Made by a program: the position numbers and the translations under genes. A stretch of DNA of 64,000 nt from Phoronis australis (taxonomy: Eukaryota; Animalia; Phoronida). The stretch is taken from the NCBI GenBank assembly GCA_002633005.1, contig NMRA01000236.1, positions 26,686 to 90,685 of the forward strand. Reading direction: 5' to 3'. This document shows positions 1-64,000 of the stretch, piece after piece. Below the pieces are notes generated by a model, which was not told where the DNA came from, searched no databases, and saw nothing but the letters and a program-made list of their open reading frames with translations. Every line of letters begins with the position of its first letter. The first letter of the stretch is position 1.

Positions 1-123
1 TTGCGGGAAAGTTGCAGGAAACTTTATTGATGAAAAAGTGTTTTCGGGAAAGTTGTAGGAAACTTTATTGATGAAAAAGAGTTTGCGGGGAATGTTGCAG
101 GAAACTTTTTTGGTGAAAAGTGT
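1..123. repeat. ~41-bp tandem repeat, about 3 copies (runs off the window start)
   Basis: The unit ttgcgggaaagttgcaggaaactttattgatgaaaaagtgt recurs at 1, 42 and 83. Confidence 0.85.
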
Positions 124-2303
124 TCTCATAGTCCGGTCCCTTAGCAGCCAAAAACTTCAAAACATTTACACCCCGGATTAAAGCACCAAAGTTGTTACAC
201 AGATACTTTGGGACACGCTGAATCTCATGGGGGTCGGTTGCCCGAAATTTGGGGTCAAGGTCAAGGTCAAAGGTCACGTAGGTAGTTTTTTGAAATGACT
301 TGACACAAAATATCTGCTTCATTGCTGTTTAAGGTGATAAGCAGAGTAATTTATTTTGATTTCAAATTAATGTTGATAACTTCTAAAAACAAGTTAAAAG
401 CATAAAAGTAATTTTCCTGACACTTAAGATGGTAATTATCATAATTAATAGAGCATATATAATTTCAAAGGAAATTAAGTATACTTGTTTTCTCTAGCTG
501 AGAAAAACTGTCAAACTTGTATGAATATGCATTAAGTAAACTCTAGAATGTTTAACCTTTTAAAGAAATTCATTTTTAAATGTCTTTGTCAAAATATTTA
601 TAATTGATTATGTAACAAATCGTCTCTGTAATTAAAGGAAATCGGACATCTTGCTAAATTTTTAAAGAACAATTGCTGAAACTTTTATCGTCATTTTTAA
701 TTTGATCATAGCTAAAGGTTACTTTGTTAATTAACATGTTTACATTTTAGTTTGAACTTGATTGTGACATAAGTTAAACCAATTAAGGTAATTAAGGTAA
801 TTTAAGGTTTACCAGAAGGATGAAATAACAAAAAAATCAGGTTTTAGTTGTATCACAATGAGGTGAATTCCTTGTTGCGCTATATTTTAAAACAGATCCA
901 GGCATAATTAATTGTCTTGAGGAACATGTTGTATAAACAAATGTTTATTATTAATTGCGTCCATCTAATTGTTTGTGGTGACATATTGTCTAACAGCTGA
1001 AGCTGACATCTGCTCACTCAAACAACAGTACCCAAACAGGTGACGTCAGCTCTGGGACTTGCATGATGTTGACCTCGAGTTCAGTGTTCGTGTAACATTA
1101 TTTTGAATGAGATTTTCTAATTTAGGTATGAACTTTTTTGATTAACTATGTATATATCCTAAATAGTTTTAACTGATTGGAGATAATACGTTACTTTTAG
1201 TTGGCTTCATCACATCTGAAGACAGGAGCAGGGGTTTCCTGTTTAAATCACTACAATAGCTATTGGCATAAATAGCGTAGGCCTACAATGTAAGTTGCTT
1301 AATAAGACCAAATTAAGAGACCAATTTTTCTAAGAAACCTATTCCAATAAATAATATCTACAAAAATTACGCTTTAATTCCGCAGTACCTTATTCCCAAG
1401 GTCAAGTTGTTTGAGCAATGTCTTACTCCAGATTCACCACTTGTAATTGCCCGACAATTTATTGTTCTAAAACTTTACCCACCATCCTCAAAGCAATTGA
1501 GACAATGTAGATTTTCTGAATAACAGGCCATAGGCACTATTAATAGAAATGTTTCGAAGACGGCTGGTTACCTGAGCTGGAACAATACGTCAGCTCTCGT
1601 TACGTCACTATGACGTATTCGTACCGCCTGCTTCAGGAGGCCTCAGTGGCTACAGCTGGTAGAGCTGATTCCTTTCTTCAAGCCTCACTCTTGACTCGAA
1701 CAAGACATGCACACCAGGTGACAGCACTGTCTCTGGCAAAGCTACAGGAAAACCATTTCTTATTGTGAAAAATGAAGGTGCTGTTTTGGACAGAAGAGTC
1801 TCCAGCAGGAAAAGTGATAGCTCAATGAGAATTCCAAAATTTGAGTTATGGAATGTTATCTTACATGTCCAGTTACTGATCTTGATGTTCGTCCTTGCTC
1901 ATGGTGAATGCAACTTGTCGCTGTGCATTGATGTCTTTGAATCTCTTGTGTCCTATTTCTTTACCTCTTGACCTTCAAAATTATGCAAGATGGGTCTCTC
2001 TCCACATCCAAGACGTGAGTGCTATACCAGTTAACGTACGACAGCATCTGATGGATGTTTTCAAATACACGGCACAGATTCTGTGCTGTTGCAATTGACT
2101 AGGCGGATGAAGAAAATAACAACTTAGTTCAAGACAGTGGTGGGGCTATTGGATTAACTGAAGATCTAAACGCTTTGACAGGGTGAATGGTGTTTGGATC
2201 TGAGCTATAGCCAGGTTGCTGACTGAGTTTGATTGTCAATCGCTTTGAAGACAATAGCGAGAAGAAAAACCGCCACAAAGACATTCTATCCTTCCAGAGC
2301 AAC

Positions 2304-3245
2304 AGGTGCTGGGGTCTACTTTCCAAGCCTTCCTGTTGCAGATGCAGAAAACTGGGTATAGTTAGGCAATCTTGCCACGGTGTTTCAGGCTGAGATCACT
2401 GCAATTAATAGAGCTGCTCAACTGGCACAACAATATAACACTGAACTTGGCAATCGGCCAATTACCATCTTTTCAGATAGCCAGGCAGCAACAAAAGCCC
2501 TAAAGAAACTAAGGGTCAACTCTCGTTGTGTTAATGCTTGTATTAATGAGCTTAACAAGCTTGCAATTGAGAGAACCGTCAATATACGCTGGGTCAGGGC
2601 CCATGTGGGAATTGATGGCAATGAGAATGCAGACAGACTCGCAAAGATAGGAGCAAGCGTTCTGCATTTTGTGCCTGAACCTGCTATACCGGTATCTTAC
2701 GGGTGTTGCAGGATGAGTATACACAACTGGGTACATACCCAGTCAGCAGTCCAGTGGGCATCACTTAACTCCTGCAGAGAGACCAAGGAGAATTTTCCCA
2801 ACGTGATCGAACCAAAAGGTTCAAAAAGCCTTCTGAGTCTAGATAGATTGGGTATAAGACACGTCATTCAAATTTTGACGGGCCACTGCAACCTAGCCCG
2901 ACACAGACACATTACTGGGCATATGGGGATCCCTGTGTGTCCTGAGTGTGGTACTGACGTAGAATCTCCTAAACACCTGGTAGAGTCTTGCCCAGCTTTT
3001 TATAGGCTAAGGAGCAACCTACTGGATGGCACTGTTACATGCCTACAACATATAGTGCATGGCAACAAATGGAAACGTCTGTCCGTTTTCCTAAAGGAGA
3101 CTGGCAGACTTGAAAACTTTCTTCACGAGGAGCCATGATTGGGGTCTCGTGCCTTTGCTCAGGTGTTTTGTGCAATGGGCCCAATCATGAGGCCTGCGCA
3201 CGTCTGATGCACCGCAAATGACATCAGACCACGTGCACTGGTTTT
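2304..3245 (+). mobile_element. 5'-truncated LOA/Lian-like non-LTR retrotransposon inserted in Academ #1
   Basis: 12-bp TSD with one mismatch: ttccagagcaac (2292-2303) and ttccagaacaac (3246-3257). Removing the insert rejoins the Academ frame (ILSFQNNFKNHV). Confidence 0.85.
2380..3138 (+). CDS. C-terminal part of LINE ORF2: RNase H plus CCHC zinc knuckle (open fragment, no RT)
   Basis: TVFQAEITAI, IFSDSQAA, WVRAHVGIDGNENADRLAK, LTGHC and CPECG..ESPKHLVESC motifs. Confidence 0.85.
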   Translation: MFQAEITAINRAAQLAQQYNTELGNRPITIFSDSQAATKALKKLRVNSRCVNACINELNKLAIERTVNIRWVRAHVGIDGNENADRLAKIGASVLHFVPEPAIPVSYGCCRMSIHNWVHTQSAVQWASLNSCRETKENFPNVIEPKGSKSLLSLDRLGIRHVIQILTGHCNLARHRHITGHMGIPVCPECGTDVESPKHLVESCPAFYRLRSNLLDGTVTCLQHIVHGNKWKRLSVFLKETGRLENFLHEEP

Positions 3246-6200
3246 TTCCAGAACAACTTTAAAAACCATGTGAACAGTTTGTGTGGTGTAAGGTGTCAGT
3301 TCAGCAAACTAAAGGGAAATCTTTTCTTTGACCATGGTGATGAACTTATGACATTAGATAGCTACAAGTCTTCAGACTATCGAAGTGACTGGAAAACAGC
3401 AATATGACAACTATAAGCAAACAGTCTTAATTGAAAAGTCCCAACCAATAAAGATCCCTATCAAGAAAAACAAGTTTGTTGTTTCCGAAATAGCTAACGG
3501 GAAGGCAAAAAGAGTGACTCAGTAGCGCATGGATGACATCAAGAAAGACTGCAGCTTATTTAGTCAGGTTTTTATAGCTAGTCAAATTATAGAAGGATGA
3601 TTTTCTTATACAAGAGAATCATTCTTGGCCACCATCCCTGAACCAGAACGACAGTCTCGGTTTACCCTCACAGAAGTCACACTTGCTCAAAATGTTGGAA
3701 TTTCCTCATCCAGACGTTCCTGAATCCGTCGATGTCAAAGTCTTTGATGGGCCAGCTATTGTGCGCAAATTTTCTCCAAACGAATCAGCGACATTCGGAC
3801 AGTTCAGCAAAAACTGCTAAGTGGGCACATTTTAACCTTCACAACAGCTGTAGAGTTGACATTGTGTTTGATGCTTACACTGAAGACAGCTTGAAGGCCA
3901 CCGCTGATAGAGGTACAGGTGATCTTGCCAAAGTTTCACACCAAACGCAACTGTCTCTGTACTTCCAGAATTTCTTGCAAATTCGAAGAATAAAGAGGAA
4001 TTATTCATGCTGTTAGCTGAAAATATCTTTAGCAATCGCCTATCCTCCAGGACAAAATATATATGTTACCCACGGTCACTCTGTTCTTTCCTCTGGTTCT
4101 GACATACCACCGAGAGTCGGACACCTGTATGTGCTTGTGCACTGCGGACACTTTGATCAAAGGTAATCAGAGAATACTGGTTTCTACAATTGATACTGAT
4201 GATGTGGTCGTTTTTCTTGGTGTTTTGATCAGCTTAAGGCTTTGCAGCCAGCAATTCAATTACGGGTAGTTGTTAAAGCTGGAAAGAAGGTGCGGGAACT
4301 CTTCGTCAAGAGTTTGTTTGACTAGCTTAGGTACGATTTGTGTGTAGCTCTACCCATGTTCCATGCCTTTACAGAGTTGGACACAACGTCCCAGTTCTAT
4401 GGAAAAGGGAGGAAAACAGCATGGGAGACATGAAAATTAAGCTTACCGTGATGTTACTCAGGCACTCTCATGCCGGCACTCAATTCCTTTCAGCAGCTCA
4501 CCGTCGACAGTCAGGAATTCAAAACAATTGAGACATTTACATGTTTCGTTTATGATCGAAAAGTTAAAACCAGCCAAGTCAATACTTTATGAAAGGAGCT
4601 TTTCCAACAAAAAGTTCAGATTATGCCAAATTTATCGCCTACCCAATCTCCTCTGGTAAAGCAAGTTAACAAATGCTTGTATCAAGCTGGCAGTCTGATG
4701 CTCATCCACGGGAAACCAAGTCCATAGAGGTTTGCATGGCAGAGTGACAAGGGCCAACAATGGACACCTCACTGGATAGCCATGCCTGAAATCTCCAAAG
4801 CTGGTCAGCAGCTCATGGTTGCAAGAGCATACCACTATGGGGCAAGAGATATAAATTAAAAGCAATTCCCTTAGCATGCACAACACTTAGCAAATACCGG
4901 GGAACATGTCAGTAATATGGTTTGTTATGGACCAAAGGAACAGATGATAATGTTAATTGAATTCTGTGGTCTGAGATTAATCTGTTTTATTGTGTTGATA
5001 TTATAAGCAGATGACAATCGGATTATATTTAGACAGGAGCTAGAAGAAGTATACTAACGACATTTTTGAAAGCTGGCCTCTGAGTTTTTGGTAGTCTGTC
5101 AAGTTCTATGCATATATTGGCCTCTTTATCATAACATCAAGTGAATGTTCATAATAATTGTACAAATTAATGATAAATCTAATAAATTTTTGGTAAGAAA
5201 ACCCATTTGTTGTTGTATTATTAGTCTTGCACCAGATCAAAATAGATGATTTTGTTAAAATTGCAGTTGGTTAGTTAAACTTTGGCGGCCATATTGGAAT
5301 TATGCAAATGTTGGGTAAGTTACATTGTTAAAAACAGCAAATGCTCAAAGATGACTAAATGCAACCTAAAACACTAGAGAATATAACTGCATCTGTATGT
5401 ACTTTGTTTTTATTCAGTCACTGTACATAACAAGCTTTCAACTTTCATACTGCTGTCAAAGTCAGTTCAGCAAAATATTAAATGCAATTGCTTTAAAACA
5501 ACAAAGGCAGTGTTACCTGCATGTTGTGTAAACAAGTATAATAAATATCAATACAAACCATACACAAATATGTGATCCAATTTTACCAAATGTGCAAGTA
5601 TTAGCATTTAGAGCAATTTGTACTTTTCCAACATTTGAAATTATCTCATAATCAGGTGGTAGCAGCCACTGTAGCTACAGTAAAATTTTGTCTATTTCGG
5701 ACAAAAACAATTGCCAAAAATTACTCATTTTGATTTTTCAAGGACATTTAGCATTGTTGTGAAGACCCACAATTTTTCAAAATATTGTCTGTCAGCAGCT
5801 ATGGTACGGACTTGGATATGACTCGAGATTCTTGTGGTACTGCACATTATTTATGAAAAATAAGAAATTTAATTTCACTAGTGTCCTTATATTATTGTTT
5901 TATGCTTCTAAGGTTATTGTTTATTTTAATCATACTAGCCCAGCTACATGCTGAACTGCTAGTACTGTTTTCAAGGAATGCTTCTTGGAATACATTCATG
6001 TTTAATGCCTCTAGGGCTGTTGATTGTTTATTTAAATTATGCTAGCCCAGCCACATGTTGATCTGGTGGGACTGTTATCAAGTAAAGCATGTGGTTGTCA
6101 AGGTTACATGCCTGGGAAGTAACCTATAAGCTTTCATTTGAACCAAATTCAAACGGTTTTGGTACAGCCTAGACTCTACATGGATAACTGAAGAACTGTA

Positions 6201-7150
6201 TGGATGTGAGTTTTGAATTTAAAGTTGTATTTATGTTGATGTGATTATTAAGTAAAATTACTTAGACTTCATTCATGAATCAGTAGTTTTGGTCTTACAA
6301 ACAAAAGGAATTTGCTTTTCTTACTGATTCAGCCAAATTGAAGGTTATAATGGTTAGGGAAAAGTACCGCACAGATTTCAAATGAGTTAACTGGGGTTGA
6401 GACCAGAATCAACTAGTTTTCACAACATAGTCAAGTTATATGTAACCAGTCCTTCAAAATAATCCCTTGAGACTGTAAAACTTAAGTTTGTGTCAATTTT
6501 CACATCGCTTTCCGACTGTTTGATTCACGATAGGAATAACAAATTTTTATTTTGGTTTAATGCATGGTAACTATTGGGCACAAAATAAGATTAACATATT
6601 GTATATTTAACTACTGGTAGGTGTTTTAACTGTCATCACCTTCAGTCATACGCCAGTTCTCAGTCTGCAGTCAAACTATTGAACACAAGTTCAACTGTTT
6701 GTTCATACATGAGCAGAAGAACAAAATAATTGGAAGAGATTTTAATGTGCTCATCATGTCTTTTCCAGAAAGGTGAAAGCCATTGAAAGTCGAGATCTGG
6801 ATATGTTAAAGAGAATCAAGGACACAACGATCTCATACCGGGCCACTCTCCCCTGCAAGCTGATTGACACACCATGTGGTACTTATAGCCTGGGAAATTC
6901 CTTAGCACATCAGGTACAACCGTCTGTAATTGGCAACATTATTCTAATCTAAAAAGTACGAAAACTCTACCTTATTCAAGCTTAGTGACATTATTCAATC
7001 TAGACCAATTGAATATTATTCAAACTTTTTAATCGTTTACAGAAAGCTCTTCCAAAGTTTTGACAATCTTGAAATCCAAGCTTGAAGAAAATATCCAATA
7101 ACGTGAGGCACATTTGAGCATAATTGTGTTCAGTCAACTTTAGCTAAATA

Positions 7151-7502
7151 CCTGGGTGAGAATTTGACACGTTTGACATGCTCTAAAAACGTGGAGTATT
7201 GGAACGCCCTAAAAATGGTCAAACGTGTAAAATGTGGCGTGTTAAACGTGTAAAACGTGGCGTGTCAAACGTGTAAAATGTTGCGTGTCAAACGTGTCAA
7301 GAACGTGTCGAAAACGTGTAATTTTCGTTCCAATACTCCACGTTTGACACGCTTAGCGTGTCAAACGTGGCGATAAGCATGTAAAACGTGGCGATAGCGT
7401 GTCGAACGTGGCGTGCCAAAACGTGGCAAAAACGTTTTTGTTCCAATACTCCACGTTTGACACGCTCAAAAGCGTGTCAAACGTGTAAAATTCTCACCCG
7501 GG
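7151..7502. mobile_element. MITE with CCYGGGTGAGAATTT TIRs and a dense internal ACGTG repeat
   Basis: Left cctgggtgagaatttgacacgtttgaca pairs with right tgtcaaacgtgtaaaattctcacccggg. Confidence 0.8.
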
Positions 7503-8755
7503 CATAATGCGTTATATTCCTGTATGAGATATAACATGAATCCTGTTAAAAACAGCATACGAACCAAATCTGATTTGCACAGGCAAATAAACTTAACGCT
7601 AATCTATGGTCAACAATTTTGAATTTTTTTGCTCTTGAAATAGCTCTTTCAACAGTGAGCAGCTATCTTTTTGGTTAAGGCAACATCACTAGGTGACATC
7701 TGACCAAAACCTGGTGCAATAGGAGGGATGCATAATTTTAATCCAATATTTTCATTTTTTTCTAATTAAGAAGCCTTTGTCTGCCACGATGCCATCACCA
7801 TGTTTTAATTTACCGCAATCAATGAATTGCTGAAGCATTGTCAGTAAACCACCTGATCATGTGATATCATTATCTGAAATTGACCCTGAAAATAGTATGG
7901 ATATAAAAGTAAATGATCCCTTGGGGTCCACTCCTACAAGTCCTTTTAGAGTGGTACACGACTTGTAATCTGAATAACACTGACTTCGACTTCTCAGAGA
8001 ACTCGGCTTTTGCACTTTGATTTCTGTGCCATCTATGATGAGGAAAGTGTCTGGAAAGTCTTTCTTGTACTTAGGCGGCATATGTTTGTAGAGAATGTCG
8101 CGGTCTGGCTAAATTGTTTGAGATCCATATTTGTAGAACATGAAGTTCATCCACTCCCTGAAAAGTGCTGCAGCATCCTGAGGAGTTGCCAAGTGTTTGA
8201 AATCGAAATTCAATCGCAGTTTCGTTAGCGTAAGCAGGAGTTGATCTTGCAGTGACATGTTCTTAGCACTACTGATAGTTTTGGAGAAGTTCATGGGAGA
8301 TTGGTGCTTATCTGGAACAAAGAAATAAAATATATTTTGAAATTCTTCAAAGGTGAATCCTGTGTGATATTTAAAATTATTCTTCACGTGGCTGTTTTTG
8401 AGTGAAGCAACAGAAAATCCCATGGTGGCTGCATTCTTTGTTTCAGTTGTAATTTTCCTCGATGAACTTCATCAGTTAAAATTTTCAACTGTGCTTCAAG
8501 AAGTTTGTTTTCAGCAGCAACAGCTAGATAATTCAAACCTGATGGGCCTGAAATAAAAATCACATGTGAGATATGATTTATAGTCAAAATTGTCAACTTC
8601 ACTGAAGATTTACCTCACTCATGCTGAAAATGGCTCAATCAGCAAAGGTGAAAAGTACTTAAACTTGAAAGACAGAAATTTCATGCTGAGCATTATTGTT
8701 CGAAGGAATTTTAAGGCTTTTCATAGATTTTCATCTTAATTCTGTCTTGTTGCAG

Positions 8756-9530
8756 GCTCCCCTGATTCAACAGCCCGAAGGACCTTCTGGAGAATCAAAG
8801 CCTTGTGGTAATCTGACCTTCCCACATCCCAGTCCGATTGCTAATGCCGTTACTTGCCATGCGGAGGAATACGAGTTTTATGGAGATGACATTTGAGGAT
8901 GCCTGAAAGCTAGAGAATGACACTCGTGCACAAGCTAACTGCCCTTCATGGTCTGAGGCGAGAAAACTGAGAATTACAGCGTCTAACTTTGGGCGGTTTA
9001 TACTTCGTAAGGCTCCAATTACAGATGATTTAGTTAATTCAGTGATGAATCCCAAACCATTTCAGGCAACTGCCACCACTTACGGAACGTGCAATGAAAA
9101 AGTTGTCAAGAACAAGTATTGGAAGCAAATGGGGAACCACGTTCATAGCTGCGGATTTATAGTTAATAATGAATTTCCATTCATTGGAACTTCGCCTTAT
9201 GGGAAAGTATGCGACAATGGAGAGGTGGGGCTCTGAGAAGTGAAATGCCCATACAGCATACGAGATATGAACCTTCAAGAAGCACTTACAACTTAAAAAA
9301 AAGGAATCTCAGTTTTTGTCCAAATTTGGAGATGAAATTTTGTTGCAAAAAGACCACAGTCATTGGTTCCAAGTTCAAGGGCAGTTGTTAGTGTCTGGAG
9401 CTACTTTCTGTGATTTTGTGACAAACACAAGAAGAGACTTGCATAAACAACGGATTCATCCCGACGTCAGTGTCATGAAACAAATTCTTGAGAAGATGAA
9501 TAAAGTGTTTATTGAACATGTCGCCAAACT
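8756..9530 (+). pseudogene. YqaJ/lambda-exonuclease-like last exon (second gene of the ISL2EU element)
   Basis: Acceptor ttgttgcag at 8755. Motifs TRAQANCPSWSEARKLRITASNFG, YGTCNE, GFIVNNEFPFIGTSPYG, EVKCPY and WFQVQGQLLVSGATFCDFV, with stops and frameshifts. Confidence 0.85.
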
Positions 9531-10009
9531 GCATCCTCCTTCTCCTCATTGGTTCCACAGTTTGAGTTTCTGGATGAGCATGTGTCGGTCCGTTACATGA
9601 GCATTCAGCTGAGGTTTTCCTGAGCTGTGAAATCTGGTCAGCTGCCATGGTAAAACTGAAACGTGTGAGAACAATTGTAAATTGAATTAAAGTGATTCTT
9701 ATTGTAATTTGTGAAGTTTGCCGCAGTCGTATTGTTTTCCCTATCATTTGGACCTAATACTCAGACTCCGAACACGTCACTTGTTTGAAATGTATTTATC
9801 TGGTGAACTGAAAATCATCTAACTTGCCATGGGCAATATATTTCTTCTCGCAGGCTTGCCACTTTTGCTGCTCATTCGAGAAAGGGGCATGCATTTTTTC
9901 AAATTGCTTGAGTGCTGTGATTTCGTTCATATTGAAAATGTCAATTATGAAGCGTCGTAAATGAGACATTTTAGCTTAAAAAAGTTCTTGACTGTTGCTT
10001 TGGATAGAA

Positions 10010-10493
10010 AAAAGTGCAGGTGGCTTGATGCCTTTTGCGGTACATGAGGCGTGTTTAGGCCACAAGGCCGGGCCCATTACACTAGTCACCTGATTATGAC
10101 TCATGGGGACACCACATCACCGGATTCCCCATTGGTGAAATCTTCCAATGTGCCTGTTCGTTTCAGGAAGACAGAAAGACTATTAAACCTGTATGAACTA
10201 ACAATGTTAACCAGGCAGGTTATGTGTCCATCAAGTAGTAGATTACGGTGTCTGTCGTAGGCAGGGAAAATATCCACCAGATGTTGAGGAGTCTCGGCCC
10301 CCAAGCCACAGTAGGGACACAATGAACATGCCATGTGGCCTGTAATGTTACGGTGTGGAGCTAGGTTGCAGTGTCCAGTAATAACCTGGATCAGCTGCCT
10401 TATAGCAAGCCTATCTAAGCATAACAGTTTCTTTGAACCTTTTGGTTCAATAGGACTTGGAAAAAGTTGTCTGGATTGTCTGCAGGCAGAGAA
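10010..10493 (-). mobile_element. Second, diverged 5'-truncated LOA-like LINE (zinc knuckle + 3' UTR)
   Basis: CPYCG..ETPQHLV..LSVFLKRTG is homologous to 2380-3138. 12-bp TSD with one mismatch: ctttggatagaa (9998-10009) and ctttggctagaa (10494-10505). Confidence 0.85.
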
Positions 10494-11098
10494 CTTTGGC
10501 TAGAAGCTTAGCATTATTGTCAGACACAATTTACGTTATATTTTTTGTAAAATTCAACTAAAATGGTCGGTCACTTTGCTACAAAACAAAACGATGTTTA
10601 TTAGAATAGTTTCAAAAACTACCGCTAGGGCTAGTGCCAGTGCTGGAGTAAAACTAACCTTGGTATATACTAATATATATTTTGTCGACAGTCTTCATAC
10701 AGCTAGCTGACTGGCTAGGGTCAAACAGGTGCTAAGACAAATGTCGCCAGACGAGTGAACTTGCGTAGTCGAAATCAGATACGCCTACACTACAGCCACC
10801 AAACTGAAAAATATACTTACCTTGGAACAAATATATTTATGTTTAGCCTTGGGATAATCACGCAACATTGCCAACTTGAGCTGCTGTACGTGTGGCTGTC
10901 CACAGAGTTTTATCCATAGCTTACACTGCTCGAGACGAGTTTTCGGTTTGGGAAAATGGCCAAAATGAGACAGGATTTTCGTCTCTAGCCTCATACCGGC
11001 TGTCAGACTTGCAGACACCATAGCAGCACCGTTTTACCATTATAATGACAAAATTTCTTGATGTTTAACTAAAATAAACTTTACACGCCAACGTACTC

Positions 11099-11201
11099 TT
11101 TGTCGGGTAAAATGGCGGCTTAGAAAAGCAGATGAAGGTGTGTCAAGAATTCTGTGTTCTGATTGGTCAGTTAAGCCGTCAGTCGTAATCCTGGCGATAG
11201 G
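11099..11201. repeat. Probable terminal repeat of the ISL2EU element, with an inverted homolog at 12549-12650
   Basis: gtaaaatggcggctt..ttctgattggtcagtt..cctggcgatagg is the reverse complement of cctatcgccggg..aactgaccaatcagaa..aagccgccattttac. Confidence 0.65.
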
Positions 11202-11678
11202 TCACTTTCCGAAAGTTTGATGATCTAACCCGCTAACGACGTCAAGTCGACCTTGACCTACCTTTTGAACCTTCAATGTCAGAGGTCACTGTTGAAGTAG
11301 TGCGGGAGGTGAATACTGAAAACATTATTACATGACCCTATTTCCCTCGACAGATTCAACGCGTATGGGATAAAGGGGTTTACCTAAAGCTCTACAGTGT
11401 CGACGTTAATATCAATATCAATTAATGTTCGCCGTTCTAGAAATTCGAACCACAACCCGCGTAATGGTGGCCACGGCCCGGGTCTTTTTGTCAAGCAATT
11501 TCGAAAAAGTAAATAAGGTTCAGCGGGGCTGTTGGGTCAGTCTAGCTCATCAAAATGTAAAACCAATATCCTACTTCTTATACGTTCGGTGCAAAGGAAC
11601 CGTACACAGGAAGGAGTTACGTAACATTTCTACATCCACATGCTGCGTTGTTCTGTAGAAGACACATATAAGTATGGT

Positions 11679-12267
11679 TGTAATGTTCTGTGTTGGACAG
11701 ACAACATCAAAGTCCGAGTTTGACGGGATGATTTTATTTACTAATTCCACTTAGAACCTCAGTGAAAATATTGAATCCTTGTGAGAACCGTGTGAGAACT
11801 GTAAATCTATGAAAATACCCAAAATACTCTAAATACATGACAATATTATATAAAACTGAATCTAAATTAAATTATTAACAATAGTCACTCTGAGAAACTA
11901 GTCAAAATTACTCAAATCTAACTGAATCGGTACATGAACTTTAAATCACATTTACAAAACAACATTTATCTTAAAACATATTATACCCTAGAACATTTCA
12001 TAACTCATAAACTCCAATGAGACTTACAAAAATTGCTCCCTTTGATCTTATCCACGCATGAATATCCAATTCTTGTTTTGTGTATCAGTATGATCCTTGT
12101 CAGTGACTGAACACACTCCTTGAAACTCAACAGACTCGGTGATCTGCCTAAAATACTTGATTCTCCAAAGTTACTGAGCTTCCTCGTCTCCTAACTTTTT
12201 CTTTTGAGAATGACACTTATTTCTGCTCCAGAAATATTTATACTCTAAGATATGACTAAACATCACA
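11679..12267 (-). mobile_element. Probable solo LTR
   Basis: Inverted termini TGTAATG/CATCACA, TATAAATA and AATAAA on the minus strand, and flanks tggt/tgga. The right boundary may extend further. Confidence 0.5.
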
Positions 12268-13259
12268 TGGACACTGGTCAAGGCATAAGTACATCGGTGT
12301 GGGTGTTTCTTAGAATCAACCCACCAAAGTTGACCACTCCAAAACATATTTTGATGATCATATCCTGTTTGTCAGAACTGCACTGAGAACTTAGCAGAAC
12401 TAAAGCTTGTCTGAAGAAATTGCGCAATAGTCAAGTTCACCACAAGTTGTTTACAATAATAAGTCCTGTTCTAAAATATTTGTGACTTTAGAAATAGTTA
12501 ACTGATATTAATTAACACATTTGTTTATAAATTTAATCATCGACTTATCCTATCGCCGGGATTTTGAGTGACAGCTCAACTGACCAATCAGAACGTAATA
12601 TTCTTGTCACACCTTTGTCGGCCTTTCCAAGCCGCCATTTTACCACACAAACAACACGTTGTCGGTGACTTTTCACAAGGGGCGGAGCTTTCGAATGGTC
12701 AGTTGTGGTTTGATCCAATGCACTGCAAAAAGATCAAAGTCAAGCACAACGAAGGATTGGTGTTTTATAACTGCAAGTTTAGTATAATTAATTGCTCAAA
12801 ATGGGTGAGCAATAGATTATCACTTCCCGGTATTTCTCATACCTAGACCCTCTGAGGGATTTTGAGTAATTACCGCCCTCGGGGCTAGCGCGGCATCATG
12901 GCATACAAAAACCTTAAGTTTCTCCCAGCAGCAGCGGATTTTTAATAAAAACCATTTCAGTGTATTCGTGACTCTAGAGCTTTCTTTTGTAAGTCAAAAG
13001 GGGGAAGTGGAGATGAAATCAATGAAACGATGTTGAAATGGTACCTTTGGCCGAGCAGTTTACAAGGATTTACACTCCCTGGTGAATTTAAATCGCGTTT
13101 ACACGTGCCTCGTTTCTGGACAGCATGTCCATTGTAAACTACAAATGATTACCTTTGTTTTTCTGTAGGATGCATTGCCTGTCACTTATTAAAAAGCTAA
13201 CGTTTTATTTAGGAGCCTTTACCATAAGTGTTCCATATTCTTTCTCAAACTAGTGGTAG

Positions 13260-13361
13260 TTTGTCTTTGGAAGAACTTGTACTTCACGTTTCTTGCACTA
13301 GACCAAGCACTTTGTCTTGGAAAGAACTTGTACCTCACGTTTCTTGCACTAGACCAAGCAC
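13260..13361. repeat. 51-bp tandem duplication (2 copies)
   Basis: tttgtcttt/ggaagaacttgtac(t/c)tcacgtttcttgcactagaccaagcac occurs twice. Confidence 0.9.
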
Positions 13362-13967
13362 TTGTTCGTCCAAACAGAAAAGTCCAGACTAAAACTTGTA
13401 CGGAATCAGGCCACCCATCTAATGATGTCGACATGACCGATTGACCAACGTCAACAACGAACGAGAACCACCAATCGACCACCCTTAGCGAGAACAGTCG
13501 ATCGAGGTACCATGGCTGTTTCGGCGACCCCAGTCACACACCCGGTGATTCCTATATGGGCCCGTATAAGAATGTGTACAAAACAACTGAATAAAAAATT
13601 CTAAAGGCAATGATTTTGATCAATTTTAAAATTAATTGACTTGAAATAAATAATGTGTTTTCTTGATTTTCCATGTATTTTGCACTAAATTAAACGTCCA
13701 GTCATCGCTGATTCCAATACGATGGAGACAAGGTGAAAACCAAATTCGCTGTAACGATGATGTCATAGAGATTGATTGATGCAAGTGCCACCTCAAGTTT
13801 TTTTGGTGCTAAAAGAGGTTCGCGATGGGGCTGCTGTATTGTAAAAGGCCTACTTAATTAACGACTGGGGTATGCTATGACACCGTATGTTAACGTTTTT
13901 CAACAATACACGTACTTTATATATAAAGTCATTTTGACACCATATTAGGCCTTTAATTGTTGACGGT

Positions 13968-14410
13968 TGTTACCTTAATATAAACAAAAAGAACCACTTT
14001 TCAGTTATCCTGGTTTAAATTAATATCTATTTACATATTTACAAACATGATAACAAGTTATGCGAAACTTGGGACGAAGACAGGGTCGAACGTCAGCACC
14101 AACAGTCCCGGCAAATCTTGAAACTTGAGGCATCTTCAGTCTTCATCACCAAGGCGTCCTCACGTGTTCCGTTGACTCCACAAGTCCACCAAAAAAATAC
14201 AGTGAAGTTCCATTCACAAGACGCTGCTGTCCGCACCGTAGCAAAGGCTCACCACATAAACAGTATTTAGAAAGTATGAAGAAAACATAAAGTCCAGCCG
14301 CATTGCTCAGATAAACCATGACACACGTCTGCTCATCATCGGCGACCAACTAGAACTCCTCGATAAAACTCAAAACTGCCCTCTAGCGGGAATACCTAAC
14401 GTACCTAACA
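13968..14410 (-). mobile_element. 3' LTR of the Gmr1-like Gypsy element
   Basis: On the minus strand a purine tract gaaacggggaga is followed directly by TGTTAG (14410), and the repeat ends GTAACA (13968). Confidence 0.65.
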
Positions 14411-14924
14411 TCTCCCCGTTTCAAAAAATAATGTGTACAACTACAGACATTTTTTATTTTGTTCTAACCAAACTTGTCATATTTACGACTTAACTAAACG
14501 CATCCGAAAATACAACTCTTCCACAAACATACTCTAGGAACCTCACTCAAATCCTAGACAAACTCTCGGCAATAATATTATCCTTTCCTCTGATGTGTCG
14601 AACATCAAGATCGAGCTCCTGCAAAATGAGACTCCACCTAAGTATTCTCTGCTTTTTCCTTTCATCTTATTTATAAAAACTAACGGGTTGTGATCAGTAT
14701 ACACAATCAACGGTGAACTCATAGAGGAGACATAAACTTCGAAATGCTGCAATGCCAGAATCAATACGAAAGCCTCCTTTTCAATGGTTGAATAACAGCG
14801 CTGGTTCCTATTGAACTTTTTAGAAAAATAACACACAGGGTTATCTATGCCTTGAGCATCTTCCTGTAACAAAACTCCACCTGCTCCAACATCAGAAGCA
14901 TCAACAGCCAACTTAAATGGATTA

Positions 14925-17900
14925 TAGTCTAGACGCATTTCTGGAAAATGTGCATGTTAGAGGCGTTTTTTAGTAAAAGTGGAGAACCTGTCTTTTTAGC
15001 ATAATTATGGTATGCTGATTTCGATTATGCCTGTTCCCAAGCTAGATTTTCAGTTTTTGACCATCTAATTTGCATAAACAAAATGGCCGCCAAACCAACA
15101 AGATAAGAAACATTCGTAAGACCAGGAGTACAATATGTGACGACTAATTAGGAAATTTTTGCTTCAAAAACATAATATAAGTGTGTTTAGATCACTTAAA
15201 TTTAAGAGCATATTAATGAACGTCATTAAATTCCCCAATTATGCTAATTAGCTTCCGCCATTACCAAAAAATTCAAATTTCGGTGTAACTTTATCAATTT
15301 GCAGGCAAACATGACAACTAAGGTGTCTATACCTATGTTTTGAAGGTCTAGAAAAATCATTATGACACATGTGAAGCTTTTTATTTCATCTTCATTAAGT
15401 TACAAATGCTCATTAATAAAGTCTGAAAATTAAATTAGAAATCATAATTATCAATGCTTTTTTGCGAACATCTCACTATTTAGATAAGACATAAGTATTG
15501 TAAACATAACAACATGACTTTTAAATACTGTTGTAAAGAGATGCATGGCCATATCGTCCCATTTTGGACAGGAACATACCGTACTCGCAGTCGACCAAGC
15601 ACTCTGCTGCAGATTAATGGAGCTTACGTGGTCGGTCCCAGAGTACCAACATATGTTAATACAGTACCTCGTTAATGGTTCTTCACTATCAATGAACTTT
15701 ATCAAGGCCATAGAAGATCACATGAGTGATTCCGGAATAGCTGAGGTGTGTATAGAGAGTGCAGTACTTGGCCAAGACCTATGGAACTGGTCCTCAGTGG
15801 AAAGTCGTACAGCAAAGCTACAGTATGAGGGCACACAAACTGTCTTTGCAAGCTCTGTGGCATCTCCTGCATGTCTCAAGCCTTCTCTCGTTTATTGCAG
15901 AAGCGACTGTCATGCTTGTAGTACCAGAATGTCTGCAGATGATGATCCACAGAAAATTCCGGAGTTTTTAACATTTCTCAATTAGGATAAGTTCAGGAAA
16001 CTCCTGGGCCTTGTCTCCAATCTTTGTACTCGAAACGAACTCGAAACTATTTTTGGCAATTTCTCGGCTCCTTTTGTGCGAACTTAAGATAATTGGTTAT
16101 CAGACTGTGCTCGAATACATTACAGTTTATGCATAGGAGTTTCTAGTTCAAGTTTGCCCTTGAAGACCCTTATATTCGTGATACAAACTCGAGTAAAAAC
16201 TCGAAATGTCGAGTTCAAACTCGATCTTATTGCTTTAATATTGGGTTCACAAACTGTGAACTAGGGGCAATAAATTATCTACGTAAGTTATTGTGTACTC
16301 GAGCATAGAATAATAGACACTTATCTTGAGTTCGCCCAAATGTGGAGTAGAAAATTCCAAACTTAATTTCGAGTTCCATTTCGAGTAAAAAGATTGGAGA
16401 CCGGGCCCTGGGCATTTTGTCAACAGTAGTTCTGATTATGTGAATTTCAGCTTCTGGTGGAGTTACATGTACATGGTTCTAATATTGTTAAAGTACACAT
16501 GCTCTCAACGGGATGGTATTTTGGAGCTGCATCTGTATTCATTTACTCTTGTGCTGCCTCACCGAATTATGCCCGAGGGGGGCGCGGTCTTTTTAGCGGA
16601 GATACATCAGCTTCCACAGTCTGTTTGGTCAGAGTTTCAAGCAGGAAACTTTGTAGTCAAGTGATCTCCTCACATGCTCTGTCAGGAAGATTCTGACCAG
16701 TGGGTAAATGGGGCAGGCAAAAAGGACGTGGTATCATCGGTAATACCAAAACCTTGTCAGCTCTATGTAGGTGGACACTCTCATTTAATCTGAAATCTCA
16801 TATAGCTGAACAAACTTACTGCTGTGGGAGTACATAGTTTCATAACGAAGCCACGGGGCAACTGTTGAGAGTTCCCTTCTTTACGCATTCCATAGATTGA
16901 AGGTCTTCTCGTCCACAAGGCCTTAGCTGCTACAAAGCCTTGCAACAAAAGACCTAGCAACAGCACTAATCCAAGAGTCACTTTTACATGCCAAGGAACT
17001 TGGACACGAACAAACTAAGAAATTTGTTTGAGACCGATTATCACTGAGCAATGCGATAATTCAGACATGTCAATTCACGTGCCTATGCGCAAAAATAATG
17101 CCCCAACATTTGCCAACATACATGATGTGGTGAAACAATCCAAAGACAAAGACAAGAAAATAGTTCTTAAGGCAGAGAGAGATATACTTCGCTGCCTAGC
17201 TACGGCTTATGAGGTGGGTCGGCCAGTTGATTTGCCGTCTGTGCTCAAACGCGAGCTTCTTCCCGTCCATGTTTTCTTACAGAAACGAGTAGCACATTGC
17301 GCACTGGAGATAAATCTTCACTTGCCGAAGTATTAATAGTTAACCCATCGACTGTCCTAAAAGAATTCAACTTCATGGCTCGCCCGCTTGCCTCATTTTT
17401 GATGGCGAAGCGTTGCTGGTAGCTCTTGGGAAGCTTGATGGTGATGTGACCTTCGAGAACCTGACTGATTCATTCATGAAAACAGTGCTAAACACAGGAT
17501 TTCGATATCATAAAATTGACATTGTATTTGACAGATACAGACAAGAAACTATGACATACACAACAGGAAAACAGCTTAGTAAAGGAATACAGAAAATCAG
17601 GTGATTTTTGGAAGGCCGTGGTGTAGCTCTTCCTCAAAACTGGTCAAATTTACGGGCACTGGCTGAGAATAAAGAAGACCTAGCACATTTCTTGTCAGAG
17701 GAACTGTGTTTGTAGACGCCTGAAGATAAAGAGTTTATGGTTGCAGGAGGGTTCAAAGATGAGCTGGAAGTAAATTAAATCATCTAAGGATATGACTGAT
17801 TTGAGGACTCTGAAATCCACACATGAAGAAGCAGATCCAAGACTGGTACTGCATGCTCTCCACAGTCAGTCGTATTTCCAGGGACACCCGATGTTCTATT

Positions 17901-19295
17901 GCTTCTGGTATCGCACTTCCAACAAATGCAAAGTGGGCATATCTGTATGATGTCAGGCACATCAAAGAAATGACGATATATACATATTGAAGCACTTTTC
18001 AACAAACTACTAAGAGACTCAGCAACATCCTTGTTTGCTTTTCATGCCGTGACCGGGTTTGGCACCAACTCGTACTTTGCCAATCACATGAAACAATCAT
18101 TATGGAAGGTGTTCCTAGAGTATCACAGATTGCTTAAGAACCCCTGCATTGGTGAAATCACTGAGCAAATTACGATGGCTTCAGAAGTATTTGTCTGCAG
18201 AATATACAACACGACCTGTAGATGTAGCACGCCATTTACTATTCTCCAAGCCCGTGAACCCAGAAATCCTTCCCCCTCACCCATAATGCCCGCTGTTTCC
18301 ATCTGATGAGAGTGCACTATCAGGTCAAGGTATGGCGAAATGATCATTGTTCCATACCTGAGCTCCCAGCACCCTCTGATATGGGAGGAACACACACAAA
18401 CTTATGCTTGCAGCCCATACTGATGACACAGAGTTCTATCCCAGACAGCTGCCTAGAGATGGTATTGTGTGCATGCCAGAAACAACGCAACAGCAGACAA
18501 TGCATATCATTATGCTCATGCCAGCAGCACATTCCTTGTATGCAAACAGTTTGATTTGCCTGGCTTTAGGCATGTTAAAAAGTACCAAAAAGTGAATGCT
18601 AAAACTGTGTTCAGCAGGCCTGAAAATAATTCATGCAACTGAGAATTTAATGTCTTCAATAACAATAACTATATTGATTTTTTATGAATGGAAGATAACG
18701 GGATAGTGTGAACATTTGTCCTATATTCCATCAAACTAGTGACACCTTGCTTGACGAGCATTGCAGATTAATGACTATTTTTTCCACATTCTGAAAGTAT
18801 ACATCTATAACCCAATAAATATGAAATAAATTGCTCCAAAAATGTCTTAAGCATGTTTGTTGACCATGAAAATATAAGTATAAACAACTCATTTTTCAAG
18901 TTAGCCTGCAGGAACACAAACTTAAGACGCAAATTACAATGTATGGTAATGGCGGCACCTAATTTGCATAATTAGTTTTCAGAATTGCATTTTTTTAGTA
19001 TTCATAAGTGATGTATTGCTCAAGAAGTATTTATTAGAAGTGTGCAGGTGAGACATTTCACCATTTTGAATGGTATATGGTGATTTCTATTACAAAAATA
19101 CATCTGAACTTGACAATTTGGCCGCCATTTTGTTTATGCAAATTAGATGGTCAAAAATGCAAAATTCGGCTTGGGAACAGGGTTAGTTGAATTCGCCATA
19201 CCTTGATTGTGTGAAAAAGTCTTGTTCCCAACTTTTACTAAAAAATGCTTCTAGAACCTTATACAGGGCTCTTTTCAGGAAATGCGTCCAGACTA
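14925..19295 (+). mobile_element. AcademX DNA transposon #2, both ends intact, coding region decayed
   Basis: TAG...CTA termini with ~170-bp imperfect TIRs and a 3-bp TSD TTA (14922-14924, 19296-19298). Motifs VLAVDQAL, NFSFWWSYM, IDIVFDRY, THEEAD, FAFHAVTG and a Cys-rich C-terminus. Excision restores Gypsy PVLAAPDFCNPFKLAVDAS. Confidence 0.92.
16007..16407. mobile_element. PIF/Harbinger-type MITE (GGCCCGGTCTCCAATC TIR) inside Academ #2
   Basis: TIRs at both ends and a 3-bp TSD CTG (16004-16006, 16408-16410). Confidence 0.85.
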
Positions 19296-20619
19296 TTACA
19301 GAAATCAGGAGCAGCAAGCACAGGCTGGGTAGACATTTCTTTCACATTTTCAAAAGCCTTTCGGCATGCATCATTCCACACAAACTTCACTTTACTTGAA
19401 GTAAAACCAGTCAAAGCTAATACAACCTCAGAATAATTTCTACAAAAACGTCTATAGCAACCGGCCGAATACCCAGAATTCTAGACAAAGACTTCTTGTT
19501 AGTGGGAGTAGCAAAAGCCAAAATAGCTTCAACTTTAGCTTCACGAGGTCACACTTTCCGTCCTCCATCAACTTGACCTAAAAACGTCACAGATGCATGA
19601 CCAAGACCACTTTTCGCCAAATTGACAGATAAGTTAGCTTCAGACAAACGCTCGAAAAGTTGTCTTAAATCACACAAATGTGATTCCCAAGTAAAATTAC
19701 TACCTATAATGTCATCAGTGTAAACCTGGACATTAGGTAGACTATTCAGTACAGTATTCATGACGCTAAATCGTCGTGAGAGAACCTCCGGAGTTGGTAT
19801 ATGATGCAACTCCGGACGGCCTGGGGTCAACAGAAAACCACAGTTCAACTGTGAGTCTACACCAATGTGACAAACGAGAGTAGTTCTACTTGCTACGTCA
19901 GCTGCAGGTATGCTTATCTCTTTTATGACACACAATGCGTGACTGGGCAAAGCGTTTTCAAAATAATGTGGATAAATCAGCGGAGTGTGAGACCCCTGAG
20001 GTCCCTGTCAAGTCCGTTATGCATCAATCTCTGAAAAGCCGCGGCAACATTTTTCATACCGAAGGGCATAACACAATACTGCCACAAACCATCAGGGGTT
20101 GAAAATGCAGACAATTCTTTAGCTTGCGCTGTAAGTGGAACCTGCCAATACTCTTTTAACAGATCAAACTTGCTTACAAATCCTGCACTTCTAATACGAT
20201 CAATACAATCGCCAACCCTCGGAACAGGGTACGTATCACCCTTGGTCAACAAGTTCAATTTCTTGAAATCAGTCACAAACCTTACAGAATTGTCAGGCTT
20301 CTGAACAAGGATGCATGGAGAACTCCAATTACTCTGACTTGGTTCAATGATTCCATTATCCAACATATACTGAATCTCATTTTTCATTAACTCCAATTTA
20401 GGGGGAGAAATTCTATAAGGGTGTTGCTTAACTGGATCAGCATTTCCAACATCGACAGTTAGTTTTTCTAGGCACATCTGGAATTCACTGAATTCCCTTA
20501 AAAGACTTTGTAGTGAGTGTTGCTGATCAACGTGCAAGTGACTCATCTTCTCTTGCAAATTGTTAAGAAACTGCGAGTTGCATAACTCGAGCGAAAAACT
20601 TAAAGTAGGCCCTCCAAAT

Positions 20620-23152
20620 CAGTCTTATGTGAATCAAACCCTCAGTGGTACATGATTTCAAGTGGCTCACATGCATAAAAGTTGCACAGGCAAAAGACTT
20701 CTCATGGATCCTGTAAAGGTAGTCGGTTAATTTCGCAAGAATTAAATAGAGACCACGCCAACCCAATCCCAATTTCTGTTGAGCGATGGGTGGGTACCAC
20801 GTATCAACAAAACTTCCAACCTCAATTTTTTTGAAAACTGTCTTAGAGTCATAACAAGTTTTCAGCCACCTAGAACTGGTAGGTTCTCCCTAGCATATTC
20901 AAATGAGTTCTGGATAGATAGCCTAAGCCTCCCAACATATTGAACCAAGCTTGACTTAGAGGATTCCGAATCCGCCTTCACATGCCCAACCATAATATCA
21001 ATAGGAAGTGACACGTCGCTTCCAAAACTCAACTTGAATGGAATGCAGTTAGTACTGTCAGGAACAGTAGATCGGTAAGCCATCATAACATATGGTAAAT
21101 GGTAATCCCAATCCTTATGGTTATCATTCATAAACGTTTCGATTAAAACGCTCAATCACACCGTCACTCTTTGGATGATAGGGTGGGGTTCTAGTTTTAC
21201 TAATTCGTAATTTCAAAGTTTACAGCATTCAGCCATAAGCTCACTCTTAATTCTTTACACTGATTGCTATGCGAATATTTGGGAACACCAAACCGACTAA
21301 TAAACTGAATCATCACAGTGTCTGCAACAATATCAGCAGTGTGATTAGGTATACTATAGGCTTCTCGACCCATTTACTAAAGTAATCACCAACAACTGTA
21401 ATGTACTTATTGCTATTTTCTGTTTCAGTGCGAGGACCCATGATGTCATTACGTTGCAAAGGAGCGCCAACATCACTAGGCTTGAGAGGGGCATAGCCTC
21501 GTCCTCGACCTGGTTTCCGATGTGTGCACATGTCGCACTTGCGACGCCACCAAGTGGCATCTCCTAATAACCCTGGCCAGTAACATCGTGACCTAACAGC
21601 TTTTAAAGTTCTCTCCCTACAAAGATGACCGGCCGTACGATTGTCATGCAAAACCTTCATGATTTCACTTCGCAGAACTTGCGGAACCACTACCACTAAT
21701 CGATCCCCTGGACCATCACTATCGACCCATCGTCGATGTAAAACGCCATCTCTAAATTCAAGAGAATTCCATTCACTCATGAAACGTTTGGATCATCTAT
21801 CATAACCCCTACCGCCGATTTCGTCAACAGACGGTTTTTCTATCGAAGCTTCTTTTCTTAAAACAATAAGACCAATGGCCGAATCATGGAGTAGTAACTT
21901 GCGCAGTTCCGCTGAACTCCAAGTTTGCAACCAAACACTAGAGTCACTGGATTCACTACTAACCTTACGTTTTCTACATTTTGGCATAGTCTCCTACACA
22001 AAACAACAATTTGCGCTTTGCTGGAAATCTTCACGCTAACGTCACCGGGTTTTCCTAGAAAAATCATTAGCTTTCCCGTGAAGGCTGCCCTTACGATGTT
22101 TAATTTCAAAATCATAAGTGTCCAAAATAACAACCCGTCTCGCCACTATATCAGTAGGTTCCTTAAGATTTCTTAGCCATCTTAACGAACTATGATCTGA
22201 TCTCAGCATAAATTTCCTATTCCATAGTAATGACGGAAATGTTTTACACACGTCACCATGGCCAATAATTGACGATATGTAGTACAATACCCCTGCTGAG
22301 ATTTAGACAAAGTTCTGCTTGCGTACGCCAGAACTATCTCTTCACCATTCTGTACCTGAGACAAAACACCTGAGATGCCAAAGGCACTCGCGTCTTTGTC
22401 AACAATGAACTCACCACCGTCACGATCGGGAGATCACAAGTTAGGATGATCAGGCAACGCATTCTTCAGCCTGTTAAAAGACACCTCACACGAGTCATCC
22501 CATACGAATTTTGCTTCGACATTGTCGTCAATGGGGCAGCGATCGTTAAAAAATCGGGAATGAACTTTCGATAGTACGAGGCAAACCCAAGAAAACTCCG
22601 TACATCGGTGAGACCTATTGGAGGAGACCAACACTCGACTGCTTTAACTTTTGCGGGGTCACAAACTATACCATCTGTTGAAGCTACAAGTCGTAACAAG
22701 ATAACCTAGCCTTTAAACAATGCGCACTTTTTAGGTTTCAGCCTCAAACCAGCGTTATGTAAACGAATGAAAACTTGTTTTAAATCATCGAATGTCTTAG
22801 AATAACATAAGACATTGTCTGCGTACAGTAAACACTTATTCTATAATAAACCCTCTAAAACATTATCGATCAGTCGCTTAAACCAGCCGACGGAGTTACA
22901 AAGACTAAACGGCAAGAGTTTGAATGCCCACTAACCACGACCAGGTGCGAATATGGAGTTTTCTCTCTTACCTCTTCCGCCGGCGGGAACTTGCCAGTAG
23001 CCACTAGCCAAGCCAAGTCAAGCGATGAGAAAAACGAATTACCACTCACCTGATCTAAACACATATTTATTCACGGGAGCGGAAATGCATGTTTGGTTGT
23101 AAAAGAATTCAATGCTCTAAAATCAATACAAACTCTCCTACTTTTCTCACCC
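20620..23152 (-). mobile_element. Conventional-order Gypsy pol remnant (RT - RNase H - integrase), no LTRs seen
   Basis: RVCIDFRALN..FSSLDL, VRSFLGFASYYRKFI, RSDHSSLRWL, HDNRTAGHL..YWPG..CDMC, GDYFSKWVE, WDYHLPYVMMAYRS, and GPY/F-like WRGLYLI..HVSHLK. Confidence 0.85.
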
Positions 23153-23155
23153 GAC

Positions 23156-23575
23156 AGAGCCCCATTATGGCTCCTCGTGAAGGAAATTTTCAAGTCTGCC
23201 AGTCTCCATTAAGAAAACAGACAGTTGTTTCCACTTGTTGCCATGCACTATATGTTGTAGGCATGTAACAGTGTCATCCAGTAGGTTGCTCCTTAGCCTA
23301 TAAAAAGCTGGACAAGACTCTACCAGGTGTTTAGGGGTTTCTACTTCAGTACCACACTCGGGACACGCTAGGCTCCCCAAATGCCCAGTAATGTGTCTGT
23401 GTTGGGCTAGGTTACAGTGGCCCGTCAAAATTTGAATGAAGCGTCTTATGCCCAACATATCTAGACTCGGGTTTGATCACGTTGGGAAAATAAATTCTCC
23501 TCGTCTCTCTGCAGGAGATAAGTGATGCCCACTGGGCTGCTGACCCAGTTGCTTATACTCATCCGGCAGCATTCG
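23156..23575 (-). mobile_element. Third LOA-like LINE fragment, close to copy 1, lacking its 3' UTR
   Basis: ORF 23165-23458 is nearly identical to the C-terminus of 2380-3138. Confidence 0.9.
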
Positions 23576-25170
23576 CAAAGAAGAACAGACATCGCATTAG
23601 ATTTGAAGATTCTTTGACTTGGGTGAGTAGGTCTTTGAGCGCCATACAAGCTTTAGCATAGTGGGTGCCTGACGAGCTTACTTGATGCGTGCTTTAATCT
23701 CCTCTTCAGTTCCTCCACTCGTGCTAACGACACTTCCCAGGTAAGTAAGTTGTATGACGTTTTCAGTCTCCTCATCATCCAAGACAACATTATTTACTTG
23801 TATAAGCATCGTCCAAGTCTCGGTGATGATGGACAGTCCTACTCGTTCAGCAGTCTCTGACAGTGCCGCTGTCCTACTCAAGTTTTGAAAGCGATGTGAC
23901 ATAAGTCATCTGCGTACTCCAGATTGTCTAATCGTTTTGTAAATGTTAATTGGATTGCCCCGAAAAAGCAACCCTGATAACCCGGTCCAGAATTACTAGA
24001 AACAGCAAAGGAAAGAGAACACCCTTGCCTGACTCCTGAATTAACAGAGAACCGTTGATTCAGCTGTCCTTTATGCAGCACCTGACATTTAAAATCTTCG
24101 TGAAGTCTTGTAACTAGTCTGACAATTTCCTCAGATATACCATAGTGCCTCAGAATCTTCCTGGTAATGCTTTGGTCAATACTATCAAAAGCCTTACGAA
24201 AGTCTAAAAAATGAATGTAAAGCGAGGAATTCCACTTAATTGATTGTTCGATTATAATTCTTAGAGTTGCGATCTTGTCCGTACATGAGCACTCTTGGCG
24301 AAATTGTGCCTGTTCATCACAAAGTTTGGTGTGCACCACGTCTTTAACTTAGCAGGATCCTAGTGAAGATTTTGGTAGGAATAGAGGAGAGTGATACCCT
24401 GCCAATTCGTAGTGTGTGAAAGGGTTCCTTTCTTCGGCAGCTTCACTAAAACTCCTTTATTCCAGTCCTCGGGTAGCGTTTTGTCTCTCCATATCTTGTT
24501 CAGCAGGTCATGTAGAATGGCCTCCATTACTAATAGCTTCTGGTGGTATATTGCCTAGTCCAGTGCCTTTCCTGTTTTCATAGCCTTAATGGCGCTTTGT
24601 ATTTTAGTTCTGCGGATCTCGTCGGTTGATATATCTAAACTGTCCACTGCTTCTTCTGGTCGATGGGCGCGGGATTGTCCAACACGCTAGAAAAATGGTC
24701 TCTCTAAAGTTCCAACTGTTTCTCGAGATCAGTAATATGCGTTTTGCCTTCATCCTTGAGAGGCTTAGTTCAGTTGAAACGTCCCCGCTGATCAGCTTCA
24801 TTGTAGAGTAAAGGGTCTTGATATCGCCTTTCACTGCAGCCTCTTCTGCTTTTGTTGCAATCTCCTCAAGGTGCTGACTTTTGTCCTTCCTGATGCACTG
24901 TTTAACTACCTTATACTTCTGTTGAGCATTTTGGTTCTGCAGTCGTGTTTTTGCATGAAGTAATTTTTTCTTTATTAGGTGTGTCCGTTGTTCAGGATTG
25001 ACAAGGTATCATCGGTCATCCTCGCCTTTTAGTTCTTCCTGGGCTCACTAAGTGGTCCTTTGCATGCTCTTTTTAGCCTTGTCCATATCTGTTGGATATT
25101 AGGATCTGGGGTGCTAAGTTTTAATGCCTCGAATTTGTTCCCAGGAGTAAGCCAGAATCCAGTTACGGTG
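23576..25170 (-). mobile_element. RTE-clade LINE reverse transcriptase remnant
   Basis: EQAQFR..SCTDKIATLRIIIEQS, FLDFRKAFDSI, GVRQGC, LEYADD and TYLGSVVS..GGTEEEIKARI. Confidence 0.88.
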
Positions 25171-25257
25171 CCTGAGACTTATCACTCTTATGAATGAAAT
25201 ATACGAAATGCAGTTTTAATGAAGCAAAACAACTAATTAGTGACCAAATCTATTTTC

Positions 25258-25263
25258 TTTATT
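25258..25263 (-). terminator. Candidate polyadenylation signal of the discoidin gene
   Basis: AATAAA on the minus strand ~270 nt after the stop codon at 25535. Confidence 0.5.
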
Positions 25264-25534
25264 CTTTTCATTACTTCATTTTTGTTGTGACAATGTGACT
25301 AAGGCAAATCATGCTTCTTGCTACTGCGGAAAATATCATGCAACACCAAAGGAATGAGAAAATTGGCATTTCTCAAGTAAAAGTAAAAAATATGGGTAAT
25401 TTTTTTTCGATGCTAAGTGATAACCAATCTAACAACGGAGGGTTGCATTGTAGTCATATCAGTTGAGTGTGTTTGGCCCATTAATTCGCAAAATACACGC
25501 ACATGCATTCCGTGCTTCAACAATGCGTGCTCTT

Positions 25535-25675
25535 TTACAAGCATCCCAGCACATCAGCTCTCAGGGTGGTCCAACCATGCCAGGACCAAGGAATAATTAA
25601 AAAATGGTCAGTTTCGATTGGAGGCGATATGGTGTTCACTTTTATGGTATCTGTATCGAAGTTTCCCTCGAACTC
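25535..25675 (-). CDS. Exon 3 (last) of the secreted F5/8 type C (discoidin) domain gene
   Basis: Acceptor ttacag, phase 0. EFEGNFDTDTIKVNTISPPIETDHFLIIPWSWHGWTTLRADVLGCL* matches the FxGNxD..P..W..LRxE/DxxGC end of FA58C. Confidence 0.92.
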   Translation of the reverse strand, partial: EFEGNFDTDTIKVNTISPPIETDHFLIIPWSWHGWTTLRADVLGCL

Positions 25676-25959
25676 CTGTAACAGATGATTGTCAAATGAT
25701 ATGATCGGCGAGAATCCAATGAGCAAAATGCTGTTAATTTTTTTATTAATGTTTATTATGAAATCGTCAGAATACAATGAATATACATAACCCAGAAAGC
25801 GCCAAGAGGCATTATATCTGGGTTAAAGAAATACAATGAAATCAATATACAATTGTTATACACAAATACATGAATTAAAAAAACTAATGTTAACATTACA
25901 AAATCATATGGTTACGTAGATGTTGCAATGCCGTCGGTTACCGACGAATAAGAATACAA

Positions 25960-26193
25960 AATAGTAAAACTAGTAAAACTAAAATGACGAGCGTCGGTAC
26001 TAAAATATATTAGAATATCCCCACGTATCGAGCGATGCGCATTTTCTCAAGGGTGTGCTACAGACTGCTGAATACACGTGGACAGATCTAAAATGAAATG
26101 GCACAGGGAACCACATAGTGACATACAATAAACGTGAACAATATGAACACAACAGGAGATGGCACCTACCAGTGGGATAGGCCTACGTATGAC

Positions 26194-26235
<42 letters not shown>

Positions 26236-26710
26236 GAGAGAGAGAGGGAGAGAGAGAGGGAGAGGGAGAGGGGGAGACAGAAACCCTATGTCTCTGTTTA
26301 GGCCTCTGGCGTGAGTGTTAAACTTTGCGATGAATTCAGCCTCGCATTTTCTGCGTGCGTAAATGTCCGACAGTCCGCCTTTGACTACAAGTACATAGAC
26401 GTCACTGGTAGTATGGCCTGGGAGATTGAAATGTTCCCCAATGGGGACCGCCCTATTATTGTGAAGATAAACATCTTATTAGATGTGATAAATGTCCCCA
26501 CGCGTGGTATTTTTGGGAGACATGTAACTCGTTACGCACTAGAGTGAACGGCCATAGGCAGACGATCCTTCACAATAATAGATCTATCCACATGTATTCA
26601 GCAGTCTGTTGGACACCATTGAGAAAGAGCGCATCGCTCGATACGTGGGGACATTTTAATATATTTTAGCACCGACGCTCGTCATTTTAGTTTTAATAGT
26701 TTTACTATTT
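25960..26710. mobile_element. Fold-back/MITE with ~130-bp inverted arms and an internal (GA)n tract (26195-26278)
   Basis: 25962-26090 is the reverse complement of 26579-26708 (aaaatgacgagcgtcggt..cccacgtatcgagcgatgcgc..agatcta). Confidence 0.8.
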
Positions 26711-26719
26711 CATATGACA

Positions 26720-28765
26720 TGACTCAACCTCGGGCAATAGGTGAAATGGAGGTGGAGGAAGCGAAGACTTGTGTTTTTGCTATTCGCTTTTCAGTCCGTC
26801 ATTTGTTTCTTTAATCCACGGGTGAACGCATGGACTAAAGCATTCACTGAGCTCATTGGTTAACATTTGGATCATAAACTGAGCTCACAAGATTGCTGGC
26901 GATTTGATTCGTTGTTGTTAGAGGAAGGTAAAAACAGATGAATGGTAACAAGGCCGTTTGCGGTTTTCAAGACGTGTCAAGGGAATTCTATTTTGTTAGT
27001 ACTAACATACTGAACAAAAAATTCTTCATTCTTTTGGTTTATATACATTTCACCAAGTGGTGAAAAACCCTTCGGTGGAACTTCAGCTTTTGTTAAGACT
27101 GAGCTGAGTATTGGCTACACTAAATCAGTTTGACCGTCTGGAAATTACACGTCTGTTTTATTGTTTGTCAAAAATAATCTCCACGGGAAAATGTTCAATC
27201 TCCTGAGGAATATTTATGCTGAAGTGAAATCTTGTGTGAAAAAACAGAGCAAAATCGCACGCTATTTTGAATGTAAGAAATGTGTGAAACAATGGTGTAT
27301 ACTGAGTTCTTGGTTATTCTCTGTATTTGTAAGCGGATTGGTGTCAGAGGTCAAAAAATGGAGGATGAGGTATCAAGTGTGATGACTGTGAATTAAGTTC
27401 GTCACTGTTTGTGGACGATTTGGTGCTTGTGGCGGACACAGTCCCTGGACTTCAGAGAAAATTAAATGTACTGCACAATTACTGTGTGGAATGGAGTCTT
27501 TGTGTTAATCTTGATAAGACAACTATTGTTGTCTTCAAGCGAGGTGGGACTCTGTCGACACAGGAAAAGTGATTCTACAATACGAAATTGGTAGAAACGA
27601 AATCGTATTACAAGTATCTTGGTGTGACATTTTCTTCTAGATTAAAATGGGATGGAAATTGTAGAATATCAGCTCTTTAAGCTAGAAAAGCAATGAACAC
27701 GTTAAAGCACGTTTAACCAAAATGAAATGTAGCTCCCCACATGTATGTAGGAGACCAACTGAAGACGACGGTTGAGCACAGTTCCATCAAGTGTTTAAAG
27801 TAAGTTTTTAAATTGTTTGGTAGTATGGTAGTTCCTATATTGTTATATGGTGCCGAGATATGGCGTACAGTACATTCAAAAGACATAGAAAGTGCTCACA
27901 ATAATTTCTGTAAATGGGTTGCTGGTGTCCCAAAGAAAACAAGTAACGTTATGGCCAGAGGAGAATGCGGCAGGAATTTATTATCTGTGAAATACTTGTG
28001 CAGACCAATAATCTACTGGACCAAACTTCTACAGATGAATAACCCCAGATACCCAAAGAAAAGTTACAGGATGCTACGGGAAGACTGTGAAAAAGGACGA
28101 GCAAATTGGGCCAGTGCAGTTAAAGACATTTTATTCAGATACGGGTGTGGGGAGGTAAGGATAGGTGGACCGGGTAACATCGATGTATTTATATCAGAAC
28201 TTAAGCAAAGACTGTTGGATTGTGGTGCTCAAAAATGGAGGACATCAGTGCAGAGCTCTAGCAAGTGCTCATTTTACTCTATTATCAAAACAGATTTACC
28301 TAGTGAAAAGTATCTTTACTGTCTACCACCAACTCTACGTAGAATTCTAGCCAAATTCAGGTGATCTGGACATCAATTGAAAATAGAAACTGGTAGGCAC
28401 CACGACATTCCAAACGAAGATAGACTTTGCGAAATTTGCAACCGTTCAGAAATTGAAGACGAAATATACTTATTACTTAACTGCCCCATACTTAACGATA
28501 TTAGAATGATTTTTTACCAGAAATATTCCGACAGCGTACTGACATCGAAAACGCCAAACAAACCCTGGAAATCTTTTGAAAAGACTATCCTTATTTGTGT
28601 TAAAGGCTTATGGTATTAAACAGGAAACTCTAGCATTATAATGTATACATATGTATGAAGGTATTGAATACCTGGTCATGAAATTGCCGCCTGTACCAAA
28701 TACTGCAATGTAGTATGTACAAAAATGAGCTTAGCTCCAAGTACAAATAAACAATCTCAATCTCT
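26720..28765 (+). mobile_element. RTEX-like LINE remnant in intron 2
   Basis: LFVDD, YKYLGV, ILLYGAEIW, ARGECGR, IETGR..RLCEIC..IEDE..LLNCP, and the tail aataaacaatctcaatctc. The 5' boundary is approximate. Confidence 0.78.
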
Positions 28766-30606
28766 CCCTGTCCCTCCCTCCCTCTCTCCCTTCCCCCCTC
28801 TCTCTCTCACCCGACACCGGGCAATCCTCCCCAAAAGCCTTCTGCTCACGTCACTGTCCATTACCCTATACGTTGACCACCTCCAACCTTAAAAAATTGA
28901 TTACTCGGCAGAATATTTTATGAGTTGCAAATCAGCAACTAAGTATGAAGGTTTTACAAAATGTTTTTGAAATGATATCTCGACTCCGTAAATCTGAGAA
29001 TTGTGATCGGTTTATACCAGACTCAATAAGTTTCAGGCGACATGAACGTTCTGACCCTGAAACCGAAAATTCAAGAAACTGACACGTTGACTAAACTTGT
29101 TTAAGCAAATTTTTATAGTCATTTTCATTTCTGACACATGACAAAATGTTAATGACATCGTTTTGAAAGCTTTCAGATAATGTAAATGAAGAGGTTGTTT
29201 TCTACACACTGACAAGGACATAGTTTACAACCAGATTAAGTTTTCCACGAGCCCCAATCGGTATCCTGCCTCCCGTTCAGTAATACTAGGGCCTCGCTAA
29301 AAAGCAAGACTTCGCGAGATTGCGAGAGACGTTGCCGTGTAATTTAAGTGGTAACACTTGACGTTGGCTAGATATTACCTAGGTTCTAGCGTAGGCCCTA
29401 GCGTTACTGAACGCACGCCTGGCTTCGCTAGTTCCGTAGGTGCGCCACATAGGGAGTTCCACAAAACTTCCGGTTGCTGAGCTTGAGGCAATTGAATTAT
29501 AATTTTGAATAAATAAAATCAATAGGCAGCAGTGTGAGAGACTGATTCTGTGAGTTCTTGATGGATGTCACCACAATAGAAACTTTGACCAAAACGACTT
29601 TCTTTTATTTGTAGTAATTGATTCTTTTGCGCATGAGCTGGAGGCAACTTAAGGAGGCTCACATTCGCCCCAAAACGAGTCGGGTGCTCGAGACCCCCGG
29701 TCGGCCACGGAAGTCCATTTAGACTTAGTTCTGCGGGACGTGGTGACAGAAACTATTATATTCACTCCCATTGTCTTTGTATTTTTGTTTGTATTTGGCT
29801 CTTATTGGGCAAAATGAAACTTAAAATCACACCTTTTCACGCTTGATGGGACCCATTTGAATTTGCGTTATAAATCGCGGCTTGACATGATACTTTTGTG
29901 GGGATTTAAACTGTAAAAAATGCTTATTGTATTAAAATTGAATACAAGGCTATTTTGAATTGTGGCTTCGATTCTTGATGTACAACACTGTGCTGTGAGT
30001 AAAAGAAGTAATAAACTCCTTTCATAGGTAGCTCTCCAACCCCCACCCCTAAGGTAAATGTAGAGAATCTAGTAGCCACCTGATGAAAACACCACTCCGC
30101 GTCCCGCAGTATGATCCACGAGTTTGATAAGCACTCATTCAATGAAGTGACTTCGTAACACAAAGTTTTCAGACGACTTCCATTCATGACAGCCAATCAC
30201 GACAGATTTAGATCAGTCCCTTCGTTCCCGGTCACCTCCTTAGACCCCAAACTCCCTCCCCAACATCAATCCCCATCATATTTTGTCCTGATCGCCACCC
30301 ATTCCCCGCAGCCGGTTTCTGCCTCCTAGTAACTTGTTCACTATTCTCAACAACCTAGATGAAAGTGAGAAAATTCTTAATCTACCTTGACGACAAAGGT
30401 GAGCATTTTCCGTTTCCAAACCGTATGTACGTTTGATAGTAGTATAACTATTGGTTGTGTTTTCTGACTCTCGCAAACGTTGGCTCCTGTTAAATGAATA
30501 AAACCCGGATGTTAGACGTGACGTATAGGCCATGTTTTATGTAATTTTATGATAAATGCAGAACAAGAAGGAATGTGTTGTAGAATCCAAACAAGACAAT
30601 ATTTAC

Positions 30607-30982
30607 CTTCCACTGGCCACTTTCGTCACGCAGAAATTGCCAAACTCCATTTTTCTTGTACTCTACCCGATACGAAGTGACAAACTTCTCTTTTTGTGTC
30701 GAATCTCCTTTGGTCACAATCCCTGTCACTTTTCTAACCTGACCAAGGTCAAACTCTAGAAATTGCGCATGGTCCAATACTTCCGGAGACCAGCCTCCGC
30801 TTTTCGATCCATTTCTAGTTCTAAATATACGAGCCCTACTCGGTCCCGTATTTAAGTTCAGAGAGCTCGACACCGTGATGCTTTGGTCAGGTATGGGTTG
30901 ATTCCCCGAGACAAGCAGTTTGGTGCACGGGTGGGCATTGATGTCCTCAATTTGCNGAACTCTGCGACTGGACTCCTCGTGT
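30607..30982 (-). CDS. Exon 2 of the discoidin gene (end of pro-region + N-terminal part of FA58C)
   Basis: Acceptor tttgtctctgtcag and donor aag|gtaaat. Motifs IPDQSITVSS, GPSRARI, GGWSP, QFLEFDLG, VTGIVTKG and FVTSYRVEY. One N at 30956. Confidence 0.93.
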
Positions 30983-31801
30983 CTGACAGAGACAAAGCTT
31001 AAGTACACAATTTCAACCAATCAGACACGATCTGAAGGGCGAGGCCCATAGCTCCTAGCTTCTGACCATATTTGGCCATGTCCAAAGGACTCAACATCAT
31101 AGGAAAATTCCATACGTAATACACAGCTTGACCACTAGAGGGCGCATTTATCTTACTTACATAATCATGTCCAGGGCACTCCTGTTACACTACATTACAT
31201 GTGGTCCGTAATACTAGACTTAGGTACGCGTATACAAAATCTCCATCTTAGATAAAGTGAACGACATCATCATTTATTAGTTTTCTTGTCTCGGTTCCAT
31301 GAAACAGTCTGAAGTATGAACTAAGTTAAGTTCTCTAAATTTTCTACGTATTTGTTGACTTGTAAAGACCCTGATTATCCTTTCTGGTGCTATTTTACTT
31401 TCATTACTAAAACATTTTTTGGCTTTGATAAAAAGAGAGGGCAAAATTTAGGTTCAATTCTCAACATTATTGAACATAAGTAGGGACCTTTTCATTCAAC
31501 GTACATAATATGAGGACCAATGAACAAATGGTACTGTTGGTCAGAGAGGATGTCACGATGAAGATAATATGAAAGGAAAATATTACATTACAGATTTGAC
31601 TGGCCGGGTGCATTGAAGACAGCCAGGTTTCATTTGGTCTTGTTCACATTTAGAAGGCGATTATGAACTTCTTATTTGCCCGAGCTTTTGATTGGTTGAA
31701 TGACGGTATACGTGCTCTTGAGGTCTTGTGTAATAGTTCAAGCACACTGTGAACTATCAGCCAATAAGAGAGTGAATTGCACTAGAAGCTTGTCTGTAAA
31801 T

Positions 31802-34800
31802 CAGTGATGTAGTGGTAAAATTAGAGATAAGTAGGCGCCCAAAGCCCACTGTATGGCTTTGAGCACTGAATTTTAAATGTTAATTGAACTCAAATAACCT
31901 GACTCACAAACATGCAAGTCTATTTTTTGACTTACGAGTGGGTATTTACGTGGAGTCTCCTGTGGCGGACCTAGGATGTCGCAGAAAGGGGGCGTAACCA
32001 CACACATTTGAAAGCAAAGGTCTATTATTACGTATGTAATTATTGAAGAGTCAAACCATAGGCTAGCCTATTACAAAGACCTATGGGACAACAAGCACTT
32101 CAACTGAGTTTGAACTTTTATTATCCGAGCGTCTTTTCATGACGAGATTTTAGGAGGTTTGTTAGGTAACGAAACGAAATGAAAAATTCTAAGATTTTGG
32201 AATCGTAAATTAACAATCTTGTGTTAAAATAATTCAGAAACAACTGGTAAACTGGGATGATGTATACGCCTAAACCTGCAGAGTTATCCCTCTATTCTGC
32301 TGTTACAGTGACACGCTTTCTAAAACTTGGCGCATTCATATTGTTTGCTAATAGACCGGGTGCGGGTTTCAGAGGCAAACAACCCTACCTATCCGGCAAA
32401 TAACAATTGTTAGACTGACTGCGCTTAGATATCATCGCATCAAAATGAGCTATAAATATACTGAAATAGTAAAAAATAAATGAAAACAGCTTACAACTTT
32501 CTTGCTATTGCCATGGAAGCACTCGAACGCGGATTTCGTTCGACGAAACTGTATTCGCCACCGGCTCCGGGCTGGCCTTGGGAAGCGTACGACGTACAAC
32601 GTAGCGATCAGGTGTGACGACCTCGTCGTCGATCACAACGTCTGCTTATCTGACGGCAGCTCGACCACCACCTCCACTTTCTCGCTGTGCTTAAATACCG
32701 CCAAAGTAGCCGTCTGTTCGAAAATCATCATGTTAGGAAATGCCTGACCACGTTGCATGATGAAAACACTACCATAATTAATGCGCGGTGGGAATAGTTT
32801 CAAAAGTTATGCCAACGCAACGTAACGTGTTACATTATGCGATACAAAAATCGACAATAACCTTTTCAAAGATCGTTTAAACACGTGTTTTGTTATGTTT
32901 TAAAACTTTTCGAACAGAATGAACTGAACGAGTCGAAAAGCATAGATAAATATTTATACGCGCTTATGGCCTGAGCCTAAGTACTTTGAAAACGCCCCAA
33001 CAAACAACAAATTCGAAAGTGTGAGGCATGGTTTTGCAGTATTTTTCGCCACAAATTCGAATAAAATATCAAACTTGACCTCCGACAAAAAGTTGAGAAG
33101 ATGTGTTTTTGGAACTTTTAATAACTAGGCTGAAGTGATAAAGTTTTATGACCTGATGTAATTGACAGTGTACACAGATCACAATGGAGCTAGTTACGTA
33201 CGGAGATCGTATGCTGATAAATCCCACTGAAATCTTTTGTGCGCTACCATACACTTCGCTTTGTAAAACGCGGCGCTTTCGAGCTTTACTTCACCAGGCT
33301 TTGCTGCGATATGCACATGTGCATGAGCCCATACACAATGAAAAAACTTGAAGTCGGATTTTCTTGCAAGCAGCTGTTTTTCTTTTTCGTTTAGTTTTAA
33401 AGTTAGTAAAATACCAGGTTCTTGTCCAAAGATAGAGTGCTTATTTACAGAATTCCTCCACAAATTTTCTTGTCGCCAGTCTTGTTCTTTTCCGAGTTAC
33501 ATGATCTGGACTGAGAACTATCAGCAGTTATGTATTGTCGAATCCAAGTTTTGGCGTAAGGTTGTGGGTCCAACATGAAAAGCGGGGGACCATTGGCCTT
33601 GCCAAACAGCAAGCTGGAGGTGGTTTCCAATAGCAAACGAGAGCTACAGCGTCTGATACAATCTGATTCATTTTGCTGAATCCTCGCTCACATGCAGCTG
33701 TACTACAAGGACGAGTCTTAATGTAGAGGTCAAGTTGTAGCAGAGTGCATGGTAGGTTGTCTACTCTAACCGTCTCCTCCATTTCTACGAGCTTGAGCAT
33801 TCCCCTGATTGCTGTTGTGGCAACCAGCCTAAACCGCTCTCAAATACGCCTGACTTCGTGCTCGCCATGTCTTATACCAGAGTGAGATCCCATCGGCCAC
33901 GTTTTGGGATCCAAGATGCTCAGAAAAAGAGCAAAATGACTACTTATCACTGTTAAGTGAAAGCTGTTCCGAGTTCACAACAAAATTTTGAATAACCTGT
34001 CCAGGACGTATGGTCACGGTTGTTAGTTTAAGGGTTCCCTTAAGTTCCAGTGACCCAAACCTCTTCTTCGCATGTCAGTGCAGTGACGAATGCATGCCCG
34101 GTATTATCAACCATAGACTAAGGGACATGAACCATCCGACGAATAGGCTTGTCTTCTTGTGGTTCTGCATGGTAGATCCACAAAGAAGCTTGATATCTCT
34201 TCCAGCACACCGTGAATCAGCGCAAGATTCTGAATGAAGGTGGGACTTTCCAAGTATTGCAATAATCCCAAAAACCTGCTCCGATCTCTCGAATTACGGT
34301 TTCTGTCCTGACTGGCTAAGTCGAAATGTTGATGTAGTGCGTTCAATGATCTCCGCACTGCCTTTACCGTTCTGAAACTGTTTGCCACCAACGAGCGTCA
34401 AGCACGCGACCTATTCGAACAAACTGGTACTCTAAATCAGCAGGAGCTTTCAGCTCTGCTTAGTTTTTGGGTGATCGGCTGTACAGTGAAACGACTTTAT
34501 CTATAAATACTCTGAAATGACCACACCCAGTCACTTCTTCCGCAGCATCCCCAACTGCCAACTCTAGCCTGTGGTTTAAGCGTTCCCGTAATGGTGCTGC
34601 AACTCCAGAACGTATTCCGGTACTGGCGCCAACACTTGCAAATGCTACGAGGTACTCTCTGTTAAGGAAGGACGCGTTAATTGATTCGGCGGCTTGTTGC
34701 TCAAGCTGGGCATGATCAAGCATATAAAAAGTGGGACGCTGTCACCAATACATGCTCTTATGAGAAGAGAACGATATAGTAAAAATTAAACTCCGCACGA

Positions 34801-37800
34801 CTTATGCTGACCCACGCAACCCATCAACCCGAACGGAAGCCGCTCTTCAACATGAAGATCAGGTTTTCTACTTGGCCAGCTCGTCTCAAACATAGTCGCT
34901 CCAACACTAGAGGTTAGGGCAAGTCCAGCAAGAAAAGTCGTCATGGAAATTAATTTGTTGGAATATCGAGGGTCTAAAGCATAAAATACAGAGAACTGAT
35001 TTCGTAAATATGTACATATGATATTATCGCTTTGTTGAAACATGGGAAATGAATGAAGATGAGTTCACACTGGAAGGTTACCACCCTCAGCATTTAAGAA
35101 TTCTGGTGGTGTAGTATTATTTTGTAAGGATGTATTGGGGGCTGATAGACTTCTTACAAGTTCGTCTGACGTTTTATTGGTAAAAATTGACCTACCCGAT
35201 TATCTCTATCCTGTTTTAGTTGCAGTTGTGTATCAGTCTCCGAAAAGTTCAAGTAAAAATTACGAAATAATGAAGTCTTGAGCGGGAGGTGCACGGTTAC
35301 ACTGCGAAAATGAAGGGGCTTGTAATAATGGGCAATTTCAATGCTCGTACGCGTAACAGGCCAGACTTTATTGAAGATGATAGTATTAAGTATACGGATG
35401 AATCCAGTCCTACTTTTATTGTGTTGGTTATGTAGAAGATAGCCTGTGTTGTAGGACCTCATAAGATTGTGGTGAGGTAAATGAGTTTAGTGCAGAATTA
35501 CTTAGAGTTTTGTCAAAGAAAAGAGATAAGAATTCTGAATGGAAGAGTAGGGAAAGATGCAGACATTGGTAGTGTATCATGTGTAACTTATACTGGATCT
35601 AGTATTGTTGACTATGTCATGATGAGCAAAGATTTATTGTACTGTGTGGACGATTTTGAAATCGGTGAAATATGTGAATCGACTGCTCAATTTCTATTGA
35701 TATTTAGTATGTGTAAGACTCAGCAAAACAACTGAGCTCGAGGTGAACAGGTTGAAAAATGTTTATAAATGGAATGAGGGGTTGAGCCTAAGATGTACAG
35801 AAAACTGGTCGAGTCCGGAGGTGGATCAGTTGCTCGCTGACTACAAAGTCATTCATAGATTCAAGTGTACAAAGTTTAACGGAAGCCATTAAATTATGTG
35901 CTGCGGTCATGTTAAAACCAAAAGTAAACATATCTTATAATCCAGTTAGTTTTCCCATATGGTGTGACGCTGACTGTAGGAAAATGAGAGCTGTCGTGAG
36001 GCAAAAATTATTATTGGAATACAGAGAGAAAGCAATAGCCGAGCTATATATGTACAAGCTAGAAAAGATTATGTATGGAAAGTTAAAAAAATGAAACGGT
36101 TAGAGTGTAATAGAAAACATTCCAAAAATTTGAAATCAGCTGTGAAGAGTAAAGACAGCAACAAAAAATTCTGGCGCACATTAAATATTAAGAAGGAGGT
36201 ATAACGACGAATGTTAAACCGGAGGAATGCATAAATTATTTCAGCTCTCTGTTTGAAGGCCGCTATTTTGCTACTAATCCGGAGTTCATTCAATTTCATG
36301 TGTTTATTGAGAACTCAGTAAAAATGACATCAATTCAAGTAATGAAATTATTGATATGGAGCTGGACGCTGAGATCACAAAAGACGAAATTATACAAACC
36401 ATCGGTAGTATGAAAGACGGAACTTCGCCAGGATGTGATAAAATTAGCATTGAGTTCTACAAGTATGCTAATAAACAGTTGGTAGATTCGCTGTTCCATC
36501 TATACAACTACTTTTTTAAAAATGGGTGGTTTCCAAAAATAATGGACGAAATCCGTTATATTATCGATATTCAAGGGCGGTGCCAAAATTCCTGAAAATT
36601 TCAGAGGAATTTCCCTCATGCAAGTCACAGCCAAAATATTCGAAAAAATATGGAGCTAGCGACTTGTGAAAGGACTGCAGAAAAAATTGAATATTTTATA
36701 TGAGTATTGTCAGAAATGGAAATTAATTGTTAACATGTCGAAGAAAGAGTGGGATGTTACGATCGTATGAAAAATGGACGTATGATGGGAATACTGTTAA
36801 TACTGTAAATACATATAGATATTTAGGATTAATGTTTACTACGAAAGCTTCGTGGTCTTGCGCTCAGAAAACAGGCTGCTAAGGCAGTGAATATAATGAG
36901 GAAAAATGTCAATGGTTTTAATGCACTCCCTATTAAACTTAGTTTGAAATTATTCGATTGTAAAATACTGCCGATACTTCATTATGGCTGTGAGATCTGG
37001 GGTTTTAGTGAGGGCTAATGTATTGAAATAGACCACACAAAATTTTGTAAAGTAATTTTAAATTTGCCTAGCACCACAATTTCATTGACTGTTAGAGGTG
37101 AGATGGGTCGTTACTCCTTGATTGCACACCGACTTCCTAGAATTATGAAATATTGGTTAAAACTATTAAAAGCCGATGCGTCAAAAATTACATTTTATTG
37201 CTATGAATGGTAGTACAATATGACGGAAAATGTTAATAAACCGTGCCAGGTTAATGATGTAAAGAAATTGCTATTTCAGATTGTTGGAGAAGCATGGTAC
37301 AGTCAGGATGTAGGTGTGTAGGTTCCGAGACAAGCTTCATATCATTTTTTAAACAGAGATACAAAGATATTGATCAGCACAAATGGCAAGAAATTTTGAA
37401 TAATTCGATTAAGCTGGAAATTTACAGAACTTTTATGTTAAATATATGTTTTGAAAATTATTTAGATGTAATTGGCAATATAAATGTTAGATATGACATG
37501 GTAAGATTAAGATGTTCAGTGCATACACTAATGATTGAAAAGGGTGGATACTTGAAACTTAGCAGACCAGAAAGGTTATGCCCTCTCTGTGTTAGGACAT
37601 AGGTCGAGTCAGAATATCATTTTGTTACCGAATTTCCATTCTACGATGACCTTAGGAAACGGTATTTGCGTGCATGGAGCTACAACAATCCCAATGTTAC
37701 AAAATTTAACAGACTCATGACTGTGGAGGAAAAAGATCTTATATGGTCAACTTGTAAATACGTTCATTTCAAATTCAAGCGAAGAAGAGTTCGGGTTATT

Positions 37801-39032
37801 TTTAGTGTTTGACTCATACTTGTATTGTATTTTATGATACATACATACATACATACATACATAGATACATAGATACATACATACATACATACATATATGC
37901 AAATGATCAATGCTCTTAATTAACTTACCGTTGTCAGGTCATCGACTCACACAGGTATCTTGGTATTTTCTGCCATAACTATACTCACAATTTTTACTTG
38001 CATTTGCTTCGTTATGTATTTGAATATGTACGTTGCACTAAAACGAGTATGGAGGGTATCACCCAACTTCTAACCATTCAGTTTTTGAAGGTTTATAAAA
38101 TGGGCGTGATCGGCGAATGGGCGATTCATTTGAACAAGTGAATATGCTGTTCTGAAGACCTTTTTCGGTGTAGTCTGCTCATGAGCTGCGACTTTAATCA
38201 GTGTATTTTTAATTTTACATTTATTTTTCGTTTCGTCAATACTTTGAGCAATATCGTGAGCTGTGGAGCTCATATGGCGACTGATTTTACTCCTAAGCGA
38301 CTTAAGTTTAGACAGTCGTGAATTTCCAGTTGTTCTATTAGAAACTGGGTCAACTCCGAACATATTGATACGCCACTTTCTTCATCAAACCTAGGTTTCG
38401 TGCATTATAGCTAGAAACGCAGCCCAGCTTTCCATCCTTGTTTCCCAGCCAGCGATACTTTTTCTTGAATTCTATCCACTAATCGTAATGGCCACTGTGA
38501 GGAATCTGAAGATTACCTGCAGGTATTTCAGTTTCAGACGCTGAGTCGTACATTTCTGGAATATTGTACTTTCAGCAAATAAGTAACTTTTAGCAGGAGG
38601 ATTTGATCCCGTGCTTTCTGATCTCATTTTGATACCGATTGGCAACCAGTTGATTGTTGTATCATAGGAGCGTAAAATTTGCAAGACCTCAATTAAACTT
38701 CCAATTCAACAGCAATGGGTTCGTCTCATTTGAACGAGTATATTGCAGCTAGCGCTTCAAAGAGCAAAGTTGAAATGAAGCTGCTTACTTTGGAATTTTC
38801 ATACCCGAGTTTTGCCAATACCTCATCGAAGCATGCTTGGCGGTCGCGTGCGCCGAAATGTTCGGCTACAATGCTGTCTTCAGCGTAGCAGCGCATCGAT
38901 ACCGTAAACCATCAGTCGTATCAAGACTACGCCCCACCATACCGTCACTAATTACAGTGTGTAGGGGCTACGTTCAATTGCAAAAAGGTGGTTGGCTGCG
39001 CCTATGTGGGCCTACGCCCCACTAAAGGCCTG
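31802..39032 (-). mobile_element. hAT transposon (KIAA1586/ZNF862-type transposase, decayed) in intron 1
   Basis: Exact 8-bp TSD CTGTAAAT (31794-31801, 39033-39040) and imperfect CAG..TAGTGG TIRs. Fragments RHMSSTAH..KVFRTAY..NRPF, HRLELAVGDA, RWVANSFRTVKAV and PCSTAACERGFSKMN. Confidence 0.9.
34762..37895 (+). mobile_element. RTEX-like LINE (APE + partial RT) with an (ATAC)n tail, inserted in the hAT transposase
   Basis: ILNGRVGKD..GSSIVDY, SPGCDKISIEFYK, YGCEIWG, RGEMGR and RLCPLC, with an (ATAC)n run at 37836-37895. The hAT frame ALIIC|IRAC rejoins across it. Confidence 0.82.
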
Positions 39033-40430
39033 CTGTAAATACGTTTACGATAATGTACCGTGCGTTAATGAAAACGTCGTACGAAAACTGTCGAAGATTG
39101 GACTAAATGAGCGTGGTATCGTTATCAATGACATTTCATTTGATCTGAAGATTCAAAATGAAACCTTAGTAATGCTGTCACAGTTTTTTAAGTTATCTTT
39201 TCGATATTATTTGTGCAATCTTAGATGAAATTTATAATCTCTTTGAAAACTGTCTGTATCTTAAGAGGCATGGAACGCGAAAGCTCCCCAAAATATCTTT
39301 TAAACAACTCATGACGAAAGCAACATCTCGCGACGTCTACTACACAGTGTTATTCGCTTTCCCCTGCGAGGGAATTTCCACAAAATTCACGATTTTTGTA
39401 ACACGTGCGCAGAAAAAACTTCGTAGTCACCACAGAGTTTCTAATATTCCTCCCACTTATGACAAATGAGCGCAGGCGCTCACAGTCAGTCAACAAACAG
39501 CTGAGTGATAATAAGGGCATTAATGGTAGATATCATGTGTAATCGCACTCACAGTCTCATGTCGACACCAAAGTATGAGGCAAGACAATGAAGCAAGAGA
39601 TTTCAAATGTATTTTAGAGCACATTTGAATACTTCGATACCTTTGTAACTAATTTCAAACATCAATTGCCTTTTAATCTGGCTGATGCTTGACGTCGCCA
39701 TTGTTTTGTTTACATCAAATGTGAAGGGTCACATTGTCCACATAAGGAAAGGCGCCAAGTCTATCTCTCGCTATACCAAATAAGGAGACGTGTTTTGCCT
39801 TGTCTGTGGAAAATCAACGAAGTCACGATCGGCTGACAGGTCGCTTTTTTCTAGATTTTAAAAACTAAAAGAAAACTACTTTGACATAAACAGAAATTCA
39901 AACGCTTTACAAGCAAACCGTAAAATTATCTGGTGAACACGTTGAATTCTGTTTCAGTGACAGAGAATGACTTTAGTCTGCTTTTCCGCGTTCCAGGCTT
40001 CTTTAAGATTTTGCTCAAACACAGGCAAAAGTGAAATGAACAAAGTCTCCATATATATGTGGCCTGTCTAAAAGTTTAGTTTGAATTCAATCAATCAATC
40101 ATTTTGGAAATCCGATGTTCCGCAGTAAGCCAAAACGTGACATTTTTCTTGGACTACTTATAACCTCGGACACGCTTTATCAAAAAGTTCGGTTTTAGCT
40201 CGGACCGTTGTAGATTTGATTTACACTTAGTTACGAATTTAAGCTGTGAAATCGAATCGTTGATCATGAACTTCGTTATGACTTTCGTCATTTGCCTCAT
40301 TTTATTGGCCAAAACTAATGTCGTCATACAGTACAGTTCTGACTTATAATACCTATTTAGTTATCATCGTTATTCTAGCAAAAATTGATAGGGACTTCAA
40401 TGAAAAACAAAGGAATTCGTTCTTGTTTAC

Positions 40431-40558
40431 CTGGCCTGCCGGTTTTCTTGCTTCTCGTTTGCGGCCTCATCCACGTCAAACTCATTCTTTTCTACCAAGG
40501 GACGACTAACGACTAAGACGGCCAAGAAAATGGTCGTGACAGCGTTTCTCATAAGCAT
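40431..40558 (-). CDS. Exon 1 of the discoidin gene: signal peptide + acidic pro-like segment
   Basis: MLMRNAVTTIFLAVLVVSRPLVEKNEFDVDEAANEKQENRQA followed by AG|gtaaac. The phase-2 donor matches the phase-2 start of exon 2 (AG+A = Arg). Confidence 0.78.
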
Positions 40559-40597
40559 GATAGGCTGGGTAGCAGTCTTTCAGTTTTCTGACGAACG

Positions 40598-40635
40598 CTG
40601 AATGGTATTTCGGTAAATGCAAAGCGGTCTTTATA
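40598..40635 (-). promoter_or_regulatory. TATA box and Inr-like start for the discoidin gene
   Basis: TATAAAG at 40635-40629, CCATTC about 30 nt downstream (40605-40600), and the ATG at 40558. Confidence 0.6.
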
Positions 40636-40689
40636 CGATTTCGTGTCACATTGGTCATCAATCACATGGAAAATGTCCGTAACTATATT

Positions 40690-41317
40690 AGCCCAGCCCA
40701 CTACACGTCAGGTTGACGTAGGCTGTGCAAGTTAAAGTTATCACATGATGGTAGCACTTTGTCGGTAATAGTCATTTTCATAGATATCTCATTTGAGAAC
40801 CAGTTAGTACCTGTAGAAACAACGGTTATTATTTGTGGGTATTACCCAGCAGCCCGCACGCCGAATTTGACGGGGAACATTTGCCACGGTTTTGTGTGCC
40901 AGTGGCTAACTTTGGGTAAATTCTCAAAGGAGTTAGGCACTCTATTTTTTCCCATCTCCTGCTCCCCCTCCCACCTCGGCACGGTGGGTGAACCCAAAAT
41001 ACTATCTAACACCCTTGCATTGGAAGTGACTGGTTCTCCTTTCAGGAAATCCACAAACTGACCATGCGTGTATTATAAAAACATAACAGCAGTACTTGTT
41101 TTTGAACAGTATAGAGACAAAGCTTTTTATTGTTATCCAAAGCAATCCGGTCAAACTGGCAAAAATAAATCAAGTACCCACAGTGTTTCTGGGGTTGGAA
41201 GTATTGTAGGCTTACTTAGGATCGTTTTGCATATTATACGCCAAGGGTTAAGTGAACCATCTCAGCTAAAATCAATGGATCACTCAGAGGCCGTCACACC
41301 TGTGTAGTGGCTGGGCT
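40690..41317. mobile_element. Small non-autonomous TIR element just upstream of the promoter
   Basis: agcccagcccactacac..caggttgacg pairs with cgtcacacctgtgtagtggctgggct. No clear TSD. Confidence 0.55.
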
Positions 41318-41555
41318 TTGCGAAGTTCTGCAAAAATGTATGTTTCTCCGGGAGTCTTAGAAACTAACCTTCATTTTTCAGAAAGTAGAACAACAAAGTA
41401 GACCCTGCAAGAACTGCACAGGCGATGAAGAAGGATAAGCAGTTTAGGGAGGAAGGCTGGCTGACACCACAGCAGGATAAAGGTTTCTTTTCATGCGTGG
41501 CTGTGTTGAAATGAGCTGGGAAATCGTAAAGTTATGGAGATAGTGAAGTTGACAG

Positions 41556-41715
41556 CAGTGGCGGATTGAGTGGGGGGCCAACGGGGCCAGGCCCCCCCTA
41601 AAATTCTCCCAGATTCCATTTGGCAGTTCAGAGGTGCGATTGTCTGACTGGCAAATCCTGGCTAATACTTTGTCCTGCCCCTCCCCCCTAACTCAAAATC
41701 CTGGATCTGCCCCTG
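41556..41715. mobile_element. hAT5-like MITE
   Basis: CAGTGGCGGAT..ATCTGCCCCTG termini with an exact 5-bp TSD GACAG. Confidence 0.8.
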
Positions 41716-41733
41716 GACAGTCAGTGATGTCAG

Positions 41734-43077
41734 GGCCCGGTCTCCAATCTCCGTACTCAGACTCGAATCATACTCAAACTCACACTTCATACTCAACTCG
41801 AGTACAGGCTCAGCTTTGGTGTATTCAATGACATTCTAGAAAAATCTAAATCTCGAAATTTCGAGCACGTACTCAATTTTCGAGTATTCTCTAACTGAAG
41901 TGTATTTCATCTATATTTCGACTACGATTTTGAGTAAAACTCCGAGTATATGCTCCAAATTTCAAGTTTGGTCTGGCAGTGTGCCTGAAATCGTATTCGA
42001 AAATAAATACAAGCGAGATAACAAAATATCGAAAGGTCACCGAGAGACACAGCAAATCTAAAAAAAATAAGTCCTCTTACCACATTTCAGCGCTTCAATT
42101 TCAGTTCAGAGCTAATAGTTTTCATTTTAAATCTTCTCATTCTTCATCTTATTAACCCGCCGTATCACTGCATGTCATCGCCGCCTTCTTACTCTACGAT
42201 TCCTGGCAACATGAGCATTCTAATCCCTTGTCGGCGAGTTAATATAAGTGTCAAAAGCAGTTGTGGGGAAAGTCGTGTGAGAAGTTTGTGGTGCCCTTAT
42301 TTCAGTAGGTGCGCTTACGGTTTGTAGGGTTTCCAAAAGACGAGGAGACGAGGAAAGTTAAAAACAGTCTATAGTTTAGTCATCTATAATTCCTCAATCC
42401 CCGAATGGTATTCCATATTTTGTTTACCGATTTCTAAGTAGACGTCTCGTCCCGTTCACTGGTGAATTCTGAATGCCTGCACATGTATTGTTTTTTAACT
42501 CACGCGCCAAATGTCAACTAACTTGATACATCTCGGTAAAAATACAAAGATACAGTATCGAAGTTTTGTTACCAGCGTAGGCCTACACAGCAATGGGTTC
42601 TATGTCAAGAAGAAATTAGCAAAAGAGAACGGATTCTTTGATGTGATAAGTAGTTACAAATTTCTTAACACATTTAAGGGAGATGAGGAACTCAAGAAGT
42701 AAAGCTTAACAATTGTCAAATGTATCCGAGTCAAAGAAATGGTATAAGAATATTGTATTGAAACTGAAAAAATGAATAACAGTTACAGAACACTCAGAAT
42801 TCCACGTTAAATTTGTAGCAGACGATAATGGAGTTGCAGGGGTGGCCTGTACCAACAGGGAGCGATGAATCAGCGTGACTTTGCGTGGTTTTGCGTTTCA
42901 CATCATAAAGAATTCCATAGCAACTCGAGTATGAGTGTCAGATTTGAGTACATTTGCATTCTACTCGAAATGCGACATTAGATACGCTTTTTTGAATACG
43001 ACTCCAGTGAGCACGATTTTGAGTATGAAATCTCGAGTATGAGTATGAGTCTGAGTACGGAGATTGGAGACCGGGCC
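41734..43077 (+). mobile_element. PIF/Harbinger-type non-autonomous element
   Basis: TIR GGCCCGGTCTCCAATCTCCGTACTCAGACTC at both ends and TSD CAG (41731-41733, 43078-43080). Confidence 0.88.
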
Positions 43078-43080
43078 CAG

Positions 43081-43951
43081 GGCCCGTGGAATTCTGAGTG
43101 TTCTGTAACTGTTATTTTTTCAGTTTCAATACAATATTCTTATACCATTTCTTTGATACATTTGACAATTATTAAGCGTTACTTCTTGATTTCCTCATCT
43201 CCCGAAAATGTCTTATTGTAACAGCTTATCACATCAAAGAACTATCTTGCTAATTTAGTCTTGACATAGAACCCGTTGCTGTGTAGGCCTGAGCTGATGT
43301 CAAATCTTAGATACTGTATCTTTGTATTTTACCGGGATGTATCAAGTTAGTTGGCATTTGGCGCGTGAGTTGAAAAACAATACATGTGCAGGCATTCAGT
43401 GATCATTAGTGAACTTTTTCCACATTTGCTTTCGACACATGTCATGACTCGCCGACAAGGGATTAGAATGCGCCTGTTGCCAGGAATCGTAGGAATCGGC
43501 GACCATGACATGCAGTGATACGGCGGGTTAATAAGGTGAAGAATAAGAACATTTAAAATGAAAACTATAGCTCTGAACTGAAATTGAAGCGCTGAAATGG
43601 GTAAGAGGACTTAATTTTTTTAGATTTGCTGTGTCTCTCGATGACATTTTGATATTTTGTTCTCTCGCTCGTATTTACTTTCGAGTAAGATTTCAAGCAC
43701 ACTGCCAGACCAAACTTGAAATTTGGAGCATATACTCGGAATTTTTCCTCAAAATTGTAATCGAAATATAGATGAAATACACTTCGCTTCGAGTATACTC
43801 GAAAACTGAGTACGTGCTCATAATTTCGAGTACAGATTTTTCGAGTATGACATTGAATACACCAAAGCTGAGTCTGTACTCGAGTTGAGTATGAAGTTTG
43901 CGTTTGAGTTTGAGTATGATTCGAGTCTGAGTACGGAGATTGGAGACCGGG
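43081..43951 (-). mobile_element. Adjacent inverted, internally deleted copy of the same element
   Basis: Reverse complement of ~41737-42806. It begins ggcccg right after the shared CAG. Confidence 0.85.
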
Positions 43952-45262
43952 ATCAAATTTCATCTTCGCCCGAAAATTGTGCAATCCGTTGGGTTGCCTC
44001 AGTGATTTAACCAGTTGTTATTGATGTGATGTTGTAGAAACTGAGGCAAATGCAAAATGCATTATAGCAACACTTGCTGAGATTTTGTTAGTAAAATCAG
44101 GAAATTTGGTCGGTTTCCAGTTTATTTAAAGATGTTAGTATTTCAAAATTTAAATTCATATTACATTCAACGTCACTTAAATAAAAAGCGAGGCCTTAAC
44201 TGAGTGTTGACTTTTGTACAAGCCAAATGAAAGGTGGTGACTTGTAGAGCGGGATCCCAGAGCTTTTTTGGGCATGAATAGGTAACCATTTTTCTCTGGT
44301 GCCACAGTGCTTTATGGGTATCCTCATGCTTGGAAATGGCCGTTTGGCAGGTTCGCTTTGGTGGGTGTCAGGGGAGCCAAGAGAATAGGCACTCAGAAAT
44401 CAGCTAAATCAACTTTTCTGGTAACCTCTTCAAACTGCCTTGGATACCTACTGCGTAATCCACTGTATTAAAATTGGTCACTGCCAGACAATTTCAGTGG
44501 TGGTGGTTATCAGCCAGATGGTTATAAACAAGGTATAAAATTGAGCTAGATCAATCCAAAAGGTAACCACATGAAACAAGTTTCCAAATATTCTATGTAA
44601 CCTCATGTATCATGAGTAAACATCACGAGACAAGTCTAACCAGATTAATCCGCCAGGTAACCGTTTGAAGCCATTTGCAAAATGTCGAGCAACATGCATA
44701 CAACAAAAGGTAATTTACAGGTATTTTCTGCACAGTTTTGGACGATGCAGGGGCGACTTTTTATTTGACGCCTCTCTCTCTCAATTCAAATGCATATATC
44801 CTATTCAGGTCCATAGCCAAAATTGAGTGGGGGAGTGGTGGTTCGAATTTTAAAAACGATGAACCTTTGATATTTTGCAAACGTCGACACTGTAAAGTTT
44901 TCTGTAAGGCCTTTGTCGGAAGGGAAATTTGTATAAACAGAGATGACTCTCAGCTCTATGTTTATGAAATGAGATGGAATTTGTAATACCAGAAATGAGG
45001 ATGCTGTGACGGTTGCTCCCAAAGAACGAGACACAAATTCGGATGCAATGTGGTCCAGAAAAGGAACGTTCTCGCATTACCTCCTGCCAAAGTTTCTTAA
45101 CAACCATGCTTTAAAAATGAGTGATTACATCTCACTGTATACTCAGACGGAAATATGAAGTTTAGTCGGCGAATAACTTCATTGACAAAACTATTTATCT
45201 GATTGTATTTTAGCGTGTTACTTAAGTTGCATACATCGCAGGAAATGGGAACAGCCCAATAT

Positions 45263-45332
45263 TTCGAAGGTTCACTACTCGAAGGTTCACAATTCCGAAG
45301 GTTCACTACCTTGAAGATTCACTACTCCGAGG
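45263..45332. repeat. ~16-bp minisatellite (cgaaggttcactact), about 4 copies
   Basis: Visible tandem units. Confidence 0.75.
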
Positions 45333-45808
45333 ATTTACTGCTCCAACAATTTTCTAAACTTTCAAACTCAGATATGATTTTTAAACTTTTACACGCAAAC
45401 AACGATATTTCGATTATTAGATATGAATCGAACTCCTGTCCTGGATAGCCGAGGTAGAAAGGTCACTTCTCAAGAGGATACGTTCCGCTTCATTTACATC
45501 ACTTCCTCTCACTTTCGAGCTTCTGAAATGTCAAGTGTTTTCAGAGTTGTTTCTCCTGGCAGTTTGGAAAAAATGCCACTCTTGATGCGACTGGCAGGGT
45601 CAGAAAAATTCGTGAACCTGCACCTTAGATCAGCCATCATTGAACTACCGCCTGTTCGTGCTTTAGTTTGGTAATCAATTAGACGAACAAGTCCAGTTTG
45701 ATTCTACATTCAATGTCAACGTTTTGTGCTCTTAAGATTAATTTTAAACATTTAAGCAAATCAATTCTCTTAATTGTTATGATATATTTACGGCAGTTTT
45801 AAAATATT

Positions 45809-46953
45809 ACAAGAGTAACGCGGAGCGTTGAAATGCGACCACGAATGCATAGCAAACTGAACGGTGTGCTTTCAGGGTTACTTAGTTGCATCATAAAAAT
45901 GGCCACTAGATGACGCTAAAACGGACAATCCATCCAAAAAATAGGAACTTGCCATATTTCATAAAACCTGTCAAGGAACGTCAGAGAAACAATGGAAAAC
46001 AGAATAAAATGAAATTGCCATTAGTGGGTACAGAATCCGTTGGATCCGCCTGAAGTCGTCGTCGTCTGCTGTTATTTTAATACAGCTATGGGTGCAAAAA
46101 AACTGCCACTAGGAGGCGCCACAGTAGTCAGTTGCCATCACCAAACGTCCTCTTCACACTGAGAACATTTCAATTTTCAAAACCATCCCTAGAAGAATTT
46201 GGTTGATAGAGGGGTGGACGTCAAAACAGGGTTTGAAAACAGGAAAAATGGCCACTAGGTGGCGCAAGATACCTTGATTACATCCAAAAACAGAAGAAAA
46301 GCGTCATCTCTTCACTGTGCCTGTATTCACAATTTTATGAAAATCTGTTGAGGACCTTTGAAGATACAGAGGTAAACGTAAAAAACTAAAATTGCCACTA
46401 GGGGGAACACCAATGGTCAGATCCGTCCGGATGTCGTCGTTCTTTGTTGTCAAAATCATATAAATACACTTGCTAAATTAAGTAAAGATCCTGCAAATGG
46501 TTTAGAAAATACATAGCCATGAGCGAAAAAAAAATACCAACAGGAGGCGCCACAGTAGTCGAAATCGTCGGAAAATCATCGTCAGCCGTCCACTTCATAG
46601 TAAGAACATACATGACAATTTTCGCAATTTCCTTTGAGCGGTTTGGTTGATGGAGGGACGGACGCCAAAAAACTGGAAAACAGCAAAAATGGCCACTGAG
46701 TGGCGCAAAATACCTCGAATCCATCCGGAAACGATAGGATAGCGTCACCTTAAATGCCTATGTGCCAAATTTCATGAAAATATGTAGAGGACCTTTCAAG
46801 ATACAGAGGCAAACGTAAAAAACTAAAATTGCCACTAGGGGGCACAGCGGTATTCGGGTGAATCCGAAACTCGTCGCCCTCTGTCATCAACCCTATAGAA
46901 ACACGCCTGCCAAATTTCAATAAGATCCCTATAAATATGTGGGCGCATAAAAA
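45809..46953 (-). mobile_element. Helentron-associated HINE/DINE-1-like element with a central tandem array
   Basis: Same ends as 59364-61117 (tttttatgcgcccacat ... cgcatttcaacgctccgcgttactcttgt) and ~145-bp subunits. It lacks the (GTCC)n tract. Confidence 0.75.
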
Positions 46954-48867
46954 TGCGTATAAACGGCGAACATATAGTGACTGATTTTACACGACAAATA
47001 CCCGAAATTGGGGTTTGAAATAGCAAAATTCAGACACCTTTCCGAAAGAATGCTTGCATTGCTGACAAAGTTTTTTTGGTTTCATTTCAAGGGCATGGAG
47101 TCTTCTACATGCCCATGCTAATTTTTTCAGTTTTCTCGTGGGGGCAGCTGAGATAGAAGGTTATAACACCCAGGCCAACCCGCGATCGAGAACGCCCGAA
47201 AGGCGATAGAGAACGAGACCTTGAACCAAAAATGGCAGACGACAGTTACGTACCCGGTGAGTTTAAATGTCATTTTCTGCTTAAATTGAGGCTACTTTGG
47301 TACGAATGCTACACACAGAAAAGCGTCAGAGTGTAACTTTTGTTGTGGATCTGAAATAATACTTGGTTTTTGCTTATTTTTAAAATAAAGAGCTCAGAAA
47401 GCAATGGCTTTCGGTAAAATGCCTTGCGCCTCGTAAAATCGACAATTTCTGCTTGTTCTTAGCAATTCCAGGGTTCTTAACAAGAGACGTGTGACGTTTA
47501 TAGGGGCCTAGTTTAACCGTCTCTGGTGACACCTTTGTTAGTTATGATTTGTGAAACAATTTGAGATATTTATCAATACAAACAGGTCTTTGTGTGAGAC
47601 AGCGATCGGGAACGACGTCGTTAATTCTCTATGGCGATCGTGAACGTACTTTTTTTCTCTGCAATGGCCTGAATAGTCGTTCAAGTTACGGTATTACGTC
47701 AATAATTTTAGAATAATACGGAGCCTGAATTAGTTGATGGGTTGATTATTAATTACATTTTATCGATTTTTATCATGATTTCTAAATGAGATTTAGCCTA
47801 ACCAACATATTCTAACTGAATGCGTTGGATTTTTTTCAGTTGACCTGCAGCTACACCACGAGTCCTTCAGGGTGTTAACGTTCATGCATTCAAAAAAAGA
47901 GTAGTACAACTGCTGCATGTCACAAAGGAGTGCGTGTAGAGCTTCGTTCGGGAACTAAGAAATCGACTTAGTATGACCACATGACAATAAAACACAGTGA
48001 CACTTGAACAAGCAAGACCTTTACCAACCCTGCACGCGTTGCATACGTCATGCAAACAGTATGCCTTCTTCTACAGGCATAGCAAGCAGAAACGTCATGA
48101 CTGAAATCATTAAGTCCAGTAGATTTAAATGGCCATACTAAGTGTCATACGGCAATACTTACATACAATTGTTCTGACCAATCAGTATTTTAAAAGAAAA
48201 TTTATGTCTATGATAATTGTAGAAATTGCTTTCTGATAATTGTAGAAATTGCTTTCATATTGTTGTTGGTTTCCTGTGAGAGACTATCATACTATCAATC
48301 AGTCCCAAATACATTGTCTATGATTCAGTGATGATTTCGTCTGTCAGAATATAGACTGGCACTATTTTTAGTTGTATTGTTTTGTTTTGTTCTGTTTGAT
48401 TGGCATGACCCCTGAGTTAGAATAGTATGGAACTTTCTAGAAAACTGAAGTCACATAGGCGGATTTAGGGGGGGGGGCTGCCGCAAAAAAGCAGCAAGAA
48501 CGTAGTGAAATGATGAGTTTATTAATTATCCGCGGTAGTTAAAATTATACGGCTGAAACAAGATTTAAATGCGTGCAGTTTTAATGTTGGGGGGGGGGCT
48601 CAGATCCAATTTCAAGTGTCAAATTCGGAAAATAGCGCAATCGTAACGGAACTACGGCTAAGTATAGGCTCTCCCGCGCTATCTCAGGCGACCGGCAGTG
48701 GCGCTGGCTCCTCTGTGCAATGAAGAAAATTACTTCATTTTTTAAAGAAACTGGAATCTGAGTGATGGTGAAAAAACAGAAGCTGCTGGTAAGATGTCAA
48801 TTTTAATCGAAGCTTTAGTGAATCACTCAGAAACTTATAATTCTCTCTTTGTCAAACCTTAACTTAA

Positions 48868-51800
48868 GAGCACGTCCACGAATGGACCAGGCAAAAAGTG
48901 ATAAAGGCAATGTCACGGATTTCCTCGATTGTTTGCATGATGGTAGGGGTTGATGCCCCAACCTTCATACCCACATTAATTTTTTTACGTGCGCCACCTT
49001 GTGGTTGTTATGGGAACGTGTTGTTTTTCTGCCAATTCTAAGCCTCGTTACAGCTACATTTTGGCACTTTTTGCGAACTTACCTTGGGAACAATAGTGCA
49101 AAATGAAATACTTCAAGTTTATCACTGAATTAAAATGTCTTTCAACTTGGCAGTCATAAAAAATATCACGGTTTCAGTTACATCTTAGCTATTTTTGAAG
49201 GCTACCAGTTTAGCTAGTTTGTGGTGATTCCGAAATGTTGAAAATTGCCCTACTTCCTGCCTCAATATCTCAGCTGAAGCCAAATTTAAAACAACAAAAC
49301 TACAACCAGTGTTTAGATTGATCTTAGCTCTACAAAATAAAACCATAAAAAGTCTAGGAAATTACCCTTCTTCATACCGCATCGGGCTCTAGAAGTAGGG
49401 TACCTCACGAAAATTGTACAACTGACCAATGTCTGCACAGTAACAAATGTATGCGAGGATTCAAAATTTGAAATCTTAAAATAGGCGATCGAACATATCA
49501 AGAAAGCTTTAATTTTGCTACTTTACAGAAAAGAATGAGAAGCACAACAAGGCACGTTGGTTTCCTTTGACCCTGACGATAACGCTGACAATAGCATGTG
49601 CATATACTCACCGTTTCAAAATGCATTATGGTTGAGTAAAAAAATCAATAAAGTAAGTCTTCAGTAATACATAACTACGAACTCGAATTCTGAAATTTTA
49701 ATGTGTGGGTCTGATTGAAATTTAGTTTTCTAATGTTCTCGAAGTCGGTTGATCGTGTCCCGACGCATCTCAATTCAACGAATTTTATAAAAAACAATAA
49801 TAGGTGTATTGGGCCGGAAGGAGACAACTGCATCTCCATACAGTGTATATCACCAAACCCGAACAAATCAGACAGCAAAGTAGTTAGTAATAAAAAAGAG
49901 ATATATTGAAATGGTATGGGATAGATGCTGTGAAATGAGGGTAGAAAAACTGATCTTGTAAGGACAATCGACTACCTGTGAAATTGGCGTTATTGAATAA
50001 CTTTTCTTACGCTTGTCTTTCGGGAAAGTACCCGAACAGCACACGCCCAGATGTGCATATGGATGTCTGAATATTCTCGCATTATGGATACCAATGTTTT
50101 TTTTAGTTTTTACCCACAACGCATAGATATATTTGCGGAAGGTTCGTAGACATTTTCATAAAAAACACAGGAGACCGAGTATTTCACACGCAAGATAGCA
50201 GAAAAATCAGTTCAGATGTTTTTTTTTGGATCTATCACACTTTCAATGGCGGATTTCGGGAGGGCGCCAAGGGGGCCATGCACCCCTAAAATTATCCCAG
50301 ATACCATTTGTAAGTTCGGGGTGCGAATTGTTGACTAGCATATGCGCGCACCCAGGGGCTCCGGGGGCGAATGCACAATGCATTGGCCTTGAACAAACCC
50401 GTTTAATGGATTTTCTTAGTAATAAGGTCTACAAACTCAAAAATTCGAGACCCCTGCATCCCTACTTTTTAGGGTGGGCGCGTGGATGTGGCGAAATTCT
50501 GTGCCCTGACCCCCCCAAATCAAAATCCTGGATCCGCCCGAGTTTAGTATGGGAATGGAATGGTGTTTGGTGCTTACCATCAGTCCAAAAATTCAGAAGT
50601 CTCGACACTAATAGATGTAGTATCAGCTACTTCATCGAAAAATCATAAGACAATGCAAGTTCAGCAAAACGAATTTTTAAAAATACACAAACATTCAGAC
50701 TGCATATAGGTGAACTTGAGTAATCCTGCAAAGAGATTTTGGAACAAAGTTGGGCAATATTTAAAAACTGTCCTGATTTAAATTATTGTTTATTATGTTA
50801 GACATAGAGATGCAGCAGAGCAGGTTATACTGTACTTATGTAGCAAAACGATAAGATAGCCAATCATTAAACAAGCACCAAAGTAGTTTAGAGAATAGTA
50901 ATATTATATTGAGGCTGATATAGGACACAGGCAAATTACACACCATAAATCAAGTAAATAGAAAAGAACAAATGTGGTCACATTTACATAATGCGAGAAA
51001 ATTAGGTGTACAATGAGACACCTTTAGTCAGCACAGATGACACGTCACGAAATAGAAATAGCATTTTGTCTGACTACTTTTGACATACTATATTTCAAAT
51101 GTCTCTGAGTCTTGTATACCTGAAATGTGCTACTGCGGCAATTCCATTGACTCAACAATCTTTTGTCACAGTCCAAATCGACGGTCTTCCTCAGCGATTC
51201 TTTTCATTCCAAAGGCATCAAACTGTGCGAGTTTCCCAGGTCGATTGAGTGCTGCTAAACGGGAAATTATTTAATCTGCTGAGGTGAGAGACATTCTTCA
51301 GAACATCACTATGACCAGGAGCAATACATTCATGGGTTAAAGATAATGCCTTGCTGGCTTTTTGTTTGTAATATCGCTAGGACCTTTCGGCAAATTCATC
51401 GATGTCAGTTAGAAGCTGGGTCCTAACAGGGTTGACTCTTCCATCAGATGCAGCAGTGAGAAACTGATTCGACTTATGGATCTTTGGCAAAGGCGTGGGC
51501 AGCCAAAATGATGGTTGGTCCCCCTCTCGTTTCCACTTGAAAATTTTGCCTGTAAATATTACAATTATATGCAACTTAATCCGTAAACACAAGAATTATA
51601 CTTTCAATAAATAGCCTTTCCCCAAAGAATTTATTTTCACCATTCAAAATAGCTTGGAAAGATGGCCACTCACATATGCATGCAACCCTCATTGTGTGCA
51701 AGCAGCACTCAAAACAAAAGGTGTCGTCAATTAATCAAAATGTAAGTTCACTACTAAAACCTGGAAAACCATCAGTTTTAATATATAACATTGCCATGGT

Positions 51801-54524
51801 TTCGAAATGCCATAAAGTTAAGACAAGATACAACACTCGTCATGCCACGATGCTGATTGAGAAAATTTTATGTTTTAGTACATGATTTTCAGGCTAAAGG
51901 GAATACAATGCATCTTCAATATTTTTTGCTAAATGCACCTTTCAAAATTTGCCTCAGTGGTGACTATCACAACCCCGAGCAACTATAAAAATCCTGTTAT
52001 GACCTACTTGGAGTACCTAAGCTTTCATTTCAAGCAGTCTTCCATCTCAGAGGAATTTTCAAATGTCTACAGTTGTGGTGAAATAACTGGCACAGAACTA
52101 AACAGATTGTGCACTTATGAACATAGTTCCTCACCATAAACATAGTTCAAGGTCTGTTAACGCTATCCACTGACTCACAAGTTCTGGCCCAAACTCGCAA
52201 AACAACTTATGCGCCCAAAAATCACTGTGCGTGGAGCCAAATCCACTTTGTCTGAGAGACACGGTTGACAAGATAGTAAATTACAAAGTGTTTTGTCTGC
52301 AAATACAAGGACAGTGTTACAGTCCATCAGTAATGTTTCCTAGCAGATGAGTTAGTGAGACCGTCACCAGTTTTTGAGTCAATGTGCAGTTTACAAGCCC
52401 ACCAGCCCTGTTTATATTTGAGGCAATTTGCAAACCTTTTAGTTACATATTCCTGTAACTATGGACAACTTGTGCAGTAAAACTTCCGAGACGCAAAATT
52501 CACTGAAAGCACGGCATTTTATTTGTCTACGAGGTTTATAAGCAAGCACAATACAACTGAAATAAAAATCTACTACAACTACTGTTTTGCTATCATTAAA
52601 TGTTGATGCACTTAATCCGGGAACCAAGAATCTCAGAAAAAGGTTTTGTGCAACAACACTCCAATTCATGAACTAACTACTTACAAGTACTCTTTCTGTA
52701 GTAAGCTCAACAACAGTGGCTAACTTCTTTGGTAAACGCTTACAATTTCTGCATAGACCTGCAATAGAATTTTATGGAAGTAGGAATAACAGAACTCCTA
52801 ATACAATGCTGTATTTTGAATCCCCAAATGCTTTCCCCAGTCTTATTCTTGAGGTTGAATGTTTCAGCTACTAGGGACCCTAACGTTGTTAAAACTTTAG
52901 CCATGTTAATTAAATTAGGCCCCATTGTAATGGGGTTCCACTGCATATTCGGAAAATTATGTATCTCTGGTTATACAGATAGAGCAATGTGACCAATCAG
53001 AAGTGAGTACAGGTGAATTAGATGAGAAATTGGTGTCAGCTAGGAGACAAGGGCTTGATTAAATCTTTTGATAATGGACACCAAATTTCCACTTCTTACA
53101 AACGCATATTCATAAAATGGAATGTATTTCGACAAACCCTAAATATTGAGATGAAGTGAATATTTTACTAAATTAAGTCAGTACTGGAAAAAGTTACTAA
53201 AATTACTCTAGTACTCGGGTGTCGCTTTACTTCATGTAGGGTTGTGCCCTTCCTGGCGACTGCAGTCGGAATCTAGTTGAAAAAGCAAATATAATAAAGT
53301 CGTTATCAACAGGTATAGAGTATTGATGACCTGCAGCTGCATAACAACTTACCTGACCCAACTGGAATCGATACATTCTGTTCTTCCAGAAATTCTTTGT
53401 TGACTGTATTTCCACTTACATTCCAAACTCTAGCTTGGTCTTGGACTTAAAGCCTTTCTGATGTTGAAGGTGGGCACATATCTTACTTTTACTTGGCCTC
53501 CATCTGATTCCATGCTGAGATCGACGTTTTCCACAAACTGGGGGGGGGGGAGACTGTTGTAAACAAGCCCACTCTGACCCTGGCAAGAATCAGCTACCAC
53601 TTTCGGTGACTTTAACATAATTCAAATGGTTTGCTATGGACTTGCTGCAATCAGTTAGTGCTTCAATTGCTTGTTGCATGGTTTCGATATTCATTTGAAG
53701 CTCCATAAACCAGATTTGAAGGATTATGCCAACGAATTACACACTATAACTATTTCATCCACAGCCATTTTTTCTTCAGTGTTATCAGAGAACCTGTAGG
53801 GGTTTTCATCAAAATGGTAATTCACAGTTTAAAAAGAACAAAAAATACTAATTTTATTGAATTTTATTTGCTAAGAAATAAGCCCAATAATTTAACAACC
53901 ATTTGAGCGCTTTTAAATCTCAAAATTCAACATTTTTGATGACTAGTAGCTATTGTCACAAGTGCTCACTTTGCCTGAGGTGGCTGCGAACAATTGCTCA
54001 TTACTATATGAAGACATGTGTTTGCCGGTGGTTTTGATGGCAAATATCTATTCTACTAAGATAGATAAAACCCACAATTAAGTTTCAAAGTGTAGAATTT
54101 GGCTTCAGCTGAGATTGACTCATTCAAACCTGGGCAAGTTATCCATATTTTCTGGTTGTATGACCCCATGACCCTTCAAACCCAAAATGTGGAAGTTAAG
54201 GTGCAACTTGACACTTTTATTTTTCATTTTTAAGAAGACAATGGATGACTTTATACAAAACAGTAGCTATTTCATTTTCTAGTAGCTTCTGTAATTACTT
54301 ACAATGTCACAAAACTGTGATTATTGGGGTAAGTTCTGATAGTGGTTTTCAGTGAAAACTGAGGTACCCGACTTTTAAGCAACCTAACGCGATAGAATTT
54401 GTTTAAAGTGCATTTTAGTAATTACCATAAGAAAGTAAACAAAAATGCATAATATGATCCAAATCCGTCACAGGGTTTATCACCCCTGTATGTATTTTTG
54501 CCTGGTCTGAAGTGTACTGCATTC
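48868..54524. mobile_element. Kolobok-like element (TTAA TSD, GA..TC termini) with a decayed minus-strand multi-exon ORF
   Basis: TTAA at 48864-48867 and 54525-54528. The TIR gaccaggcaaaaa..gtgataaa..tgt.acggattt and the subterminal ctcagctgaagccaaatt occur at both ends. Confidence 0.75.
50244..50540. mobile_element. hAT5-like MITE, same family as 41556-41715
   Basis: caatggcggatt..cccctaaaatt.tcccagat.ccatttg..caaaatcctggatccgccc with flanks acttt/agttt. Confidence 0.7.
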
Positions 54525-54668
54525 TTAAGACGATTTCCAAAGCAATTGCGTCATTAATGCCAACACAAAAAACGCATTTGGTCTTTTGGGCGATTGTAGA
54601 CTATTTTAAATACAACAAATTTGTGGACCATAAATAAGTAAGTTTCTTAGTTTCTAACTGGAGTTAAA

Positions 54669-54739
54669 TCCTGGTGGTGCAGTGGTAAAGCACGCGCGCT
54701 CAATCCGCTAGGTCGTGAGTTCGAGTCCGTAAGACCTGC
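54669..54739 (+). other. tRNA-derived (SINE-head-like) fragment
   Basis: A box TGGTGCAGTGG and B box AGTTCGAGTCC at tRNA spacing. The acceptor stem does not pair. Confidence 0.55.
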
Positions 54740-55929
54740 AGTTTTTGCTGGTTGACTTTCTTCGTTTTTTATTGCCTTTTTTCTTGGAAAATACTTCGGG
54801 AATCAAGGAAAATGCTTGATTTTTAGAGGAAAAAACAAAAAAATTTCCTGGGCGGGAGGAGCCCCCCTTGTGATATCCTAGATCCGCCACTGGGTCAGTA
54901 CAATGATGATGTCGTTTGTTTACTACAATATAGTGAGAAACTTTCTAGAAAACTCTAGCATGACAGTGATTAATGCAGTCTGGAATATTCTAGAGACTAG
55001 TACATGTTTTGTAGAATGTTTGGGTAGATTCCGGAAAATTCTGGCATGTGCTTGAATTGATGAAAAGTTCTAGAATATTGCATTAGTCTATAAATACCCA
55101 AGCACGGTTTTGTATTAGTCAGTTAATCAGCAGTTAATCAGAAGAAAAACAGTTAAGCAGTTAAAGAGTTGCAGTGAAGGGAATCAGCAGTTACAGCGAG
55201 AGTCAATAGAGAGCCAGCTATAGAGACAGCAGGTTATTGAATCGGCGAGTGTAACAGTTGCTGGAAGTGTCTCAGAAGTTCATCACAAGTCAAGGCTTCG
55301 CAGCACTGGCTGGAGCATAGAACAGACATTACGTCTGATGTTTTGTTTAAGTAGGCTTGTGAACGTACGGTCGAGATTAATAAAGGATTAACTCGAACCA
55401 GTCTTCAGTCTATCGTCGCACCGAAAGCTATTAGCACCGGTCTTTAACAACCTGCGCCCACCCACACACGGGGAAAAACGTGAGATAATCTAATACATTC
55501 CAAAAGTAATTCGTAGGAAATGTTGAATGGATTTCTAATGTTGATTTCCCTAAAGCAATGTTTTATATATTTTTGTATGTCTTATGACCAGTTTTTAGGT
55601 ATATATGATAAAAGATTAGTATTATAATAGAAATGCTATAATATTGTTGTTGATTTCCTGTGTAAATCACAAAAATGTGTAGTTGAAGTTACGTTAATGA
55701 CAACACGTTGACTACGTTTGAGAAAATCACAATATAATATGTGTATTAGAAGTGTCTCAATCTTTTTCAATGTCACATTAAACCGGAGATCATGAACTGC
55801 TGATGCAGGTGAACTTAGGACCAAGACTACAAAACAGAAGAGTCAAACACAACGTACATTCAAGCTACACGGATGCCACAAGTCAATTTATCTCTGTATC
55901 GATGTTATCAGTAAAACATCAAGTAAAAT

Positions 55930-56700
55930 TCCACCCATTTTATCAGCACACCAGTTTACGCAATTTCTGGCCAATTTTTAGATCCCAGACGTTTGTGAGT
56001 GGGAATCTTTGAAGCATCTCATGAATGGTGTTGCTGCACTCCTCTCTCTCCCCAAATGCAAGCTCATCATCATTCTTTGACTTCACTGGCTATTTGTTTT
56101 TTTCCCTTTTATTGTCACAATTTTACATGAAGATTCTACAATCGCTTTCATCTGCTGCAACAATTTGTTTACCCCTGCAGCCGACAGGCCACATGGGACA
56201 ACTCCTGGGTGAGTCTTCAGTTTAGAACCCCTTGTTCTCAATGGTTTCGTCTAAAATTAAACGTCTGTATTTTAAAACCCTGGTAGGGTGTACCTTCACG
56301 TCGTGGGTAACATGTTCGTTGAAACTCGTTTCACAATAACAGTGAACTTGTTTCCTGAAATGAAACGAAAATTATGCTTGTTGTACATGTATTGTGCTCA
56401 TGGCAATTTAATGGAAATATGCTATGTTGCTGTTCAACAGAAAGGCGTCGAAAAATAAGAAATCCTGACAAAACTACAAAAACAAGCGTTGCGTTATATA
56501 TTCACACGTCATTTCTTCATAACTTCATGGTCAATTTATTAATTTAGTGCCAAAAATAACGGTAATTTGCCAAAGTGACATACAAATCCCCTTCGGCTCA
56601 TGCGATGCCTCGGTCAACGTAACTTTTCTCCAATTATTGGAAGAGGCACTAGCCTAAACCTCTACCTGCCGTTCTTCAATGTGTTACGCCTTGAACTCAT
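55930..56700 (-). pseudogene. Spliced pseudogene resembling the RAG1 N-terminal (CND)/Chapa zinc domain
   Basis: Exon 56700-56666 plus an exon from 56354 give one frame: MSSRRNTLKNGRKQVHCYCETSFNEHVTHDVKVHPTRVLKYRR..F*TEDSPRSCPMWPVGCRGK..KLVC*. Confidence 0.5.
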
Positions 56701-56916
56701 GTCTCTGTTTCCAGATTGGAAGTAAAAACAACACAAATTCATCAAATTTACTCACATTACCTGGCTTCCCTTCTCGCGCCAAATTTCGTTCTCGATCGCC
56801 CTCCGGGCATCTCGATCGCAGGTTAGTCGGGGTGTATAACCCACTGCTGGTTTTTCACAAGCATGGAAGGTACCTCCACTGAACCAGTTCCAGTGTTACC
56901 ATGGTAACCGATATTT

Positions 56917-58790
56917 TAGTGTATGTGCCGGTTTTGCTTACATAAGTCATAAAACAGTCACAAGCTATCAAAATTATTCAGTAAAGATTCGGTTTGAAGC
57001 AGAGACTGCTGTGGAAAATGTAGTCAAAAATGGCTCGTTCCGTACCAAGAAGCTGACGCATTTTGGCCCCCAGAAGGCTACCCTGGTATCTCCAAATCCA
57101 TAAAACTCTGTAGCGTCATACTTCACCCAATTTCATTAATCCTTAATGTGTTCATGAAATTTGACAAGAGGCACCAAAGCAAGAGGAGAGTCTGGGACAT
57201 CAAAAAACTACAGTTGTCTCTTGGTGCCGAAACTTGCACAGTTTTGCCATGTGCGCATGCAATAGGTGGTTGCAATACAACATTACATCTGTTCGGTTTT
57301 AGAAAGGCTCTCCCACTTAAGAAACTGCGTTATCGAAAATTCTGAGGAAAACGCTAGAGCATTCACTAGACCCATGCAGCTGAAGCAAAACATATTTGAA
57401 GATGGTAAGAGTTGCGTCTATGCCTTATGGCGGTACTGGCTCTGGAAACGTGGATGACTTGCGATACAGGCGATTTGCGGATGAGGTGTCAGACTAACCC
57501 CAGTCCAAATACAATCATTACCACCAGCTTTCTTCAGTAGCTAAATTCTACGCTGCCGGGACATATTATCAAGAGCAAGAGTGCATAGTCAAGTTTCCGT
57601 GGCAGTGACCTAGACTTGCTATATTGGGGATGGATGCTGGCAGGTGGAAAATTCATTTCCTCGACGACGGACCTGTCAGCAGCACCAGAGAACCTGCTGA
57701 AAGTAGTAAGATGCTCGGGCAAGACCAACTGCAGTTCCAAGAGGTGCACTTACAATAAGTTAGGATTACCGTGCTCGGCTGCATGTGGAGAATGCCGTGG
57801 TTTAAGCTGCCGCAATTCATTCTCAGTTGACAGAGAGTAGTTGCGTAAATACTGGTTGATTGTTTATAGATTTTGATCACAGACGGAGTATTACTGCTTC
57901 GGACACGGTGTAACATTACTAAAGAGAAGCCTAATTGGAGCTGTACAAGCGCTTATAAACTGTTTAACTTGCTAAACATACCTTACTAAACCTTTCTCCT
58001 GTCTCAACTGTTGCTGTATTCACTACCATTTACAACTAACTGGAGGTGACACAGACGGTGTGGATTGCAGATCACTAAATTAATCGCAGAGAGTTATTTT
58101 TGATACAGCACATTTTTTCAGGAGGAAAATGTTCCTTCAGTCCAGGCGAATCTGATGTTTTTCACCCAAATAAGTTATTATTCGTTAAACAATCTTGAAA
58201 GTTGTGGCCGTAATCATCAGAGCCAGAAAATGGACGTGCTGACGTAAAAAAATCAGGACACATGAAATCTGTGAAGATGGCGTGTCTCTGGAATCTGAAG
58301 TTCTTACACTAAGCAACTATTTGGTGGCCATCTTAGAAAATGGTGGAAGTAATCATCAGAGCCAAGATAGGTGAACCTTATAATGGTCATCTGCAAATCT
58401 GGCGGTCATTTTGTCCGCCATCTTGGAAATGGTGGAAGTAGTCATTAGAGCCAAATGCAATGAGTCTCAATGCATTAGTCGACCCAGAAAACCTATGATT
58501 CAATGTTTGAAGCAAGACGACACACTAATCTGTTCGTGCGAAGTTGTGTGACTCGAAGTAGTTTTAGCGGCCATCTTGGAAAATGGTGGACGGTGTCACC
58601 ACAACCATTCAAAACTATTTCCAATGGATTTGTTGACCCACGAAAGATAGGTAAATCTTTTTGAATTTTTACTCTGTCACATTCCACTCTGGAGCTATAA
58701 GGGTCATATGCAAATCTGGCGGCCATTTTGTCCGCCATCTTGAAAAACCAACTTCCGCCACTCCGATTCCGGTATACTTTTTTCACACTA
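56917..58790 (+). mobile_element. AcademX #3, internally deleted (XPG tail + Cys8 finger at 57148-57840)
   Basis: LPCAHAIGGCNTT, WGW..APENLLKVVRC..CSSKRC..LPCSAACGECRG..C, subterminal gccatcttggaaatgg repeats, and a CACACTA end. The left end (TAGTGT) is tentative and the TSD does not match. Confidence 0.7.
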
Positions 58791-59299
58791 AGGGGCGTGA
58801 GAGGATATGATTTATGCAATAAAACCTTCTGTTGCATTTTTTCCGGGTCATCCATAGAATGATTGGATTATAACTCACAGTAAGCAAATTCTTTGTTGAC
58901 AGGACAACCACAGAATGATATTGTTCATACAACACTGTAAGACTTAAAGAGTCGCGAGAGGGGAGGGGCAACCACGATTTTCGAAGGAAAATGTTATGAA
59001 AATGGTTTGTCGGCGGTGTTTTGCTTTTTAGCCTTGCAAATAAAAATAATTGAGCTTTGCAAAACGAATGTGACTTGAATTTCGACCCTCGCAAAAGGAG
59101 TCTTGCCAAACTACTGCTGTTTGTCTAGTAAGTTCATGTATCCTAATTCCATGATTGTTAACACTTTTCAGAAATAATGTAGAGCACCCTTGGGGCAGAG
59201 AAAATACGATTTTTTGATATATGATGAAATTGATTCGCAGTTTCCGGGCCAACCAGTAGCGAATATTCACTTTTTGTTGACATTTGTTGGTATCACTCA

Positions 59300-61592
59300 T
59301 AGTGTTGAAATGGCGTAACCACAAGTATCTTTCGACGTCAAGAAACCCCTTACCGCCAGACGATTTTTATGCGCCCACATATTTATATGTGGACGCATTA
59401 TTCCGTCATCTGCGTCCGTCCGTCCGTCCGTCCGTCCGTCCAGGCGGCGTCCGTCAGGCGTCCGGCGTCCGCTGCTCTATCTCCAAAACCATTTGACATA
59501 CGTTCATGAAATTTGGCACATATGTCCCATTCATGAATGGGACGGCATGAGCGAACTTTTAGACGGATCCGACTACCGGTGTGCCCCCTAGTGGCAATTT
59601 TAGTTTTTTACGCTTACCTTTGCATCTTCAAAAGTCCTCAACGGATTTTCATGCAATTTGGTATGTAGGCACCTAATAGTGAGATGACGCCATCCTCCTG
59701 TTTTCGGATGGATTTGACGTAGTTTGCGCCACCTAGTGGCTATTTTTACTGCTTTCGAGTCTGTTTTTGTGTCCACCCCTCTATCAACCAAACCGCTCAA
59801 AGGACGATTGTGAAAATTGGCATGTATGTGCTTGCTATGAAGAGGACGGTTGACGATGATTTTCCGAAGATTTCGACTACTGTGGCGCCTCCTAGTGGCA
59901 GTATTTTTTTTGCGCCTATGATTGTATCTCCTAAACCATTCACAGGATCTCTACGAAATTTAGTAAGTATATTAATATGATGTTAACAACAAACGTCGAC
60001 GACTTTTGGACGGATCCGACTTCCGGTGTGCCCCCTAGTGGCAATTTTATTTTTTTAAGTTAACCTTTGAGTCTTTAAAAGTGCTAAACGGATTTTCATG
60101 AAATTTAATATGTAGGCACCTATTAGTGAGATGAAGGCATCCTCCCGTTTTCGGATAGATTCGACGGAGTTTTTGCCACCTAGTGGCCATTTTTACTATT
60201 TTCGGGTCTGTTTTTGCGTCCACCTGTCTATCAACCAAACCGCTCAAAGGATGATTGTGAAAATTGGCTTGCATGTGCTTACTATAAGGAGGACGGGTGA
60301 CGATGATTTTACTACTGTGGCGACTCCTAGTGGCAGTTTTGTTTTTGTTGCGCCTATGGCTGTATCTCCTAAATCGTTCGCAGGATCTTTACTTAATTTA
60401 GCAAGTGTGTTTATATGATGTTGACTACGGATGTCGACGAATTTCGGACAGATCTGACTACTGCTGTGCCCCCCCTAGTGGCATATTAGTTTTTTACGTT
60501 AAACTCAGTATCTTCAAAGGTCCTCAACAGATTATCATAAAATTTTAAATATAGGCTTCTATTGGTGTAATGACTCTATCTTCCTGTTTTTGGATGGAAT
60601 CGAGGTATTTTGCACCACCTAGTGGCCATTTTTGCTGCTTTCAAATTTTGTTTTTGGCGTCCACCCCTGTTTCAACCAAGTCATTTGAAAATTGGCATAA
60701 TTATATGTTCTCAGTGTGAAGACGACCTTTGATGATGGTGACTGACTACTGTGGCACCTCCTAGTGGTAGTTTTGTTTTGCGCCCATAGTTGTATCCCTT
60801 AAACCCACTGCAGGATCTTTACTAAATTTAGTAAGTGTATTTATATGAAGATAACAACAGACGACGACGACGACTTTCAGGCAGATCCAACGGACACCGT
60901 GCCCACTAGTGGCAATTTCATTTTATTCTGTTTTCCTTTGTTTCTCTGAAGTTCCTTGACAGATTTTTATGACATATGGCATTTTTCCTGTTTTTGGATG
61001 GAGTGTATGTTTTGCGCCATCTAGTGGCCATTTTTATGATACAAATAAATAACCCTAAAAGCACACCATTTGCAATGCATTCGTGGACGCATTTCAATGC
61101 TCTGCGTTGCTCTTGTTGTCTTATTTTGTAGATCTAAGGTAGATCAACACATTGGTTGCTACTAAAATGCTCTGAAACCTTCGCAAGCTGAGATATCGAG
61201 ATACGAATTTAGCCATTTGTGACCGTTTCAAAAATCACAAAAAGTACTCAACTCATGCGGCTCTAAAAGTACAAACAAAACATTATCGAAATCTTTCAAA
61301 TTTGCATGAATAAAGTGGATGAAGGTCACACCTGATCAGTAACACAGCTTCAATATTTCAACGTTACTTCCACTGCGTAAAGTAACTGTTGAAATTTTAC
61401 TAAAACTCAACTGCAGCCAGGCTCAAAACTTGTCGGAAACAAATAGCATCCATGGAAACAAAAAGGAGGCGTTTTGAAAAAAAAAGATGACATGGAGTCA
61501 GTGGGGCCACTGTCATCAAACAGAGAAAATTTAAACACAATTTGTGACAAAGTGTTTATCACCCCCTGCCTGGTCTATCTGTGAACATGCTC
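59300..61592. mobile_element. Terminal part of a second Kolobok-like element (interrupted by the HINE)
   Basis: tttatcacc..tgcctggtc..gtgaacatgctc|TTAA is homologous to the 48868 end, and the subterminal region continues across the HINE. Confidence 0.65.
59364..61117 (+). mobile_element. Complete HINE/DINE-1-like element: 5' hairpin, (GTCC)n, ~440-bp higher-order repeat, 3' stem-loop, inserted in a T-tract
   Basis: atgcgcccacat..atgtggacgcat hairpin, (gtcc)n at 59414-59441, three-subunit repeats, and end gtggacgcatttcaatgctctgcgttgctcttgtt. Confidence 0.8.
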
Positions 61593-61596
61593 TTAA

Positions 61597-61780
61597 CCAT
61601 TCGGGTTCACACCGTAGAAATCCCAGCTGGCGTGCCGAGCATTGAAGTCGCCAACAAGAATGTCGGGATAGATGTGGATTGTGGAGAAAATTCCAATGGT
61701 CACATCTAGGGCAGGAGTCACCCAGATTGACTAGTGTGAATGGGTCGTGGAGACTAGGACCAGCGAACCGCTCAATCTCA
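61597..61780 (-). pseudogene. LINE apurinic-endonuclease fragment
   Basis: ILVGDFNARHASWDFYGVNPNG. Confidence 0.7.
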
Positions 61781-62794
61781 ACTTTTTTTCATAAAAAGGT
61801 ATCGACGTAATAATAATGGTACATAAATATAAAATATATATTAGCCTCAACTACTGCCAGCTCCTGCTTTATCATCCTTGGTAATTTCCCATTAAGTTGT
61901 ACCCAGCCAAGAATCAATGAGACGTAGTTATCTTAGCCAGCCGGGCACAAGCCCGTACCACCACAACTACTCGTGCTAGTGAAATGTAATTTATGTGTTC
62001 CACGTAAACCTGTACCGTATATGTGACAGTACTCCAACAACACTGCGATCATTAATCAAAGTGGCACTGAAAGTGCCATCGAACTTACGGTTCTCCAACA
62101 CACCTGTATTCCGTTCACGATCAATTATCATTACAGCGTTCTGTCGTTCAGTAACTTTTCCAGACCTGAGGGGTGCTGAACGTGCGATAACATCTGACTC
62201 TTTTGTTAACTGCCCAGCTCAGTCTCTTGTCCCGTATGATAACAAGCAGGCCAATTATCTCCCAGGCTTCAAAGGAAACGTATGGTGGTTGCACGCTATT
62301 ACCGAACGCGTATACAGAACACAGTCAAACCCAGTGCGTTGATAACCCGTTTGGATAGAATAGATTGTCTTAAATTCTGTTGTAGTTAGGCGATTTTGGT
62401 GACTCAAAAACGGGACATGATCAGCATTTGACGAGGAATTCAGAACTGCTATTGGTTTAAGCTCAAATATGTTATAACTTAACTTTCATTTTTATCAGCC
62501 CAGCCCAGTCAGGCTTGATACGATCTGATCGGAGATTAGAGCAATTATCGAACAAAAGAGCGCAGGCCCTCCAACCATAAGTGCCAGAACGGAGTTAATC
62601 AGTCGTGTAAGACATTGGCTACGAGGGTAAACTTCCCAACTTGTTGTTGGGCTATAGAATCGAACAAGTTGGGAGCAACAGGATGTCGCCGTCATGTGCC
62701 TAATGAGAAAGCATCACCCATTTGCTACGCTCTGCCGGAAGAGAATGTGAATTTACTAAGCTTAACGAAAGAATTTTCTCTGCACGCTCAACCC

Positions 62795-63200
62795 TCATGA
62801 TGAAAACCCAGCTAAAATGAACATTTCTCTGGTGCAGAAGAAACTCCCGCTCCCGGACAGACAAAATATCTTTGCGCAATTACGCTTCATAAAATCCACC
62901 CCCAGAATAACTGGAAAATCAATCTCATCTACAACTATCTGACTAAAACATAAATCTCCAATACTAAAACTAATTTCTATGTCACCGTAATCTATAATCC
63001 TGTTACTGGTAACATCAAATATATTTACGGAAATGGGACACAAATCTCGCGAGAATGAAACACAAGTAATGTTTCGAAATATATTGTGTCTTTTAATCAC
63101 GTTCCTTGATCAGATACTTTACCAATGCTCTGTTGAGTGTCGAACTTTGTTCCGAGGATACGAAAGGAATGGAATAAAGATTGTTAACAACGACAAGTGT
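62795..63200 (-). pseudogene. Gypsy-type aspartic protease remnant
   Basis: YGDIEISFSIGD..VVDEIDFPVILGVDFMKRNCAKI. Confidence 0.65.
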
Positions 63201-63675
63201 CGCGTATTTAACCAATTTTACATAACGGAAAACGTGCTACCGAGATTCAATATTACATAATGAAGACCCCGGTTAAATCTTAGTAGAGTTTCGTAGAATC
63301 AAGAATTTCGATAATGAAGATGGACTGATCACGTTCTTGGTTTGCAGTTCTCGGGGGATTTTTAGGTTTCCGTAATACTTTCGCGTTTACTGAACTCTCC
63401 TTGCTTAAATCAGCAATAGCGGCACCTGGTTGCTAAGTGGATGATGGCAAAAAGTAAGCATTTTGAAAAATACCTGATAACACCTAAAACTGAGGAGAAA
63501 CTGTCAGAAAATAACCCGTTATGTGATGTTTAAGACCGCAGCTAGTGTAGTAAAATGAGGTTTCGAAATTGTCAGGTTTTTTAGTTGAGCGGGAAAATAT
63601 GGCTATGTCGTGTGATCAATTTGGCCGTGCGTCAAGACATTTAGATGGCGTGGCAGAATGACGCAAAACATTTAA

Positions 63676-63712
63676 AACAAGAGCAACGCAGAGCGTTGAA
63701 ATGCGTCCACAA
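63676..63712 (-). repeat. 3' end of a third HINE-family element with a different body (continues past the window end)
   Basis: aacaagagcaacgcagagcgttgaaatgcgtccac. Confidence 0.7.
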
Positions 63713-64000
63713 TTGCACCGCATACGGTATCCTTCTAGGGTTCTTTATTGGTACCATAAAGTGGCCAGTAGAGGGCATATATGTAGTATGTTGTACTTTG
63801 CAAAATGGAAAGGCATGGTACTTGTCTCCTCAATAGGCTAGGGGCAAAATGTGAGTAATCTTCATAATACAAGCACATCCTATACACCAGTTGCTTAAAG
63901 CACCACAGAAACATAGAATTAAAAACAAATTTACCAACATACGAGATTAGCACAGCATTAGAATGCCAGAAACAAATTTCTACTTGGAACTTTTCCTTCA

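What the first reader, a model, noticed from the sequence alone, without database searches (positions are those of the whole stretch)
47167..56834. Candidate decayed RAG-like transposon: CAC TIRs, 5-bp TSD, two convergent spliced units, RAG1/Chapa-like zinc domain
Seen: ~52-bp TIRs starting CACCC, each carrying two GCGATCGAGAACG-like motifs (two more near 47602 and 47634), flanked by a duplicated TATAA. From the right end, a minus-strand spliced frame reads ..VTHDVKVHPTRVLKYRR..TEDSPRSCPMW..RGK..KLVC. Single-base changes (TAC>TGC, GAC>CAC, TGG>TGY) plus one lost codon restore the D-x4-HP-x3-C-x2-C ... H-x-C-x2-C-x-RG pattern. From the left end, a plus-strand unit starts aaaATGGCAGACGAC..CCCG|gtgagt (47232) and resumes after ttttttcag at ~47840 (VDLQLHHESFRVLTF.., later ARPLPTLHA). 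Established: that zinc pattern belongs to the RAG1 central non-core and Chapaev Chapa domains. ProtoRAG/RAG-like transposons have CAC termini, 5-bp TSDs and convergent RAG1L/RAG2L genes, whereas Chapaev elements make 3-4-bp TSDs. Inference: this is an internally deleted RAG1L(-)/RAG2L(+) element, or a Chapaev-like lineage with an unusual TSD and a second gene. No DDE core survives, and the RAG2-like match is weak.
Basis: partly seen in the sequence, partly recalled or inferred. Interest (0 to 1): 0.8.

Follow-up and report, generated by a model that had tools for sequence, protein, structure and literature searches.

The report
Decayed RAG-related passenger transposon
A many-copy 2.5-kb jumping-gene remnant, split here by 7 kb of later insertions, has CAC-tipped inverted ends, a five-base insertion footprint and a broken, spliced piece that likely encoded the zinc domain shared by RAG1 (the antibody-gene recombinase) and Chapaev transposases, so it is likely a passenger derived from a RAG-like transposon, although the proposed RAG2-like partner gene is unproven.

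Summary
The element is real. It has ~50-bp TIRs at 47167/56834, TATAA on both sides, and a ~2.5-kb core once 48340-55488 is removed; other copies join across that insert. An empty allele of the flanking repeat carries one TATAA. In other copies the base after GTG is A, not T, which favours CAC ends with a 5-bp TSD over the 3-bp parse. The minus-strand unit is transcribed, and 2 RNA reads skip the predicted intron 56755-56355. Its exon resembles the RAG1 NZD/Chapa domain; one other genomic copy reads S-C-S-I-C-G-V-S-A-R-G where a C-x2-C was predicted. No DDE core or parent element was found. Verdict: a non-autonomous derivative of an NZD-bearing transposon, RAGL-type (55%) or a 5-bp Chapaev-like lineage (27%). 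The scan has noted gene-less CAC/5-bp elements in other genomes, none with look-alike sequence.

The parts
47162..47166 (+). Left target-site duplication TATAA
   Evidence: an empty allele of the flanking repeat has a single TATAA (table 5c, joint 47149->56832)
47167..47216 (+). Left TIR (~50 bp, starts CAC) with two GCGATCGAGAACG-type repeats (47182, 47203)
47232..47256 (+). Putative first exon of an inward-facing plus-strand unit (ATG 65 bp from the end, MADDSYVP, donor GTGAGT at 47257)
   Evidence: sequence only; splicing not tested
47602..47646 (+). Two internal copies of the TIR motif
47840..48090 (+). Decayed putative second exon (acceptors 47839 or 47850); by-eye likeness to the RAG2L-B N-terminus, not statistically supported
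   Evidence: published alignment; motif tests; no hits; 47848 is T in other copies
48340..55488 (.). Nested later insertions (7,149 bp), absent from other copies; inner layers at about 48449-54892 and 48863-54523
   Evidence: joints 48339->55489, 48448->54893 and 48862->54524 (letters between not known)
55943..56354 (-). Second exon of the minus-strand unit: decayed NZD/Chapa-like remnant (F-x6-D-x2-VHP at 56323-56285; S-C-x-M at 56203-56192; RG at 56176)
   Evidence: alignments
56355..56755 (-). 401-nt GT..AG intron of the minus-strand unit
   Evidence: 2 RNA reads in run X6 join 56354 to 56760 with 4 letters between; GT/AG ends
56786..56834 (-). Right TIR (starts CAC); in other copies nearly identical to the left TIR
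   Evidence: X6 loose end at 56808, 11 reads
56835..56839 (+). Right target-site duplication TATAA

Best explanation
This is one copy of a multi-copy ~2.5-kb element with CAC-tipped ~50-bp inverted ends and a 5-bp duplication, likely an internally deleted, non-autonomous derivative of a RAG-like (RAG1L/RAG2L-type) cut-and-paste transposon that would have been moved in trans by the parent's transposase. Shown: the ends, the duplication, the many copies, the later nested insertions, and a minus-strand transcript spliced across 56755-56355. Inferred: the minus exon is the remains of the RAG1L N-terminal zinc domain (NZD/Chapa), with the DDE core deleted. The inward-facing plus unit, which starts 65 bp from the other end, is likely the remains of the second gene (RAG2L position). 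The parent transposase would bind the repeated 13-bp motif and the CAC tips, cut there and insert with a 5-base stagger. The surviving transcript is likely non-coding, since this copy has stops in all three frames.
For: TIR, TSD and motif statistics. Empty allele with one TATAA and a 12-letter spacer of the same length as here (one row of table 5c). Base after GTG is A in 11 X6 reads, agreement 0.84. Up to 46 DNA contigs per position over the right arm, and joints across the insert in 4+3+4+2 contigs. Minus-strand RNA: first mates lie on + about 3:1 over 55900-56361, and 2 reads carry the predicted splice. F-x6-D-x2,4-[VI]HP occurs once in 127,996 codons of the window, here (post hoc). NZD motif chain ranks 36 of 846. 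One X1 contig reads S-C-S-I-C-G-V-S-A-R-G in register (33 letters table 5c, translated by hand); S-C-x-[IVL]-C occurs 5 times in 127,996 codons. It matches the C3 pattern of published RAG1L/Chapaev alignments. RAGL elements have CAC ends, 5-bp TSDs and convergent genes. RAG2L starts 56-111 bp from its TIR in P. imbricata, and an AT-rich TSD (TAGTA) occurs there. Non-autonomous RAGL of 0.7-2.6 kb are described. Transib lacks the NZD and Chapaev makes 3-4-bp TSDs.
Against: No hit for the minus remnant in Pfam, the PDB (only a chance WD40-like match), 1.84 billion representatives or two word searches; its model is unusable (pLDDT 40). The C1 motif is missing, and neither Cys of HP-x3-C-x2-C is present here or among the majority changes shown. 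Rank 36 of 846 is only about p = 0.04. The intact C-x2-C comes from one contig; most copies lack 2 bases at 56178 (47 of 55 and 23 of 28 reads), which closes that frame before RG. RAG2L: a priori motif chain ranks 818 of 846; six post hoc variants rank 295, 158, 542, 193, 14 and 623 of 2114; no kelch GG motif; no hits. The TIR does not fit the protostome RAGL consensus CACTWMCAAACKTYKBB and is longer and repeat-bearing. RAGL TSDs are usually GC-rich. TSD length is reported to vary from 2 to 5 bp within one Transib lineage. Both flanks were seen for this copy only.
Confidence: 0.55

Rival explanations
1. It is a deletion derivative of a Chapaev-type (Chapa-domain, CMC-core) transposon lineage that makes 5-bp duplications; the plus-strand unit is a non-RAG2 accessory gene or non-coding.
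For: The Chapa domain is shared by Chapaev and RAG1L, and their folds are predicted to be alike. The spacing from the C2 block to the C3 block is short here (18 codons from 56269 to 56215), as in the Chapaev rows. Long TIRs with repeated internal motifs differ from the 13-17-bp RAGL core. RAG2L tests are negative. TSD length is labile in related lineages.
Against: Chapaev is described with 3-4-bp TSDs, and Chapaev3 with TWA between A and T; the right flank TATAA fits neither. A search for Chapaev with '5-bp' listed 2 papers, and the passages read describe no such lineage. A second inward ATG/donor unit at the RAG2L distance from the end is not expected.
Confidence: 0.27
2. It is a gene-less Transib/CMC-type passenger that captured, or resembles by chance, a Chapa-like fragment (for example from an N-RAG-TP-like element), so the remnant says nothing about the mobilising enzyme.
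For: All database searches are blank. The motif rank is modest. An element made only of RAG1 N-terminal-like sequence is reported in Aplysia (a review passage). The scan has noted several gene-less CAC/5-bp elements.
Against: The remnant is the second exon of a transcript whose first exon starts at the TIR, the layout expected for the element's own transposase gene. The C-x2-C-x4-RG in another copy falls where it was predicted.
Confidence: 0.13
3. The true ends are one base further out (ACAC...GTGT) with a 3-bp ATA duplication, making it an ordinary CMC (EnSpm/Chapaev) non-autonomous element.
For: The sequence allows this parse, and the empty allele cannot tell the two parses apart.
Against: In 11 X6 reads the consensus base after GGGGTG is A, not T. 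Chapaev and EnSpm termini are described as CAC...GTG.
Confidence: 0.05

Closest known systems
RAGL transposons, families A-D (ProtoRAG of Branchiostoma, PflRAGL-B/C, TransibSU, oyster and nemertean RAGL) and their non-autonomous derivatives (PMC7204232, PMC4411706, 10.1101/100735, PMC10629977)
   Same: CAC ends, 5-bp TSD, inward-facing units from both ends, an NZD-like region near one end, a start codon close to the other TIR, and the size range of described non-autonomous copies (0.7-2.6 kb).
   Different: TIRs are ~50 bp, nearly symmetric, carry a repeated 13-bp motif and lack the CACTWMCAAA consensus. The TSD is AT-only. There is no core and no demonstrable kelch/PHD gene. The TIR words were not found as a TIR in the supplements of four papers.
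Chapaev and Chapaev3 (CMC) transposons (PMC4079192; 10.64898/2026.01.24.700457)
   Same: CAC...GTG termini and an N-terminal Chapa zinc domain.
   Different: 3-4-bp TSD (TWA for Chapaev3) against 5 bp here; no second gene mentioned in the passages read.
Transib and non-autonomous Transib (Hopper/Kodama; 10.64898/2026.08.26.747230)
   Same: CAC ends, 5-bp TSD, and deletion derivatives moved in trans.
   Different: Transib transposases have no NZD/Chapa domain and the elements carry a single gene.
N-RAG-TP of Aplysia (seen only as a passage in the review PMC8355894)
   Same: A transposable element that holds only RAG1 N-terminal-like sequence.
   Different: Its TIR and TSD were not seen, so no direct comparison was possible.

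Membership tests
RAGL transposons | 5'-CAC termini | tested here: met
   base outside GTG differs in other copies
RAGL transposons | 5-bp TSD | tested here: met
   TATAA/TATAA, empty allele, terminus; both flanks seen for one copy only
RAGL transposons | RAG1L N-terminal zinc motifs C1-C3 (NZD) | tested here: inconclusive
   C3 intact in one other copy; motif rank 36 of 846; C1 absent, C2 cysteines absent; no profile hit
RAGL transposons | RAG1L catalytic core (RNase H DDE, CTT*) | not testable with these tools
   Absent from this copy; no parent found; no genome held
RAGL transposons | Convergent RAG2L kelch(-PHD) gene | tested here: inconclusive
   Geometry fits; by-eye motifs only; motif tests 818 of 846 a priori and 14-623 of 2114 post hoc; no hits
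RAGL transposons | Heptamer plus A-rich TR2 TIR consensus (CACTWMCAAAC...) | tested here: not met
   CACCCAGGCCAACC against the consensus; note that says RAGL families share only CAC
Chapaev / Chapaev3 | CAC...GTG termini | tested here: met
Chapaev / Chapaev3 | 3-4-bp TSD (TWA between A and T for Chapaev3) | tested here: not met
   4-bp and TWA parses fail on the flanks; the 3-bp ATA parse needs ACAC ends, disfavoured
Chapaev / Chapaev3 | Chapa domain | tested here: inconclusive
   as for the NZD; by-eye comparison
Chapaev / Chapaev3 | CMC-type DDE core | not testable with these tools
   core absent; parent not found
Transib (canonical) | CAC ends and 5-bp TSD | tested here: met
Transib (canonical) | Single gene without NZD/Chapa domain | tested here: inconclusive
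   An NZD-like remnant argues against but is not proven

The most novel reading that the evidence does not exclude
The parent is an undescribed two-gene lineage bridging Chapaev and RAGL: an intron-containing NZD/Chapa transposase that makes 5-bp duplications and recognises long, symmetric, repeat-bearing TIRs instead of the heptamer-TR2 end. It would carry a convergent second gene (divergent RAG2L or another accessory protein) and may still be expressed in this animal. A hint: a distinct expressed variant, 9 and 12 reads at agreement 1.0, leaves the alignment at 56166 and reads C-G-M-S-A-R-G-K-Q.
Probability: 0.2. Interest if true: 0.75.

Novelty: new variant of a known kind. Interest (0 to 1): 0.42.

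Why it matters
RAG-like transposons are the ancestors of the V(D)J recombinase, and how the N-terminal zinc domain, the second gene and the RSS-like ends came together is still debated (PMC4411706, PMC8355894, 10.64898/2026.01.24.700457). This copy is dead, and non-autonomous RAGL derivatives are already described. Its TIRs, though, are a ready probe for a parent that seems to combine an NZD/Chapa domain and a 5-bp footprint with an end design unlike the RAGL TIRs seen here. If that parent is RAG1L/RAG2L, it widens the range of ends that such enzymes recognise. If it is Chapaev-like, it removes TSD length as a diagnostic between the two groups.

Tried and rejected
No own genome is held, so full-length copies and paired TSDs could not be tabulated. 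Minus-strand remnant P0001 (stops as X): no hits among longer or similar-length proteins, in 1.84 billion representatives or in Pfam; the PDB gave only a chance match to the designed WD40 repeat Tako8. A single-sequence model had pLDDT 40 and Foldseek gave nothing at E <= 0.001, which is uninformative. A language-model feature search of this remnant was not obtained. All six frames of both arms gave no Pfam family beyond one E = 0.63 match. Plus-strand frames gave no hits in proteins or the PDB (best E = 1.5, CFAP52). TIR pattern scans: 1 match in metagenome contigs, a chance match without the TIR repeat (L001), and 0 in viral and prokaryote collections. The idea that the left exon and intron are just a mirror of the right arm was tested and rejected: beyond the TIR the arms are no more alike than controls (28, 68, 224 and 200 of 300 window segments score as high). 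An NKRRVT stretch at about 47481 resembles the RAG2L basic motif, but it is out of frame with the first exon and overlaps a 9-mer found at the same distance from both ends, so it was not counted. Two incompatible by-eye RAG2L alignments can be drawn in different frames, which shows how weak such matching is. No RNA holder was listed for the stretch in the index. Paper supplements were searched for the TIR words without a TIR match. The P. flava and P. miniata TIR figure of 10.1101/100735, bioRxiv supplements and Repbase/Dfam could not be seen, so the family may already be catalogued there. No look-alike sequence among the scan's earlier findings.
Full report
1. Observation. The inverted repeats are real. 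The ends at 47167 and 56834 both start CACCC and are 82% identical over 50 nt; the alignment of the two terminal 60-mers scores 70 against at most 41 for 18,202 other window 60-mers. GCGATCGAGAACG at up to 2 mismatches occurs 5 times in the window, all inside the element, against 0.45 expected (post hoc motif). TATAA flanks both ends; by composition a 5-base identity has probability about 0.0012. The quoted peptides and splice signals are present, but the two plus-strand peptides lie in different frames.

2. It is a multi-copy family with a 2.5-kb core. No genome is held, so I used public runs of one organism label, whose best DNA runs hold about a fifth of the sampled words. Contigs of three DNA runs from one sample and one presumed RNA run cover both arms. 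They join 48339 to 55489 (4, 3, 4 and 2 contigs; letters between not known), and inner joints 48448->54893 and 48862->54524 show nested layers (15 of 781 joints shown).

3. TSD and termini. One X1 row joins 47149 to 56832 with 9 letters between (table 5c, 12 of 326 rows shown). Read with the next three bases, this is an allele of the flanking repeat with a 12-letter spacer and a single TATAA, as expected for an empty site. That does not separate CAC/5 bp from ACAC/3 bp. In run X6, 11 reads leave the alignment at 56808; their consensus (agreement 0.84) gives a right TIR nearly identical to the left one, followed by A rather than T. This favours CAC ends, and hence the 5-bp parse for this copy. 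The 4-bp and TWA parses fail on the flanks. Paired flanks of other copies could not be read.

4. The minus-strand unit is transcribed and spliced. In two raw RNA runs (18-19% of each read), first mates lie on + about three times as often as on - over 55900-56361, for example 57 against 22 and 32 against 8 at 56197-56229. This means minus-strand RNA if the libraries are of the usual stranded type, which is not on record. Two X6 reads join 56354 to 56760 with 4 letters between, removing exactly the GT..AG stretch 56755-56355. No such joint is listed for X5, and much intronic sequence is also covered. In other copies two changes make the donor CAAG|GTGAGT.

5. Is it a RAG1 NZD/Chapa remnant? Against: nothing in Pfam, the PDB, 1.84 billion representatives or word searches, and an unusable model. 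Most copies lack 2 bases at 56178 (47 of 55 and 23 of 28 reads, 9 contigs), so in them the frame ends before RG. C1 is absent, and the first Cys of HP-x3-C-x2-C would need two changes. For: a chain of five short motifs taken from the published alignment ranks this exon 36 of 846 blocks, and F-x6-D-x2,4-[VI]HP occurs only here in 127,996 codons (post hoc). One X1 contig, matching this copy on both sides, carries 33 letters that read S-C-S-I-C-G-V-S-A-R-G in register (translated by hand). Counting from the D at 56215, it has the H-x2-S-C-x2-C spacing of RAG1L and type I Chapa domains; whether it has His at that codon is not shown. A Cys is about 3.5% of codons, so this is an independent, though single, confirmation. 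I put NZD/Chapa ancestry at about 80%.

6. RAG2L. The geometry fits: the ATG is 65 bp inside the left end, against 56-111 bp in P. imbricata RAGL. By eye, YVP, DLQLHH and LPTLHA recall [FY]IP, DLELKH and LPPLHG in RAG2L-B. But the basic motif and both GG motifs are missing, several deletions are needed, and two incompatible alignments can be drawn. The a priori motif chain ranks the region 818 of 846; six post hoc variants give 14 to 623 of 2114. No database hit was found. The left arm is not a mirror of the right beyond the TIR. Plus-strand splicing was not tested with raw reads.

7. Mechanism. Shown: ends, duplication, copy family, nested insertions, and a spliced minus transcript. Inferred from the families involved: an internally deleted element moved in trans by a DDE transposase of the RAG1L/Transib/Chapaev clade, which would bind the repeated 13-bp motif and the CAC tips, excise the element and insert it with a 5-base stagger. 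This copy has stops in all frames of both arms and cannot encode the enzyme.

8. Comparison. RAGL elements have CAC ends, 5-bp TSDs and convergent genes, and non-autonomous derivatives of 0.7-2.6 kb are described (PMC7204232: part 1 of 8, passages, supplement 2 whole, supplement 7 parts 1, 2, 10 and passages, supplement 8 passages for 19 of 26 places, supplement 9 search only). Their TIR consensus is not met here, although families are said to share only CAC (10.1101/100735, parts 1-2 of 4, figures not seen), and their TSDs tend to be GC-rich (PMC10629977, passages and supplement search). Chapaev shares the Chapa domain (PMC4411706, parts 1-2 of 4 and supplement passages; 10.64898/2026.01.24.700457, part 1 of 6 and passages) but makes 3-4-bp TSDs (PMC4079192, passages). 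Transib lacks the NZD, and TSD length varies within one Transib lineage (10.64898/2026.08.26.747230, passages). I also saw PMC9435367 (part 1 of 2 and supplement search), PMC12730594 (passages) and PMC8355894 (one passage). I found no description of these TIRs in eight library searches and four supplement searches; Repbase, Dfam and bioRxiv supplements were not available. Earlier scan notes describe gene-less CAC/5-bp elements in other genomes and a different RAG-like element in this genome; they are unchecked and were not used as support.

9. Verdict. A real non-autonomous transposon family that works like a RAGL/Transib passenger. It should not be filed as Chapaev (TSD not met), and it is not confirmed as RAGL (RAG2L inconclusive, core absent, TIR consensus not met). 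Odds: RAGL-derived 55%, 5-bp Chapaev-like lineage 27%, captured or chance fragment 13%, 3-bp CMC element 5%. Novelty: new variant of a known kind. Interest 0.42; its value lies in leading to the parent element.

Noticed in passing
window 48340-55488: Russian-doll nest of at least three later elements: an outer one, a middle one with CA(G/TA)(T)GGCGGAT-type ends at about 48453 and 54892, and an inner one with CTTAAGA ends at about 48864 and 54528. Further inverted pairs lie at 49267/54115 and 49390/54377.
   Followed up: partly
window 47140-47166 and 56835-56900: The element inserted into another repeat, whose empty allele is seen in X1 contigs.
   Followed up: partly
window 46000-46930: Diverged ~437-441-bp tandem repeat at very high depth in the DNA runs.
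   Followed up: no
window 48243-48278 and 55628-55662: 36-bp direct repeat (89%) inside the element on either side of the nested insert; some copies join 48265->55717.
   Followed up: no
window 56166 (loose ends in X5 and X6): A distinct expressed variant (9 and 12 reads, agreement 1.0) diverges from this copy across the C3 region; a candidate transcript of the parent or of a sister family.
   Followed up: partly
window 56433 (X5, X8): Other copies carry a further TIR-motif copy inside the minus-strand intron.
   Followed up: no
window 30550-31020 (-): Exon encoding an F5/8 type C domain (Pfam E = 3.7e-14); its nearest Atlas clusters are eukaryotic. The host looks like an invertebrate animal (inference).
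   Followed up: partly
window 2362-3135, 10104-10499, 14546-14956, 19552-21792, 23881-25008, 26050-26475, 27804-28361: Open frames that look like retroelement fragments (RNase H, reverse transcriptase, integrase, GIY-YIG-like); labels are by eye, not searched.
   Followed up: no
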